This document shows, piece after piece, positions 1-33,560 of a stretch of 33,560 nucleotides of DNA. Position 1 is the stretch's first letter; each line of letters opens with the position of its first letter. Source of the DNA: an uncultured Candidatus Saccharibacteria bacterium (GTDB lineage: Bacteria > Patescibacteriota > Saccharimonadia > Saccharimonadales > CAIOMD01); assembly GCA_964587465.1 (NCBI GenBank), contig CAZPLH010000002.1:639-34198 (forward strand), given 5' to 3'. The notes below the pieces were generated by a model. The model was not told where the DNA came from and did no database searches. It was given only the letters and a program-made list of their open reading frames with translations. Both the position numbers and the translations under genes were made by a program.

Positions 1-593
1 CTGCCGCTCTTGCCCCACTCCGGCCCCCATGAATTCAAGAATGTAAAGAAACCCCGCTCAAGATCCTGGCCGAGCAAACAGATCTCGTGGCCGCCAGCAA
101 TCTGTCCCTTTGGCCAGACAAAGCCACGGGCATCTGTTTCTTCCATGGCATAATACCAGTCAACACCTACAATAAGCGGACTCAGCGTGAGCGCTCCACA
201 AACATCATCAAGCCCCATGGGGTGCGTATAGCCAGTCAAATACTTGAGTGAAACCCCGGCCTTACAAACACCGATGCCGGAACTGCCGGTATCATCAGGA
301 GGGTAAGTGCCATCAATATCATCAAGTTCGGTTGCCTTGGAATACAGATCAATTGCATCAAGCTCATCCAAATAACCGCCGCCAGGGCGGGAAGCAGTGA
401 AGAACTCTGTATTCAAGCACTGTGTAAGTGCATTGCCGGTACAAGAGCCAAGTTGACCTTGATCAAGCACCGGTGCCTTGTGATCCCAAAGCACAGTCTT
501 TGGCTTAGTCGCCTGGCGAGCCGGAAAGTTCCACGACCTTGGGTCGTGCTGAACATTTCGACCAAGCCCATATGCGAAATTGCGAATTGGCAT
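1..593 (-). CDS. Papain-like (C1 family) cysteine peptidase, partial (runs off window start)
   Basis: Absent from the ORF track because there is no stop in the window. Hand translation from ATG 593..591, which abuts the portal stop (TAAATG): MPIRNFAYGLGRNVQHDPRSWNFPARQATKPKTVLWDHKAPVLDQGQLGSCTGNALTQC...WPKGQIAGGHEICLLGQDLERGFFTFLNSWGPEWGKSG. It stays open to position 1. It has the Gln/Cys nucleophile motif (DQGQLGSC), the His motif (GGHEICLLG) and the Asn-Trp motif (NSWGPEWG) in papain order. Confidence 0.7.
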   Translation of the reverse strand, partial: MPIRNFAYGLGRNVQHDPRSWNFPARQATKPKTVLWDHKAPVLDQGQLGSCTGNALTQCLNTEFFTASRPGGGYLDELDAIDLYSKATELDDIDGTYPPDDTGSSGIGVCKAGVSLKYLTGYTHPMGLDDVCGALTLSPLIVGVDWYYAMEETDARGFVWPKGQIAGGHEICLLGQDLERGFFTFLNSWGPEWGKSG

Positions 594-2207
594 TTATCCT
601 CCGGTGTATGCGTATTGTCCATTGTTACTAAATGGCTCACCACCGGCCATTTCAGTGTCTGCTTGATCACTAAACTGATCGCCGAACTGCTGATTACCGC
701 CAGCCTCATCAGCAATCTGTTTATGATCATCTACCGCTTCATCAAAGTCGGTGCCGATGTTAAGATCATAGCCCATGATCTCATTTAAGCGATCATACAG
801 CCACGAAACTGGCAAAGTACCTGATGCTTGTCCCCAGATCTCAAGCACCTTCTCAAGTTCCTCTTTTTGGTTGACCGGCATCGGGTCGCCAAATTGGGTC
901 GTCGCAATTACACCATTGGGCTCAATACCCTCATATGCCGGCAAGAAACAATTGACCAAGTCATAAAGGAACTCGTCAGTCTCATCAACCAGCAGAAGTT
1001 CCTTCTCAGCATTCTTGGCCAACATAGGCCCAAGCTTCAGCTGAAGAGCAATGCCAGATTCAGCAGTCGTGGTGTCAACCATGCCTATGGTAATGTCAGG
1101 TACGCCAAGAGCCTGTTGCATATACTCATCAAGACGCTGAATATGCTCAAGATAAGGCGCAACAGAACTTACACCACTCACTCGTCCGAAATTGCCACCA
1201 GCCGCAATTTGAACAACTGCCCCTGGCCCTAGTTCCCATTCAGTTTCATTGCCGCTAGCATCAACTGGCGGACTAGCATCTGTCCAATAGACGCCAAGGC
1301 CCTGAGTGATCAAAGTCAAGTCTTCATCCGACATGGCTTGATTCATAGCACTCATCAAGGATTCAACGCCGGCCAGTTCCGACATACCGAAAGTGCTACC
1401 GGGCGGCGGCAAATTGCGCCAATGATAAACTGGCAGATCAATAATGTTATCTGGCAGTTTGAACTCTTTTTGAACAATTTCGACTAGCAACAGAGATGGA
1501 TCTTTTACCCTGTCATCCCAGCGACCAATTTCCCACAAAGACAACTCTGAGGTGATCCCGCCAGTGGGGACGTTGTTGTCATCGACCATTTTGCGATAGG
1601 TCTGGCGACGGACAACAAACTCGCCCGTGTATCGCTCTGTCGCAACCGAGTTACGCGGATTGCGGATGATATCAACAATATGACAACCCATAACAAGACC
1701 GGTGATTGGGTTCTCAATTGGGAAGTAGTGTTCAGGCTTCAGCTCTTGGATCTTGATGCGTTTGCCCGGTCGCTCCCACGGCATCCCCTGAACATGAAAG
1801 CACGCATCCCCCTTGATGAGCATGTAACGCTTCATCTGGTTGAATTTGGATACAACCTTTTCAGTCTTGAACAAAGTCGCCATTGCGGCTTCAATAGTCT
1901 GGCGGGATGTTTCGTCGCCGGCATCTGGGTCTACCAGATAAGTGAAGTCTACAGCTAAAAATCTGTTGATTGCCTCAATACACTTCTTGGCGCTGGGCAC
2001 ATAGATCTCAACGCTATCATCATCTTCACCACGCAAGGTGACGCGAATATGCTCAGGCCGATTATGGTAGAAGTCTTCCATTAGCTCATATGTCTTGAGC
2101 CGCAATTTGTCATCTTCATTGGACAGATTGCCTACAGTTTTACCATAACTGGCATTATCATTGATGAAGTCGACAGAGCTGTCATATTGACGAGAATCAA
2201 TTGGCAT
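594..2207 (-). CDS. Portal protein (SPP1 gp6-type)
   Basis: 537-aa ORF directly downstream of the large terminase. It has a portal-core-like segment TTTAESGIALQLKLGPMLAKNAEKE and an acidic C-terminus. GGAGG lies about 10 nt upstream of ATG 2207. Confidence 0.8.
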   Translation of the reverse strand: MPIDSRQYDSSVDFINDNASYGKTVGNLSNEDDKLRLKTYELMEDFYHNRPEHIRVTLRGEDDDSVEIYVPSAKKCIEAINRFLAVDFTYLVDPDAGDETSRQTIEAAMATLFKTEKVVSKFNQMKRYMLIKGDACFHVQGMPWERPGKRIKIQELKPEHYFPIENPITGLVMGCHIVDIIRNPRNSVATERYTGEFVVRRQTYRKMVDDNNVPTGGITSELSLWEIGRWDDRVKDPSLLLVEIVQKEFKLPDNIIDLPVYHWRNLPPPGSTFGMSELAGVESLMSAMNQAMSDEDLTLITQGLGVYWTDASPPVDASGNETEWELGPGAVVQIAAGGNFGRVSGVSSVAPYLEHIQRLDEYMQQALGVPDITIGMVDTTTAESGIALQLKLGPMLAKNAEKELLLVDETDEFLYDLVNCFLPAYEGIEPNGVIATTQFGDPMPVNQKEELEKVLEIWGQASGTLPVSWLYDRLNEIMGYDLNIGTDFDEAVDDHKQIADEAGGNQQFGDQFSDQADTEMAGGEPFSNNGQYAYTGG

Positions 2208-2255
2208 TTAGATTTGTCCTCCAGACACCAATCTGCATACAGTTAGTATAGGCCA

Positions 2256-3866
2256 TCAGATACCGTCGCGCTTTTGCCAATCTTTCCAATTCGGGTAGCC
2301 ATTTGGCAAAGGACGCATTGCATGGATTGGCTTAGGTTGTGGCGCGGCAGAACCAGGCTTGGCGCCTTTATTGCGACCCATATTGGCTCTTTTGACTCTG
2401 GTTCCGCCAACCCCAAGCATACTCTGCGGTCCGAAGAATCCAACCATGAATCTGCCAAGAGCCTCAGGACCGTGGTCATCCTTCTTCATGGGCAGTTCCA
2501 TACGAGCAACGCTTGTCTCCATATCCTCTTTGCGCTCGGGGTAACGGTAGGCAAGCATATCCGCTCTTGTCTTGACACACTTTCGGTCAAACATCAATTG
2601 CGGGCGCCAAACTTCAGCGTTGTTGTCTGTAAGAGCACCATAGTCACGACGACCCTTACGCAACGCCTGGCGGATCAAATTGATACGCACATTCAATTCG
2701 CCGCCAGTACCGCCCATAGACTGGATCTTCAGTTTGTCTTGAAGTGTTCTTGAGGACATCGGGTCTGCAGGATCGGGATAGAATTGCCGTAGCCCTGGAG
2801 GGTTAAGTCCCCGCCTCTTGATTTCCTCAGCAAATTGATCGGCTGTGAGTCCTGGCTCATAGATTTCATCCAGCACATTAATCTCTCCCCAAGGCCCAAC
2901 TTGAATGAGAAGCCAAACGTTGGGATTGGTGAAGCCATAGTCAACCGCAGCGAAAGTCTGCCAATCTGGATTCCACTGCAAATCTCCGACATGATACTCC
3001 TCATCATAGTCCTTGAAGACCTGACCAACGAACACCGTAAAGTCAGCGGCAATTTCTTGCTTGAACAATTCAATCGGTAGCTCGTCGGCAAGCTGGATGA
3101 TCTCAGAGTCGATTGTGAGATTGTTCTGGAAAGCAACTTGAGACGCTGTCAAACTTGGGCGCTGTTCAAGAATATCTAGCATGTAATGTACGTGCTCATC
3201 CAAAGTCTCTGTCCGGTAGACATGTGGATTACACCACGCTGGAACCCGCCAGCTTTCCCATTCCTTATTGTATGGGTCCTGACCAAGGTCAAACTTTTCC
3301 TTGAAGTGATTATCACCTTCAGGAGTGGAAGTATGTAGGCTCCAGCCCTTGTAGTCGTTGAGCATTGGCCGGATATACTTGTGCCAGATTGAAGGCTTGG
3401 TCTTTGCCGCCTCCACCATCAGGACGCCGCATAACGCCTCACCAACGAGGTGATCGGGGTACTTAGCGGATTGAGCGTGAATCTGAAAAGCGCCATCCCA
3501 TAGCTTGATATGCATTGAGCCGCCCTCTGGCGAGTAATAACTGCCGGGCTTGTCCATGGGGATCTTCAGATGCTCAAGCAAGTGCCAAATAACACGGAAC
3601 TCTTTTTCAGCAGTACTGTATTCGTCGCCGACAATCCAGAACTCACGACGCTTGCCCTTTTTGCGCCACTCATCGGCAATGTTACGTGAGAAGATTGCTT
3701 CTGGCAGAAGGATGTGTCCACCAAGTTCAGACTTGCCAGTTCGCCGGCCAGCGCACCACACCTTATGACGTGCTGATGACCCAAGCACCGCTATCTGCGC
3801 AGGATGTGGGTCCCAACCAACTTGTGGTGATTCATAGATGAGCCAAGGGTCAAGTAGGCCAGTCAT
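2256..3866 (-). CDS. terL: Terminase large subunit
   Basis: 536 aa. N-terminal ATPase with Walker A-like VWCAGRRTGKSELGG. C-terminal RNaseH-like nuclease region beginning FAAVDYGFTNPNVWLLIQ. Followed by the portal gene. Confidence 0.9.
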   Translation of the reverse strand: MTGLLDPWLIYESPQVGWDPHPAQIAVLGSSARHKVWCAGRRTGKSELGGHILLPEAIFSRNIADEWRKKGKRREFWIVGDEYSTAEKEFRVIWHLLEHLKIPMDKPGSYYSPEGGSMHIKLWDGAFQIHAQSAKYPDHLVGEALCGVLMVEAAKTKPSIWHKYIRPMLNDYKGWSLHTSTPEGDNHFKEKFDLGQDPYNKEWESWRVPAWCNPHVYRTETLDEHVHYMLDILEQRPSLTASQVAFQNNLTIDSEIIQLADELPIELFKQEIAADFTVFVGQVFKDYDEEYHVGDLQWNPDWQTFAAVDYGFTNPNVWLLIQVGPWGEINVLDEIYEPGLTADQFAEEIKRRGLNPPGLRQFYPDPADPMSSRTLQDKLKIQSMGGTGGELNVRINLIRQALRKGRRDYGALTDNNAEVWRPQLMFDRKCVKTRADMLAYRYPERKEDMETSVARMELPMKKDDHGPEALGRFMVGFFGPQSMLGVGGTRVKRANMGRNKGAKPGSAAPQPKPIHAMRPLPNGYPNWKDWQKRDGI

Positions 3867-3867
3867 T

Positions 3868-4074
3868 TTACGCGCCTAATTGCTCGGCAAGCTCCTGCTT
3901 TGCCTTCTGCAGATAATCGGTATTTGTTGGATCCATACCATATGCTTGCAAAGCCGTGATCAGTTTCGGACTAAAGCCAAGATCTGTAGGTACACCCCAA
4001 CCTTTGCGAGCAGACTCAACCGCAAAGTCAAAGTTTGCTTTCAGATCCATTGGCTCGCCAGCAATTAAAGACAT
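3868..4074 (-). CDS. Hypothetical small protein upstream of TerL
   Basis: The track ORF 3868..4098 starts at TTG. In-frame ATG at 4074 (MSLIAGEPMDLK...) lies 7 nt after the stop of the 698-aa gene. Its stop is 1 nt before the terL ATG. The position would suit a small terminase or accessory protein, but there is no motif support. Confidence 0.4.
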   Translation of the reverse strand: MSLIAGEPMDLKANFDFAVESARKGWGVPTDLGFSPKLITALQAYGMDPTNTDYLQKAKQELAEQLGA

Positions 4075-4081
4075 ATTTCTA

Positions 4082-6178
4082 TTATACCCCTCTGTCAATT
4101 ACACGAGTGCGACCAGCCGTCTTGTGTCGCTTTGGCGGGTGATGCTTGTGTAATTGGTCAACCATGTATTTGTGGACCGCTTGTGCTAGTCTACTTGATT
4201 TGATCCCGTTGATCTCAACGTCACAAAATGACTCTGCTAGAAACTCCACATAGTTGATCTCAGACTTACTGAATTTGTTTTCTTGCGACCAACTATAACC
4301 AGACAACTGCTTCGACGATTGTAGCCAAGGTATCCACTCTGGATATTCAGATACATCCGCAGGGATGTCATGCGTCACCCACAGATATGGCTCAACGACC
4401 TTAAGACGCTTCAAATGCGGATGATCTTCAAAGAAGGTATCTGTAATGATCTTGCGCAAATCCTTAGCGACACGTTCTTCACCTTGGTCCAACTCATCAT
4501 ATGTCAAAGGATCAAACTTTGGGTTCTTGTTGCCTTGCCAATCTACAGCATGCCCCATCTCATGAATCATTACACTTCGATATGGTGAAGCGCTGAAATT
4601 GGCAGGGTGCCATTGCCCATCATCCGCTCTATGTCGACGCAAAGTCATATTGACTTTGATCAGGTGATCTATGTTGATATTCAACATAGGCAAGCAACTC
4701 TGCGAGAATGAAGCGGACACCCTATCATTCGGCGGTTGATACAAATTGATCCCGCCGGGGATTCGCAGTGTTGGGTACTTCTCAAGAATGCTATCTACAC
4801 CTTCAAGACTTGACCTCAACGCTTGGACCGTTTTGTCCATCGGGTCAGCATAGCCTCCGTGCCTGATGCGTGCCTTCCTAAGTTGCTCTGGCCAGTCGCC
4901 ATTCAAATTGATAGCCGGGTTATGGTCATACCAGATGGCCATCAACTCATCTAGGTCTTTGGCATCCTTCAATGGACGACTGCGATCTGGCTTAACCTTT
5001 TCAAGCAGCTTCTCAATTTCGGACATGCGCTCCATTTTGGGCTTAACTATGCCACGGTAATACTCTCTGTTGTGCTCCTTGACTTTGGGATCTTCTGAAT
5101 CAAAGTCAAGTGAATTCATCAATTCACCAATGCTCTTTGACAACTCATCAAGCTCTTTGTGCAGCTCTCCACTTGTAGGTTTGCCGCCTCTGGCGGGTTT
5201 GGCCACTTTAGCAGGTTCAGCCGCCTTGGTAATCTTTATGCCGCCAGGCGTTTCATCAATTACCTTCTTGGCAGACGGTACAGCCTTTTTGGCGGGCACA
5301 GTTTTCTTGGCCGGCGTGGGTGTAGCCTTCTTGACTACTTTCTGTGCACCCTTGCGCTTATCATCTGGCCAATATAACTGCTCTATGCGGCCATTCTCAT
5401 CATACTCGTGGCGCAAGGCAGCATTGACAATTCCATTGCGGGTAGCTACATTCGCGCCGGGGTGTGCGCGCTTGTATTCACGCTCCAATTTGCCTGCTTC
5501 GGCAAACATCTGCTTCATATCAGTAATCTTGCCAGCCTTTTTCAAGGCCCACAATTTCTTACCGTCCGACTTAGCGTTAACGCCTTTAATGCTACCCCAC
5601 TCAGGCGGCACCTCCCTGATGGCAGATGCTACCCCGGCGAACGGTCGCCCGAGTATGATGTCAACTTCAGGGGCCGATTTACGCTTGCGCACACTTATTT
5701 GCGTGACCAGCAATTTAGTGTCTTTGTTGAGTGTAACCTCATATTCGCTGGGCCAGCCCTCTTGAAATTCTGCTTTGCCTTTGCCTAGCCACTCAGCAGT
5801 AATTGTAAAGTGATACATGTCATTGCCAGGCTCTTGGAATCTGCGCGTTACTTCTCTGCGCTTAGTCCAATGTCGTCCCATATTGCCACGACCATAAGAG
5901 TCCCAAGCATTGGGATCTGACAAATGCAAGAACTTTGCTAAGTCCCTGCCCAATTGTTTATCTTTGCCATCATCATAGCCCAATTTGACAAGGCGGTCAA
6001 TTCTGAATGCCAGCGCTTCATCCATGCGCTCATCCAAAATGCTTAGACCGCGATACAACTCAGTTGTCTTTGGCTTTACCCTGGTTACGCGCCGTACCGG
6101 CTTGACCCCTTTGGGCCTACGGCTAGCAGTATGCGCAAACCTACCCCGCCAGTCTCGGGTGTAAGTGCGGGTGGCCAT
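4082..6178 (-). CDS. Large multidomain protein: ADP-ribosyltransferase-like N-domain, Lys/Pro/Ala-rich linker, HExxH zincin metallopeptidase C-domain (polyvalent-protein-like)
   Basis: 698 aa. N-terminus has TELYRGLSI (Arg), GRHWTKRREVTRRF (S/T position) and PSEYEVTLNKDTKLLV (ExE) in R-S-E ART order. The centre is KKATPTPAKKTVPAKKAVPSAKK..AEPAKVAKPARGGKP. The C-terminus has SVMIHEMGHAVDW with a downstream VEFLAESF. Confidence 0.55.
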   Translation of the reverse strand: MATRTYTRDWRGRFAHTASRRPKGVKPVRRVTRVKPKTTELYRGLSILDERMDEALAFRIDRLVKLGYDDGKDKQLGRDLAKFLHLSDPNAWDSYGRGNMGRHWTKRREVTRRFQEPGNDMYHFTITAEWLGKGKAEFQEGWPSEYEVTLNKDTKLLVTQISVRKRKSAPEVDIILGRPFAGVASAIREVPPEWGSIKGVNAKSDGKKLWALKKAGKITDMKQMFAEAGKLEREYKRAHPGANVATRNGIVNAALRHEYDENGRIEQLYWPDDKRKGAQKVVKKATPTPAKKTVPAKKAVPSAKKVIDETPGGIKITKAAEPAKVAKPARGGKPTSGELHKELDELSKSIGELMNSLDFDSEDPKVKEHNREYYRGIVKPKMERMSEIEKLLEKVKPDRSRPLKDAKDLDELMAIWYDHNPAINLNGDWPEQLRKARIRHGGYADPMDKTVQALRSSLEGVDSILEKYPTLRIPGGINLYQPPNDRVSASFSQSCLPMLNINIDHLIKVNMTLRRHRADDGQWHPANFSASPYRSVMIHEMGHAVDWQGNKNPKFDPLTYDELDQGEERVAKDLRKIITDTFFEDHPHLKRLKVVEPYLWVTHDIPADVSEYPEWIPWLQSSKQLSGYSWSQENKFSKSEINYVEFLAESFCDVEINGIKSSRLAQAVHKYMVDQLHKHHPPKRHKTAGRTRVIDRGV

Positions 6179-6184
6179 TTTGGC

Positions 6185-6946
6185 TTAGCCAATGCGGGCA
6201 ATGATCGCGCCGCCAGAGCCGCCAGCAGCGCCATTTCCTCCAGCACCTCCTGGGGCACCGCCTCCGCCACCATCACCGCCAGCACCGGAATTGGCAGCAG
6301 CATTCGTGGCGCTACCACCAGAAGTTGTTCCAGTATGCCCAGCAGTAGACGCATTAGACCCAGCAACACCGCCCAAAGTAGCATTTGCGGGCGCACCACC
6401 ACCACCGCCGCGACCAGACATCCCGATGCCAGCGCCTCCATTGATGCCGACTGAGCTGCTGGCGGTACCACCACAGCCTGGTTGATTGGAACTGCTTGTA
6501 GTAGCTCCAGCTGCTCGCAAACCATACACGCCGGCCACAACCTGTGAAGTTGAATTTGCGGCGCCATTGCTGCCGAAACTACCGCCGCTCGCAGTTAGCA
6601 AAGAGCCCACCGTGGTGTCACCGCCGTGCGCCGAGCCAGCACCAGCATTGCCGGTTGCGCCAGATGATGCTGCTCCACCAGTTCCGCCAGCTCCGCCAGC
6701 GCCTATAGTAACTGTATGTGTATCTCCAGCAGTCAACGTAACAATAGTTTCAGCAAACTGGCCAGCGCCAGCGCCACCGCCACCAACTTGGGTGGCTACA
6801 CCACCAGTCAAAGCTGCTGCTCCACCGCCACCACCTCCGCCACCGCCACCCCATGCACTAATGCGATAAGTGCCAGTGGCCGGTACAGTATAAACGCCGC
6901 TAGCCGTAAACAGTTGCGCCGAGAATAGTGGATACTTGTGCGACAT
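6185..6946 (-). CDS. Glycine-rich-domain protein (tail-fibre / host-recognition associated)
   Basis: ATG at 6946 shares one nucleotide with the tailspike stop (TAATG); the track start at 6961 is TTG. MSHKYPLFSAQLFTASGVYTVPATGTYRISAWGGGGGGGGGG... is followed by repeated GGxG/GAGG blocks. This pattern is seen in glycine-rich domains of phage fibre proteins. Confidence 0.6.
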   Translation of the reverse strand: MSHKYPLFSAQLFTASGVYTVPATGTYRISAWGGGGGGGGGGAAALTGGVATQVGGGGAGAGQFAETIVTLTAGDTHTVTIGAGGAGGTGGAASSGATGNAGAGSAHGGDTTVGSLLTASGGSFGSNGAANSTSQVVAGVYGLRAAGATTSSSNQPGCGGTASSSVGINGGAGIGMSGRGGGGGAPANATLGGVAGSNASTAGHTGTTSGGSATNAAANSGAGGDGGGGGAPGGAGGNGAAGGSGGAIIARIG

Positions 6947-9330
6947 TAGAATACCACCCAATTTGATCCATCGGAAATCACTTCAGCAGACGAACCTGGC
7001 GGTAACACCAAAGTCGTTGCTCCATCAATAGTTTGTGACGATGTAGTAGCGATTGTCTTGTCAGTCGTATGCACATTCTTGAATCTGTACATATACGGGT
7101 TGTTAGCCGCTGTAGGCAAAGTCGGTACACCGGACGCGCCGATCAGCACCACCCGATCACGGTCAGCAGCCAAAGTCACCGCGCTAGTCACCGATTGTGT
7201 CAGCCGACTGACATTGGTATTGCTACGGCCTATCCACTTTGTGCCGTCACTAGTTAATACCAAACTGCCATAAGCGCTGTTGACATAAGTATCACCAACG
7301 ATGGTGTCTGAACCATTTGGGGTAGCCGTGATGGTCCTTGCGACAGATGCGGATCCAGATCCATCCATAAGAACAATTTCAGTTCCCGCGGCTTGCGCTG
7401 AAACTGCCGGCAAAGCAGCGGTCCTGGCAGCTGTAAGGCTAGACCAGATGATATTGGTATCGTGAACACATACCGTTGCATTAACATCTGCTACCAGACG
7501 AGTTGACTTTGCCTTACGCCTATTTGTGCCCTTGCCGGTAAAGTCAGAAGGGATAGGCAAAATGGAGGAAGCACGAGAATCACGGAATGCATAAAACAAG
7601 GTCTGCCCGGAACTAGGCGCGCCACGAACAACCAAAGACTCCCAAGTAATGTCTGGTGCTGACGACCCGCTATTGAGATCCAAAATGGCAGCGCCCAAAT
7701 CCCGCCCCAGGGTGTTGGGGTAAGTGCCACCAACGCTAGATGAAGCATCCGCCCAATGTGACAGACCACGAATATTGATCGACCCGCGGTTCACGCAGTT
7801 GAGCACAATCGCGTTGAGACCCTGCGGCACACTGTAAACGCCATTGAAAGTCACCGAGTCAAGACGGCTTTCCTTGTAGACGTTAGTGCCAAACTCATTT
7901 TTGAGGTTCGTGATTGTGATTGGCGCACCATACGTTCCGCCAGGCCCCTCAATGCGTAACAATCCACCTGCATTTTGGTCGCCGGAAAATGAGTCAAAGT
8001 GAACAGGTTCTTCACCCCACACCTTGTATCTGATACCCGGTGCGCCAAGACGCTGAACAGCAACAGTAGTGCCAGATGCAGTCGCAACCTTATTGACAGT
8101 GACTGTATTAGCACCAGAGTCAACCGCTGTAATAATTGTATCTGGTGGCAAATTCAAGCTAGTGACAATATCGCTGTTGGCCAACCCCGTCGTGCTTGAC
8201 ACGGCCGTGAGCACGGGCGATCCGTTGGTGGTGTTGCAGGTGAAGTCCTTGCGCTTCTCGTACCCGCACGCGAACGCGAGGAGGTACTTGAATGTGCCGG
8301 GCAGCGAACCACCAGCGAAGTTGAACCCCTCTTCGGCCCAGCCGAGCGCCGACACGTAGTCGATCTGGCCGCCATCTATGACGGTGACTGGGTTACCGGA
8401 TGTAACATTTACAAAGTTAATCCCCTTGCCAGCGGTGTTATCAACATCCTGTAGGATGGCAAAGCCATGCAATTTGCCATACCACGTATTATCCCACGCC
8501 CCAAGCGGGTCTGGGCAACGGAACCCATCAACATTCTGGTCCCACATCTGGTGGAAGACAGTACCGCCAGCATCCTCAGCGGCATCCCCCTTTGCGCCGT
8601 AGATGATGTCGTGACTAACAAAGTTCTCTGCTACACCCTTAATCGTTCCACGACGCGGCAACGTAATTGTGCCAGAGAACAAATATCCGCCAGCAGGGAA
8701 AATGGCAGTGCGCGACAACTTTTTACCACGACCACCGAAGCTGAGGTCGACACAAAGAGCATTCATGGCAGCGTGGTTATCGGTGCCAAATACCGCATAA
8801 ACATTGGTAACTGTTGTCGCACACGCCGCAGCAAGCACCGCCTTGCCAGATGACACACCCGTAATGGTAGTCTTCAGATTCGCGCCACCAGCAGCCGCGC
8901 CATTAACCTTGACCACCTTACCGACATCCGCCGCGGTGAAAGTGTAGCCAGTCACCGTCAGTTGTGTCGGGTTTGTAGTTGATGACATTGACGCCGCAGT
9001 GGTTGTGTACCGATCATTCTTGATGTTGTAAGGTGCTTGCGTCGGGTCAATATACAGCGGGTTGCGAGCAATCAATTTGCCAGCATTAATCGTCGTCTCG
9101 CGGCCATCAATTTCAGCATTGTATCCGCCCGCGGCATCAAGTGCACTACGACCATCCGCTTGTGTAGCCGCAGTCATCACGCTTCTACCCGCAGCACCAG
9201 TGCCTGGTAGTGTAGTAGCATTCAGATTGTTTATGGCATCAACTACCCCGTTGATAGCGGCAGCTACGGCATTGACAGCGGCGGCATCATAACTGTCTAC
9301 ACCATCAACATAATTACTCTTCAAGACCAT
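6946..9330 (-). CDS. Tailspike / tail fibre with pectate-lyase-like right-handed beta-helix (putative depolymerase)
   Basis: 794 aa. FGTDNHAAMNALCVD...AIFPAGGYLFSGTITLPRRGTIKGV resembles the start of Pectate_lyase_3-type beta-helices. The remainder is beta-rich and Gly/Asn/Thr/Val-rich. There are two related C-terminal modules ending SDGTKW and SDGSNW. Confidence 0.7.
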   Translation of the reverse strand: MVLKSNYVDGVDSYDAAAVNAVAAAINGVVDAINNLNATTLPGTGAAGRSVMTAATQADGRSALDAAGGYNAEIDGRETTINAGKLIARNPLYIDPTQAPYNIKNDRYTTTAASMSSTTNPTQLTVTGYTFTAADVGKVVKVNGAAAGGANLKTTITGVSSGKAVLAAACATTVTNVYAVFGTDNHAAMNALCVDLSFGGRGKKLSRTAIFPAGGYLFSGTITLPRRGTIKGVAENFVSHDIIYGAKGDAAEDAGGTVFHQMWDQNVDGFRCPDPLGAWDNTWYGKLHGFAILQDVDNTAGKGINFVNVTSGNPVTVIDGGQIDYVSALGWAEEGFNFAGGSLPGTFKYLLAFACGYEKRKDFTCNTTNGSPVLTAVSSTTGLANSDIVTSLNLPPDTIITAVDSGANTVTVNKVATASGTTVAVQRLGAPGIRYKVWGEEPVHFDSFSGDQNAGGLLRIEGPGGTYGAPITITNLKNEFGTNVYKESRLDSVTFNGVYSVPQGLNAIVLNCVNRGSINIRGLSHWADASSSVGGTYPNTLGRDLGAAILDLNSGSSAPDITWESLVVRGAPSSGQTLFYAFRDSRASSILPIPSDFTGKGTNRRKAKSTRLVADVNATVCVHDTNIIWSSLTAARTAALPAVSAQAAGTEIVLMDGSGSASVARTITATPNGSDTIVGDTYVNSAYGSLVLTSDGTKWIGRSNTNVSRLTQSVTSAVTLAADRDRVVLIGASGVPTLPTAANNPYMYRFKNVHTTDKTIATTSSQTIDGATTLVLPPGSSAEVISDGSNWVVF

Positions 9331-9338
9331 TATTGCCC

Positions 9339-9692
9339 CTAGGTCGTCTGCCCGGTTTGTAACAAGCTAGTCACGGTATATGCCCCGGCGGAATTGTAAT
9401 TGTGGTCGCCGGCCAATACAAACTCGCCGCCAAAAGTGCCCAAGGTAGCTTGATCCCAAATTGTAACAGAGTACAAAGTGCCATTGGGCGTGCCATTGGT
9501 AAAGTAAATCAGGTCTTGTATATCAAAGTTACCACCGGCAGTTGCCTCGGCCCACGAAAATGCCACCCTAATTGACGCGGCTTTATGGCTAGTACCATCC
9601 ACGCCGGCTGCGGCGGTATGCAATTGCGCGTATTTGTATTTGTTGCGTATCGCATTTGCCGCATCCGTCATTGCCGCATCGGAAAATGGCAC
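9339..9692 (-). CDS. Hypothetical protein, probably tail-fibre associated
   Basis: 117-aa ORF 8 nt upstream of the tailspike gene, with beta-rich composition. Function is inferred from position only. Confidence 0.4.
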   Translation of the reverse strand: MPFSDAAMTDAANAIRNKYKYAQLHTAAAGVDGTSHKAASIRVAFSWAEATAGGNFDIQDLIYFTNGTPNGTLYSVTIWDQATLGTFGGEFVLAGDHNYNSAGAYTVTSLLQTGQTT

Positions 9693-9699
9693 AATGCCC

Positions 9700-9996
9700 C
9701 TAGCTCAAACCAGTAGTACGCAGATACGCCTTGTTCACAATCGCATTCTGCTTGTCAGCCTTGGCCTGCGTCGTGTTATCTGGCGTAGTTGTCCGCTTAC
9801 CACCAGCAATCGGCCACTGTAGCGGGTCATTGGCAGGGTAGTCCATGCTGGCACGTACAGCAGGCACGCTGGGTGCACCGCCAGTACAGCCACGCCGCAC
9901 TTTGTTCCACGGCTTTGCAGGCCCCTGGCCTTGGGCATTAACCCGCCCGCGGTTCTTGGCTACATTGTTACCCCACGGCAGCAGTCGCTTTGCCAT
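9700..9996 (-). CDS. Hypothetical basic protein
   Basis: 98-aa ORF. Its start overlaps the stop of the upstream gene at 9996. It fits the coupled gene chain better than the alternative-frame ORFs. Confidence 0.4.
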   Translation of the reverse strand: MAKRLLPWGNNVAKNRGRVNAQGQGPAKPWNKVRRGCTGGAPSVPAVRASMDYPANDPLQWPIAGGKRTTTPDNTTQAKADKQNAIVNKAYLRTTGLS

Positions 9997-10403
9997 TAGC
10001 GCGCACCTCCGCCACCTTTTGGCCCCAGGCTTTTGGGTCGGCGCGGCCCATTATGCTCGCCAGCGCTACCAGCAGCCGGTGCACCACCACGCCCGTTACC
10101 AACGCCTCTAACAGTAGTCCTATCCCCACCAGGGCCACGAACATTGTAGTGCGCGCCGTTGGCGAAAGTGCCACCGCTTTTGGCCGGCCCACCCATACCG
10201 CTGCGGTTACCGCCTCCTGGGCTCTGCCAAGCAGACCCCTGGCCACGCTTACCATCACTGAAGCTGTTGCTGATACCACCACTCTGGGCTACGCTGGGCT
10301 TATTGCCCTGAGCACCCGCAGGAAAGCCCTTGGCGTCCTGCCCGGTACCACCAGATAGCTTGGTGATACCGCTACCACGCTTACCGCGTCTGTTATTTGC
10401 CAT
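9996..10403 (-). CDS. Glycine/arginine-rich, predicted disordered basic protein
   Basis: 135 aa: MANNRRGKRGSG...GGGNRSGMGGPAKSGG...GPKGGGGAR. The start follows directly after the stop of 10404..10946. The competing ORFs (9968..10282, 9990..10358) break the coupled chain. Confidence 0.45.
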   Translation of the reverse strand: MANNRRGKRGSGITKLSGGTGQDAKGFPAGAQGNKPSVAQSGGISNSFSDGKRGQGSAWQSPGGGNRSGMGGPAKSGGTFANGAHYNVRGPGGDRTTVRGVGNGRGGAPAAGSAGEHNGPRRPKSLGPKGGGGAR

Positions 10404-10946
10404 TTAGAACTCACCTTCAACAGGCTCATCGGGGTTGACCACAGGCTCATCGGGCGTGGGCTCAGGTTCGGGCGTCGGCTCGGGCTCAGGGGTCGGCTCT
10501 GGTTCCGGCTCAGGCAGCGGCTCTGGCTCAGGCGCTGGCTCCTGGAGACCATCAAGAGTGGACTGAAGGTCGTCAGCGAACGCCTGCGCCTGATCAGCAA
10601 GCTGCTGCGCGTCCGTCGCGGCGTCGTCGGCCTGGAACTGCGCAAGCGCGTCAGCAGCGGCCTGGGCCTTGCTCTGCGCATCTGCGAGGGCTGCCCGCAG
10701 TTCGGCATTTTCTGTCTTCAGGCCCGTGGCAAAGTCCACCCATGCCTGCTTGACTTCTGCGAAAGTGCTCATAATCAATTCTCCTAACTGGGTAATATGG
10801 TTTTGTACGGCATTGGCTGTCACCAACAAGTTCGCTTGTGCCATTGCGACCTTATCCAAATTCGCTTGCATCGTTGCGAGTTTGTCAAGGTCGCTCTTAA
10901 TGCTCTTGGCCCATTCAGGTTCGCCAAGTAGATCCAACAGACTCAT
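10404..10946 (-). CDS. Coiled-coil protein with C-terminal Pro-Glu repeat tract
   Basis: 180 aa. Heptad-like Ala/Gln/Leu-rich N-terminal two thirds. C-terminus is EPAPEPEPLPEPEPEPTPEPEPTPEPEPTPDEPVVNPDEPVEGEF. Confidence 0.55.
   Translation of the reverse strand: MSLLDLLGEPEWAKSIKSDLDKLATMQANLDKVAMAQANLLVTANAVQNHITQLGELIMSTFAEVKQAWVDFATGLKTENAELRAALADAQSKAQAAADALAQFQADDAATDAQQLADQAQAFADDLQSTLDGLQEPAPEPEPLPEPEPEPTPEPEPTPEPEPTPDEPVVNPDEPVEGEF
10421..10545. repeat. In-frame short tandem repeats (18-nt period for the PEPEPT units; a 15-nt unit CAGGCTCATCGGGG/C repeated at a 21-nt offset for the DEPV units)
   Basis: CAGGCTCATCGGGG at 10421 and CAGGCTCATCGGGC at 10442, then the imperfect series ggctcaggttcgggcgtc / ggctcgggctcaggggtc / ggctctggttccggctca / ggcagcggctctggctca. 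Confidence 0.7.
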
Positions 10947-10979
10947 GCGGCTGCCATTTCTGCGCTCTGCTCTCTGCGG

Positions 10980-11186
10980 CTAGTGGCCCGGCGAACCGGG
11001 CATTCCATAGTGGCTCGTGCCATAAGGGCTGAAAGTGCCAGGCCCGTTAGGCATATCACTTGAGCGCACCGGTCGGTGGCTACGCGTGATCAGGAACTGC
11101 TTGATCGCCATGCGGTCAGTGTTGTCAGATACGCGTGGGATCGGCTGAAGTGCCCTACGCGCAACAGTATTCCAGCTCTTGCCCAT
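10980..11186 (-). CDS. Hypothetical protein
   Basis: 68-aa ORF. It is the first gene after the 143-nt gap containing the hairpin at 11215..11253. Confidence 0.4.
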   Translation of the reverse strand: MGKSWNTVARRALQPIPRVSDNTDRMAIKQFLITRSHRPVRSSDMPNGPGTFSPYGTSHYGMPGSPGH

Positions 11187-11214
11187 TTTAACTTGCCCAC
11201 CTAAGTGTTGGTTT

Positions 11215-11253
11215 GCCCCCGACGCAGACCAGAAGGGTGTCTACGCCGAGGGC
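11215..11253 (-). promoter_or_regulatory. Strand-specific RNA hairpin between the YegP-like gene and the virion-side genes
   Basis: Minus-strand RNA GCCCUCGGCGUAGAC...GUCUGCGUCGGGGGC forms about 15 bp including 3 G-U pairs. These become C-A mismatches on the plus strand. No U-tract follows. Confidence 0.3.
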
Positions 11254-11329
11254 AAAGCGGGTGACCGAGGCACTCACAGATTTAGTATATCGCATATTCG
11301 CGTACCGCGCCGATTGTAAGTTTCTGGCC

Positions 11330-11512
11330 CTAAATGGTCATGTTGTTAAGCTCGCAATTGCGCTTAGCAGCCTCAAGGGTGTTGAAGCCTTCCGTGCTTG
11401 CGCCAGTAATCTTGCCATTGGCCGCGCGAATATGCCAACGCCACTCACCAGCCTTGTCTTTGTAGAACGCAGGCCCAGGCGGTGCACTTTCACCAGGGTT
11501 AACCGTTGTCAT
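11330..11512 (-). CDS. YegP-like (DUF1508) single-domain protein
   Basis: The internal ATG at 11512 has GGAG 9 nt upstream. MTTVNPGESAPPGPAFYKDKAGEWRWHIRAANGKITGASTEGFNTLEAAKRNCELNNMTI matches the DUF1508 pattern (F..ykd.aGe.R..l.A.NG..i..S.gy....a). The track ORF extends to 11581, which would overlap the upstream gene by 83 nt. Confidence 0.8.
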   Translation of the reverse strand: MTTVNPGESAPPGPAFYKDKAGEWRWHIRAANGKITGASTEGFNTLEAAKRNCELNNMTI

Positions 11513-12488
11513 TTTCGTGCTCCACTTCTTCTGCGTCCTGGTCTTGTGTATCTGCCAAACCGAAGCTAATGCGGTTACCAACTAGTTCAGCGGTAATTTC
11601 TGTATCTGGCCCAAATGCATCTGCGCCAGTTGCCTTTGCGATCTTGCGTCGCTTCTTGGCATCCTGAATACGCTTGCGGTTGTCTTTGCGCGCCGCTACC
11701 AGATCCTGTTGACTTTGTAGCGCATTGGTCAAGGCGTCATGTTCCTGTTGGTGCTGCTCATGGTCGTGCGTAGCAGTCGAACTTGAGTTTGCCGGCTCAT
11801 CATAAGTTGGCGCTGGCGGGGCATATGTAATCCGTGGATCACCCGGTGCAAAATCACGTAGTGGTGGTGTTACCTGGTTCTCATCTACCCCGCCAGCGTT
11901 GTCTTTGTTCTCCTGGCGACTATCAAAGCCAGGATCATTGGTAGCAAATTCGCCGTCGCCAATTACCTCTGCGTCAATTACACCTGCCCGCAACGCCCGA
12001 CTTTGCTCCTGGCTGATTCTGGCAATGCCAGTCATCATTTCTTCCCATGGCGCCTTGGTGACAGTTACGGCTACACGGTCAGGTGTCTTACCGGCAACGC
12101 GCTCGAAAATGTACTTGGCTGCTTCCAGTCTATCACGTGGCTCATTGGTTGGGTCCTCAGCTACACTTACCATGACATCGATCATGTGGTCTAGCTTCTC
12201 ACGTAGCCTGTGGTTGAATCTGGCTTCGTGCTCAACTACCATTGCGTCGTAAATGTCACGCGGAATTGGCTCAGTCTTGTTCTTGGTACGTGGTATGCGG
12301 CCATTCTTGTCGCGGCATTTTCCGGCCCGCAATTCCTCGTCGTCCAAGTCCGCCACGGTGATGTAGCCGTGGTTGAATAGCTCTTGGCGGCTCATGCCGC
12401 GCATTTTGATCTCGCGCTCAAATTCTTCTTCAGCGGCAGACTTCACCTGCTGGAACCACGGCTTAAGTGCCATTACAAAGCACCCCAC
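11499..12488 (-). CDS. Hypothetical protein, possible small-terminase-like DNA-binding protein
   Basis: 329 aa, GTG at 12488 or ATG at 12473. NEPRDRLEAAKYIFERVAGKTPDRV resembles the conserved helix found in many TerS-type phage proteins. The C-terminal half is acidic and Gln-rich. Confidence 0.45.
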   Translation of the reverse strand: MGCFVMALKPWFQQVKSAAEEEFEREIKMRGMSRQELFNHGYITVADLDDEELRAGKCRDKNGRIPRTKNKTEPIPRDIYDAMVVEHEARFNHRLREKLDHMIDVMVSVAEDPTNEPRDRLEAAKYIFERVAGKTPDRVAVTVTKAPWEEMMTGIARISQEQSRALRAGVIDAEVIGDGEFATNDPGFDSRQENKDNAGGVDENQVTPPLRDFAPGDPRITYAPPAPTYDEPANSSSTATHDHEQHQQEHDALTNALQSQQDLVAARKDNRKRIQDAKKRRKIAKATGADAFGPDTEITAELVGNRISFGLADTQDQDAEEVEHENDNG

Positions 12489-12611
12489 ATAACCGCAGTT
12501 GCAAAAGTGGCGCCAGCATACTCAGTAGGGTGCCAGCCTGCGGCGCACATATGGCACTTACCAATTCGGCAGTAGAAGCATCCGCATAAGCACCAAGGCG
12601 TGCTTGCCACT

Positions 12612-12812
12612 TTAACCACCACCCTGGCTGTATGGGCTAAAGTGGTGCTCCAAATACCAAGGCAGCATATTCGTCTGCGGGTCAGCCGGCGTGGGCCAGT
12701 TTATGGGCGTTGCGCAGGCGTCCTGTAACGTGGGCTTGCGGCGCTTATCAATGGTTGCTTTCATGTATGTACCCCGCCAGCCTACAGCGCGTGCCACTTT
12801 CGGCCTAACCAT
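12612..12812 (-). CDS. Hypothetical protein
   Basis: 66-aa ORF. Its start overlaps the stop of the upstream ORF by 8 nt. Confidence 0.35.
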   Translation of the reverse strand: MVRPKVARAVGWRGTYMKATIDKRRKPTLQDACATPINWPTPADPQTNMLPWYLEHHFSPYSQGGG

Positions 12813-12993
12813 TTTGCCCTGCCATACTCGCAGTTACGTCGCACTTGACCAAAGTGCCTTTACCTGTGGGCGTGCGGCAATCTCGACACTCTGGTCCCCA
12901 GGTTACAATGGCCGGCTTGGCGTCTGGGCCAAAGTGCTTATGGAAACACTTAATGCACAGCTTAGTCTCCACCAGTACCGCCCCACGTAGCAT
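12805..12993 (-). CDS. Small CxxC...CxxC zinc-ribbon protein (start uncertain)
   Basis: Only the C-terminal third of track ORF 12805..13188 looks protein-like (..ETKLCIKCFHKHFGPDAKPAIVTWGPECRDCRTPTGKG..). Candidate starts are ATG 12993 or GTG 12972. Confidence 0.3.
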   Translation of the reverse strand: MLRGAVLVETKLCIKCFHKHFGPDAKPAIVTWGPECRDCRTPTGKGTLVKCDVTASMAGQNG

Positions 12994-13201
12994 ACACGAA
13001 ACCATCTCGTGGTCCGCCAATTTGAATGGCCATATGCTCAACATCACTTTCGTGTGGCTGGGTGACACATACATACCCGGTAATGCGGTTGATGTCCCCA
13101 CAACGACCAAGTGCCTTGGCCATGAGCGCCAGATTGTCAGCGGTAATGCGGTCGTGCGCCTGTTTGGGGCCCACCTGCTGCTTGCCACTTTGAGCTACCA
13201 T
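12962..13201 (-). CDS. Hypothetical protein
   Basis: 79 aa. ATG 13201 shares a nucleotide with the upstream stop (TAATG), indicating translational coupling. Confidence 0.45.
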   Translation of the reverse strand: MVAQSGKQQVGPKQAHDRITADNLALMAKALGRCGDINRITGYVCVTQPHESDVEHMAIQIGGPRDGFVYATWGGTGGD

Positions 13202-13662
13202 TAGCTGAGCCTCCGCACTTTGCGTCCCTTAAGCACTGAGTTTGCCACACTTACATATCCTGGCAGGGCATCAGGCTTTACCATTTTGCGCGGCACCGAA
13301 ACTGCCAAGAGTGCTTTGCCATAGTACGCAGTATGCGGGATTGGCCCACCCACACTGAACCAAGACCGCCCAGGCTTGCCGCTGAATTTGGCAGGCCCAG
13401 ACTTCCACGCCTTGGTCTTGACAATTTGGCCTGCCGCAAACTCGTCTGTGCGATGGTATAGCAAAGTGTTCTTGCCCGTGGGCACGAGTTTGCTATCTGG
13501 CCCGTTGAGCCACTTCTCTGAATCCACGGTTCGTGGCATTTTGCGTGCTGCTACCAATTCCGCACCAGACCAACGCTTAATGCGTGCCTTCACCAAATTG
13601 CGCTTGCTTGCGGCTACCTGCTTAGCAGACGTTGGCCGGCGTGCCAATTTGCGCTTAGGCAT
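13201..13662 (-). CDS. Basic hypothetical protein (weak ART-fold-like LLYHRT motif)
   Basis: 153 aa. Lys/Arg-rich N-terminus. TLLYHRTDEFAAGQIVKTKAW...GRSWFSVGG loosely recalls the H-x-T plus aromatic-strand pattern of the H-Y-E/Tpt1-type NAD-binding fold. Confidence 0.5.
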   Translation of the reverse strand: MPKRKLARRPTSAKQVAASKRNLVKARIKRWSGAELVAARKMPRTVDSEKWLNGPDSKLVPTGKNTLLYHRTDEFAAGQIVKTKAWKSGPAKFSGKPGRSWFSVGGPIPHTAYYGKALLAVSVPRKMVKPDALPGYVSVANSVLKGRKVRRLS

Positions 13663-14007
13663 TTACCACGACCTAACCATTTTGGTGGGCGGGTCAACGA
13701 CGCGTGCGGGTGCCGGAGGCACGCGGCGCTCGCGTACGAGCGGGGGCTGAGCACCATACCGGTCAGTGTTGCCAAGCTCATATGGCGAAAGTGGCGCAAC
13801 AGGATCTACCACATCCGTGCGCCGGATTTCTGCAAGCTCAAGCAATTGCGCGGTTCTGTCAGGATCGGCAATAGGCGCACGCGAGCGCGAGCCACCCTGA
13901 CTGTAGTCAATGGTTGGGTCTGGGAACCTGCCAGCCCCATACGCAAACTCAGAATCCCAATTTGTCAAGTCGTCCACACTCGACTCAGGATCCAACGGGT
14001 ATCGCAT
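13663..14007 (-). CDS. Hypothetical protein (first gene after the iteron region)
   Basis: The track start at 14028 is TTG. ATG at 14007 (MRYPLDPESS...) has GGGGTAGG 10-14 nt upstream. Confidence 0.5.
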   Translation of the reverse strand: MRYPLDPESSVDDLTNWDSEFAYGAGRFPDPTIDYSQGGSRSRAPIADPDRTAQLLELAEIRRTDVVDPVAPLSPYELGNTDRYGAQPPLVRERRVPPAPARVVDPPTKMVRSW

Positions 14008-14068
14008 ACTCGTGAGCCTACCCCACAAGGCCGTCCCGCGCTCGACCCCGCCGAACGCGAATTTGACG

Positions 14069-14444
14069 CAAAACGCTCCAAAACGCTAACCAGCAAAGCA
14101 TCTACCCAACAAAGCACCCAATTACCACCATTTTCACATTTCAAAAACTTTCTACCAGGTAAAACTACCACTAATTTTTCTTGGTAATTGGTTAACCAGG
14201 TAAAACTACCAATTACCAAATACCACGGCAATTTTAAACGCACAACCAAAATAAAATACAACTTAGGCACCCCTTAACACTTACATTTACGCTTACGTTT
14301 TTACGTTTATAAGCCCATGACACGTGGTAGTAATTTTCGTGGTAGTTTTAGGCCCCTTTCACCTGGTCAAACCACATTTTTCACAAAACTACCACGTTTC
14401 AAAACCCCTGGTCAAGCGCCTACCACGTTCACGCCGGTGGTAGC
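14069..14444. repeat. Iteron-like repeat array in an AT-rich non-coding region (candidate replication origin or operator cluster)
   Basis: AAAACTACCAC(G) forward at 14161-14171, 14202-14212 and 14385-14396. Reverse copies at 14338-14349 and, degenerate, 14324-14337. 16-nt direct repeat CCAGGTAAAACTACCA at 14155 and 14196. CTACCAC-N10-GTGGTAG at 14420-14443. Tandem CAAAACGCT at 14069 and 14079. TTACGTTT twice at 14292 and 14301. CTGGTCAA at 14363 and 14408. Confidence 0.6.
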
Positions 14445-14584
14445 TGTCAGCCCGGTTTAGCCCGGCCCCAAGCATACTCAACCCTATCAAGCATATTCAA
14501 ACCATCCAAAAACTGGCAACTTTGTACACACTTTATCTTCACCAGTTTCGTCAACTTTCCCACCACTTTCCTTCAACTTCTTAA

Positions 14585-17449
14585 CTATGTCAACAATCTC
14601 ATGCCCATGTACCGTCGGCTTTGCTTGCCTTCCACAGTCCTATTTTCTGGCCGGCCCAGATTCAATGCGCGGGTTAAGTTCTCCATTGGCTCTGGTTTCT
14701 GCCCAACAGTAACGCACCACCTCTCATACAATTGGTACACGGCACTCGCAATTGGCGTCCATTCTACAGCCCAATCAGCTACTCCAATCTTCGTCTTATT
14801 ACGCTTGGCAGCCTTACGTGCAGCCTCTTCATATGCCAATCGCCCCTCAGGCGTCTTCACAGCAAACTCTACATTCTCATCAATAAACTGCTGTAGCGGG
14901 TTCAAATTGCTAACAAGATCACCAACAACTTCACAAACAACACCAGGCCACGTTCGCCTTGGCATCTTCTCCTCTTGATACATTCTCAAGCCTTCTACCA
15001 ACCAACTCAAGACAGCAACACCAGCATGTCGCAAAGCTATCTGCTTGTTGGGGTCAACCAAGCCATCAGGTATAGACGTTTCAAATGGCAATACCAAAAC
15101 ACGTTTCATCAACACTTCATCTGCATGGCGTATATCAGGTATCACATTCAAAGCCACAATAGGCGTAAACTGCGGCACGGCAACAAATGGCTTATTGCTA
15201 AACTTCATTTCCACACTTATGGGGTCATTGCCCGTCAACCGTTTAATCTGTTCGCCATCCAACACCTCACCAATCTCAGACATGCCCACCACTCGGCACG
15301 GTATTGAGTCAACCAGAGTTGGGTTAAATGTAGCACCAGACCTAAACAGTTTCGGGCTAACTGTGCCATAATACTCTCCAAGCGCGCCTTCAATCGCGCC
15401 CAAAATGGTGCTCTTGCCGGTACTACGTGGCCCATACAAAAACAACATCAGCTTGTCTGGGTTACCACCAGGCAACATATGCCCAAGCGCTTTCTGTACA
15501 AAGCGCCTGTATTCTGGGTCTGGCAAGAACAGCTCCAGATACTCCTGCCACAGACGAAATTGGTCCTCATAGCCGCCATCATACATCTCTTGGCTGCCCC
15601 ATTCGATGTAGTCCACGTTCGTGTTATAGGTAACAAAGTCCTCCCGCATAGGCGGTCTAACCCGTGTCTCATGACCAACCAAACCATTAAGGTCCAAGAT
15701 GCCATTAGCACAACCAAGCAAATGCGTTTGGGCATCAAAGGCGCTATCACAAGCTACTCCAGGCAAAGTAGTCATGACCTCCAAAGAACTCTTGATCCGG
15801 CTAGCATTACCACATTGCGTCGCCCAATTCAAGGCAGCTCTGCGCGCCGCAATTTCATCTTTGGCTACTGCTGGCATAGCCAGCGCTGCCTCACGCAACC
15901 TTCTGCTAACAACATCAAAGGCTTGCCAAGCCAATTTGGTATCATTATGCCACCTAATACCATCCCAAACCACCCAGCCTTTCCTTGCCTCCACATACAA
16001 CAAATTATCTGTGAATATGTCAACCAAGTGCCTGGCGTTGCCACGATCATTGCGGTCATACTTGCTCGGGTCGGTATCCATTTTAGCCATAGGGCCAATT
16101 ACCGGCCCTAACCCGCCATGGTCGCCGGCTGCTATTCTGCCATCGGGGTCATCAACCTCAGCAAAGTTCAGCTTAAAGCCATCAACATCATAGTCAGCAG
16201 CATTAGCAGCGCCCACAGCACCAGCACTTTCGCCAGCACTAGCAGCACCCGGCCTACAACTACTTGTCTTATTACCCGTACACTTATGTGGCAATTCGGT
16301 AAAGTTGGGCTCCACTTTCGCAATTGCGCCCGTTACCAGCCGGTTAACCTCCGCCAAGGCATCATCAACGCCACGCTTATCCGTCTGCTTCACGACTTTG
16401 AACCAGGCGTTGGCATACTTGTTGATAGCAGTCAGCCAGCCGCCGTGGCTTTCCGCCCCCAGCATTACCAGCTCGTGTATTGCATTCTTAGCAGATTCAT
16501 GCAGGTTGGCGGGGTCAATCTTGGTTATCTGCTTCCCCAGCTGCATATTCATGAAGTAACACGGGTCACCAGTACTGTCAGCAAAGTGTTCAACAGCCCA
16601 ATCCATTAGTTCATCAAGCGGCAACTCACTTCGGGCATCTTCAGTTTCGGCAATAAACCCCTTGGTCAGGAAGTCTAACCAGGCTTCAGGCAGCACGGCC
16701 ACATCACGCAAACTCGGCAACAAACTCGGGTCGGGCGCACCGGCTAGCCCCGGCGTACCCGCCCCGCCTACACCACAATTTCCAGCAGGTTCCCCGGCCT
16801 CGTCGTAATATGCGCCGTCGGGTCGGCGCCACCGGTATATACCGGCCTCGGCAACTCCTGGTACGTCGCTCGCAGTTTCGGCGTCAGGGTGCACGCTGGG
16901 GTATACCAGCAGATACCGGTGCGCTTTTTGGATAACATCAATATTGGTAGCTGCTTGTCCTACAAACCTATAGCCAACGGGCACAAGGTATAGCGCTGTA
17001 TAACTATCTGGACGGGTTTGCCACCTAGCACTGCTTTGTATGGTTGCTGGGAGATTACCAAGGTCTTGTTCAAGCTTGTGTAATTGATCCGCGCCACGCT
17101 TATCGCCATAGTGGTCAATATCCAATCCAATTAGTTCCCAACCACAGGGCTTCTCACCCTTTGGTACAAACCCGCCGACGTCGCCAAGTCGCAGGGCTAT
17201 GTTACATGGTCCACGAACTACACCACCAATTGGCGGCACTATAAATGCACCCGTTACACCCTCAGCACCCTTAGCCTTGGTTCCTTTATTGCGTCGCCAG
17301 GCCTCAATTTCAAATTCGCTTGGGTACTTGGCAGATCTGCCAGTATACCCGCTAGGCGGCGGGCTTTTCTGCTTATATGGCAATGGCAACGGCCCATAAA
17401 AGCCGTTGCCCGTATATGTATGTGCCCAATCATATGGGTTATTGGTCAT
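14585..17449 (-). CDS. Bifunctional primase-polymerase (PrimPol) / D5-like SF3 helicase
   Basis: 954 aa. N-terminal PrimPol-like CNIALRLGDV...WELIGLDIDHYGDKRG. C-terminal P-loop LFLYGPRSTGKSTILGAIEGALG in the arrangement typical of phage/plasmid primase P4-D5 proteins. Confidence 0.9.
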   Translation of the reverse strand: MTNNPYDWAHTYTGNGFYGPLPLPYKQKSPPPSGYTGRSAKYPSEFEIEAWRRNKGTKAKGAEGVTGAFIVPPIGGVVRGPCNIALRLGDVGGFVPKGEKPCGWELIGLDIDHYGDKRGADQLHKLEQDLGNLPATIQSSARWQTRPDSYTALYLVPVGYRFVGQAATNIDVIQKAHRYLLVYPSVHPDAETASDVPGVAEAGIYRWRRPDGAYYDEAGEPAGNCGVGGAGTPGLAGAPDPSLLPSLRDVAVLPEAWLDFLTKGFIAETEDARSELPLDELMDWAVEHFADSTGDPCYFMNMQLGKQITKIDPANLHESAKNAIHELVMLGAESHGGWLTAINKYANAWFKVVKQTDKRGVDDALAEVNRLVTGAIAKVEPNFTELPHKCTGNKTSSCRPGAASAGESAGAVGAANAADYDVDGFKLNFAEVDDPDGRIAAGDHGGLGPVIGPMAKMDTDPSKYDRNDRGNARHLVDIFTDNLLYVEARKGWVVWDGIRWHNDTKLAWQAFDVVSRRLREAALAMPAVAKDEIAARRAALNWATQCGNASRIKSSLEVMTTLPGVACDSAFDAQTHLLGCANGILDLNGLVGHETRVRPPMREDFVTYNTNVDYIEWGSQEMYDGGYEDQFRLWQEYLELFLPDPEYRRFVQKALGHMLPGGNPDKLMLFLYGPRSTGKSTILGAIEGALGEYYGTVSPKLFRSGATFNPTLVDSIPCRVVGMSEIGEVLDGEQIKRLTGNDPISVEMKFSNKPFVAVPQFTPIVALNVIPDIRHADEVLMKRVLVLPFETSIPDGLVDPNKQIALRHAGVAVLSWLVEGLRMYQEEKMPRRTWPGVVCEVVGDLVSNLNPLQQFIDENVEFAVKTPEGRLAYEEAARKAAKRNKTKIGVADWAVEWTPIASAVYQLYERWCVTVGQKPEPMENLTRALNLGRPENRTVEGKQSRRYMGMRLLT

Positions 17450-17490
17450 TTAAATCCCATTGTTTCGTTCCGTACACAAATACACCCAAC

Positions 17491-17578
17491 AATTCAATTA
17501 CAAATTCAATTTGGTAGGCTTATAGCCAAACCGCTACCCTGCCTTAAGCAAATTAGCTGGTAGGGCTATAAGCCTACC
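17491..17578 (-). promoter_or_regulatory. Perfect 15-bp inverted repeat plus AATTCAATT direct repeats upstream of the primase-helicase gene
   Basis: GGTAGGCTTATAGCC (17513-17527) and GGCTATAAGCCTACC (17564-17578) separated by 36 nt, with inner CTACC/GGTAG pairing. AATTCAATT at 17491-17499 and 17503-17511. Confidence 0.5.
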
Positions 17579-17583
17579 GCAAA

Positions 17584-17958
17584 TTAGCCAAATTTAGCTT
17601 TTAGCCGTTCGTATGTGCTCTGCTCCCATTCAGCTAACCGCTTATCACGCCAAGCCTTAGCATAAGCGCGTTTCTTCAAGTCATCTTCTGTGGGTTCCTC
17701 CAACCAGACCAGGCTCCCGAAATTGATCTCCACATCGCATATATCCACATATGGGTATTTCTCGGCAAACTCGGCCAGCATATCACCAACTGTAACGCGC
17801 CCAGACATATCCAAATAAATGCGCATTTGGCTATCACTCTCATCCGTGGCCCATCTGCGGGTCGGCGTACCAAGCTTGCCTTTGCCATGTACGGGGCACT
17901 TCATGGTATCCATGAAGTCAACACAAGCACATTTGGCATTCATGCCTACATTAACCAT
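17584..17958 (-). CDS. Hypothetical protein
   Basis: The track ORF extends to 18003. ATG 17958 (8-nt overlap with the upstream stop) or ATG 17943 is more plausible. Confidence 0.5.
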   Translation of the reverse strand: MVNVGMNAKCACVDFMDTMKCPVHGKGKLGTPTRRWATDESDSQMRIYLDMSGRVTVGDMLAEFAEKYPYVDICDVEINFGSLVWLEEPTEDDLKKRAYAKAWRDKRLAEWEQSTYERLKAKFG

Positions 17959-18412
17959 TTTCGGGTTCACCATTGCTAGCACCACTTTCGCGGCTCTGCG
18001 CAATCAAAGCCATGAACTCAGGGTCTGTCTTTGCGTCCTGTACCATTTCGGTCAAGATATTGGCAAACATATTCGCAGTCAAGAGCGGGTGGCTTTCCAT
18101 GATCATGGCTAGGGCCATGACAAATAGGTCATGTTCTGGTACATCACCACACTCAACCAAGGACACAATGGTCCTGGTAATGGTATCACTCATGTCATCC
18201 AGAACTTCTTCAACAAAGTCCTCAATGTTTGGCGGCACGCCATGTTCATCACCCAAAAGCGCAACGCCACCTACATTGATATGCGCCGCGGTTACATAGG
18301 CTTTATCCTCCTCACGGCGGTAAATCAAAATGCGTGCGCCATCTACAATCGGCTCAACACCAACCGTGTCTGTGCCTTCTGCCAAATTGCTACCTGCGGG
18401 GTGGTCAGTCAT
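17951..18412 (-). CDS. Hypothetical acidic protein
   Basis: 153-aa ORF. Its ATG overlaps the stop of the upstream membrane-protein gene (ATGA type). Confidence 0.55.
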   Translation of the reverse strand: MTDHPAGSNLAEGTDTVGVEPIVDGARILIYRREEDKAYVTAAHINVGGVALLGDEHGVPPNIEDFVEEVLDDMSDTITRTIVSLVECGDVPEHDLFVMALAMIMESHPLLTANMFANILTEMVQDAKTDPEFMALIAQSRESGASNGEPENG

Positions 18413-18627
18413 TTTACAGATTCCTTCCGGTGTTTACCTTTGTGTACATAACTTCTGATGTCAGGCCAAGCAAGGCCCACGACGGTTACTATGCAAAAGC
18501 CTATCATCCAGCACAAGCCAAATATGCCCATAACATAAGCAATAATGGCCCAAAGTGGCAAAGACATAATTACCCCATTCACTAACCCATATATGGCATT
18601 GCCTTCATGCACATCAACTTCGGGCAT
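18409..18627 (-). CDS. Small membrane protein (two predicted TM segments)
   Basis: 72 aa with a hydrophobic stretch GVIMSLPLWAIIAYVMGIFGLCWMIGFCIVTVVGLAW. Confidence 0.55.
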   Translation of the reverse strand: MPEVDVHEGNAIYGLVNGVIMSLPLWAIIAYVMGIFGLCWMIGFCIVTVVGLAWPDIRSYVHKGKHRKESVK

Positions 18628-18631
18628 GCCC

Positions 18632-18829
18632 TTAGCCCTTTACACTTTGTGCAGCCGCAGCCGCCTGTCTGGCCTCATCATCTGAGCACCAGATTGCTTC
18701 TGCCTCCCGGCTACCATGTGCCAAGCCGGGGTGCGGGGCATTTACATCGCACTTATAGTGCGCACCCTTCACACTCAACACGGCTTCACATTGGCCAAGC
18801 TCCTTGGCCCTGTCAAATACACCCATCAC
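18632..18829 (-). CDS. Hypothetical protein
   Basis: 65-aa ORF. Its start overlaps the upstream stop by 4 nt. Confidence 0.45.
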   Translation of the reverse strand: MMGVFDRAKELGQCEAVLSVKGAHYKCDVNAPHPGLAHGSREAEAIWCSDDEARQAAAAAQSVKG

Positions 18830-19296
18830 ACACCCTTTTCCACTGCTAGGTTCAACTCACAGAACATATCAATCCATTCATCCAAATTGGCCGGCCTATG
18901 GGCAGCCGTTATAATTTCAACATACTCAGCCGGCGGTGCCATATTCTTATCAAATAGGTCCACTAGCAGAATAGGCAATACCCAACCATCATCAACATTA
19001 GCATCAGACCCGCCGCCACTGTTGTCAGTCCAATTGTTGTAACCATCAACCCCGTAAGTAGTCTCCCAAGTACTAGTGCCCCAATTTGCTTGGCGCTCCC
19101 GTGGCTTAGCCTCAAGCAAACGCGGGTCATCAGCATTCATAATCGGGTCAACTAGCACTTTGGCGCACGTCGCACAAACCTTCTGGCCCGTGCTGGTGTA
19201 CGCTTCCACATGTTCATGCCGCGGGGTCTGCGCAATGCCACACGCGCACAAGCCATTGCTCATGATTACCCCGCCGCAGACGCAACCGTAACTCAT
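18826..19296 (-). CDS. Cys-rich (zinc-ribbon-like) hypothetical protein
   Basis: 156 aa. N-terminus is MSYGCVCGGVIMSNGLCACG...KVCATCAKV. Start overlaps the upstream stop by 4 nt. Confidence 0.55.
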   Translation of the reverse strand: MSYGCVCGGVIMSNGLCACGIAQTPRHEHVEAYTSTGQKVCATCAKVLVDPIMNADDPRLLEAKPRERQANWGTSTWETTYGVDGYNNWTDNSGGGSDANVDDGWVLPILLVDLFDKNMAPPAEYVEIITAAHRPANLDEWIDMFCELNLAVEKGV

Positions 19297-19601
19297 CTGT
19301 TTGGTACCACCCTTCTGTTTATCTCACGCTCAAACGAGTCTGCCAGATACCACGCATGGCTAAGGTCTACACACGACCGCATGCTGTCACCGCCTTTCAG
19401 AAAGGCATAGTCATCATACTGTATGCCTTCACGCACAGTTACAAACAGCGCCCATTTGTATTTGCCTTCACCATATAGCGGCTCAATCCACATATCAAGC
19501 AGGTCGCTGTTGACTTCAATTAGCCCAACGCCGTCGCTGGCATCCTCCCACTCAAGGTCGGCTTCATAAGCAATGGTATAGTGATAGGATGTATCAGTCA
19601 C
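19293..19601 (-). CDS. Hypothetical protein
   Basis: GTG at 19601 overlaps the TGA of the upstream gene (GTGA). The 42-aa N-terminal extension in the track ORF (to 19727) lies inside the upstream gene and is Arg/His/Cys-rich junk-like sequence. Confidence 0.5.
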   Translation of the reverse strand: MTDTSYHYTIAYEADLEWEDASDGVGLIEVNSDLLDMWIEPLYGEGKYKWALFVTVREGIQYDDYAFLKGGDSMRSCVDLSHAWYLADSFEREINRRVVPNR

Positions 19602-20173
19602 TGGGCACCGTCCTGGTCGAGTGCGGCATCGAGTTCCATCGCGCATTCGCTCAGCGTGTTGATGGTCGCCATCCCGGCTTCGGTGTTGGTGTCCCAATCC
19701 TGGCGTTGCGCAAGCCATTCCGGGCACAATTCCCGCACCCGCGCTACCTGCGCCCGCAGACGCTCCACCTCAGACTCGGCTTCATTGTGTTTGGCAGCCA
19801 TATTGTGCAGCAGCTCCACGACCTCCCGATATGGTCGCCCATCCCACGGGCAGAACTCCTCAGGACCACCAGATTCCGGGCTCAGGTCGCAGATACATTC
19901 ACCGTCACGGTGCCGCCTCATCGCCTCCATACGGCCAATGAAATCCAGTTCCTGTTGCGCCCGCAGGCGCGCGTTCTCGGCCGTGTTATCCTGGTGCTCA
20001 CGCCAATCTGCTATTGCAGCTTTCAAGGCGGCAACTTCTGCTTTCTCCCAACTTTGTCCCGGGTGCCATGAGCGGCAAGCCAACTCAGCCTCCAAGAAGT
20101 TCTTGCGGCGCTCCAGAGTGCGTATATGCTTCTCTTTCAGTTTGCTTGTCGCATCTGGGCTTACCACACCCAC
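19598..20173 (-). CDS. Coiled-coil hypothetical protein
   Basis: 191 aa, GTG start (20173 or 20167). Long Glu/Arg/Ala-rich helical segments. Confidence 0.55.
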   Translation of the reverse strand: MGVVSPDATSKLKEKHIRTLERRKNFLEAELACRSWHPGQSWEKAEVAALKAAIADWREHQDNTAENARLRAQQELDFIGRMEAMRRHRDGECICDLSPESGGPEEFCPWDGRPYREVVELLHNMAAKHNEAESEVERLRAQVARVRELCPEWLAQRQDWDTNTEAGMATINTLSECAMELDAALDQDGAQ

Positions 20174-20331
20174 TCCTCATAGATGTGGCCATCACGTGGG
20201 CCGCTCATTTCCTGGGCCTTGTGGTTGCCTTCGTGGTTGGTCATTCTGGTACAGATGCTTGCCTTTTTGCTTAGGCTGCCGCATCTACCAATTGACTGTA
20301 TGTAACGCACAGCGCGCTCAAGATCAGTCAT
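20161..20331 (-). CDS. Small hypothetical protein (56 aa, not in the ORF track)
   Basis: Hand translation gives MTDLERAVRYIQSIGRCGSLSKKASICTRMTNHEGNHKAQEMSGPRDGHIYEEWVW. ATG 20331 overlaps the TGA of the upstream gene (ATGA). It fills an otherwise empty 154-nt gap. Confidence 0.45.
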   Translation of the reverse strand: MTDLERAVRYIQSIGRCGSLSKKASICTRMTNHEGNHKAQEMSGPRDGHIYEEWVW

Positions 20332-20516
20332 TGTCGGCTCAGCATTTTAGTCATGCATTCCGGACACAACTCGGTGTCACCATCAGAATACCAACCAACC
20401 GGATTCCCAGTAACAACCTGAATCGGGCTGTAGTCATACACATCCATTCCTTCCAAAGTACGCTCGCGGTGGCACGTGGCGCATTGTGGTTTGTTGCTTT
20501 GTGCTTTGTCAGTCAT
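20328..20516 (-). CDS. Small zinc-ribbon protein
   Basis: ATG 20516 overlaps the upstream TGA (ATGA). MTDKAQSNKPQCATCHRE...ELCPECMTKM has a CxxC...CxxC pattern. Confidence 0.5.
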   Translation of the reverse strand: MTDKAQSNKPQCATCHRERTLEGMDVYDYSPIQVVTGNPVGWYSDGDTELCPECMTKMLSRQ

Positions 20517-20728
20517 GGCATAGTCCCGAACAGCCTCTTGAAATAATACCCAATACAATCTGGGCACAAGTCCCATTTCTCTTGGGTGCTTACCAGCAGC
20601 AGTTTAGCGTATCGCGCCATCATTTCTTCATCGGTGGTGATATCCTTACAGCGATCACACTGTAAGGTGGGCACATCAATTCTGGCAATGTCACTCAGCC
20701 AACATAGCGCCAAGGTCTTCAGCCGCAT
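20513..20728 (-). CDS. Small zinc-ribbon protein
   Basis: 71 aa with QCDRCKD...LCPDCIGYY (CxxC...CxxC). The start is uncertain. Confidence 0.5.
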   Translation of the reverse strand: MRLKTLALCWLSDIARIDVPTLQCDRCKDITTDEEMMARYAKLLLVSTQEKWDLCPDCIGYYFKRLFGTMP

Positions 20729-21191
20729 CTGCTACCGGCTCAACCTTTTCAAGCACATGCGCAACATCCTCAGTTGCATGCGCAACGTCTTCAATGGCAT
20801 GCTCTGCTTCTCCCTCAACTTCAACCACACGCCCTGCTTCATCACCAACCTGCTTGGCAACCTCACGATGGCCCAACAGCATATCAGCCGGCTTTGTGGC
20901 CCGGGGCGGGTTAATTGCTTGGGCAGCATTCAGGCGGTCAGTGTACGGGCCAGAGAACCAGTCCTGGTACAGACCAAGGAAACTGTCGCCATACGAGCCA
21001 AAGAAGATGCCAAATAGGTCGTCTAGCGCGGCCTCTTCAGATTCACATTCAACTCCCCTGCACACTACTCGTTCGGTCCCTGGGGCGGCGATAGCGTTAT
21101 CGGGGTAGCCCGTACCCTTGGCCTCACTGACCACAATCTCCCAGCTAAACTTTCCTGAGTCAGTCTGTCCTACAACCAGATCATGAATCAC
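20691..21191 (-). CDS. Hypothetical acidic protein
   Basis: GTG 21191 with AAGGG 8-12 nt upstream. The track ORF start at 21266 would overlap the upstream gene by 86 nt. The C-terminus contains a short repeat, EDVAHATEDVAHV. Confidence 0.5.
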   Translation of the reverse strand: MIHDLVVGQTDSGKFSWEIVVSEAKGTGYPDNAIAAPGTERVVCRGVECESEEAALDDLFGIFFGSYGDSFLGLYQDWFSGPYTDRLNAAQAINPPRATKPADMLLGHREVAKQVGDEAGRVVEVEGEAEHAIEDVAHATEDVAHVLEKVEPVADAAEDLGAMLAE

Positions 21192-21441
21192 TTTTCTTAC
21201 CCTTCTGTTGTACTTCCTGTTGCAACTTCCATTGTTGAAACTTCTGAACGAATATGTCAAATTCAAAGTTAGCTACCTGCGATAACCAACCTTCATCGTG
21301 CAACCAAGTCAAGAAGTCATTGAGCAGCTCACGGTCTTGCACGGCTCTGTCTACTCGTGCGCGCTCTTGAAAGCAGAGTACGTACTTCGGCGGTGTGTGG
21401 TAATGTATTTCTACAGCGTTATCTGCTTTAGCAGCCGTCAT
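21181..21441 (-). CDS. Hypothetical protein
   Basis: 86-aa ORF in the coupled chain. Confidence 0.5.
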   Translation of the reverse strand: MTAAKADNAVEIHYHTPPKYVLCFQERARVDRAVQDRELLNDFLTWLHDEGWLSQVANFEFDIFVQKFQQWKLQQEVQQKGKKSDS

Positions 21442-21664
21442 AGTTCACACCATCATCTGATGCACGCTTGCGGGCTTCAATACCACGTTCATGGTCTAGG
21501 CCAATAATTGTCAGCCGACGGATCACCTCAGATACAGACCTGAACCCGCCACGTTCGGCATATTCTTCATATGCTTTCAGCAGTGGCATTTCCACATAAG
21601 TGCTTACCCGCTCTGTACGTGGTTCAGTCGGCTCAGTATCCATAGTTGGTAGGTCTATCATCAT
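21428..21664 (-). CDS. Ribbon-helix-helix (CopG/Arc-like) DNA-binding protein
   Basis: RVSTYVEMPLLKAYEEYAERGGFRSVSEVIRRLTIIGL fits a beta-strand / helix / helix RHH layout. The ATG overlaps the upstream TGA. Confidence 0.65.
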   Translation of the reverse strand: MMIDLPTMDTEPTEPRTERVSTYVEMPLLKAYEEYAERGGFRSVSEVIRRLTIIGLDHERGIEARKRASDDGVNYDGC

Positions 21665-22248
21665 ATTCTCCTAAGTCGAGTATACTCCACCGGGTTAGAC
21701 CGGGCTAGTTTCTTAGCGGCCATAGGCGCGCAATCTTGTCTCGCGTGTATCGTGGCTCTCCTGATTACACCTTCATCATACCAGCGCCCAATTGAAATAT
21801 TGCTATCACATTTAGCACAATATGCTTCGTCATTTATGTGTTGGTTGAAGCCAAGCGACTCAATTTGCTTGAATACTCTTTTGAGCTTAAGGTCATTGGT
21901 GATCATGAATGCTTTACAATCACAACCGGGGTGCTTACAGTTTTTACCGCCAGCATCAGCACTATCATGTGCTCCACGCGGGTGGGCACACATACACAAA
22001 GCATGCGGGTTGATCCCGCCGAACTTGGCGCGCTTGCGACGACTCAGCTTTGTATCAGTCGGCAACAGGTAAGTGCCATGCCTACGAAAGCGACCCATGT
22101 GCTTGTCACAAAGCATTTGAGTTCTATTTGAAACTGGCTTGTCGCATGGTATGCCATATTCAACAGCGGAACACATTGAATAGTTCATGGATTTGACTCG
22201 GTGTCGGCCACATCGGCAACCAGGCTTACACCTTTTACTCCCCGGCAT
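21661..22248 (-). CDS. Cys/His-rich zinc-binding protein (HNH-associated zinc-ribbon-like motif)
   Basis: ATG 22248 with GGAGAGAAGGG upstream. CSAVEYGIPCDKPVSNRTQMLCDKHMGRFRRHG matches the C..C...LC..H..R..R.G module seen at the N-termini of some phage HNH proteins. There are further CxC/CxxC clusters. I did not see a clear HNH catalytic motif. Confidence 0.5.
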   Translation of the reverse strand: MPGSKRCKPGCRCGRHRVKSMNYSMCSAVEYGIPCDKPVSNRTQMLCDKHMGRFRRHGTYLLPTDTKLSRRKRAKFGGINPHALCMCAHPRGAHDSADAGGKNCKHPGCDCKAFMITNDLKLKRVFKQIESLGFNQHINDEAYCAKCDSNISIGRWYDEGVIRRATIHARQDCAPMAAKKLARSNPVEYTRLRRI

Positions 22249-22912
22249 ATGCACCCTTCTCTCCAAATAGGTGCGGCCAAGCAGAAGCGCGCATACGCTT
22301 ACTTGCTTTAGCCTTCCGCAAAAAGAGTAGCGCGTGCCGATCCGCATCTCGTGCGTGTATCAGATTCCCGACGGGGTCATACATCTGCCACTCTTTCAGT
22401 CTGCTGTCGCTACATACATTCTTAGCGTCAGATGGCTGTTGGGTATGGTAGTCCCGTCCGGTCTTCCATAGTTCATATCCTAGCGCAGCGGTAATGCGTA
22501 CCGGGCTAAGTAAGTCACGATCTTTGCGCATTTGCCTGAGTTGGAAATCTTCTATAACGACTGCAGCCATTGGCCAACTTCGGATGAGTTTAGCCAAGTC
22601 GTACACTCCGCCAAACTCGCCATCGGTTGAGACCCCAGAGTGTAGGCTTGTTCCGAGATTACCACGATGAGTACCACAATCCACTTGTCCGTGTTGGTGG
22701 ACAAATATGTTGTTAAGCACTGATGCGTCTGGCTCGTACAATGCTCCTGGATGAACGCTGATAAGGCTCCATCCGCTGGTACCGCCGGGGTCGATTGCGA
22801 TAATGGTTGCTGCGTCATATGTCACTTCCTCTTGGGGTATGTAGCCACGCCGCCGTCTGGTGGCTTTGGTGATATCCACCGTCGTGATACCACGCATCCT
22901 AATTGATGTCAC
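22235..22912 (-). CDS. ruvC: RuvC-like Holliday junction resolvase
   Basis: IIAIDPGGTSGWSL (first catalytic Asp), AAVVIEDFQL (Glu) and HARDADRHALLF (C-terminal acidic pair). GTG 22912 has GGAAGG 7 nt upstream. Confidence 0.8.
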   Translation of the reverse strand: MTSIRMRGITTVDITKATRRRRGYIPQEEVTYDAATIIAIDPGGTSGWSLISVHPGALYEPDASVLNNIFVHQHGQVDCGTHRGNLGTSLHSGVSTDGEFGGVYDLAKLIRSWPMAAVVIEDFQLRQMRKDRDLLSPVRITAALGYELWKTGRDYHTQQPSDAKNVCSDSRLKEWQMYDPVGNLIHARDADRHALLFLRKAKASKRMRASAWPHLFGEKGAYAGE

Positions 22913-22939
22913 ACCAAAGCCTTCCCAGAACGGTCGTTG

Positions 22940-23008
22940 TCAGATTAAGCCATGTTGGTACAGCGCTACGGTAAGCATTAGAAATGCCAATACCAACATG
23001 ATCATCAT
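22940..23008 (-). CDS. Possible 22-aa hydrophobic micropeptide (speculative)
   Basis: Hand translation gives MMIMLVLAFLMLTVALYQHGLI, lying in the 107-nt gap between two genes. An in-frame GTG at 23020 abuts the upstream TAG. Confidence 0.25.
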   Translation of the reverse strand: MMIMLVLAFLMLTVALYQHGLI

Positions 23009-23019
23009 ACGGGCAGCCA

Positions 23020-23235
23020 CTAGAACAACGGCTCCTTTTGCATCGGGGGTTGTTTACCTAAAATGGTGCCTTTATTAACAGCTCCGCGTTCCATTCTATC
23101 GAATTTGGCGCAGTCTGCCAGATAGCGCATATCAATAGCAATACTTGCTAGGGCCAAGGCTTGCATTGCTTGGGTATTGGTGTATGCGGCACCATCATCG
23201 ACCATCTGGCGTAATTGCTCAAGCGGGTCTTTCAT
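23020..23235 (-). CDS. Hypothetical protein
   Basis: 71-aa ORF. Its ATG overlaps the thyX-like stop by 4 nt. Confidence 0.5.
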   Translation of the reverse strand: MKDPLEQLRQMVDDGAAYTNTQAMQALALASIAIDMRYLADCAKFDRMERGAVNKGTILGKQPPMQKEPLF

Positions 23236-24095
23236 TTTGGCGTAATCCCAATCTGGTGGCGCTTGGACACGAAAGTGCGGTTGTCCTCACGGGCCCACGG
23301 GAAGTCGCACTGGCCCTCAACCTGCTCCCAGCCTTGGAAAGTGCACTTCTGCGGCTTCTCGCAACTGATCTTCGCATACGGCGCAATCCACGGGTGGGCT
23401 TCTACCAACACATCCCGCATCTGTCGCATGACAGATACAATTTCCCACGAGAACATCGAGCAACCACGGTAGGCATAGACCGCCAACCACTCCCGAATGC
23501 TGTACTCGCAAAGAATGTAATTGGTTGTCGCCTCCCCAAGGCAGTACCGCGCATCCTGGTAGCTGATGTCTTCTTCACAAGCAATTTGGTAGGCGAAACG
23601 AGCCGCATCAGCAGCAACCAAATATGCATTACGGGCGCGATCATTAGCCCAGATTGACTCCGGCACGCGCACTTCAGGCTCATCACCATAGTAGTGCGCA
23701 CGCTGGCTCTGCTGGTGGAAAGCGGCACGCCGCGACCTAACCAACTGATGTGTGCAAGTGCGGCTTACCCCGCCAACCTCAAATACAATGACTTGGGTCT
23801 CAAGCGCGGTCTGTAGGCCACCCTCCAGCATTTCCTCCCAGTCCGCCACATCCGGCGGGTTATCGGGGTCAACACCGATCGTGGCATTGATCGCACGCGA
23901 AAGTGTCTTGCGCATCTGCTCTTCATCGATGCCCTGCACCAATTTGACATTGATGCCGTCGGTACCAACTTGAACCATACCGTTGTCGCGTGGGTTACGC
24001 GGCTCACCTTGGTCGAAACTGAGGCGGTTAAAGGCAACATCCTTGGTAATGCCTTCAACGCGCTGGTCCGCAAATTCGCGGCTGTACTTCATCAT
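23232..24095 (-). CDS. thyX: Flavin-dependent thymidylate synthase (ThyX)-like protein, divergent signature
   Basis: ALETQVIVFEVGGVSRTCTHQLVRSRRAAFHQQSQRAHY aligns with the ThyX motif region (..QL.RHR..S..Q.SQRY). DARYCLGEATTNY...YAYRGCSMFSWEI aligns with AR..LP....R...AQ.EIR. Several canonical residues are replaced. Confidence 0.75.
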   Translation of the reverse strand: MMKYSREFADQRVEGITKDVAFNRLSFDQGEPRNPRDNGMVQVGTDGINVKLVQGIDEEQMRKTLSRAINATIGVDPDNPPDVADWEEMLEGGLQTALETQVIVFEVGGVSRTCTHQLVRSRRAAFHQQSQRAHYYGDEPEVRVPESIWANDRARNAYLVAADAARFAYQIACEEDISYQDARYCLGEATTNYILCEYSIREWLAVYAYRGCSMFSWEIVSVMRQMRDVLVEAHPWIAPYAKISCEKPQKCTFQGWEQVEGQCDFPWAREDNRTFVSKRHQIGITPK

Positions 24096-24096
24096 T

Positions 24097-24360
24097 TTAC
24101 TGCCCTTCTGTTTTCATCATACTTGCGTCTGCCTCAGACATATACGCCCACTCCTTATAGATCAACTCCTCAACTGGTATGGCAATACACTCCTTGTTCT
24201 CACCATTTACGGCGATCACGGTCTTGACCGGCTCAATGCCAATCTGGGCCAGGCTTTTCAGCACCGACTGGTATGGCGGCTTTCTGGGCGTACCGCCACC
24301 AAATACACCTCCCAAGGTATTAGCGACCCGCTTTGCGGCATCTGCTTGCGGATTAGTCAT
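24097..24360 (-). CDS. Hypothetical protein
   Basis: 87-aa ORF. Its start overlaps the DnaE-core stop by 8 nt. Confidence 0.5.
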   Translation of the reverse strand: MTNPQADAAKRVANTLGGVFGGGTPRKPPYQSVLKSLAQIGIEPVKTVIAVNGENKECIAIPVEELIYKEWAYMSEADASMMKTEGQ

Positions 24361-26686
24361 CTTGCATCACCCACATATCTCTCACTTGAATGCTTACGCC
24401 AAAGCCATCTCGCTTGACGCCTTTAAACAGAACTATGTCTTTGCCCAAATTGATACTCTCAATTTGCTCTTGTAGTTTGGGGAAGGTCCAACGGTTTACG
24501 CGGCAATAGCATTCGTCGTCCCCATCATCGACACATTTCAGCACGCAACCCTTTAACAAGTCTGGGTCTCTCATATTCGCCAGGATCTCATCGACATCCT
24601 TGCCGGTCCTGGCACGCTCATCCTCAATGTAGTCCTTGTATTCCCGAATCTGCGGGATACCGGCCCAGACAACTTCATGCGTTCCCTCACGGGGAATGTC
24701 GTCGCTAGTCTCATGTGTGTAGTTGGGCAGATAGTACCGGTGACTGTTATCTAGTAACCATTTTCGGAAAGACACCATTCGGTTACTAATCACCTTGAGA
24801 CCAAATGGATCAGGGTTATCGACAAAGTCAGCAATCTTGTTAATTGTCGACGGGCCAATGCCTTTAATCTCCAAAAGGTCATCCCAATCCGGCAACGGGC
24901 CTGACCAATCCATATCCTCAAGGTAATTGACTATAGCAGTAGCAGTTTTAGGGCCGATACCGGGAATTTGCCTGAACCCGGCGCATACGGTATTAGTATC
25001 CGGCGCGGTCCAATTCTCGTCGCTATCAAGCAAATCGGGCGGCGCAACCGTAATGCCATGTCGCATAGCATCTTTGAGCAGCCGATTTCGGCGGGTTTCA
25101 TCCGGCGTCTTGCGCAATTGCGCTGCGTAAAATGCTGTAGGGTGGTGTACTTTCAACCACATCTGCCAGAAAGCTAGCATGCTATAACTGATACAATGCG
25201 CCACGTTGAAAGAGTATGTGGCTGAGGTAGCCATGAAGCGCCAAATTCGTCGCGCTTGCGCCGGCGTGCACCCGTGTTGGCTACACGCATTCTCCTCAAA
25301 TTCCTTGTACATCTCATCAAATTGGGCCTCACCCAACTTCTGCGAAATGATCTGCCGAATTGCGTGGATCTTGGTCATTGGAAACCCGCCCAAGTCGCGG
25401 ATGATCCGTAGTACCTGCTCCTGATAGATTATCTGGCCGTAAGTCCATCCAGCATATTCATCCACAATCGGGTGGTAGTGCTCTATGGTTTGTCGATTAT
25501 GCTTGACATCGATATATGCAGCTGCCATCCCCGAGAACAATGGCCCTGGACGCGATAAAGCGTTGATGTCGGCGAGGTGCTGAAAGTGATCGGGCTTGAC
25601 ATCCCGACAGACAAGACGTGTTGCCCTACCCTCAAATTGAAAGATGCCGGTGACGTCATTATTACGAAACGCTTCCAGTGTTCTGGTGTCCGTAAGCGGT
25701 ACACGATACAAGTCCTCCAGATCCATGTCGATCATATTCAAAGCGTGGCCGATCATACCCATGGTAGCTAGGCCCAGGATATCCTGTTTCAGGAAGCCAA
25801 CATATGCGGCATCCTTTTTGTCATAGGCAATTACGGTTATGTCGCGGCCATCTTTGTTTCGCGTATATGTAGCGCAGAAGTCATTGATTGGCGCGTTAGC
25901 AATTACCAGGCCGGCTGCGTGTACGCCCATGCCCCGATAGTTGCCCTCAAGCTTTATGGCGTTACCTAGTTCGGGGTAGCGTTCAAGTACTTCACGAGCC
26001 TTTGGGAAGGTTGCAAACGTATCTTCTAGCGAGTCGCTTAGCCGCGAATCTCCACCGGATCGTTCGATGATCAGGCCCTTGACAGTTTCAACTTCCCACT
26101 TCGGTATCTGGTAAACCCGCGCCACGTCATCGAGACTGTTCTTACCACGATAGCGAGTGAAGTTGGCAATATGCCCAACGTTGCCTGCCCCATATTTGCT
26201 GGCTGCATATTCAAATACCTCGTGACGGCGCTCATCATCAAAGTCAAGGTCGATGTCCGGCGCTTCTGTTCGCGTTGGGTCGATGAATCGCTCAAAGAGC
26301 ATATTCGGGTGCTGTAGCGGGTCCACTTCTGTGATGCGCAGAAGGTAGCAAACCAAACTGGCAGCCGCGCTACCACGCCCCGGTCCAACTGGTATCTTGT
26401 TATCCTTGGCCCAGCGGACAATATCGCTGGTGACCATGAAGTAGTCAACAAAGTTCTTGCTTATGATTAGTTCTAGCTCATATTCGGCGCGCTCAATGTA
26501 TTCCTGCTTGCGCTTCACCATATCCGTGTTGCCAGTACGGTGTACGCGAAACTGCCAACCGAAGTTCATCCACTTTCGCAGCAACGCGATTGCTTCGGGG
26601 CTGGCGGGGTTAACCAATGCATTTTCAAGCCCTGTTGAGTATGCGCCAACCAGTTTGGCTACCCTGGCCGCTACGTCGTCAGCCAT
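24353..26686 (-). CDS. dnaE: DNA polymerase III alpha (DnaE-type) polymerase core: palm/thumb/fingers, HhH, OB; lacks a PHP domain
   Basis: 777 aa. YELELIISKNFVDYFMVTSDIVRWAKDNKIPVGPGRGSAAASLVCYLLRITEVDP is the canonical DnaE palm entry. HhH-like GIGPKTATAIV and IKGIGPSTINKI. OB-like C-terminus. Confidence 0.9.
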   Translation of the reverse strand: MADDVAARVAKLVGAYSTGLENALVNPASPEAIALLRKWMNFGWQFRVHRTGNTDMVKRKQEYIERAEYELELIISKNFVDYFMVTSDIVRWAKDNKIPVGPGRGSAAASLVCYLLRITEVDPLQHPNMLFERFIDPTRTEAPDIDLDFDDERRHEVFEYAASKYGAGNVGHIANFTRYRGKNSLDDVARVYQIPKWEVETVKGLIIERSGGDSRLSDSLEDTFATFPKAREVLERYPELGNAIKLEGNYRGMGVHAAGLVIANAPINDFCATYTRNKDGRDITVIAYDKKDAAYVGFLKQDILGLATMGMIGHALNMIDMDLEDLYRVPLTDTRTLEAFRNNDVTGIFQFEGRATRLVCRDVKPDHFQHLADINALSRPGPLFSGMAAAYIDVKHNRQTIEHYHPIVDEYAGWTYGQIIYQEQVLRIIRDLGGFPMTKIHAIRQIISQKLGEAQFDEMYKEFEENACSQHGCTPAQARRIWRFMATSATYSFNVAHCISYSMLAFWQMWLKVHHPTAFYAAQLRKTPDETRRNRLLKDAMRHGITVAPPDLLDSDENWTAPDTNTVCAGFRQIPGIGPKTATAIVNYLEDMDWSGPLPDWDDLLEIKGIGPSTINKIADFVDNPDPFGLKVISNRMVSFRKWLLDNSHRYYLPNYTHETSDDIPREGTHEVVWAGIPQIREYKDYIEDERARTGKDVDEILANMRDPDLLKGCVLKCVDDGDDECYCRVNRWTFPKLQEQIESINLGKDIVLFKGVKRDGFGVSIQVRDMWVMQDD

Positions 26687-27597
26687 GGCTCATAGTCCCG
26701 TTCATCGATGGGGTACTTAATTGGTTCCACCTTAGGCAATACCACATTACAGCGGTCGGCGATTAGTGATGTATTCTCCAAGGCCTGAACAGCCGCATCC
26801 TCTGAAAGACCTGTTCCCACAAGATCCCGGTGGACTCGCTCATCGGACTCTGGTATGTCAAGGGTGATATCATACTCCCAGGACGCTTCAGTTTGGGACA
26901 CAGTACTGCTACGGTGAGACGCATGAAGAATCTTTTGCATCTCGTTTTGGTTAGGAGTGCAGTAATGGCAATCGCTCGTTGCAGCAAGACCCGCTCCGGT
27001 ATCTGCTGATAGCCTTTCATGCGCGACAGCGAGCGTGCGAGTACGGTCCAGTCCAGGAAATCTCTGGCACTCAATGTAGAATCTATCACCAAATACCTTC
27101 TGGTACCATCGTACAAGCCCAATGGCATTTTCGTAGCTGTCGGCAGTAACCGTATCTCGCTTGTCACCAAAGTATTTTCCACCCAGCAACGTGCACGAGA
27201 GCGCGCTGTCGGCACATCCCGATAAGATGATGAGGCCTTCACTGTATTCCTCCAACCGATCCAGGTGTATGGTTGGCCATCTGTAGAAATCCCGCCAGGA
27301 TTGGCTCACGAGCTTGTTCAAATTGGCATACCCAATTTGGTTCATAGCCAGAATGGTCTGATGAGTTTTACGATTTTGCGACGGCGGCGCAATATAGCCC
27401 TCAACGCCGAATATGGGCTTGATGTCAAATTCAGCCGCGGCTTTCTCAAGCATGACGTGACTGCTAACATTACCATGTTCGGTCAGAGCCATGGCTTTCA
27501 TGCCATAGGCTGCCGCGGTCATTACGTGCTCCCGCGGCAGCCCAAAACCGTCGCCATAGCTCATGGTTGAGTGATGGTGAAGGCTGACATATTGCAT
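26671..27597 (-). CDS. dnaE: Stand-alone PHP domain corresponding to the N-terminus of DnaE
   Basis: 308 aa. MQYVSLHHHSTMSYGDGFGLPREHV...ALTEHGNVSSH...IFGVEGYI is the PHP metal-binding pattern. It ends in TAG at 26671, 16 nt inside the next ORF, which is in the -1 frame. Confidence 0.9.
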   Translation of the reverse strand: MQYVSLHHHSTMSYGDGFGLPREHVMTAAAYGMKAMALTEHGNVSSHVMLEKAAAEFDIKPIFGVEGYIAPPSQNRKTHQTILAMNQIGYANLNKLVSQSWRDFYRWPTIHLDRLEEYSEGLIILSGCADSALSCTLLGGKYFGDKRDTVTADSYENAIGLVRWYQKVFGDRFYIECQRFPGLDRTRTLAVAHERLSADTGAGLAATSDCHYCTPNQNEMQKILHASHRSSTVSQTEASWEYDITLDIPESDERVHRDLVGTGLSEDAAVQALENTSLIADRCNVVLPKVEPIKYPIDERDYEPWLTT

Positions 27598-27598
27598 A

Positions 27599-27736
27599 TT
27601 AGTAGGTCAGCGACCCGTCATCGACACCCTTCTTCAGGTGCTCCTTGTCCTCGTCGGTGAGCTCCTTCCAGTCATTGGCGAACTCACGGGTGCCCATCTC
27701 GAAGAACTCCTTGACACCCAACATTCCCTTGGCCAT
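27599..27736 (-). CDS. Small hypothetical protein (45 aa)
   Basis: ATG 27736 (MAKGMLGVKEFFEMGTREFANDWKELTDEDKEHLKKGVDDGSLTY) shares a nucleotide with the TAA of the upstream small ORF. AAGGA lies 9 nt upstream. The track ORF start at 27790 is an in-frame extension into that upstream ORF. Confidence 0.5.
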   Translation of the reverse strand: MAKGMLGVKEFFEMGTREFANDWKELTDEDKEHLKKGVDDGSLTY

Positions 27737-27891
27737 TACTGGTTCCTTTCCTCGTGTTCCTTCTGTTGCCGGTCTACAAAATCTCGACATTCATCCAGGT
27801 CATCAAACCCGAAAATGTTTGTCAAAATCTCATAGTCGCGCCTGACTAATACACCAGCCCACGGATTTGCTATCCGTCGCCTATCAGCCAT
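27736..27891 (-). CDS. Small hypothetical protein (51 aa, not in the ORF track)
   Basis: Hand translation gives MADRRRIANPWAGVLVRRDYEILTNIFGFDDLDECRDFVDRQQKEHEERNQ. GGAGG lies 7 nt upstream of ATG 27891. The stop is coupled to the next start (TAATG). Confidence 0.55.
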   Translation of the reverse strand: MADRRRIANPWAGVLVRRDYEILTNIFGFDDLDECRDFVDRQQKEHEERNQ

Positions 27892-27922
27892 TTTCACGCC
27901 TCCGCTACCGGGCCGGTCTAGG

Positions 27923-28456
27923 CTAGTCTACCTTACCGCCATCCGTATAGCTACTGTCCAGAGCGAGCAAAATATGGCCGAGTAAATCGGTAAGTATCTC
28001 TTTGGTTTGCTCGCCTACCAACGGCTTACCCTCCCAAAGTGAACTCTTCAACTTATGTACTTTGCGCCAGATCTCTACAAATTCACCCTTATCGCCGAGA
28101 TTGGGCCAGTCCGCATAGTCCTTGTTCTTCTCTAGGAAATGCTGTAGTGCATTAGGCAAGACATCATACACAATGCGCTTAGCCTGTTCACTTGGGATGT
28201 GGTCAACTTCATAAGTTGCCTTGTCCTCTGCTATGCGCTCAACAAATACTGTTGGCCTGGTAGGGTCGAATTTGAATGGCGGGGCACCAAGCACACCGTG
28301 TGCTGGGTTGATGGTGGTATTCAACCCACGTTCACGCATGATGGCGGCTTGCGTCGTCTCGTTGACGGCCAATGGACCGCTATGACTGGCTTGGCCAGGC
28401 ACAGCTAAAAACTCTGCTATAGCCTTGGCATCCTCATATTGGTTGCTCATGGTCAT
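27923..28456 (-). CDS. DUF1599-like / MazG-like all-alpha nucleotide-metabolism protein
   Basis: 177 aa. LEKNKDYADWPNLGDKGEFVEIWRKVHKLKSSLWEGKPLVGEQTKEILTDLLGHILLAL resembles, as I recall it, the DUF1599 pattern K..DYg...G..G....K..R......E...D...D...Y. Confidence 0.5.
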   Translation of the reverse strand: MTMSNQYEDAKAIAEFLAVPGQASHSGPLAVNETTQAAIMRERGLNTTINPAHGVLGAPPFKFDPTRPTVFVERIAEDKATYEVDHIPSEQAKRIVYDVLPNALQHFLEKNKDYADWPNLGDKGEFVEIWRKVHKLKSSLWEGKPLVGEQTKEILTDLLGHILLALDSSYTDGGKVD

Positions 28457-29067
28457 TGGTTCTCATCCTTCCATTGTTGAATCAATTTGCTGATCATATA
28501 GGTCAAGTCAAACATGTCCACAGCTCGCATGCCATGAGGTGGAAAGTAGTGTCTGTTATATGGTTGGTCGCGCAAGATTGTTGGTAAGCCTGCCATATTC
28601 GCTTGCTCGACTAGTTCCGGTAGATCGTCTGCTACCGCCGCTACACGCTCTGCTCCGACGTTGCGCACGAGGTCGCGGTACTTATGCGGACCGTGTATGA
28701 TGGCATCATATTGAATATGGTTGCGTCGGCACCAATGTAATGTGTCCTTGTAAAGCTGATCATACTTAAGGTAGGGCCGGGTAGTACACAACCAAATTGA
28801 GGCTCCAGCTTTGCGAACTTGCTGAGTTAACTCACTGGCCCCTGGGTAAACAGGCATTGAGCGCTCAAGCCCGCCCTGCCGGTATGCGAGTTTGCACTGG
28901 CGGTAAGTTGCCTTAGATGTCCGCATGAACTTATGTAGTGGCAGACCAGGGTTGATGGTGTCCGCGGCAGGCATAGGCCGGCCATACCAGGCTTCCGCAA
29001 ACTTGAGGAAATGACCGTGATAATTGCCTAGCGTACCATCAATATCAAGTGCAACTATGGGCTTCAT
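28453..29067 (-). CDS. HAD-superfamily phosphatase (5'(3')-deoxyribonucleotidase-like)
   Basis: Motif I IVALDIDGTLGNY (DxDGT). Motif II LCTTRP. Late acidic motif AAVADDLPE. Its stop overlaps the ATG of the downstream DUF1599-like gene by 4 nt. Confidence 0.75.
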   Translation of the reverse strand: MKPIVALDIDGTLGNYHGHFLKFAEAWYGRPMPAADTINPGLPLHKFMRTSKATYRQCKLAYRQGGLERSMPVYPGASELTQQVRKAGASIWLCTTRPYLKYDQLYKDTLHWCRRNHIQYDAIIHGPHKYRDLVRNVGAERVAAVADDLPELVEQANMAGLPTILRDQPYNRHYFPPHGMRAVDMFDLTYMISKLIQQWKDENQ

Positions 29068-29357
29068 GCGTCGTCCTGGTCAAGGATTGACAATACTTTA
29101 TCTATGACCTTACGGCGAGCATCCATACTCATCGCAGTTTCATATGATTTTGCTGATTGCGCAAGCCGGTCATACCTATTTGTCTCAGCAATCAAGTGCG
29201 CTCGCACCCGCGCTTCTTGTGCACGCAATTGCTCAAGTTCACGCACATCCGGTAGTGATGCAATTACTGCAGATGCAACTTCTTTTTCACGACCGAATGC
29301 TACCTGTTTATGCTTCAGCACTTGCTCGACAATTTCCATGCACTCACGAGGTGTCAT
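29064..29357 (-). CDS. Hypothetical helical protein
   Basis: 97-aa ORF with 4-nt overlaps on both sides. Confidence 0.5.
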   Translation of the reverse strand: MTPRECMEIVEQVLKHKQVAFGREKEVASAVIASLPDVRELEQLRAQEARVRAHLIAETNRYDRLAQSAKSYETAMSMDARRKVIDKVLSILDQDDA

Positions 29358-30169
29358 TTTGTACCTCCAAATATCCTGACAGCATCATAGAACGCATCAC
29401 TGGTCAAAATGCCCTTCTGCCAAGCACCATAGCGACCTAAGTGGTGCATATCCTGCGCGGCGCGTATGTTACACTTTAGTGGCTTTTGTATCAGGCTTGC
29501 ACCCGCCTTGGGCGGGGTCCACCCTGTATCTGACCAAGTACCGGCATCTAGCGGCCACTCAACCGTAACATAACCATAGATATGGCTAGCGCGGTACCAA
29601 CTTGGCTCGGCATTTCCATTACAGATTACGGTAAATGGCTCAGGTCTATCATCTACGCGTTGTGTATCTGCGTCACCCATAGCCCAAACTCCCTGTACTG
29701 AAAATGTATCCCATTCATCCGCCCAGATAGTTCGTGGTACAGTAGATACAACTTCATCGAAATGATTGAGTATGGTATATAAGTCAGCCGGCCCAATATG
29801 GTCTTTGGTGATAGCAGCATCACAAATATCTATGTTGTACAACTCCCACAGCCTATCATAGACCGCCCGAATGTCCCATGCTAAGTGCTCTTCTGTCAGA
29901 TCCTCGGGGCTAACGCTATGATCCCAAAATGGGTCGTCACCATACACTTTGCGCCGGTATTCCTCAACGTCACCCTCAAGAAGATAGCGCACCATATTCG
30001 GTTCACCGCAATCTAGTCTGGGTATGTCTTTGTGTAGATATTGGGCGCCATACAACGGGCTTTTGCGCTTACGGCTATATATGCGGAAGTCCCAACCAGC
30101 TAAGTTAGCGGCGTGGGCCACCAACAATCCCGCCGGGCCGCAGCCTAAGATTGCTACGCTCTTGGTCAC
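29354..30169 (-). CDS. Short FAD/NAD(P)-binding Rossmann flavoprotein (UGM / amine-oxidase-like ends)
   Basis: GTG 30169 with GGGAG 5 nt upstream. N-terminal dinucleotide fingerprint SVAILGCGPAGLLVAHAANLAG. C-terminal HLGRYGAWQKGILTSDAFYDAV resembles the GR.g.y.y...d.a closing motif of GLF/amine-oxidase-type flavoenzymes. Only 271 aa. Confidence 0.6.
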   Translation of the reverse strand: MTKSVAILGCGPAGLLVAHAANLAGWDFRIYSRKRKSPLYGAQYLHKDIPRLDCGEPNMVRYLLEGDVEEYRRKVYGDDPFWDHSVSPEDLTEEHLAWDIRAVYDRLWELYNIDICDAAITKDHIGPADLYTILNHFDEVVSTVPRTIWADEWDTFSVQGVWAMGDADTQRVDDRPEPFTVICNGNAEPSWYRASHIYGYVTVEWPLDAGTWSDTGWTPPKAGASLIQKPLKCNIRAAQDMHHLGRYGAWQKGILTSDAFYDAVRIFGGTK

Positions 30170-30179
30170 TTATCTCCCT

Positions 30180-30268
30180 AAGCTTGTTGGGTGCGTGATT
30201 TGCTTGACACGGAATGCGCACCCCTCCGCGCTTGCCCCAGCCACTAGTACCCTGGGAAACACAAGCTT
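30180..30268 (-). other. Structured intergenic element (three nested or adjacent stems) between the SSB and flavoprotein genes
   Basis: AAGCTTGT (30180-30187) pairs with ACAAGCTT (30261-30268). GGGTGCG (30189-30195) pairs with CGCACCC (30217-30223). CCCAG (30236-30240) pairs with CTGGG (30252-30256). Confidence 0.3.
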
Positions 30269-30886
30269 TTAGAACGGTGAGTCATCCAGGTCGTCGTCAT
30301 CGAAATCATCCTCAGCATCATCCACATCGTCATCGTCGTCACCCGACGCGTTGGATTTGCCTTCATACGGAAGGTATTCATTGACCTTGGCGCGGAAATT
30401 GCCCTTGAGATCCTGGTCGGGAGCGGCGACCGCCTGAACCAGAAGCTCACCATTCGGGGAATTGATCTTGTACTTACCAATCTGCTTGATATGTACCTCC
30501 TCATCACCCCTCTTGTTGGTGATCTTGTCGGCCTTGGGCCCTTCACCCCAGAAAGAGTTCTCGACTGCCTTCTTCTCTGCCTCGCTACCATCAGTCAAGG
30601 CGTGGAGGAATGCATTCACAAACCCGGTGCCGCTCTTGATGATATTGACGCCATCCCAAACAGGGTGCCCCTTGTACTTGGCGGCGCTGTCAGGGCCAAC
30701 CAACTCAAGCAGAATCGAAATACGCGGCTTGCCTTGGTTATCGCCGGCTGCCTTGATGGCACCCATGGTCATGCGTTTCACTTTGAAGATGTACACGCCT
30801 TTGGTCAGATCGGGGCCATTGTACCCCATCCCACCGGCGGGATCATCCCCACGGCCATCAATATCGAACTTCAGTCGAAATGCCAT
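30269..30886 (-). CDS. Single-stranded DNA-binding protein (T7 gp2.5-style acidic tail)
   Basis: 205 aa ending SGDDDDDVDDAEDDFDDDDLDDSPF, an acidic tail with a terminal aromatic residue. It sits between the recombination ATPase and the replication genes. Confidence 0.6.
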   Translation of the reverse strand: MAFRLKFDIDGRGDDPAGGMGYNGPDLTKGVYIFKVKRMTMGAIKAAGDNQGKPRISILLELVGPDSAAKYKGHPVWDGVNIIKSGTGFVNAFLHALTDGSEAEKKAVENSFWGEGPKADKITNKRGDEEVHIKQIGKYKINSPNGELLVQAVAAPDQDLKGNFRAKVNEYLPYEGKSNASGDDDDDVDDAEDDFDDDDLDDSPF

Positions 30887-31785
30887 CAGTCGTCATTCCC
30901 TTCTGTTTCATCATCTTCAATTTCGATCATCTGAAGCACATTGCCTTCTTCACCATCAGTGGTCCGCGAGGCAGTTGTCTTCAGAGGCTTTGGTGTTGGT
31001 GTCTTTTCAGCCACACGACCTGGCGCCGGCTGCTTTGGGCCCGCCTCAATCAGTTCCCGCACTTCCTTGAGACTCAAATTCACAGTACGCGGTTCCAAGC
31101 AGCGAGTCCGGTCTTTGGCCATGACGGTCTTGGTTCCGGTCCACTGAATAACGCGGAACTCCTCAAACGTCTTGTTGCCATCTTCATCGACACCGGTCCC
31201 GCGACGACGCACACGCATATTGCCGAAACTGGTCATCCAGCTTGCCACCTGCTTGGCATACTGAGTGCCCTTGCCTTGGAGCATGGGGAGCACCACTTTC
31301 TCGCCATCCTCATTCTCCTCATCTTGCTGGAGAGCAGAGTACACGCAATTGACTTCCAGTGCATTGAACAGCTTCACCATCCGGCGAAACTTCTCAAAGT
31401 ACGGAATCCAATCTTGCAACAGCGGGATGTCGGGGTCACGCGACGGATTGATTTTGACACCCTCTTCAAGAATATGCCGCATACACATCTGCTGCATTTC
31501 AGTCAAACTGTCGAGGAACACCCAGTTGAAGGGGATTGTTTCCTGTTCGGCCAGCCACTCATATGCCTTGACAATGTCAGTCCAGCTACGGATCTTCCAC
31601 TTCATGGCGGTGCTACCAAATCGCTTGGCTGAAAGTGTACCGTTGTCTTCTGGCGCAATGACAAGCACATCTTCATCAGAACACCCGAAAACTGTTTTAC
31701 CTACACCACTGTCGGCATAGATAAGCAAGTTCACATACTCATCCTCGTCAGCTAACGGGATGATATTGTCAGGCAAAGTTACCAC
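30886..31785 (-). CDS. RecA-fold ATPase, AAA_24 / Sak4-like recombination protein
   Basis: Walker A in NLLIYADSGVGKTVFG, Walker B-like WVFLDSLTEM. About 230-aa core plus a Pro/Thr/acidic tail. Confidence 0.75.
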   Translation of the reverse strand: MVTLPDNIIPLADEDEYVNLLIYADSGVGKTVFGCSDEDVLVIAPEDNGTLSAKRFGSTAMKWKIRSWTDIVKAYEWLAEQETIPFNWVFLDSLTEMQQMCMRHILEEGVKINPSRDPDIPLLQDWIPYFEKFRRMVKLFNALEVNCVYSALQQDEENEDGEKVVLPMLQGKGTQYAKQVASWMTSFGNMRVRRRGTGVDEDGNKTFEEFRVIQWTGTKTVMAKDRTRCLEPRTVNLSLKEVRELIEAGPKQPAPGRVAEKTPTPKPLKTTASRTTDGEEGNVLQMIEIEDDETEGNDD

Positions 31786-32000
31786 TAGAACATCTCTCTT
31801 TCAAGTTCAGGTTTTTCATCCATCAAAATGACCCTGGCTTCTACGTCATCGATCCTTTCCACAATCCAATCGGCATCATTTCTGCTGATTCTGTTAAGTG
31901 CGGCTTGGCGAAGCACTCTCGCCCGAAATGCGCGCAGCTCAGCAATGCCTTTATCCTTCACCCGAGCTACTATTGAGATCACCCACTTTCTTCTCATCAT
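31785..32000 (-). CDS. Hypothetical protein (start uncertain)
   Basis: The track ORF reaches 32087, deep inside the exonuclease gene. ATG 32000/31997 or GTG 31982/31961 is more plausible. Confidence 0.4.
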   Translation of the reverse strand: MMRRKWVISIVARVKDKGIAELRAFRARVLRQAALNRISRNDADWIVERIDDVEARVILMDEKPELEREMF

Positions 32001-33012
32001 GATCACCATACGGATTGTGCTTTTTGAAAACTTGCTCTTTGAAATATTCGATGTCGCCACCAGATTCATCAAGCTCGCACAAGTCAAAGAACGGACAATA
32101 CTGGCAATCCCGCTGGGTGCTCTTCAGGATAGGCAGATTGCCGGCGCGCAGTTCGCTCATGATATGCGCTTCCTGGCTTATGCGCACGATCGTTCGCTGC
32201 CGCTCTTTGGGTGTCCGAGGCACAAAGAAGCGCTGAAACAATGGGCTACCCTGGCGCGCACTTACGCTACCATCTTTGTTCAGGTACTCGCCTTTGGCAT
32301 TGGTTGGGCGGCTATCAACTTTACCTTTGCGGATGAAATTGTATTCCATGCCAACAACAGATTCATCGTCGGCGATTAGCCCCTGCTGTCGCAAAGCGAA
32401 AGTAGCAGCCGCAATGTAAGTGCTTGCCTGCGTATCAAGTACAAGATGGCCCGTTGAAATTGCTTGGGCCGTCTTGTGGTCTGTCATTTTCACCTTGCCA
32501 TCATTAAGATCACGATAGCAAAGATCAAATACACCAATGAGATTGCATATGGGGCGATATCCACGACGGCCCTTTTCAGATCGCAGAGGCTTGTATCTGA
32601 CATCCGGAATTGTAACGCTGAATTTGCGTTCGGCGTCGATGATGTCCCAGTGCGGATCACCTTGGTAGTGCTTCACATATTCATCCATGAGATCGCAGCC
32701 AAGGTCATAAAAATCTTCCCATTTGGCTACTAGCTCATCATCGACCACTTCCATGGTCTTGATACTGCCCAAAGTGCCTTTAGCCCAATCAGCCCATGTA
32801 TCTGCGGGGTGCGGACCGCGCACAGTGCCTGGTTGGTAATACTCCGCCAGGGCTAAATGGATACCCGTGCCAAATTCAGCCGCAGTCTTGAATTTCTGCA
32901 CCCGCGGGGTCAATTGCTCAGCGTAACCCCAGAACCATTGCTGTTGGCAACGCATAAACGAATTACGCTCGCTAGACCGCAGAAAAGGCAACTCAGCTTC
33001 AGAAGATGACAT
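31951..33012 (-). CDS. Cas4 / RecB-family PD-(D/E)xK exonuclease with Fe-S cysteines
   Basis: ATG 33012 with GAGGA 6 nt upstream. N-terminal Cys in FMRCQQQW. Nuclease motifs IGVFDL, KMTDHKT (D-x-K) and QASTYIAA (Q..Y). C-terminal CQYCPFFDLC. Confidence 0.8.
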   Translation of the reverse strand: MSSSEAELPFLRSSERNSFMRCQQQWFWGYAEQLTPRVQKFKTAAEFGTGIHLALAEYYQPGTVRGPHPADTWADWAKGTLGSIKTMEVVDDELVAKWEDFYDLGCDLMDEYVKHYQGDPHWDIIDAERKFSVTIPDVRYKPLRSEKGRRGYRPICNLIGVFDLCYRDLNDGKVKMTDHKTAQAISTGHLVLDTQASTYIAAATFALRQQGLIADDESVVGMEYNFIRKGKVDSRPTNAKGEYLNKDGSVSARQGSPLFQRFFVPRTPKERQRTIVRISQEAHIMSELRAGNLPILKSTQRDCQYCPFFDLCELDESGGDIEYFKEQVFKKHNPYGDHDEKKVGDLNSSSGEG

Positions 33013-33208
33013 CGGTATCCTCAATTACGATTGTTATCGAATCACGCTCACGCTGATCATATCCCGGCGAATAGCTGAATCTTACAACATCATCTCCCTG
33101 GTGGGCAGACAAGATGTTGGCTAGCTCACCTACACTACAGGTGATACCATCCAAGTGGATGGATGTACTACGGGTCACTTTCATATTGCTCGCCTCAGTA
33201 GTATCCAT
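32999..33208 (-). CDS. Hypothetical protein (start uncertain)
   Basis: Both ATG 33208 (GGGAG 6 nt upstream) and ATG 33184 (GAGG 9 nt upstream) are plausible. The track start at 33286 lies inside the upstream gene. Confidence 0.4.
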   Translation of the reverse strand: MDTTEASNMKVTRSTSIHLDGITCSVGELANILSAHQGDDVVRFSYSPGYDQRERDSITIVIEDTDVIF

Positions 33209-33560
33209 GGCCGGCTCCCAGGTAATTGTCGATGTTACCACCATGAAGCTCTGACCACTCTCGCCAATCGGGCAGGTAGTCATCAAGCATTTTACGCCAC
33301 TTGTATGTCAGCTTGTCCGGCTTGGCGGCTTTGGCATATCCAGGGAACTTTTCAGCTATCCGAGCCACGGCGTCACGAGTTGCCTGGCCTTTGGCGCCTA
33401 CTACGTCGCCATCAGTTACGGCATCTTCTAGTGCGGCTACGCCACCCGGTGCGAATCTGGCGGCCATTGAATTTGACTTAGCGTCAAGGTGAATCAGCCA
33501 TGGGTAGCCGGCAATGAATCCTCTGATTACAAAGTCAGCATCGTCACCACACTTCAAGTC
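33195..33560 (-). CDS. Hypothetical protein, 5'-partial (open at window end)
   Basis: The reading frame is open to the last base of the window. The 'M' at 33557 is a TTG. Confidence 0.45.
   Translation of the reverse strand, partial: DLKCGDDADFVIRGFIAGYPWLIHLDAKSNSMAARFAPGGVAALEDAVTDGDVVGAKGQATRDAVARIAEKFPGYAKAAKPDKLTYKWRKMLDDYLPDWREWSELHGGNIDNYLGAGHGYY

Follow-up and report, generated by a model that had tools for sequence, protein, structure and literature searches.

A 698-residue phage protein of probable polyvalent type with a zincin-like metallopeptidase domain and a putative ADP-ribosyltransferase-like payload

The open reading frame (ORF) at positions 4082-6178 of the window, by which we mean the whole 33,560-nucleotide stretch analysed here, encodes a protein whose C-terminal third is a conserved zincin-like metallopeptidase domain, that is, a peptidase predicted from sequence. 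The window protein is best explained as a member of a modular actinophage-type 'polyvalent' family, and this explanation, taken as a whole, is considered reasonably probable. By analogy, it is probably a protein of an already known kind, a polyvalent protein (Iyer et al., 2017) packed in the virus head, a reading that is supported by homology and synteny. The features used in the analysis are as follows:

4082..6178, minus strand: whole ORF, a modular polyvalent-type phage protein of 698 aa with an ATG start
6065..6178, minus strand: family-defining N-terminal motif (Y-T-RDWRGRFA) and basic stretch, aa 1-38
5624..6064, minus strand: orphan payload ('ART-like' domain), aa 39-185, helices followed by about six beta strands
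6047..6058, minus strand: LYRG, aa 41-44 (R43), candidate ART Arg motif, in 3/3 homologues
5864..5872, minus strand: H103-W104-T105, where the STS motif had earlier been placed (GRHWT, aa 101-105), in 3/3 homologues
5738..5746, minus strand: E145-Y-E147, candidate ExE on a beta strand, in 3/3 homologues
5354..5623, minus strand: 'PPxW' helical domain (PPEW..IKG.NAK.DG..LW..KKAG...), aa 186-275
5174..5353, minus strand: Lys/Pro/Ala-rich linker, aa 276-335, by composition
5237..5260, minus strand: IDETPGGI inside the linker, conserved as [VI]-D-K-T-[PK]-G-G-[IM]
4856..5173, minus strand: helical or coiled-coil region with conserved KPDxSR, aa 336-441, before the peptidase
4118..4855, minus strand: zincin-like metallopeptidase domain, aa 442-687, by profile comparisons
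4550..4564, minus strand: HExxH, H539-E-M-G-H543, in 21/21 aligned copies
4232..4246, minus strand: E645-F-L-A-E649 helix, candidate third zinc ligand, both Glu in 21/21 copies
3868..4098, minus strand: 76-aa ORF, overlapping the window-protein stop and the terL start, from the ORF list
2256..3866, minus strand: terminase large subunit (terL), phrog_2 at E 1e-32, 61% identical to the terL of phage Onyinye
594..2207, minus strand: portal protein, phrog_64 at E 1e-41

The ORF had been reported in a preliminary description of this DNA and is real, although the strand was missing there, and all the motifs quoted at that time (LYRG, GRHWT, EYE, HEMGH and EFLAE) were located as claimed. A profile search against 1.84 billion representatives returned 171 matches to the window protein at E <= 0.001, and P0002, which is 64% identical to it over the N-terminal half, was identified as its full-length orthologue. 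Word-indexed searches with the full-length protein returned P0001 and P0002 only, and with the N-terminal half or the C-terminal half alone they returned nothing, P0002 included; the low-complexity linker probably swamped the full-length search. When the 8.7-kb neighbourhood was compared with phage genomes by Megablast, zero matches were obtained. The database entry P0001 starts at M52, whereas the ORF of the window starts at 6178, and the longer version is favoured because the motif at aa 6-15 is conserved.

From 5' to 3', the window protein gene is followed by the 76-aa ORF, terL and the portal gene. A 76-aa gene is found in the same place in the related loci L002-L004, where the order runs from the counterpart of the window protein through the 76-aa gene, terL and portal to, further on, JAB, MuF, scaffold and capsid genes. 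A separate terS-like gene lies at 11499-12488. The gene had been described as lying between tail-fibre genes and terL; the packaging side of this placement held, whereas the upstream neighbours, genes of 794 and 258 aa, are tail-fibre-like only loosely (Pfam Gly_rich_2, E 3e-7; PHROG 'tail fiber assembly', E 2e-4).

The search covered 151 sequences, namely 150 library proteins and the window protein; 60 of them, the window protein included, carry the C-terminal domain, with 84 copies in total. In 21 of 21 divergent aligned copies, H539, E540, H543, E645 and E649 are invariant, in agreement with the gluzincin-like arrangement of HExxH and a downstream Glu that had been proposed, and the profile of the domain found zinc proteases in the PDB. 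Its best match there was myroilysin (5czw, E 3e-5), followed by oligopeptidase A, lethal factor, MMPs and serralysins, all of them zinc proteases aligned at HExxH; weak single-sequence Pfam matches to ATLF, M10, M91 and M43 and a match to PHROG 17987 (E 6e-6) were also obtained. In the solved zincins (myroilysin 5czw, oligopeptidase A and anthrax lethal factor), a beta strand and the HExxH helix align with the family profile over about 60 residues only; unlike in those structures, the Glu helix of the window protein is about 100 residues downstream, behind a large insert. In the full-length AlphaFold model, pLDDT is below 50 across the zincin region. Twelve proteins have the domain fused to MuF, as has Send513 gp12, and further fusions to VG15 and to Phage_min_cap2 (minor capsid protein 2) were found.

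The remaining modules recur in other family members. Of the 151 sequences, 23, the window protein among them, begin with the N-terminal motif, which reads Y-x-RDW-x-GRFA in the family and is followed in the window protein by a basic stretch with a net charge of +9 at aa 16-38. The PPxW domain occurs 46 times, spread over 33 of the 151 sequences (window protein counted), is modelled as helical with a pLDDT of about 70 in the full-length AlphaFold model, and resembles a single KLC/TPR-like repeat. No co-occurrence of MuF with the module formed by the N-terminal motif and PPxW was seen. The linker at aa 276-335 contains 25% K, 18% A and 13% P, with a net charge of +13, and linkers rich in the same residues are also present in P0004, P0005, P0006 and P0018. 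This composition agrees with the histone-H1-like character attributed to the linker earlier, whereas an H1 domain was not found, the window protein having no linker-histone match in Pfam. Besides the window protein, 14 library proteins out of 150 have the [VI]-D-K-T-[PK]-G-G-[IM] motif. The KPDxSR region was detected in 17 sequences, again counting the window protein, and always precedes the C-terminal domain where this is present; P0012 has the region without that domain. Its helices were modelled with pLDDT values of 60-70 in the full-length AlphaFold model.

The order N-terminal motif, PPxW, payload, coil and zincin was recognised in P0004-P0007, P0025, P0030, P0034 and P0042. Family payloads are diverse and include ART domains, HipA-like kinase regions, ParB_N and a 180-aa insert in P0002; with the MuF, VG15 and minor-capsid modules carried by other members, this diversity bears out the earlier assignment of the protein to the polyvalent type. 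Canonical ARTs (PF03496) are found in the relatives P0013, P0059, P0051 and P0128. P0013 has the layout ART-ART-coil-zincin (ART E 1e-20), and P0025 combines an ART (E 6e-18 to the family ART HMM) with a zincin. Proteins of 1000-5900 aa carry the zincin in 2-4 copies alongside ART and WXG100-like toxin modules. In P0082, whose gene directly follows terS, terL and portal, a copy of the N-domain is accompanied by two zincin copies; a MuF match in this protein is not significant (E 0.16), its alignment being limited to the C...HPxCxC tail. The Pfam search gave no PF04233 (MuF) match in the window protein, and in relatives MuF has a gene of its own (E 4e-61 and 4e-53 to the local MuF HMM). The possibility that the window protein is the phage's own MuF protein was rejected on both grounds. 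Incorporation into the head is argued by analogy, because the window protein carries no MuF and that of its relatives is separate.

The payload at aa 39-185 is most likely an enzyme, and a divergent R-S-E-type ADP-ribosyltransferase (ART) is the leading candidate from its sequence, at slightly less than an even chance. The candidate is favoured because of the conserved R43, HWT and ExE residues, the strand pattern and the ARTs that relatives carry in this payload slot. Homologues of the domain were found only in P0002 and in P0082 (aa 317-462), the latter being a copy with 30% identity inside an otherwise unrelated protein of 2172 aa, so that the domain is known from three sequences only among the 1.84 billion representatives; searches of viral, metagenome and genome contigs with queries A2, A3 and the P0082 copy returned no extra homologues. 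R43, H103-W104-T105, E145 and E147 are invariant in all three. E145-x-E147-V-T-L, likewise invariant, fits the pattern of [QE]-x-E that opens strand 5 of R-S-E ARTs, with a hydrophobic strand and hairpin after it, and L41-Y-R43-G matches, at motif level only, their aromatic-R-G form of the Arg motif, which closes strand 1. A 'SLYRGKGIS' remnant is present in P0015, a protein without the N-domain; the assignment of LYRG is therefore ambiguous, and it may be an element of the scaffold and not of the payload. The STS motif of R-S-E ARTs (PF03496 or PF01129 type) is absent from the three homologues, which have HWT instead, and S87, upstream of HWT, is Pro in P0002. Thus, of the ART-like domain proposed in the preliminary description, the conserved Arg and ExE motifs stood, but neither the STS motif nor significant profile similarity was found.

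Searches of Pfam, NCBIfam and PDB sequences with the whole protein and with the N-domain gave no ART match, nor did searches of these collections with a 59-aa ExE fragment or with profiles of two and three sequences. The best local match of the three homologues to the family ART HMM was the catalytic-Glu strand, in one register, and it is weak and not significant (hhalign P = 0.014; shuffle p = 0.02-0.14; about 20 residues). In global mode, hhalign gave no signal between the N-domain and ART, and among the subthreshold matches of the N-domain HMM, ART domains were not enriched. With a sub-alignment of cluster-D-type ARTs, hhalign placed the homologues in another register (P = 0.35), with VTRRF against the ART VRRF; motif matching is therefore fragile here. 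AlphaFold models, with a pLDDT of 42 for the full length (two-sequence alignment) and 47 for the N-domain (three-sequence alignment), were too poor to show or refute a split beta-sheet NAD-binding fold. Foldseek on the latter model found nothing at E < 0.1; MHC, Rad50 and Hcp came up at E > 0.1 as meaningless matches.

It is also quite possible, at somewhat lower probability than an ART, that the protein is polyvalent and head-associated and that aa 39-185 are a binding domain without catalysis or another enzyme, for instance a metal-independent RNase or a nucleotidyltransferase of the Pol-beta type. The missing STS motif, the ART profile and structure tests, all of which failed or gave no answer, and the variety of family payloads (HipA-like kinase regions, ParB_N and the P0002 insert) point in this direction. 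By eye only, G132-x-G134...S144-E145-x-E147-V-T-L fits the nucleotidyltransferase minimum G[SG]-x9-13-[DE]h[DE]h, and the BECR RNases of polyvalent proteins show the same layout of helices followed by strands (PMC5512222). However, a conserved R, an aromatic-rich loop and an ExE-hydrophobic strand-hairpin follow one another in the order and spacing of ARTs, every homologue finds its best local match to the family ART HMM at the ExE strand, relatives recurrently carry an ART at the locus of the window protein, and Pfam PBECR or NTase matches are likewise lacking. A Pfam PBECR RNase in particular was rejected, as no Pfam match was found and the conserved residues are misplaced for PBECR as described in PMC5512222. 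A bolder reading, in which aa 39-185 would form a new, very rare ART clade with G-x-H-W-T for STS, and in which the N-terminal motif (Y-x-RD-x-x-G-[RK]-F-A) plus the TPR-like PPxW domain would be a MuF-independent actinophage head-loading tag, is regarded as doubtful.

The comparisons show a constant front end, made of the N-terminal motif with its basic stretch and of the small helical PPxW domain, then the flexible K/P/A linker with its DKTPGGI-type motif, the coiled coil and the C-terminal zincin; one exchangeable payload domain (aa 39-185) is placed here between the N-terminal motif and PPxW. In the mechanism proposed for a polyvalent, head-packaged protein, it would be synthesised alongside the packaging proteins, its reading frame being coupled to the 76-aa ORF and terL, and would enter the procapsid through the constant front end, which may stand in for MuF, VG15 or minor-capsid modules. 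It would then go into the host together with the DNA. The zincin would most likely free the payload by cutting its own chain, at the linker or DKTPGGI region, or would cut a host target.

Two other roles were weighed against this mechanism. The zincin could be a procapsid 'head maturation protease' with scaffold, capsid or minor head proteins as its substrates, a role suggested by PHROG 17987 and the RefSeq record of Send513 gp12, both of which give this label to the homologous domain, by the fusions of the zincin to the head-assembly proteins MuF, VG15 and minor capsid protein 2, and by the fact that, a Prok-JAB gene aside, another prohead protease was not recognised in related loci. We consider this role unlikely: the label is annotation only, GenBank records of that gene having 'MuF-like minor capsid protein' instead, the 2-4 zincin copies beside ART and WXG100-like toxin modules suit effector processing better, and a scaffolding protein is present in related phages. 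A prohead protease is not required by phages that use a scaffold, P22 and SPP1 among them. Still less probable is a protein that is not packaged at all; it would be a toxin or host-takeover protein acting in the cytoplasm, early or late, with the packaging genes as mere neighbours, or else an accessory of packaging that binds DNA. Such a role would agree with the lack of an experimentally defined MuF, portal or capsid-targeting domain, with the two strongly basic tracts, which could bind DNA, and with the actinophage VIP2-like toxins, which have no established role (PMC7302621). It is opposed by the order of the window protein gene, 76-aa gene, terL and portal gene conserved in L002-L004, by the Onyinye and Thoth counterparts located just before terL, by a gene with the same domains directly after portal in L005, and by the separate terS-like gene.

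If the proposed mechanism is true, the window protein would be a further case of a head-loaded phage enzyme that is injected ahead of gene expression. The zincin family lies outside Pfam coverage and recurs on four different head-associated front ends, and this recurrence (84 copies, 60 carriers, 151 sequences) makes it a good candidate for the protease by which polyvalent proteins have long been proposed to process themselves. A transferable capsid-loading tag could be made of the N-terminal motif and PPxW module, and the N-domain is a candidate enzyme without recognisable relatives. If the latter is an ART, the invariant G-x-H-W-T in place of the STS NAD-binding motif would imply an altered cofactor or target chemistry. 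Current views stand, and a catalogue that was already described is extended.

Among known systems, Alt of phage T4 uses a capsid-targeting sequence and a prohead protease, neither of which was evident for the window protein, and a sequence relationship between the two proteins was not found. The analogy, drawn in the preliminary description, is a functional one, that of an enzyme in the head that is injected with the DNA (PMC9503650 and PMC5512222). Closer parallels are given by the polyvalent proteins of Iyer, Burroughs, Anand, de Souza and Aravind (2017, PMC5512222), which are described as carrying several unrelated domains per chain and are predicted to be head-packaged and injected, with genes among the virion and packaging genes. 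In the same paper, zincin metallopeptidases (MPTases) are the commonest domain and the hub of these proteins, with a proposed processing role, ARTs are the commonest macromolecule-modifying partner, and both are already described on a single chain; this combination, which had been called unfamiliar in the preliminary description, is also present in P0013 and P0025. ARTs close to terminase and portal genes have likewise been predicted to be head-packaged (PMC9503650). The window protein has at least two unrelated domains (the zincin, the conserved N-domain as a putative enzyme, PPxW and the coiled coil), its gene has terL and portal close by, and its zincin-like MPTase resembles that of polyvalent proteins in having HExxH with a Glu in the helix that follows (PMC5512222). 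Unlike the polyvalent families, its zincin, PPxW, N-terminal motif and N-domain have no Pfam match, MPTase-PolyVal, ART-PolyVal and LPD included, and unlike typical polyvalent proteins it is short (698 aa), with a single putative payload.

In Mycobacterium phage Send513, the C-terminal 230 aa of gp12 (YP_009614237.1, 856 aa) are homologous to the zincin of the window protein (24% identity, pairwise E 5e-10), with HEFGH and ELVAESFTDVE at the corresponding motifs. Unlike the window protein, gp12 has a MuF as its N-terminal module (PF04233, aa 167-275), and its gene lies after portal with five small genes between, whereas that of the window protein lies before terL.

The closest cultured phage is Mycobacterium phage Onyinye, which shares with the locus family of the window a distant terS and, downstream, a separate MuF-type minor head protein, scaffold and capsid. 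Its gp16 (YP_010649265.1, 1340 aa), annotated as 'ADP-ribosyltransferase', occupies the same slot two genes before terL and has the layout Nmotif-PPxW-...-PPxW-ART. Two PPxW copies are shared with the window protein (E 1e-31 and 1e-28), and so, by eye only, is an N-terminal RD-x-x-GKFA, the N-terminal motif HMM giving no match at E <= 0.01. In contrast, gp16 has neither a zincin nor an N-domain homologue; it contains repeats and a HipA-like region, and at its C-terminus is a canonical ART of PF03496 type (E 3e-82, family ART HMM). In cluster D, gp6 and gp7 of Thoth (QOP65969.1 and QOP65970.1, 'VIP2-like ADP-ribosyltransferase toxin') are encoded directly upstream of terL, and the portal-JAB-MuF order downstream is that of the window relatives. 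Compared with the window protein, the functions are there split between two genes, the ART is canonical (STE/STS, SEI) and a zincin is missing; gp7 is a PF03496 ART (E 5e-12), and part of the PPxW region is common to gp6 and the family member P0013.

The 698-aa target ORF lies among genes that all share its orientation. The features of this region are as follows, the six minus-strand genes being given in order of transcription:

6946-9330, minus strand: 794-aa protein, first in order
6185-6961, minus strand: glycine-rich 258-aa protein, second (Pfam Gly_rich_2, E 3e-7)
4082..6178, minus strand: the target, 698 aa with an ATG start, third
3868-4098, minus strand: 76-aa ORF, fourth, overlapping both the stop of the target and the start of terL; in the related loci L002-L004, this place is also taken by a 76-aa gene
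2256-3866, minus strand: terL (phrog_2, E 1e-32)
594-2207, minus strand: portal, last (phrog_64, E 1e-41)
6131-6454, 6192-6485 and 6486-6869, plus strand: spurious ORFs over the glycine-rich gene, which yields several long ones in other frames or on the opposite strand

The 76-aa ORF matched no family. The Gly_rich_2 region is in relatives part of a 939-aa beta-helix protein. The public call of the target gene (P0001) begins at M52 and gives 647 aa, so that it lacks the conserved motif at the N-terminus and the first part of the N-domain; the support is therefore better for the longer start, at 6178.

Elsewhere in the window (G+C about 51%), a split family-A DNA polymerase, a primase/helicase, a thymidylate synthase, a polynucleotide-kinase-like protein and a terS-like protein were found, and a search of the window for tRNA genes detected none. 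The polymerase consists of two overlapping minus-strand ORFs (24353-26686 and 26671-27597), and phrog_405 is matched in its N-terminal part by the 308-aa ORF and in the remainder by the 777-aa ORF. The terS-like protein (329 aa, 11499-12488, minus strand) matches phrog_10899 'terminase small subunit' (E 7e-35) and is encoded some 7.6 kb away from terL, the target and fibre-like genes lying between the two; terS and terL are likewise separated in Mycobacterium phage Onyinye (gp4 vs gp18).

Searches of the target with Pfam and NCBIfam recognised nothing. In a tblastn search of 50,697 phage genomes, matches were confined to the C-terminal 220 aa (about 24% identity) and came from gp12 of Send513-like mycobacteriophages, annotated as 'MuF-like minor capsid protein'. 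Send513 gp12 has a sub-cut-off MuF match at aa 167-275 (Pfam E 4.6e-05, 24.6 vs 29.6 bits) and a C-terminus with HEFGH...ELVAESFTDVE. The sole real orthologue from a word-indexed search was P0002 (878 aa), 64% identical to the target in the N-terminal half and 26% in the C-terminal half, with an additional insert of about 180 aa. This extra domain (aa ~326-505, columns 345-520 of alignment A1) is also found at the N-terminus of the library protein P0003, and its homologues include more than 70 proteins of about 200 aa that consist of it alone; it had no Pfam match, and a DxE...D...HxxxxD pattern seen by eye suggests a candidate DEDDh exonuclease. When a profile of the target and P0002 was run against 1.84 billion representatives, 171 matches were obtained at E <= 0.001. 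Segment HMMs of the target were then run on 150 listed matches of these and on the window protein (151 sequences), so that the module counts take in the window protein as well as P0001, a shorter call of the same gene.

On the P0002 contigs, fibre-like genes come first, then a 116-aa gene and the target homologue; a 76-aa gene separates the latter from terL, and portal is next. Behind these lie three small genes, Prok-JAB, a MuF encoded separately (301 aa, E 4e-61 to a MuF HMM), scaffold and capsid. The terL of the target locus shares 61% identity with the Onyinye terL and 51-57% with those of Nocardia and cluster D phages. Onyinye gp16 ('ADP-ribosyltransferase', 1340 aa), two places before terL, has the N-terminus VKRDNDGKFAKKAG, two copies of the helical domain here called PPxW (E 1e-31 and 1e-28) and a C-terminal ADP-ribosyltransferase (ART) domain (E 3e-82), without a zincin. 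In the cluster D phage Thoth, gp6 and gp7 are immediately upstream of terL, gp7 being a VIP2-like ART (PF03496, E 5e-12), and the portal-JAB-MuF order downstream of terL is that of the target-type loci. Therefore, from locus order, terL identity, Onyinye gp16 and Thoth gp6/gp7, the target holds a conserved 'pre-terminase' slot, which in cultured relatives is filled by ART-bearing modular proteins.

The motifs quoted in the preliminary description were all located at their residues (LYRG 41-44, GRHWT 101-105, EYE 145-147, HEMGH 539-543, EFLAE 645-649). Around the N-domain (aa 39-185), the front end of the target contains:

6065-6178, minus strand: N-terminal motif and basic stretch, aa 1-38
5354-5623, minus strand: PPxW domain, aa 186-275
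5237-5260, minus strand: linker-end motif IDETPGGI

Among the 151 sequences searched, 23 carry Y-[VK]-RD-x-x-G-[RKQ]-F-A at their extreme N-terminus, with a basic stretch behind it; they include P0002, P0004-P0007, P0009, P0011, P0012, P0015, P0025, P0030 and P0059, and their architectures are otherwise very different. The motif may be a head-targeting or portal-binding signal. The PPxW domain (PPxW..IKG.NAK.DG..LW..KKAG, about 75 aa) was detected in 46 copies in 33 of these sequences. It is helical, with a pLDDT of about 70 within an otherwise poor full-length model, and by profile it is similar to a single kinesin-light-chain/TPR-like repeat (PDB 4y6c, summed E 7.5e-6, single repeats each being weak). 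Large ART proteins have two copies, the second being the last recognised module upstream of the C-terminal ART. The target was rejected as a MuF protein, since it has no MuF domain and its relatives' loci have a separate MuF. The N-terminal motif/PPxW module never accompanies MuF on one chain (0 of the 12 MuF-zincin proteins among the matches listed). The central tract had been described as Lys/Pro/Ala-rich and histone-H1-like; its composition was verified (aa 276-335: 25% K, 18% A, 13% P, net charge +13), and a relationship to histone H1 was rejected. The linker closes with [VI]-D-K-T-[PK]-G-G-[IM] in 14 of the 150 library proteins and in the window protein, which may represent a proteolytic processing site or a strand-addition motif. 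Variable inserts follow, and then a coiled coil with a KPDxSR motif.

The N-domain was found only in the target, in P0002 and in P0082 (aa 317-462, 30% identity); no other copy turned up in six more scans, which covered viral, metagenome and genome contigs. P0082 is a 2172-aa protein with two zincin copies, DUF7178 and a weak ParB_N match (E 0.006, under the Pfam cut-off), and its gene directly follows terS-terL-portal. The 36 invariant positions of the homologues include L-Y-R43-G, G-x-H103-W-T105 and F-x-x-G-W-x-x-E145-x-E147-x-x-L, so the candidate catalytic residues of the ART proposed earlier are conserved. Also in favour of an ART, both low-confidence models predict helices and then about six strands. 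Other results weigh against treating the domain as an established ART: the STS motif is absent, no Pfam, NCBIfam or PDB sequence match to an ART was obtained, and profile-level membership in known ART families failed. With hhalign, ten family ARTs gave a 21-residue match at the ExE strand with P = 0.014. In all three homologues, the HMM built from the ARTs of the target's relatives puts its catalytic-Glu strand on the ExE, though only at p = 0.02-0.14 vs shuffles; a sub-family ART alignment gave P = 0.35 in a different register, and subthreshold matches of the N-domain HMM were not enriched in ART domains. Foldseek with the AlphaFold model (pLDDT 47) found no match. The payload could instead be something other than an ART; judged by eye, a minimal nucleotidyltransferase motif would also fit the G-x-G...S-E-x-E-h-h-h segment. 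LYRG may be a scaffold element or a deletion scar, because P0015, without the N-domain, keeps 'SLYRGKGIS' (aa ~36-75) between the basic stretch and PPxW. We give an ART fold for the N-domain close to an even chance, or slightly less.

The C-terminal domain is present in 84 copies in 60 of the 151 sequences, proteins of 1000-5900 aa having as many as four, and no Pfam family covers it. In 21 divergent copies, the sole invariant residues, numbered as in the target, are H539, E540, H543, W618, Y628, E645 and E649. Its profile matches solved zinc metalloproteases, best myroilysin (E 3e-5). Oligopeptidase A, anthrax lethal factor, MMPs, snake-venom metalloproteinases and serralysins come next, and in every case the aligned part is the strand with the HExxH helix; single members match ATLF, M10, M91 and M43 weakly. 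The domain also agrees with the zincin-like MPTase of polyvalent proteins, in which HExxH and a Glu are carried by successive helices (PMC5512222). Because of the invariant site, the profile matches and this agreement, the zincin assignment of the preliminary description is supported at the sequence-profile level.

Alongside the observed domain composition, zincin-site conservation, family membership and synteny with ART-bearing genes beside terL, a mechanism can be proposed. The target would be co-expressed with the packaging proteins, as the overlapping ORFs suggest, would enter the procapsid via its constant N-terminal module and would be delivered along with the DNA; the zincin would then process the target itself, as proposed for polyvalent proteins (PMC5512222), and a payload, which would be enzymatic, would act early on host macromolecules. 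Procapsid entry is suggested by analogy with other carriers of the same zincin, which is also C-terminal to MuF (12 proteins among the matches listed, plus Send513 gp12), VG15 (PF25310) and Phage_min_cap2 (PF06152). A cytoplasmic, unpackaged target is one alternative. ARTs encoded beside terminase and portal genes were considered likely to be head-packaged in a survey of viral NAD/ADP-ribose systems (PMC9503650), and Microbacterium phage VIP2-MuF fusions are predicted virion components (PMC7302621). The zincin could also have a genuine role in head maturation rather than in self-processing, and phrog_17987 'head maturation protease' does match aa 511-677 of the target (PHROGs, E 6e-6).

The combination of an ART and a metallopeptidase on one chain had appeared unprecedented, and this view has to be abandoned: it is known for polyvalent proteins (PMC5512222), and it exists with this zincin among the relatives, as P0013 has the layout PPxW-ART-ART-coil-zincin and P0025 the N-terminal motif followed by PPxW-ART-coil-zincin. 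Canonical PF03496 ARTs were detected by Pfam in P0013 (E 1e-20), P0059 (2e-16), P0051 (6e-10) and P0128 (also PF01129), and weak ART matches in P0017 and P0023 (E 8e-04, 19.2 bits, under the 23.4-bit cut-off). The ART of P0025 (E 6e-18 to the family ART HMM) is missed by Pfam, and therefore Pfam can miss divergent ARTs of this family. Among the relatives there are also weak sub-threshold HipA_C (HipA-like kinase) matches, a weak ParB_N match (E 0.006, sub-cut-off), DUF7178 and a WXG100-like domain. The new part is modest, comprising a zincin family and a front-end module without Pfam cover, together with a payload domain that is very rare; it is rather unlikely that either this payload or the address module at the N-terminus turns out to be something new. 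The polyvalent reading put forward in the preliminary description holds as far as sequence can test it, and on that footing the target is, and would work like, a polyvalent protein as defined by Iyer et al. (2017).

Follow-up and report, generated by a model that had tools for sequence, protein, structure and literature searches.

Base replacement in phage T4 employs a dCTPase, a dCMP hydroxymethylase and glucosyltransferases; SPO1 is a 5hmU phage, and the S-2L-type Z-genomes have PurZ, MazZ, DatZ and DpoZ. In RB69 and DLP3, dCMP is hydroxylated at C5 in a flavin-dependent reaction and then glycosylated, and the DNA is 5hoC-arabinosyl DNA (PMC13326640). The Asgard wyrdviruses carry dUTPase, ThyX and NMAD1 genes together, an arrangement that the authors read as thymidylate synthesis (bioRxiv 10.1101/2021.07.29.453957). 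The counterpart of the block analysed here is found in Mycobacterium phage Onyinye, as gp78-gp81 together with gp82/84 (split DnaE) and gp86 (ThyX-like). Equivalent blocks are present in Mycobacterium phage Hawkeye, the Plotvirus phages (PBI1, Benzema), the Gordonia DV cluster, Suzy-type phages, Microbacterium Krampus-type phages, Streptomyces phages Rooney and Gibson, Arthrobacter phage Wollypog and Nocardia phage P3.1. The GenBank names of the block genes in these cultured relatives are 'oxidoreductase', 'phosphatase/nucleotidase' and 'hypothetical protein' only.

The stretch of phage DNA that we analysed (the window, 33,560 nt) contains four consecutive minus-strand ORFs that overlap as ATGA, by 4 nt at every junction. 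These and the associated genes are as follows.

29354..30169, minus strand: gene 1, flavoprotein ('oxidoreductase', OXR), 271 aa, GTG start
29064..29357, minus strand: gene 2, orphan ORF, 97 aa, family-less
28453..29067, minus strand: gene 3, DxDGT HAD phosphatase, NT5C type, 204 aa
27923..28456, minus strand: gene 4, NMAD1-like protein, 177 aa
27736-27897, minus strand: small ORF between block and DnaE, 53 aa (51 aa in the contig gene call)
27599-27790, minus strand: small ORF between block and DnaE, 63 aa (45 aa in the contig gene call), phrog_9674
26671..27597, minus strand: DnaE N-terminal PHP domain as a separate ORF, PF02811, E 4e-36
24353..26686, minus strand: DnaE core (Pol III alpha NTPase, finger and HhH domains), PF07733 E 9e-75, PF17657 E 3e-36
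23232..24095, minus strand: ThyX-like protein, 287 aa, PF02511 E 2.6e-26
33195..33560, minus strand: TAGT-like GT-A glycosyltransferase (GT), C-terminal part; 290 aa on the source contig, the gene being cut by the window end

The preliminary description had reported a chain of four genes joined by 4-nt start-stop overlaps, upstream of a split DnaE and a non-canonical ThyX. The ORFs and junctions lie exactly where it had placed them, and ORF order and profile matches agree with the setting. The two DnaE ORFs overlap by 16 nt, and relatives also carry a small gene between block and DnaE. Purine-rich segments are found 5' of the block starts (ggaggtacaaaATGA, gacgacgcATGA and aaggatgagaaccaATGA, and gggagataaGTG for gene 1), and no promoter- or terminator-like signals delimiting the block were found. 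The four genes are tightly packed and probably co-translated. Among the gene calls for this phage's contig, however, exact 4-nt overlaps account for 10 of the 36 junctions and overlaps of any length for 27, so the overlaps within the block are not distinctive.

The Onyinye architecture is identical to that of the window, running from oxidoreductase, small gene, phosphatase and hypothetical protein to split DnaE and ThyX-like protein with overlapping starts and stops. Identity between the two phages is 48 % for OXR, 48 % for the NMAD1-like protein and 60 % for the ThyX-like protein. The window has a far lower G+C content (51.7 %) than the cultured relatives (56-64 %), whose hosts are G+C-rich. 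The order flavoprotein, (HAD), NMAD1-like, DnaE, ThyX-like was found in 126 cultured actinophages (among them Onyinye, Hawkeye, Benzema, Krampus, Rooney, Wollypog, Suzy and P3.1) and in dozens of metagenomic contigs, comprising 53 IMG/VR loci and 3 further contigs. Gene content was counted over the 34 related loci with sufficient flank: DnaE was present in 34/34, the NMAD1-like and ThyX-like genes in 32/34 each and the HAD gene in 28/34. The co-occurrence that the preliminary description had predicted for relatives is therefore present, but it is confounded by descent, because the same Cas4-Sak4-DnaE replication cassette (Cas4 exonuclease, Sak4/RecA-like protein, acidic SSB-like protein, block, DnaE, ThyX-like) surrounds the block at every one of the 60-odd loci.

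This confounding is what would be expected if the four genes were mere neighbours in a dense early/middle operon, linked by vertical inheritance of the cassette. The HAD would then be a polynucleotide 3'-phosphatase or generic nucleotidase, the NMAD1-like protein would assist replication or act as a house-cleaning NTP pyrophosphatase, and the flavoprotein would have an unrelated role, for example in host takeover, redox or repair. We regard such an absence of a common pathway as unlikely. The ordinary frequency of 4-nt overlaps in this genome is consistent with it, as is the variable content of the block slot: the HAD is missing from 6/34 loci, a methyltransferase takes its place in Suzy, and the slot accepts repair genes (a UDG in some relatives, a pyrimidine-dimer glycosylase in Suzy). 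Other relatives have a dCMP deaminase, or a dCTP deaminase together with the UDG, inserted in the slot, and others again have an SDR or methyltransferase gene added to the block. Against the absence of a common pathway, OXR and the NMAD1-like gene stay joined beside DnaE while OXR identity falls from 74 % to 30 %, and a local rearrangement in Krampus sets the ThyX-like gene exactly between the two (OXR-ThyX-like-NMAD1-like, with 4-nt overlaps).

The 97-aa ORF had been counted as a member of the system, a status that its distribution does not bear out. It matched no family among Pfam, NCBIfam and PHROG profiles, and a tblastn search of 50,697 phage records returned nothing. Of the fetched loci, only those on contigs of this same phage contain it. 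Onyinye, Wollypog and P3.1 each have a small gene in the corresponding slot, but none of these resembles the 97-aa ORF. The comparisons point to a passenger gene peculiar to this lineage, in a variable slot that separates the OXR gene from the HAD gene.

The 204-aa protein scored 37.8 bits against PF06941 NT5C (cut-off 24.8, E 2.3e-9, profile positions 1-158 of 180). Its translation contains HAD motif I, ALDIDGTL (D8, D10), as well as motifs II (T/S; WLCTTRP), III (K; HKYRD, K129) and IV (DD; AVADDLPE). Size, DxDGT motif I and an above-cut-off Pfam score are common to this protein and the NT5C 5'(3')-deoxyribonucleotidases, and by these features it is a HAD phosphatase of that type, as had been supposed. 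The sole solved deoxyribonucleotidase matched in the PDB was 2jao, very weakly (E 0.48). The best PHROG was phrog_415 'polynucleotide kinase', a phosphatase-type HAD (E 5.6e-24), which relates the protein to the phosphatase domain of phage polynucleotide kinase/phosphatase; actinophage homologues are annotated as nucleotidase, phosphatase, hydrolase or nucleotide pyrophosphohydrolase. The HAD may accordingly be a polynucleotide 3'-phosphatase that acts on 3'-phosphorylated DNA ends rather than on dNMPs, and this PNK-phosphatase-type match also suits the absence of a common pathway.

The 271-aa OXR has a Rossmann motif, ILGCGPAG, near its N-terminus, in which GCGPAG (GxGxxG) occupies residues 9-14. 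Its AlphaFold model (pLDDT 94.3) matched class A flavin monooxygenases (VioD, HpxO, PHBH, TetX) and UDP-galactopyranose mutase (UGM) in a Foldseek search of the PDB, the top matches having E 2e-7, probability 1.0 and TMq 0.5-0.59. Motif and fold bear out the first description of gene 1 as a short FAD/NAD(P) Rossmann protein. OXR shares the FAD-domain fold and the N-terminal GxGxxG with these enzymes, but it is ~120 residues shorter than the class A monooxygenases (~370-400 aa) and has no full-length sequence similarity to them at the family level. Matches to Pfam and NCBIfam were limited to residues 1-47 and all fell below the cut-offs, whereas phrog_8720 matched at E 7e-90. None of 1618 clusters of homologues has a Pfam domain. 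OXR occurs in 126 phage records, every one an actinophage. A search of 185,579 species genomes gave only three matches, all on MAG contigs (24.7-68.5 kb), two of which also hold the Cas4-Sak4-DnaE cassette. On the evidence of the model and this distribution, OXR is a flavoprotein family with a monooxygenase/UGM-like fold and no Pfam model, confined to phages unlike the enzymes that it resembles. It is also the best-conserved gene of the block.

Gene 4 had been described as an all-alpha DUF1599/MazG-like protein. No Pfam or NCBIfam model matched the 177-aa protein, DUF1599 (PF07659) included; seven homologues were likewise without a Pfam match at E up to 1, and none of the listed members of its family has a precomputed Pfam domain. 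The best PHROG was phrog_10271, and the family has 1341 representatives at 50 % identity. In contrast to the HMM searches, hhalign of the family against seven true PF07659 proteins (seeded with phiCTP1 gp74, which has PF07659 at 44.4 bits) gave a match at 95.6 % (E 1.1e-8, 92 columns). AlphaFold predicted residues 80-170 with pLDDT >90, with helices at 90-114, 121-141 and 151-175, while the N-terminal half was poorly predicted except for a beta-hairpin, so that the all-alpha description holds for residues ~90-175 only. In BFVD, Foldseek hits to the protein's own family were followed by many 'Nucleotide modification associated domain 1' proteins (probability 0.97-1.0); the PDB search gave repeated weak matches to MazG, iMazG and dCTPase (E 0.5-3.5, TMt 0.4-0.6). 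Of the searches that the preliminary description had suggested, the NT5C profile matched, the PF07659 HMM did not, and Foldseek returned NMAD1 proteins together with weak MazG-like matches. K110, D113-Y114, K132, K135, E149, E153 and D157 align with PF07659 K21, D24-Y25, K48, R51, E67, D71 and D75, and H161 stands where PF07659 has Y79, placing the KNxDY, K..(K/R)L and E...(E/D)...D...(H/Y) motifs in register. The acidic residues lie at i, i+4 and i+8 on a single helix; the MazG-like pattern is ExxE...ExxD in a four-helix bundle. Profile comparison and model together indicate that residues ~90-175 are a divergent form of the three-helix DUF1599/NMAD1 domain. The protein differs from DUF1599 in an additional variable N-terminal region of ~85 residues, in G160 and H161 in place of N and Y, and in W141, which is found only in its own family.

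DUF1599/NMAD1 proteins are themselves found in phage replication and nucleotide modules, sometimes with ThyX. Phages that infect many unrelated host groups, including streptococci, have true DUF1599 genes in their replication regions. Several phages have such a gene beside a polymerase or helicase gene without ThyX, as the absence of a common pathway would allow. Against this stands the recurrence of ThyX, phosphatase and DUF1599 together in unrelated viruses. Two PNK/phosphatase genes adjoin DUF1599 in the crAss-like phage PhiCrAssBcn2, with ThyX ~3 kb further, and ThyX adjoins PNKP in XcP1.

The ThyX-like protein scored 93 bits against PF02511 (cut-off 24.8), over profile positions 44-191 only, and fell short of the NCBIfam equivalog TIGR02170 (67.1 bits, cut-off 87.9). 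When aligned with T. maritima ThyX (whose numbering is used here, the sequence having been verified against PDB 1kq4), it retains E58, Q75, R78, R80, S88, R90, R147, R165 and R174 and has the substitutions H53->L, H59->T, H79->S and Y91->A. The ThyX motif RHRxxSxxxxSxR reads RSRRAAFHQQSQR, with H79 replaced by S, the first Ser by A, and S88 and R90 retained; RHR is RSR, RQR or RTR across the clade. The dUMP-binding residues Q75, R78, R80, S88, R90, R147 and R174 are invariant throughout our alignment. H53 is conserved in ThyX, where it makes stacking contacts with folate and with reduced FAD (PMC11940539). Judged by alignment, the protein retains all the dUMP-phosphate- and uracil-binding residues and is without the flavin-/folate-facing histidines, which, with the missed TIGR02170 cut-off, justifies its earlier description as non-canonical. 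The ThyX proteins of Pseudomonas phage PB1 (gp61) and Xanthomonas phage XcP1 (gp49) resemble it in having RTR, RSR or RQR for RHR, in being without H53/H59 and in sharing a C-terminal C-x(6,7)-C-x-F motif, but they are only ~26-29 % identical to it, and PB1 and XcP1 have no OXR-family member.

Taken together, these results suggest, with a probability of roughly 0.45, that the block is the front end of a conserved pyrimidine-deoxynucleotide sub-module for thymidylate supply, in the replication cassette that characterises a large clade of DnaE-encoding actinobacteriophages. Its product is most likely canonical dTMP. The module would redirect the host nucleotide pool toward thymidylate in phages that have 52-64 % G+C in the regions sampled, with dUMP supplied by dCMP or dCTP deaminase in some relatives. 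The NMAD1-like protein would be a nucleotide binder or pyrophosphohydrolase of MazG-superfamily type, the HAD would trim dNMPs or alternatively work as a 3'-phosphatase, and the ThyX-like protein would move a one-carbon unit onto dUMP. The flavoprotein would carry out a flavin- or NAD(P)H-dependent step, possibly as redox support for the ThyX-like protein. We favour thymidylate supply because of the family assignments and the conserved order in cultured and metagenomic loci, the linkage of ThyX, HAD/PNK-type phosphatase and DUF1599 in unrelated viruses, the Krampus rearrangement that keeps OXR, ThyX-like and NMAD1-like genes together, the retained dUMP-binding residues and the G+C content of the phage loci. 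It is weakened by several points. ThyX requires no separate reductase, the histidine-less ThyX of PB1 and XcP1 has no accompanying flavoprotein, and the loss of H53 makes the chemistry of the ThyX-like protein itself uncertain. A 5'-nucleotidase beside a thymidylate synthase would be futile unless dTMP is spared. The methyltransferase and SDR genes in some relatives' blocks have no obvious role in dTMP supply, and a DNA-glycosyltransferase-like gene lies in this phage's module.

The last two points fit better with base replacement or pool editing, which the preliminary description had proposed. The core genes would then make a C5-substituted pyrimidine nucleotide, the NMAD1-like protein and HAD would deplete the canonical one, and DnaE would incorporate the new one. 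Either the reaction of the histidine-less ThyX-like protein would halt at 5-hydroxymethyl-dUMP or -dCMP, or C5 would be hydroxylated by the monooxygenase-like flavoprotein; in this lineage, the TAGT-like GT and a TylF-like methyltransferase would then decorate the base on DNA. We consider this unlikely. It is consistent with the confirmed NMAD1 homology, with a ThyX-like protein that has lost H53, H59 and H79 yet keeps its nucleotide-binding residues, and with the aromatic/heterocycle hydroxylases (HpxO, VioD, PHBH) among the top structural matches of OXR, for which the flavin-dependent C5 hydroxylation of dCMP in RB69/DLP3 is a precedent (PMC13326640). The candidate pyrophosphatase and phosphatase genes beside the polymerase, the thymidylate-synthase-family enzyme and the lineage GT could parallel the logic of T4, SPO1, S-2L and RB69/DLP3. 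Unlike in those phages, the thymidylate-synthase homologue is of ThyX rather than ThyA type, and neither a new-nucleotide synthase nor a dNMP kinase was identified: a search of the window and of 10 kb upstream of Cas4, extending ~9 kb past the window end, revealed no gene for a ThyA-type hydroxymethylase, PurZ, TET/JBP or a dNMP kinase. The ThyX-like protein and OXR are the only candidates for a new-nucleotide synthase in the region searched.

Further points tell against base replacement. Our literature searches turned up no base modification described for any of the 126 cultured, sequenced carriers, which amounts to no more than absence of evidence. PB1 and XcP1 also have ThyX of the histidine-less type, without the flavoprotein, and we know of no report of modified DNA in PB1-like phages. 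Phage replication regions across many host groups commonly contain true DUF1599, and the fetched records suggest no modified DNA there. The insertion of dCMP/dCTP deaminase and UDG genes in relatives means that ordinary dC-to-dT conversion fits at least as well. The DnaE is the normal polymerase of the clade rather than a demonstrably dedicated one. The co-occurrence is confounded by descent, and nothing found here supports base replacement or pool editing directly.

The GT gives base replacement unexpected support in this phage. The full protein scored 40.8 bits against PF20691, the TET-associated glycosyltransferase (TAGT) profile (cut-off 27.5, E 2.9e-10), and its best PHROG was phrog_842 'beta-glucosyl-HMC-alpha-glucosyltransferase' (E 6.5e-7), but the match spans only the generic N-terminal half of the TAGT profile (positions 3-91 of 205). 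No cultured actinophage has the GT, which for that reason cannot account for the core genes shared across the clade; the gene is an accessory of the window's lineage and lies outside the conserved block. Mycobacteriophage sets of GT and O-methyltransferase can glycosylate virions instead. That OXR, the NMAD1-like protein and the histidine-less ThyX-like protein, aided by the HAD, would make a ThyX-based C5-hydroxymethyl or C5-hydroxy pyrimidine replacing T or C, glycosylated in the window's lineage by the TAGT-like GT with a sugar-type O-methyltransferase, is in our view improbable. If true, it would be, to our knowledge, the first DNA hypermodification pathway of ThyX rather than ThyA type, and it would affect >120 phages already in culture collections. 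A TylF-like methyltransferase gene lies immediately upstream of the GT on the source contig. The GT recurs within the replication module in ~9 metagenomic relatives, and in one of these loci (L070) it overlaps the start of the ThyX-like gene by 4 nt.

The block consists of four minus-strand genes, and the coordinates given in the preliminary description agreed exactly with our ORF calls:

30169-29354, minus strand: ORF, flavoprotein (OXR), 271 aa, GTG start
29357-29064, minus strand: ORF of 97 aa
29067-28453, minus strand: ORF, HAD phosphatase, 204 aa
28456-27923, minus strand: ORF, NMAD1-like protein, 177 aa

The 4-nt overlaps described earlier were also found, with an ATGA start/stop overlap at every junction of the block and a purine-rich stretch upstream at each. 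This chain is not special, since 4-nt overlaps occur at 10 of the 36 gene junctions on the phage's own contig, 27 of which overlap to some extent. No promoter or terminator signal bounding the block rose above shuffled controls, and the block was therefore rejected as a separate transcription unit. Gene callers differ on the start of OXR, one assembly calling a 255-aa protein that drops the GxGxxG motif. The 271-aa GTG start is favoured because homologue alignments start at residues 1-5 and include this motif. Downstream of the block lie two tiny ORFs, then a split DnaE and the ThyX-like gene; upstream are an acidic-tailed 205-aa protein, a Sak4/AAA_24 protein and a Cas4-type PD-(D/E)XK exonuclease:

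27597-26671, minus strand: DnaE PHP domain, a separate ORF
26686-24353, minus strand: DnaE core ORF, overlapping the PHP ORF by 16 nt in a different frame
24095-23232, minus strand: ThyX-like gene, after DnaE
30269-30886: 205-aa protein with a strongly acidic, Asp-rich C-terminal tail, in the same position as the 'Asp-rich protein' of relatives

The 205-aa protein is probably an SSB-like replication protein. One PHROG that matches it, phrog_9460 (E 4e-32), carries the label 'methyltransferase', which looks like a mis-annotation. The state of DnaE varies among relatives: it is fused in Hawkeye and Rooney, split in Krampus and Suzy, and in Onyinye and Wollypog its two parts are separated by another gene or an HNH endonuclease.

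The 204-aa protein has all four HAD motifs and passes the Pfam NT5C model (37.8 bits vs a cut-off of 24.8). A polynucleotide 3'-phosphatase role is also possible, since the PHROG that matches it best is of the PNK-phosphatase type; depositors have labelled its homologues nucleotidase, phosphatase, hydrolase and nucleotide pyrophosphohydrolase. The 97-aa ORF had no family match and no homologue in 50,697 phage records, and the small genes in the same slot of Onyinye, Wollypog and P3.1 are unrelated to it. It was therefore rejected as a conserved member of the block and is a lineage-specific passenger.

The preliminary description had called the 177-aa protein DUF1599-like. Neither DUF1599 nor MazG was matched when it and seven homologues were scanned against Pfam, and an NCBIfam scan found neither, so direct scanning does not place it in the Pfam family. 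Relaxed PHROG scans returned function-unknown families only, none of the matches listed in a profile search with the family carried a Pfam domain, and ten long family members (277-431 aa) scanned for informative fusions had zero Pfam domains. A search of PDB sequences with the family profile gave chance matches only. The predicted structure has a confident three-helix core at residues 90-175 and a poorly predicted N-terminal half. Foldseek matched it weakly to MazG, iMazG and dCTPase in the PDB and, in BFVD, after its own family, to many 'Nucleotide modification associated domain 1' proteins with probabilities of 0.97-1.0. We then compared the family by hhalign with a true PF07659 set made up of phiCTP1 gp74, a confirmed PF07659 protein, and six more; the alignment spanned 92 columns, at 95.6 % and an E-value of 1.1e-8. 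The two profiles share, in register, the motifs KNxDY, K..(K/R)L and E...(E/D)...D...(H/Y), and 'DUF1599-like' is therefore correct as a statement of remote homology. The NMAD1-like family comprises 1341 representatives at 50 % identity. A role as dihydroneopterin-triphosphate pyrophosphatase in folate synthesis was dropped, as no folate-synthesis family was found among the other scanned ORFs of the window and contig.

The flavoprotein is the most conserved member of the block. It has a GCGPAG motif at residues 9-14, and its matches to Pfam and NCBIfam were limited to the first ~40 residues and all fell below cut-offs. Its AlphaFold model (pLDDT 94.3, from an 83-sequence alignment) was matched by Foldseek in the PDB to the class A flavin monooxygenases VioD, HpxO, PHBH, TetX and MHPCO and also to UDP-galactopyranose mutase (E 2e-7 to 1e-5, TMq 0.5-0.59); OXR is ~120 residues shorter than these proteins. 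A search of the PDB with the family profile found nothing except the Rossmann motif. At 90 % identity the family splits into 1618 clusters, all lacking Pfam domains, and it occurs in 126 phage records, which are actinophages without exception. Among 185,579 species genomes, cellular homologues were limited to three matches, each on a MAG contig 24.7-68.5 kb long, and two of these contigs carry the same replication cassette. On this distribution the OXR family is essentially phage-only; it and the NMAD1-like family are both large and restricted wholly or mainly to phages. Throughout a large clade of actinobacteriophages, both adjoin the replicative polymerase.

The ThyX-like protein passes the Pfam Thy1 model and lies below the NCBIfam equivalog cut-off. 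We aligned it to T. maritima ThyX, using a reference sequence verified as identical to PDB 1kq4. Residues E58, Q75, R78, R80, S88, R90, R147, R165 and R174 (T. maritima numbering) are retained. L replaces H53, T replaces H59, S replaces H79 and A replaces Y91, and the ADSHAQ segment is altered too. Across the clade the RHR motif reads RSR, RQR or RTR. In ThyX the conserved H53 stacks against both the folate pterin and reduced FAD (PMC11940539), and its loss justifies the earlier label 'non-canonical'. RHR is likewise replaced (RSR, RQR or RTR across the subfamily), and H53 and H59 are also absent, in the ThyX of Pseudomonas phage PB1 (L079:281-1198) and Xanthomonas phage XcP1 (L080:326-1084), and a C-terminal C-x(6,7)-C-x-F motif is common to the histidine-less ThyX of actinophages, PB1 and XcP1. 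The window-type protein has one further Cys (…CDFPW), the Rooney protein has a CxxC-rich insert, and the ThyX of STSV1 and phiCP34O are canonical. Histidine loss therefore marks a broader phage ThyX subfamily. No flavoprotein was found in PB1 or XcP1 in the phage-record searches. Two candidate rules were thereby rejected: that the loss is specific to the actinophage clade and, as a general rule, that OXR is an obligate partner of histidine-less ThyX. Histidine loss alone ties the ThyX-like protein neither to the flavoprotein nor to modification.

The block occurs, with annotations, in many cultured actinophages: Mycobacterium phages of the Hawkeye/PBI1/Benzema and Onyinye types, Gordonia phages of the DV cluster and Suzy types, Microbacterium Krampus types, Streptomyces Rooney and Gibson, Arthrobacter Wollypog and Nocardia P3.1. 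Onyinye has the same architecture as the window, including the small second gene and the split DnaE. We added 53 IMG/VR loci, classified their six-frame ORFs with phmmer seeds, and counted co-occurrence in the 34 loci with a downstream flank of 9 kb or more after the flavoprotein gene. On the co-occurrence check proposed in the preliminary description, the genes travel together: DnaE was present in 34/34 loci, NMAD1-like in 32/34, ThyX-like in 32/34 and HAD in 28/34, most frequently in the order OXR-HAD-NMAD-DnaE-ThyX. An SDR (FabG-like) gene was present in 16 of the 34, UDG in 8, a methyltransferase in 7, dCMP deaminase in 5 and dCTP deaminase in 1.

A Cas4-Sak4 cassette lies upstream in every locus, so vertical inheritance accounts for much of this co-occurrence, and the block genes might have an operon in common and not a pathway. 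We consider the latter doubtful. Three observations exceed shared descent. In Krampus, the ThyX-like gene has moved exactly between the flavoprotein and NMAD1-like genes, with 4-nt overlaps. The variable slots of relatives hold nucleotide or uracil enzymes (deaminases, UDG); UDG with a dCTP or dCMP deaminase lies between NMAD1-like and DnaE in two relatives' loci (L012:7431-8895, L014:7359-8621) and in eight IMG/VR loci. Finally, unrelated viruses also link ThyX with HAD/PNK-type phosphatase and true DUF1599. In crAss-like PhiCrAssBcn2, DUF1599 adjoins two PNK/phosphatase genes with ThyX ~3 kb further, and in XcP1, PNKP adjoins ThyX. Asgard wyrdviruses have dUTPase-ThyX-NMAD1, which was read by its authors as thymidylate synthesis (bioRxiv 10.1101/2021.07.29.453957). 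The families and their linkage are established, and the individual roles are inferred. The favoured but tentative reading, at a probability of about 0.45, is that the block is a pyrimidine-pool module serving the ThyX-like enzyme and most likely increasing thymidylate supply. In Gordonia phage Suzy, a pyrimidine-dimer glycosylase (PF03013) is found between NMAD1-like and DnaE, and a methyltransferase replaces HAD.

On the phage's own 56-kb contig (L008), two more genes lie between the SNF2 helicase and Cas4 genes, partly in the window (33195-33560):

window 33195-33560, running past the window end (full gene L008:4390-5262): TAGT-like GT-A glycosyltransferase, 290 aa, PF20691
L008:3675-4397: TylF-like methyltransferase, directly preceding the glycosyltransferase

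The glycosyltransferase scores 40.8 bits vs 27.5 against Pfam TAGT, in a match covering just the N-terminal half of the profile, and its best PHROG is phrog_842, 'beta-glucosyl-HMC-alpha-glucosyltransferase'. It was found in about nine metagenomic relatives and was absent from all cultured actinophages searched. In a distant metagenomic relative (L070, OXR 35 % identical), it lies between DnaE and the ThyX-like gene (L070:15037-16796), overlapping the ThyX-like start by 4 nt. The block might serve DNA modification, as the preliminary description proposed; in a sharpened form of that idea, the ThyX-like protein or the monooxygenase-like flavoprotein would make a C5-hydroxymethyl or C5-hydroxy pyrimidine that is then glycosylated in this lineage. 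RB69 and DLP3 provide a precedent, in which dCMP is hydroxylated at C5 by a flavin-dependent reaction and glycosylation follows (PMC13326640). We nevertheless regard this reading as unlikely: the block comes without a kinase or an identified synthase, the glycosyltransferase is missing from most carriers, and DUF1599 and histidine-less ThyX are each widespread, including in phages having no other block genes. The 10 kb upstream of Cas4 showed no TET/JBP or ThyA-type hydroxymethylase gene. No report of modification was found for any cultured carrier, though this is no more than an absence of evidence; literature searches on the block turned up genome announcements with annotations only, and no biochemistry or DNA-modification data.

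More than 120 GenBank records already contain the block under generic names, and the window is therefore one new member among them. The actinobacterial hosts of the cultured relatives are G+C-rich, and the phage loci have a G+C content of 52-64 % in the sampled regions. Should the block do no more than raise thymidylate supply, it would explain how such phages replicate in these hosts and would give DUF1599-type domains a first role. A block that alters a base would instead represent a new ThyX-based modification route, with a bearing on restriction evasion and on phage-therapy collections holding these phages. Because close relatives are in culture (Onyinye, Hawkeye, Krampus), either reading can be tested directly and cheaply.

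The left part of the window (594-12488) holds structural genes on the same strand, including large proteins without a Pfam match; the genes named below include a primase-helicase further along:

594-2207, same strand: SPP1-type portal
6185-6961, same strand: glycine-rich domain protein
14585-17449: Prim-Pol/D5-type primase-helicase

The G+C content of the window, 51.7 %, is clearly under the 56-64 % of related cultured and metagenomic loci. Its closest contigs are those of the Logan runs SRR28520276, SRR28520277 and SRR28520279.
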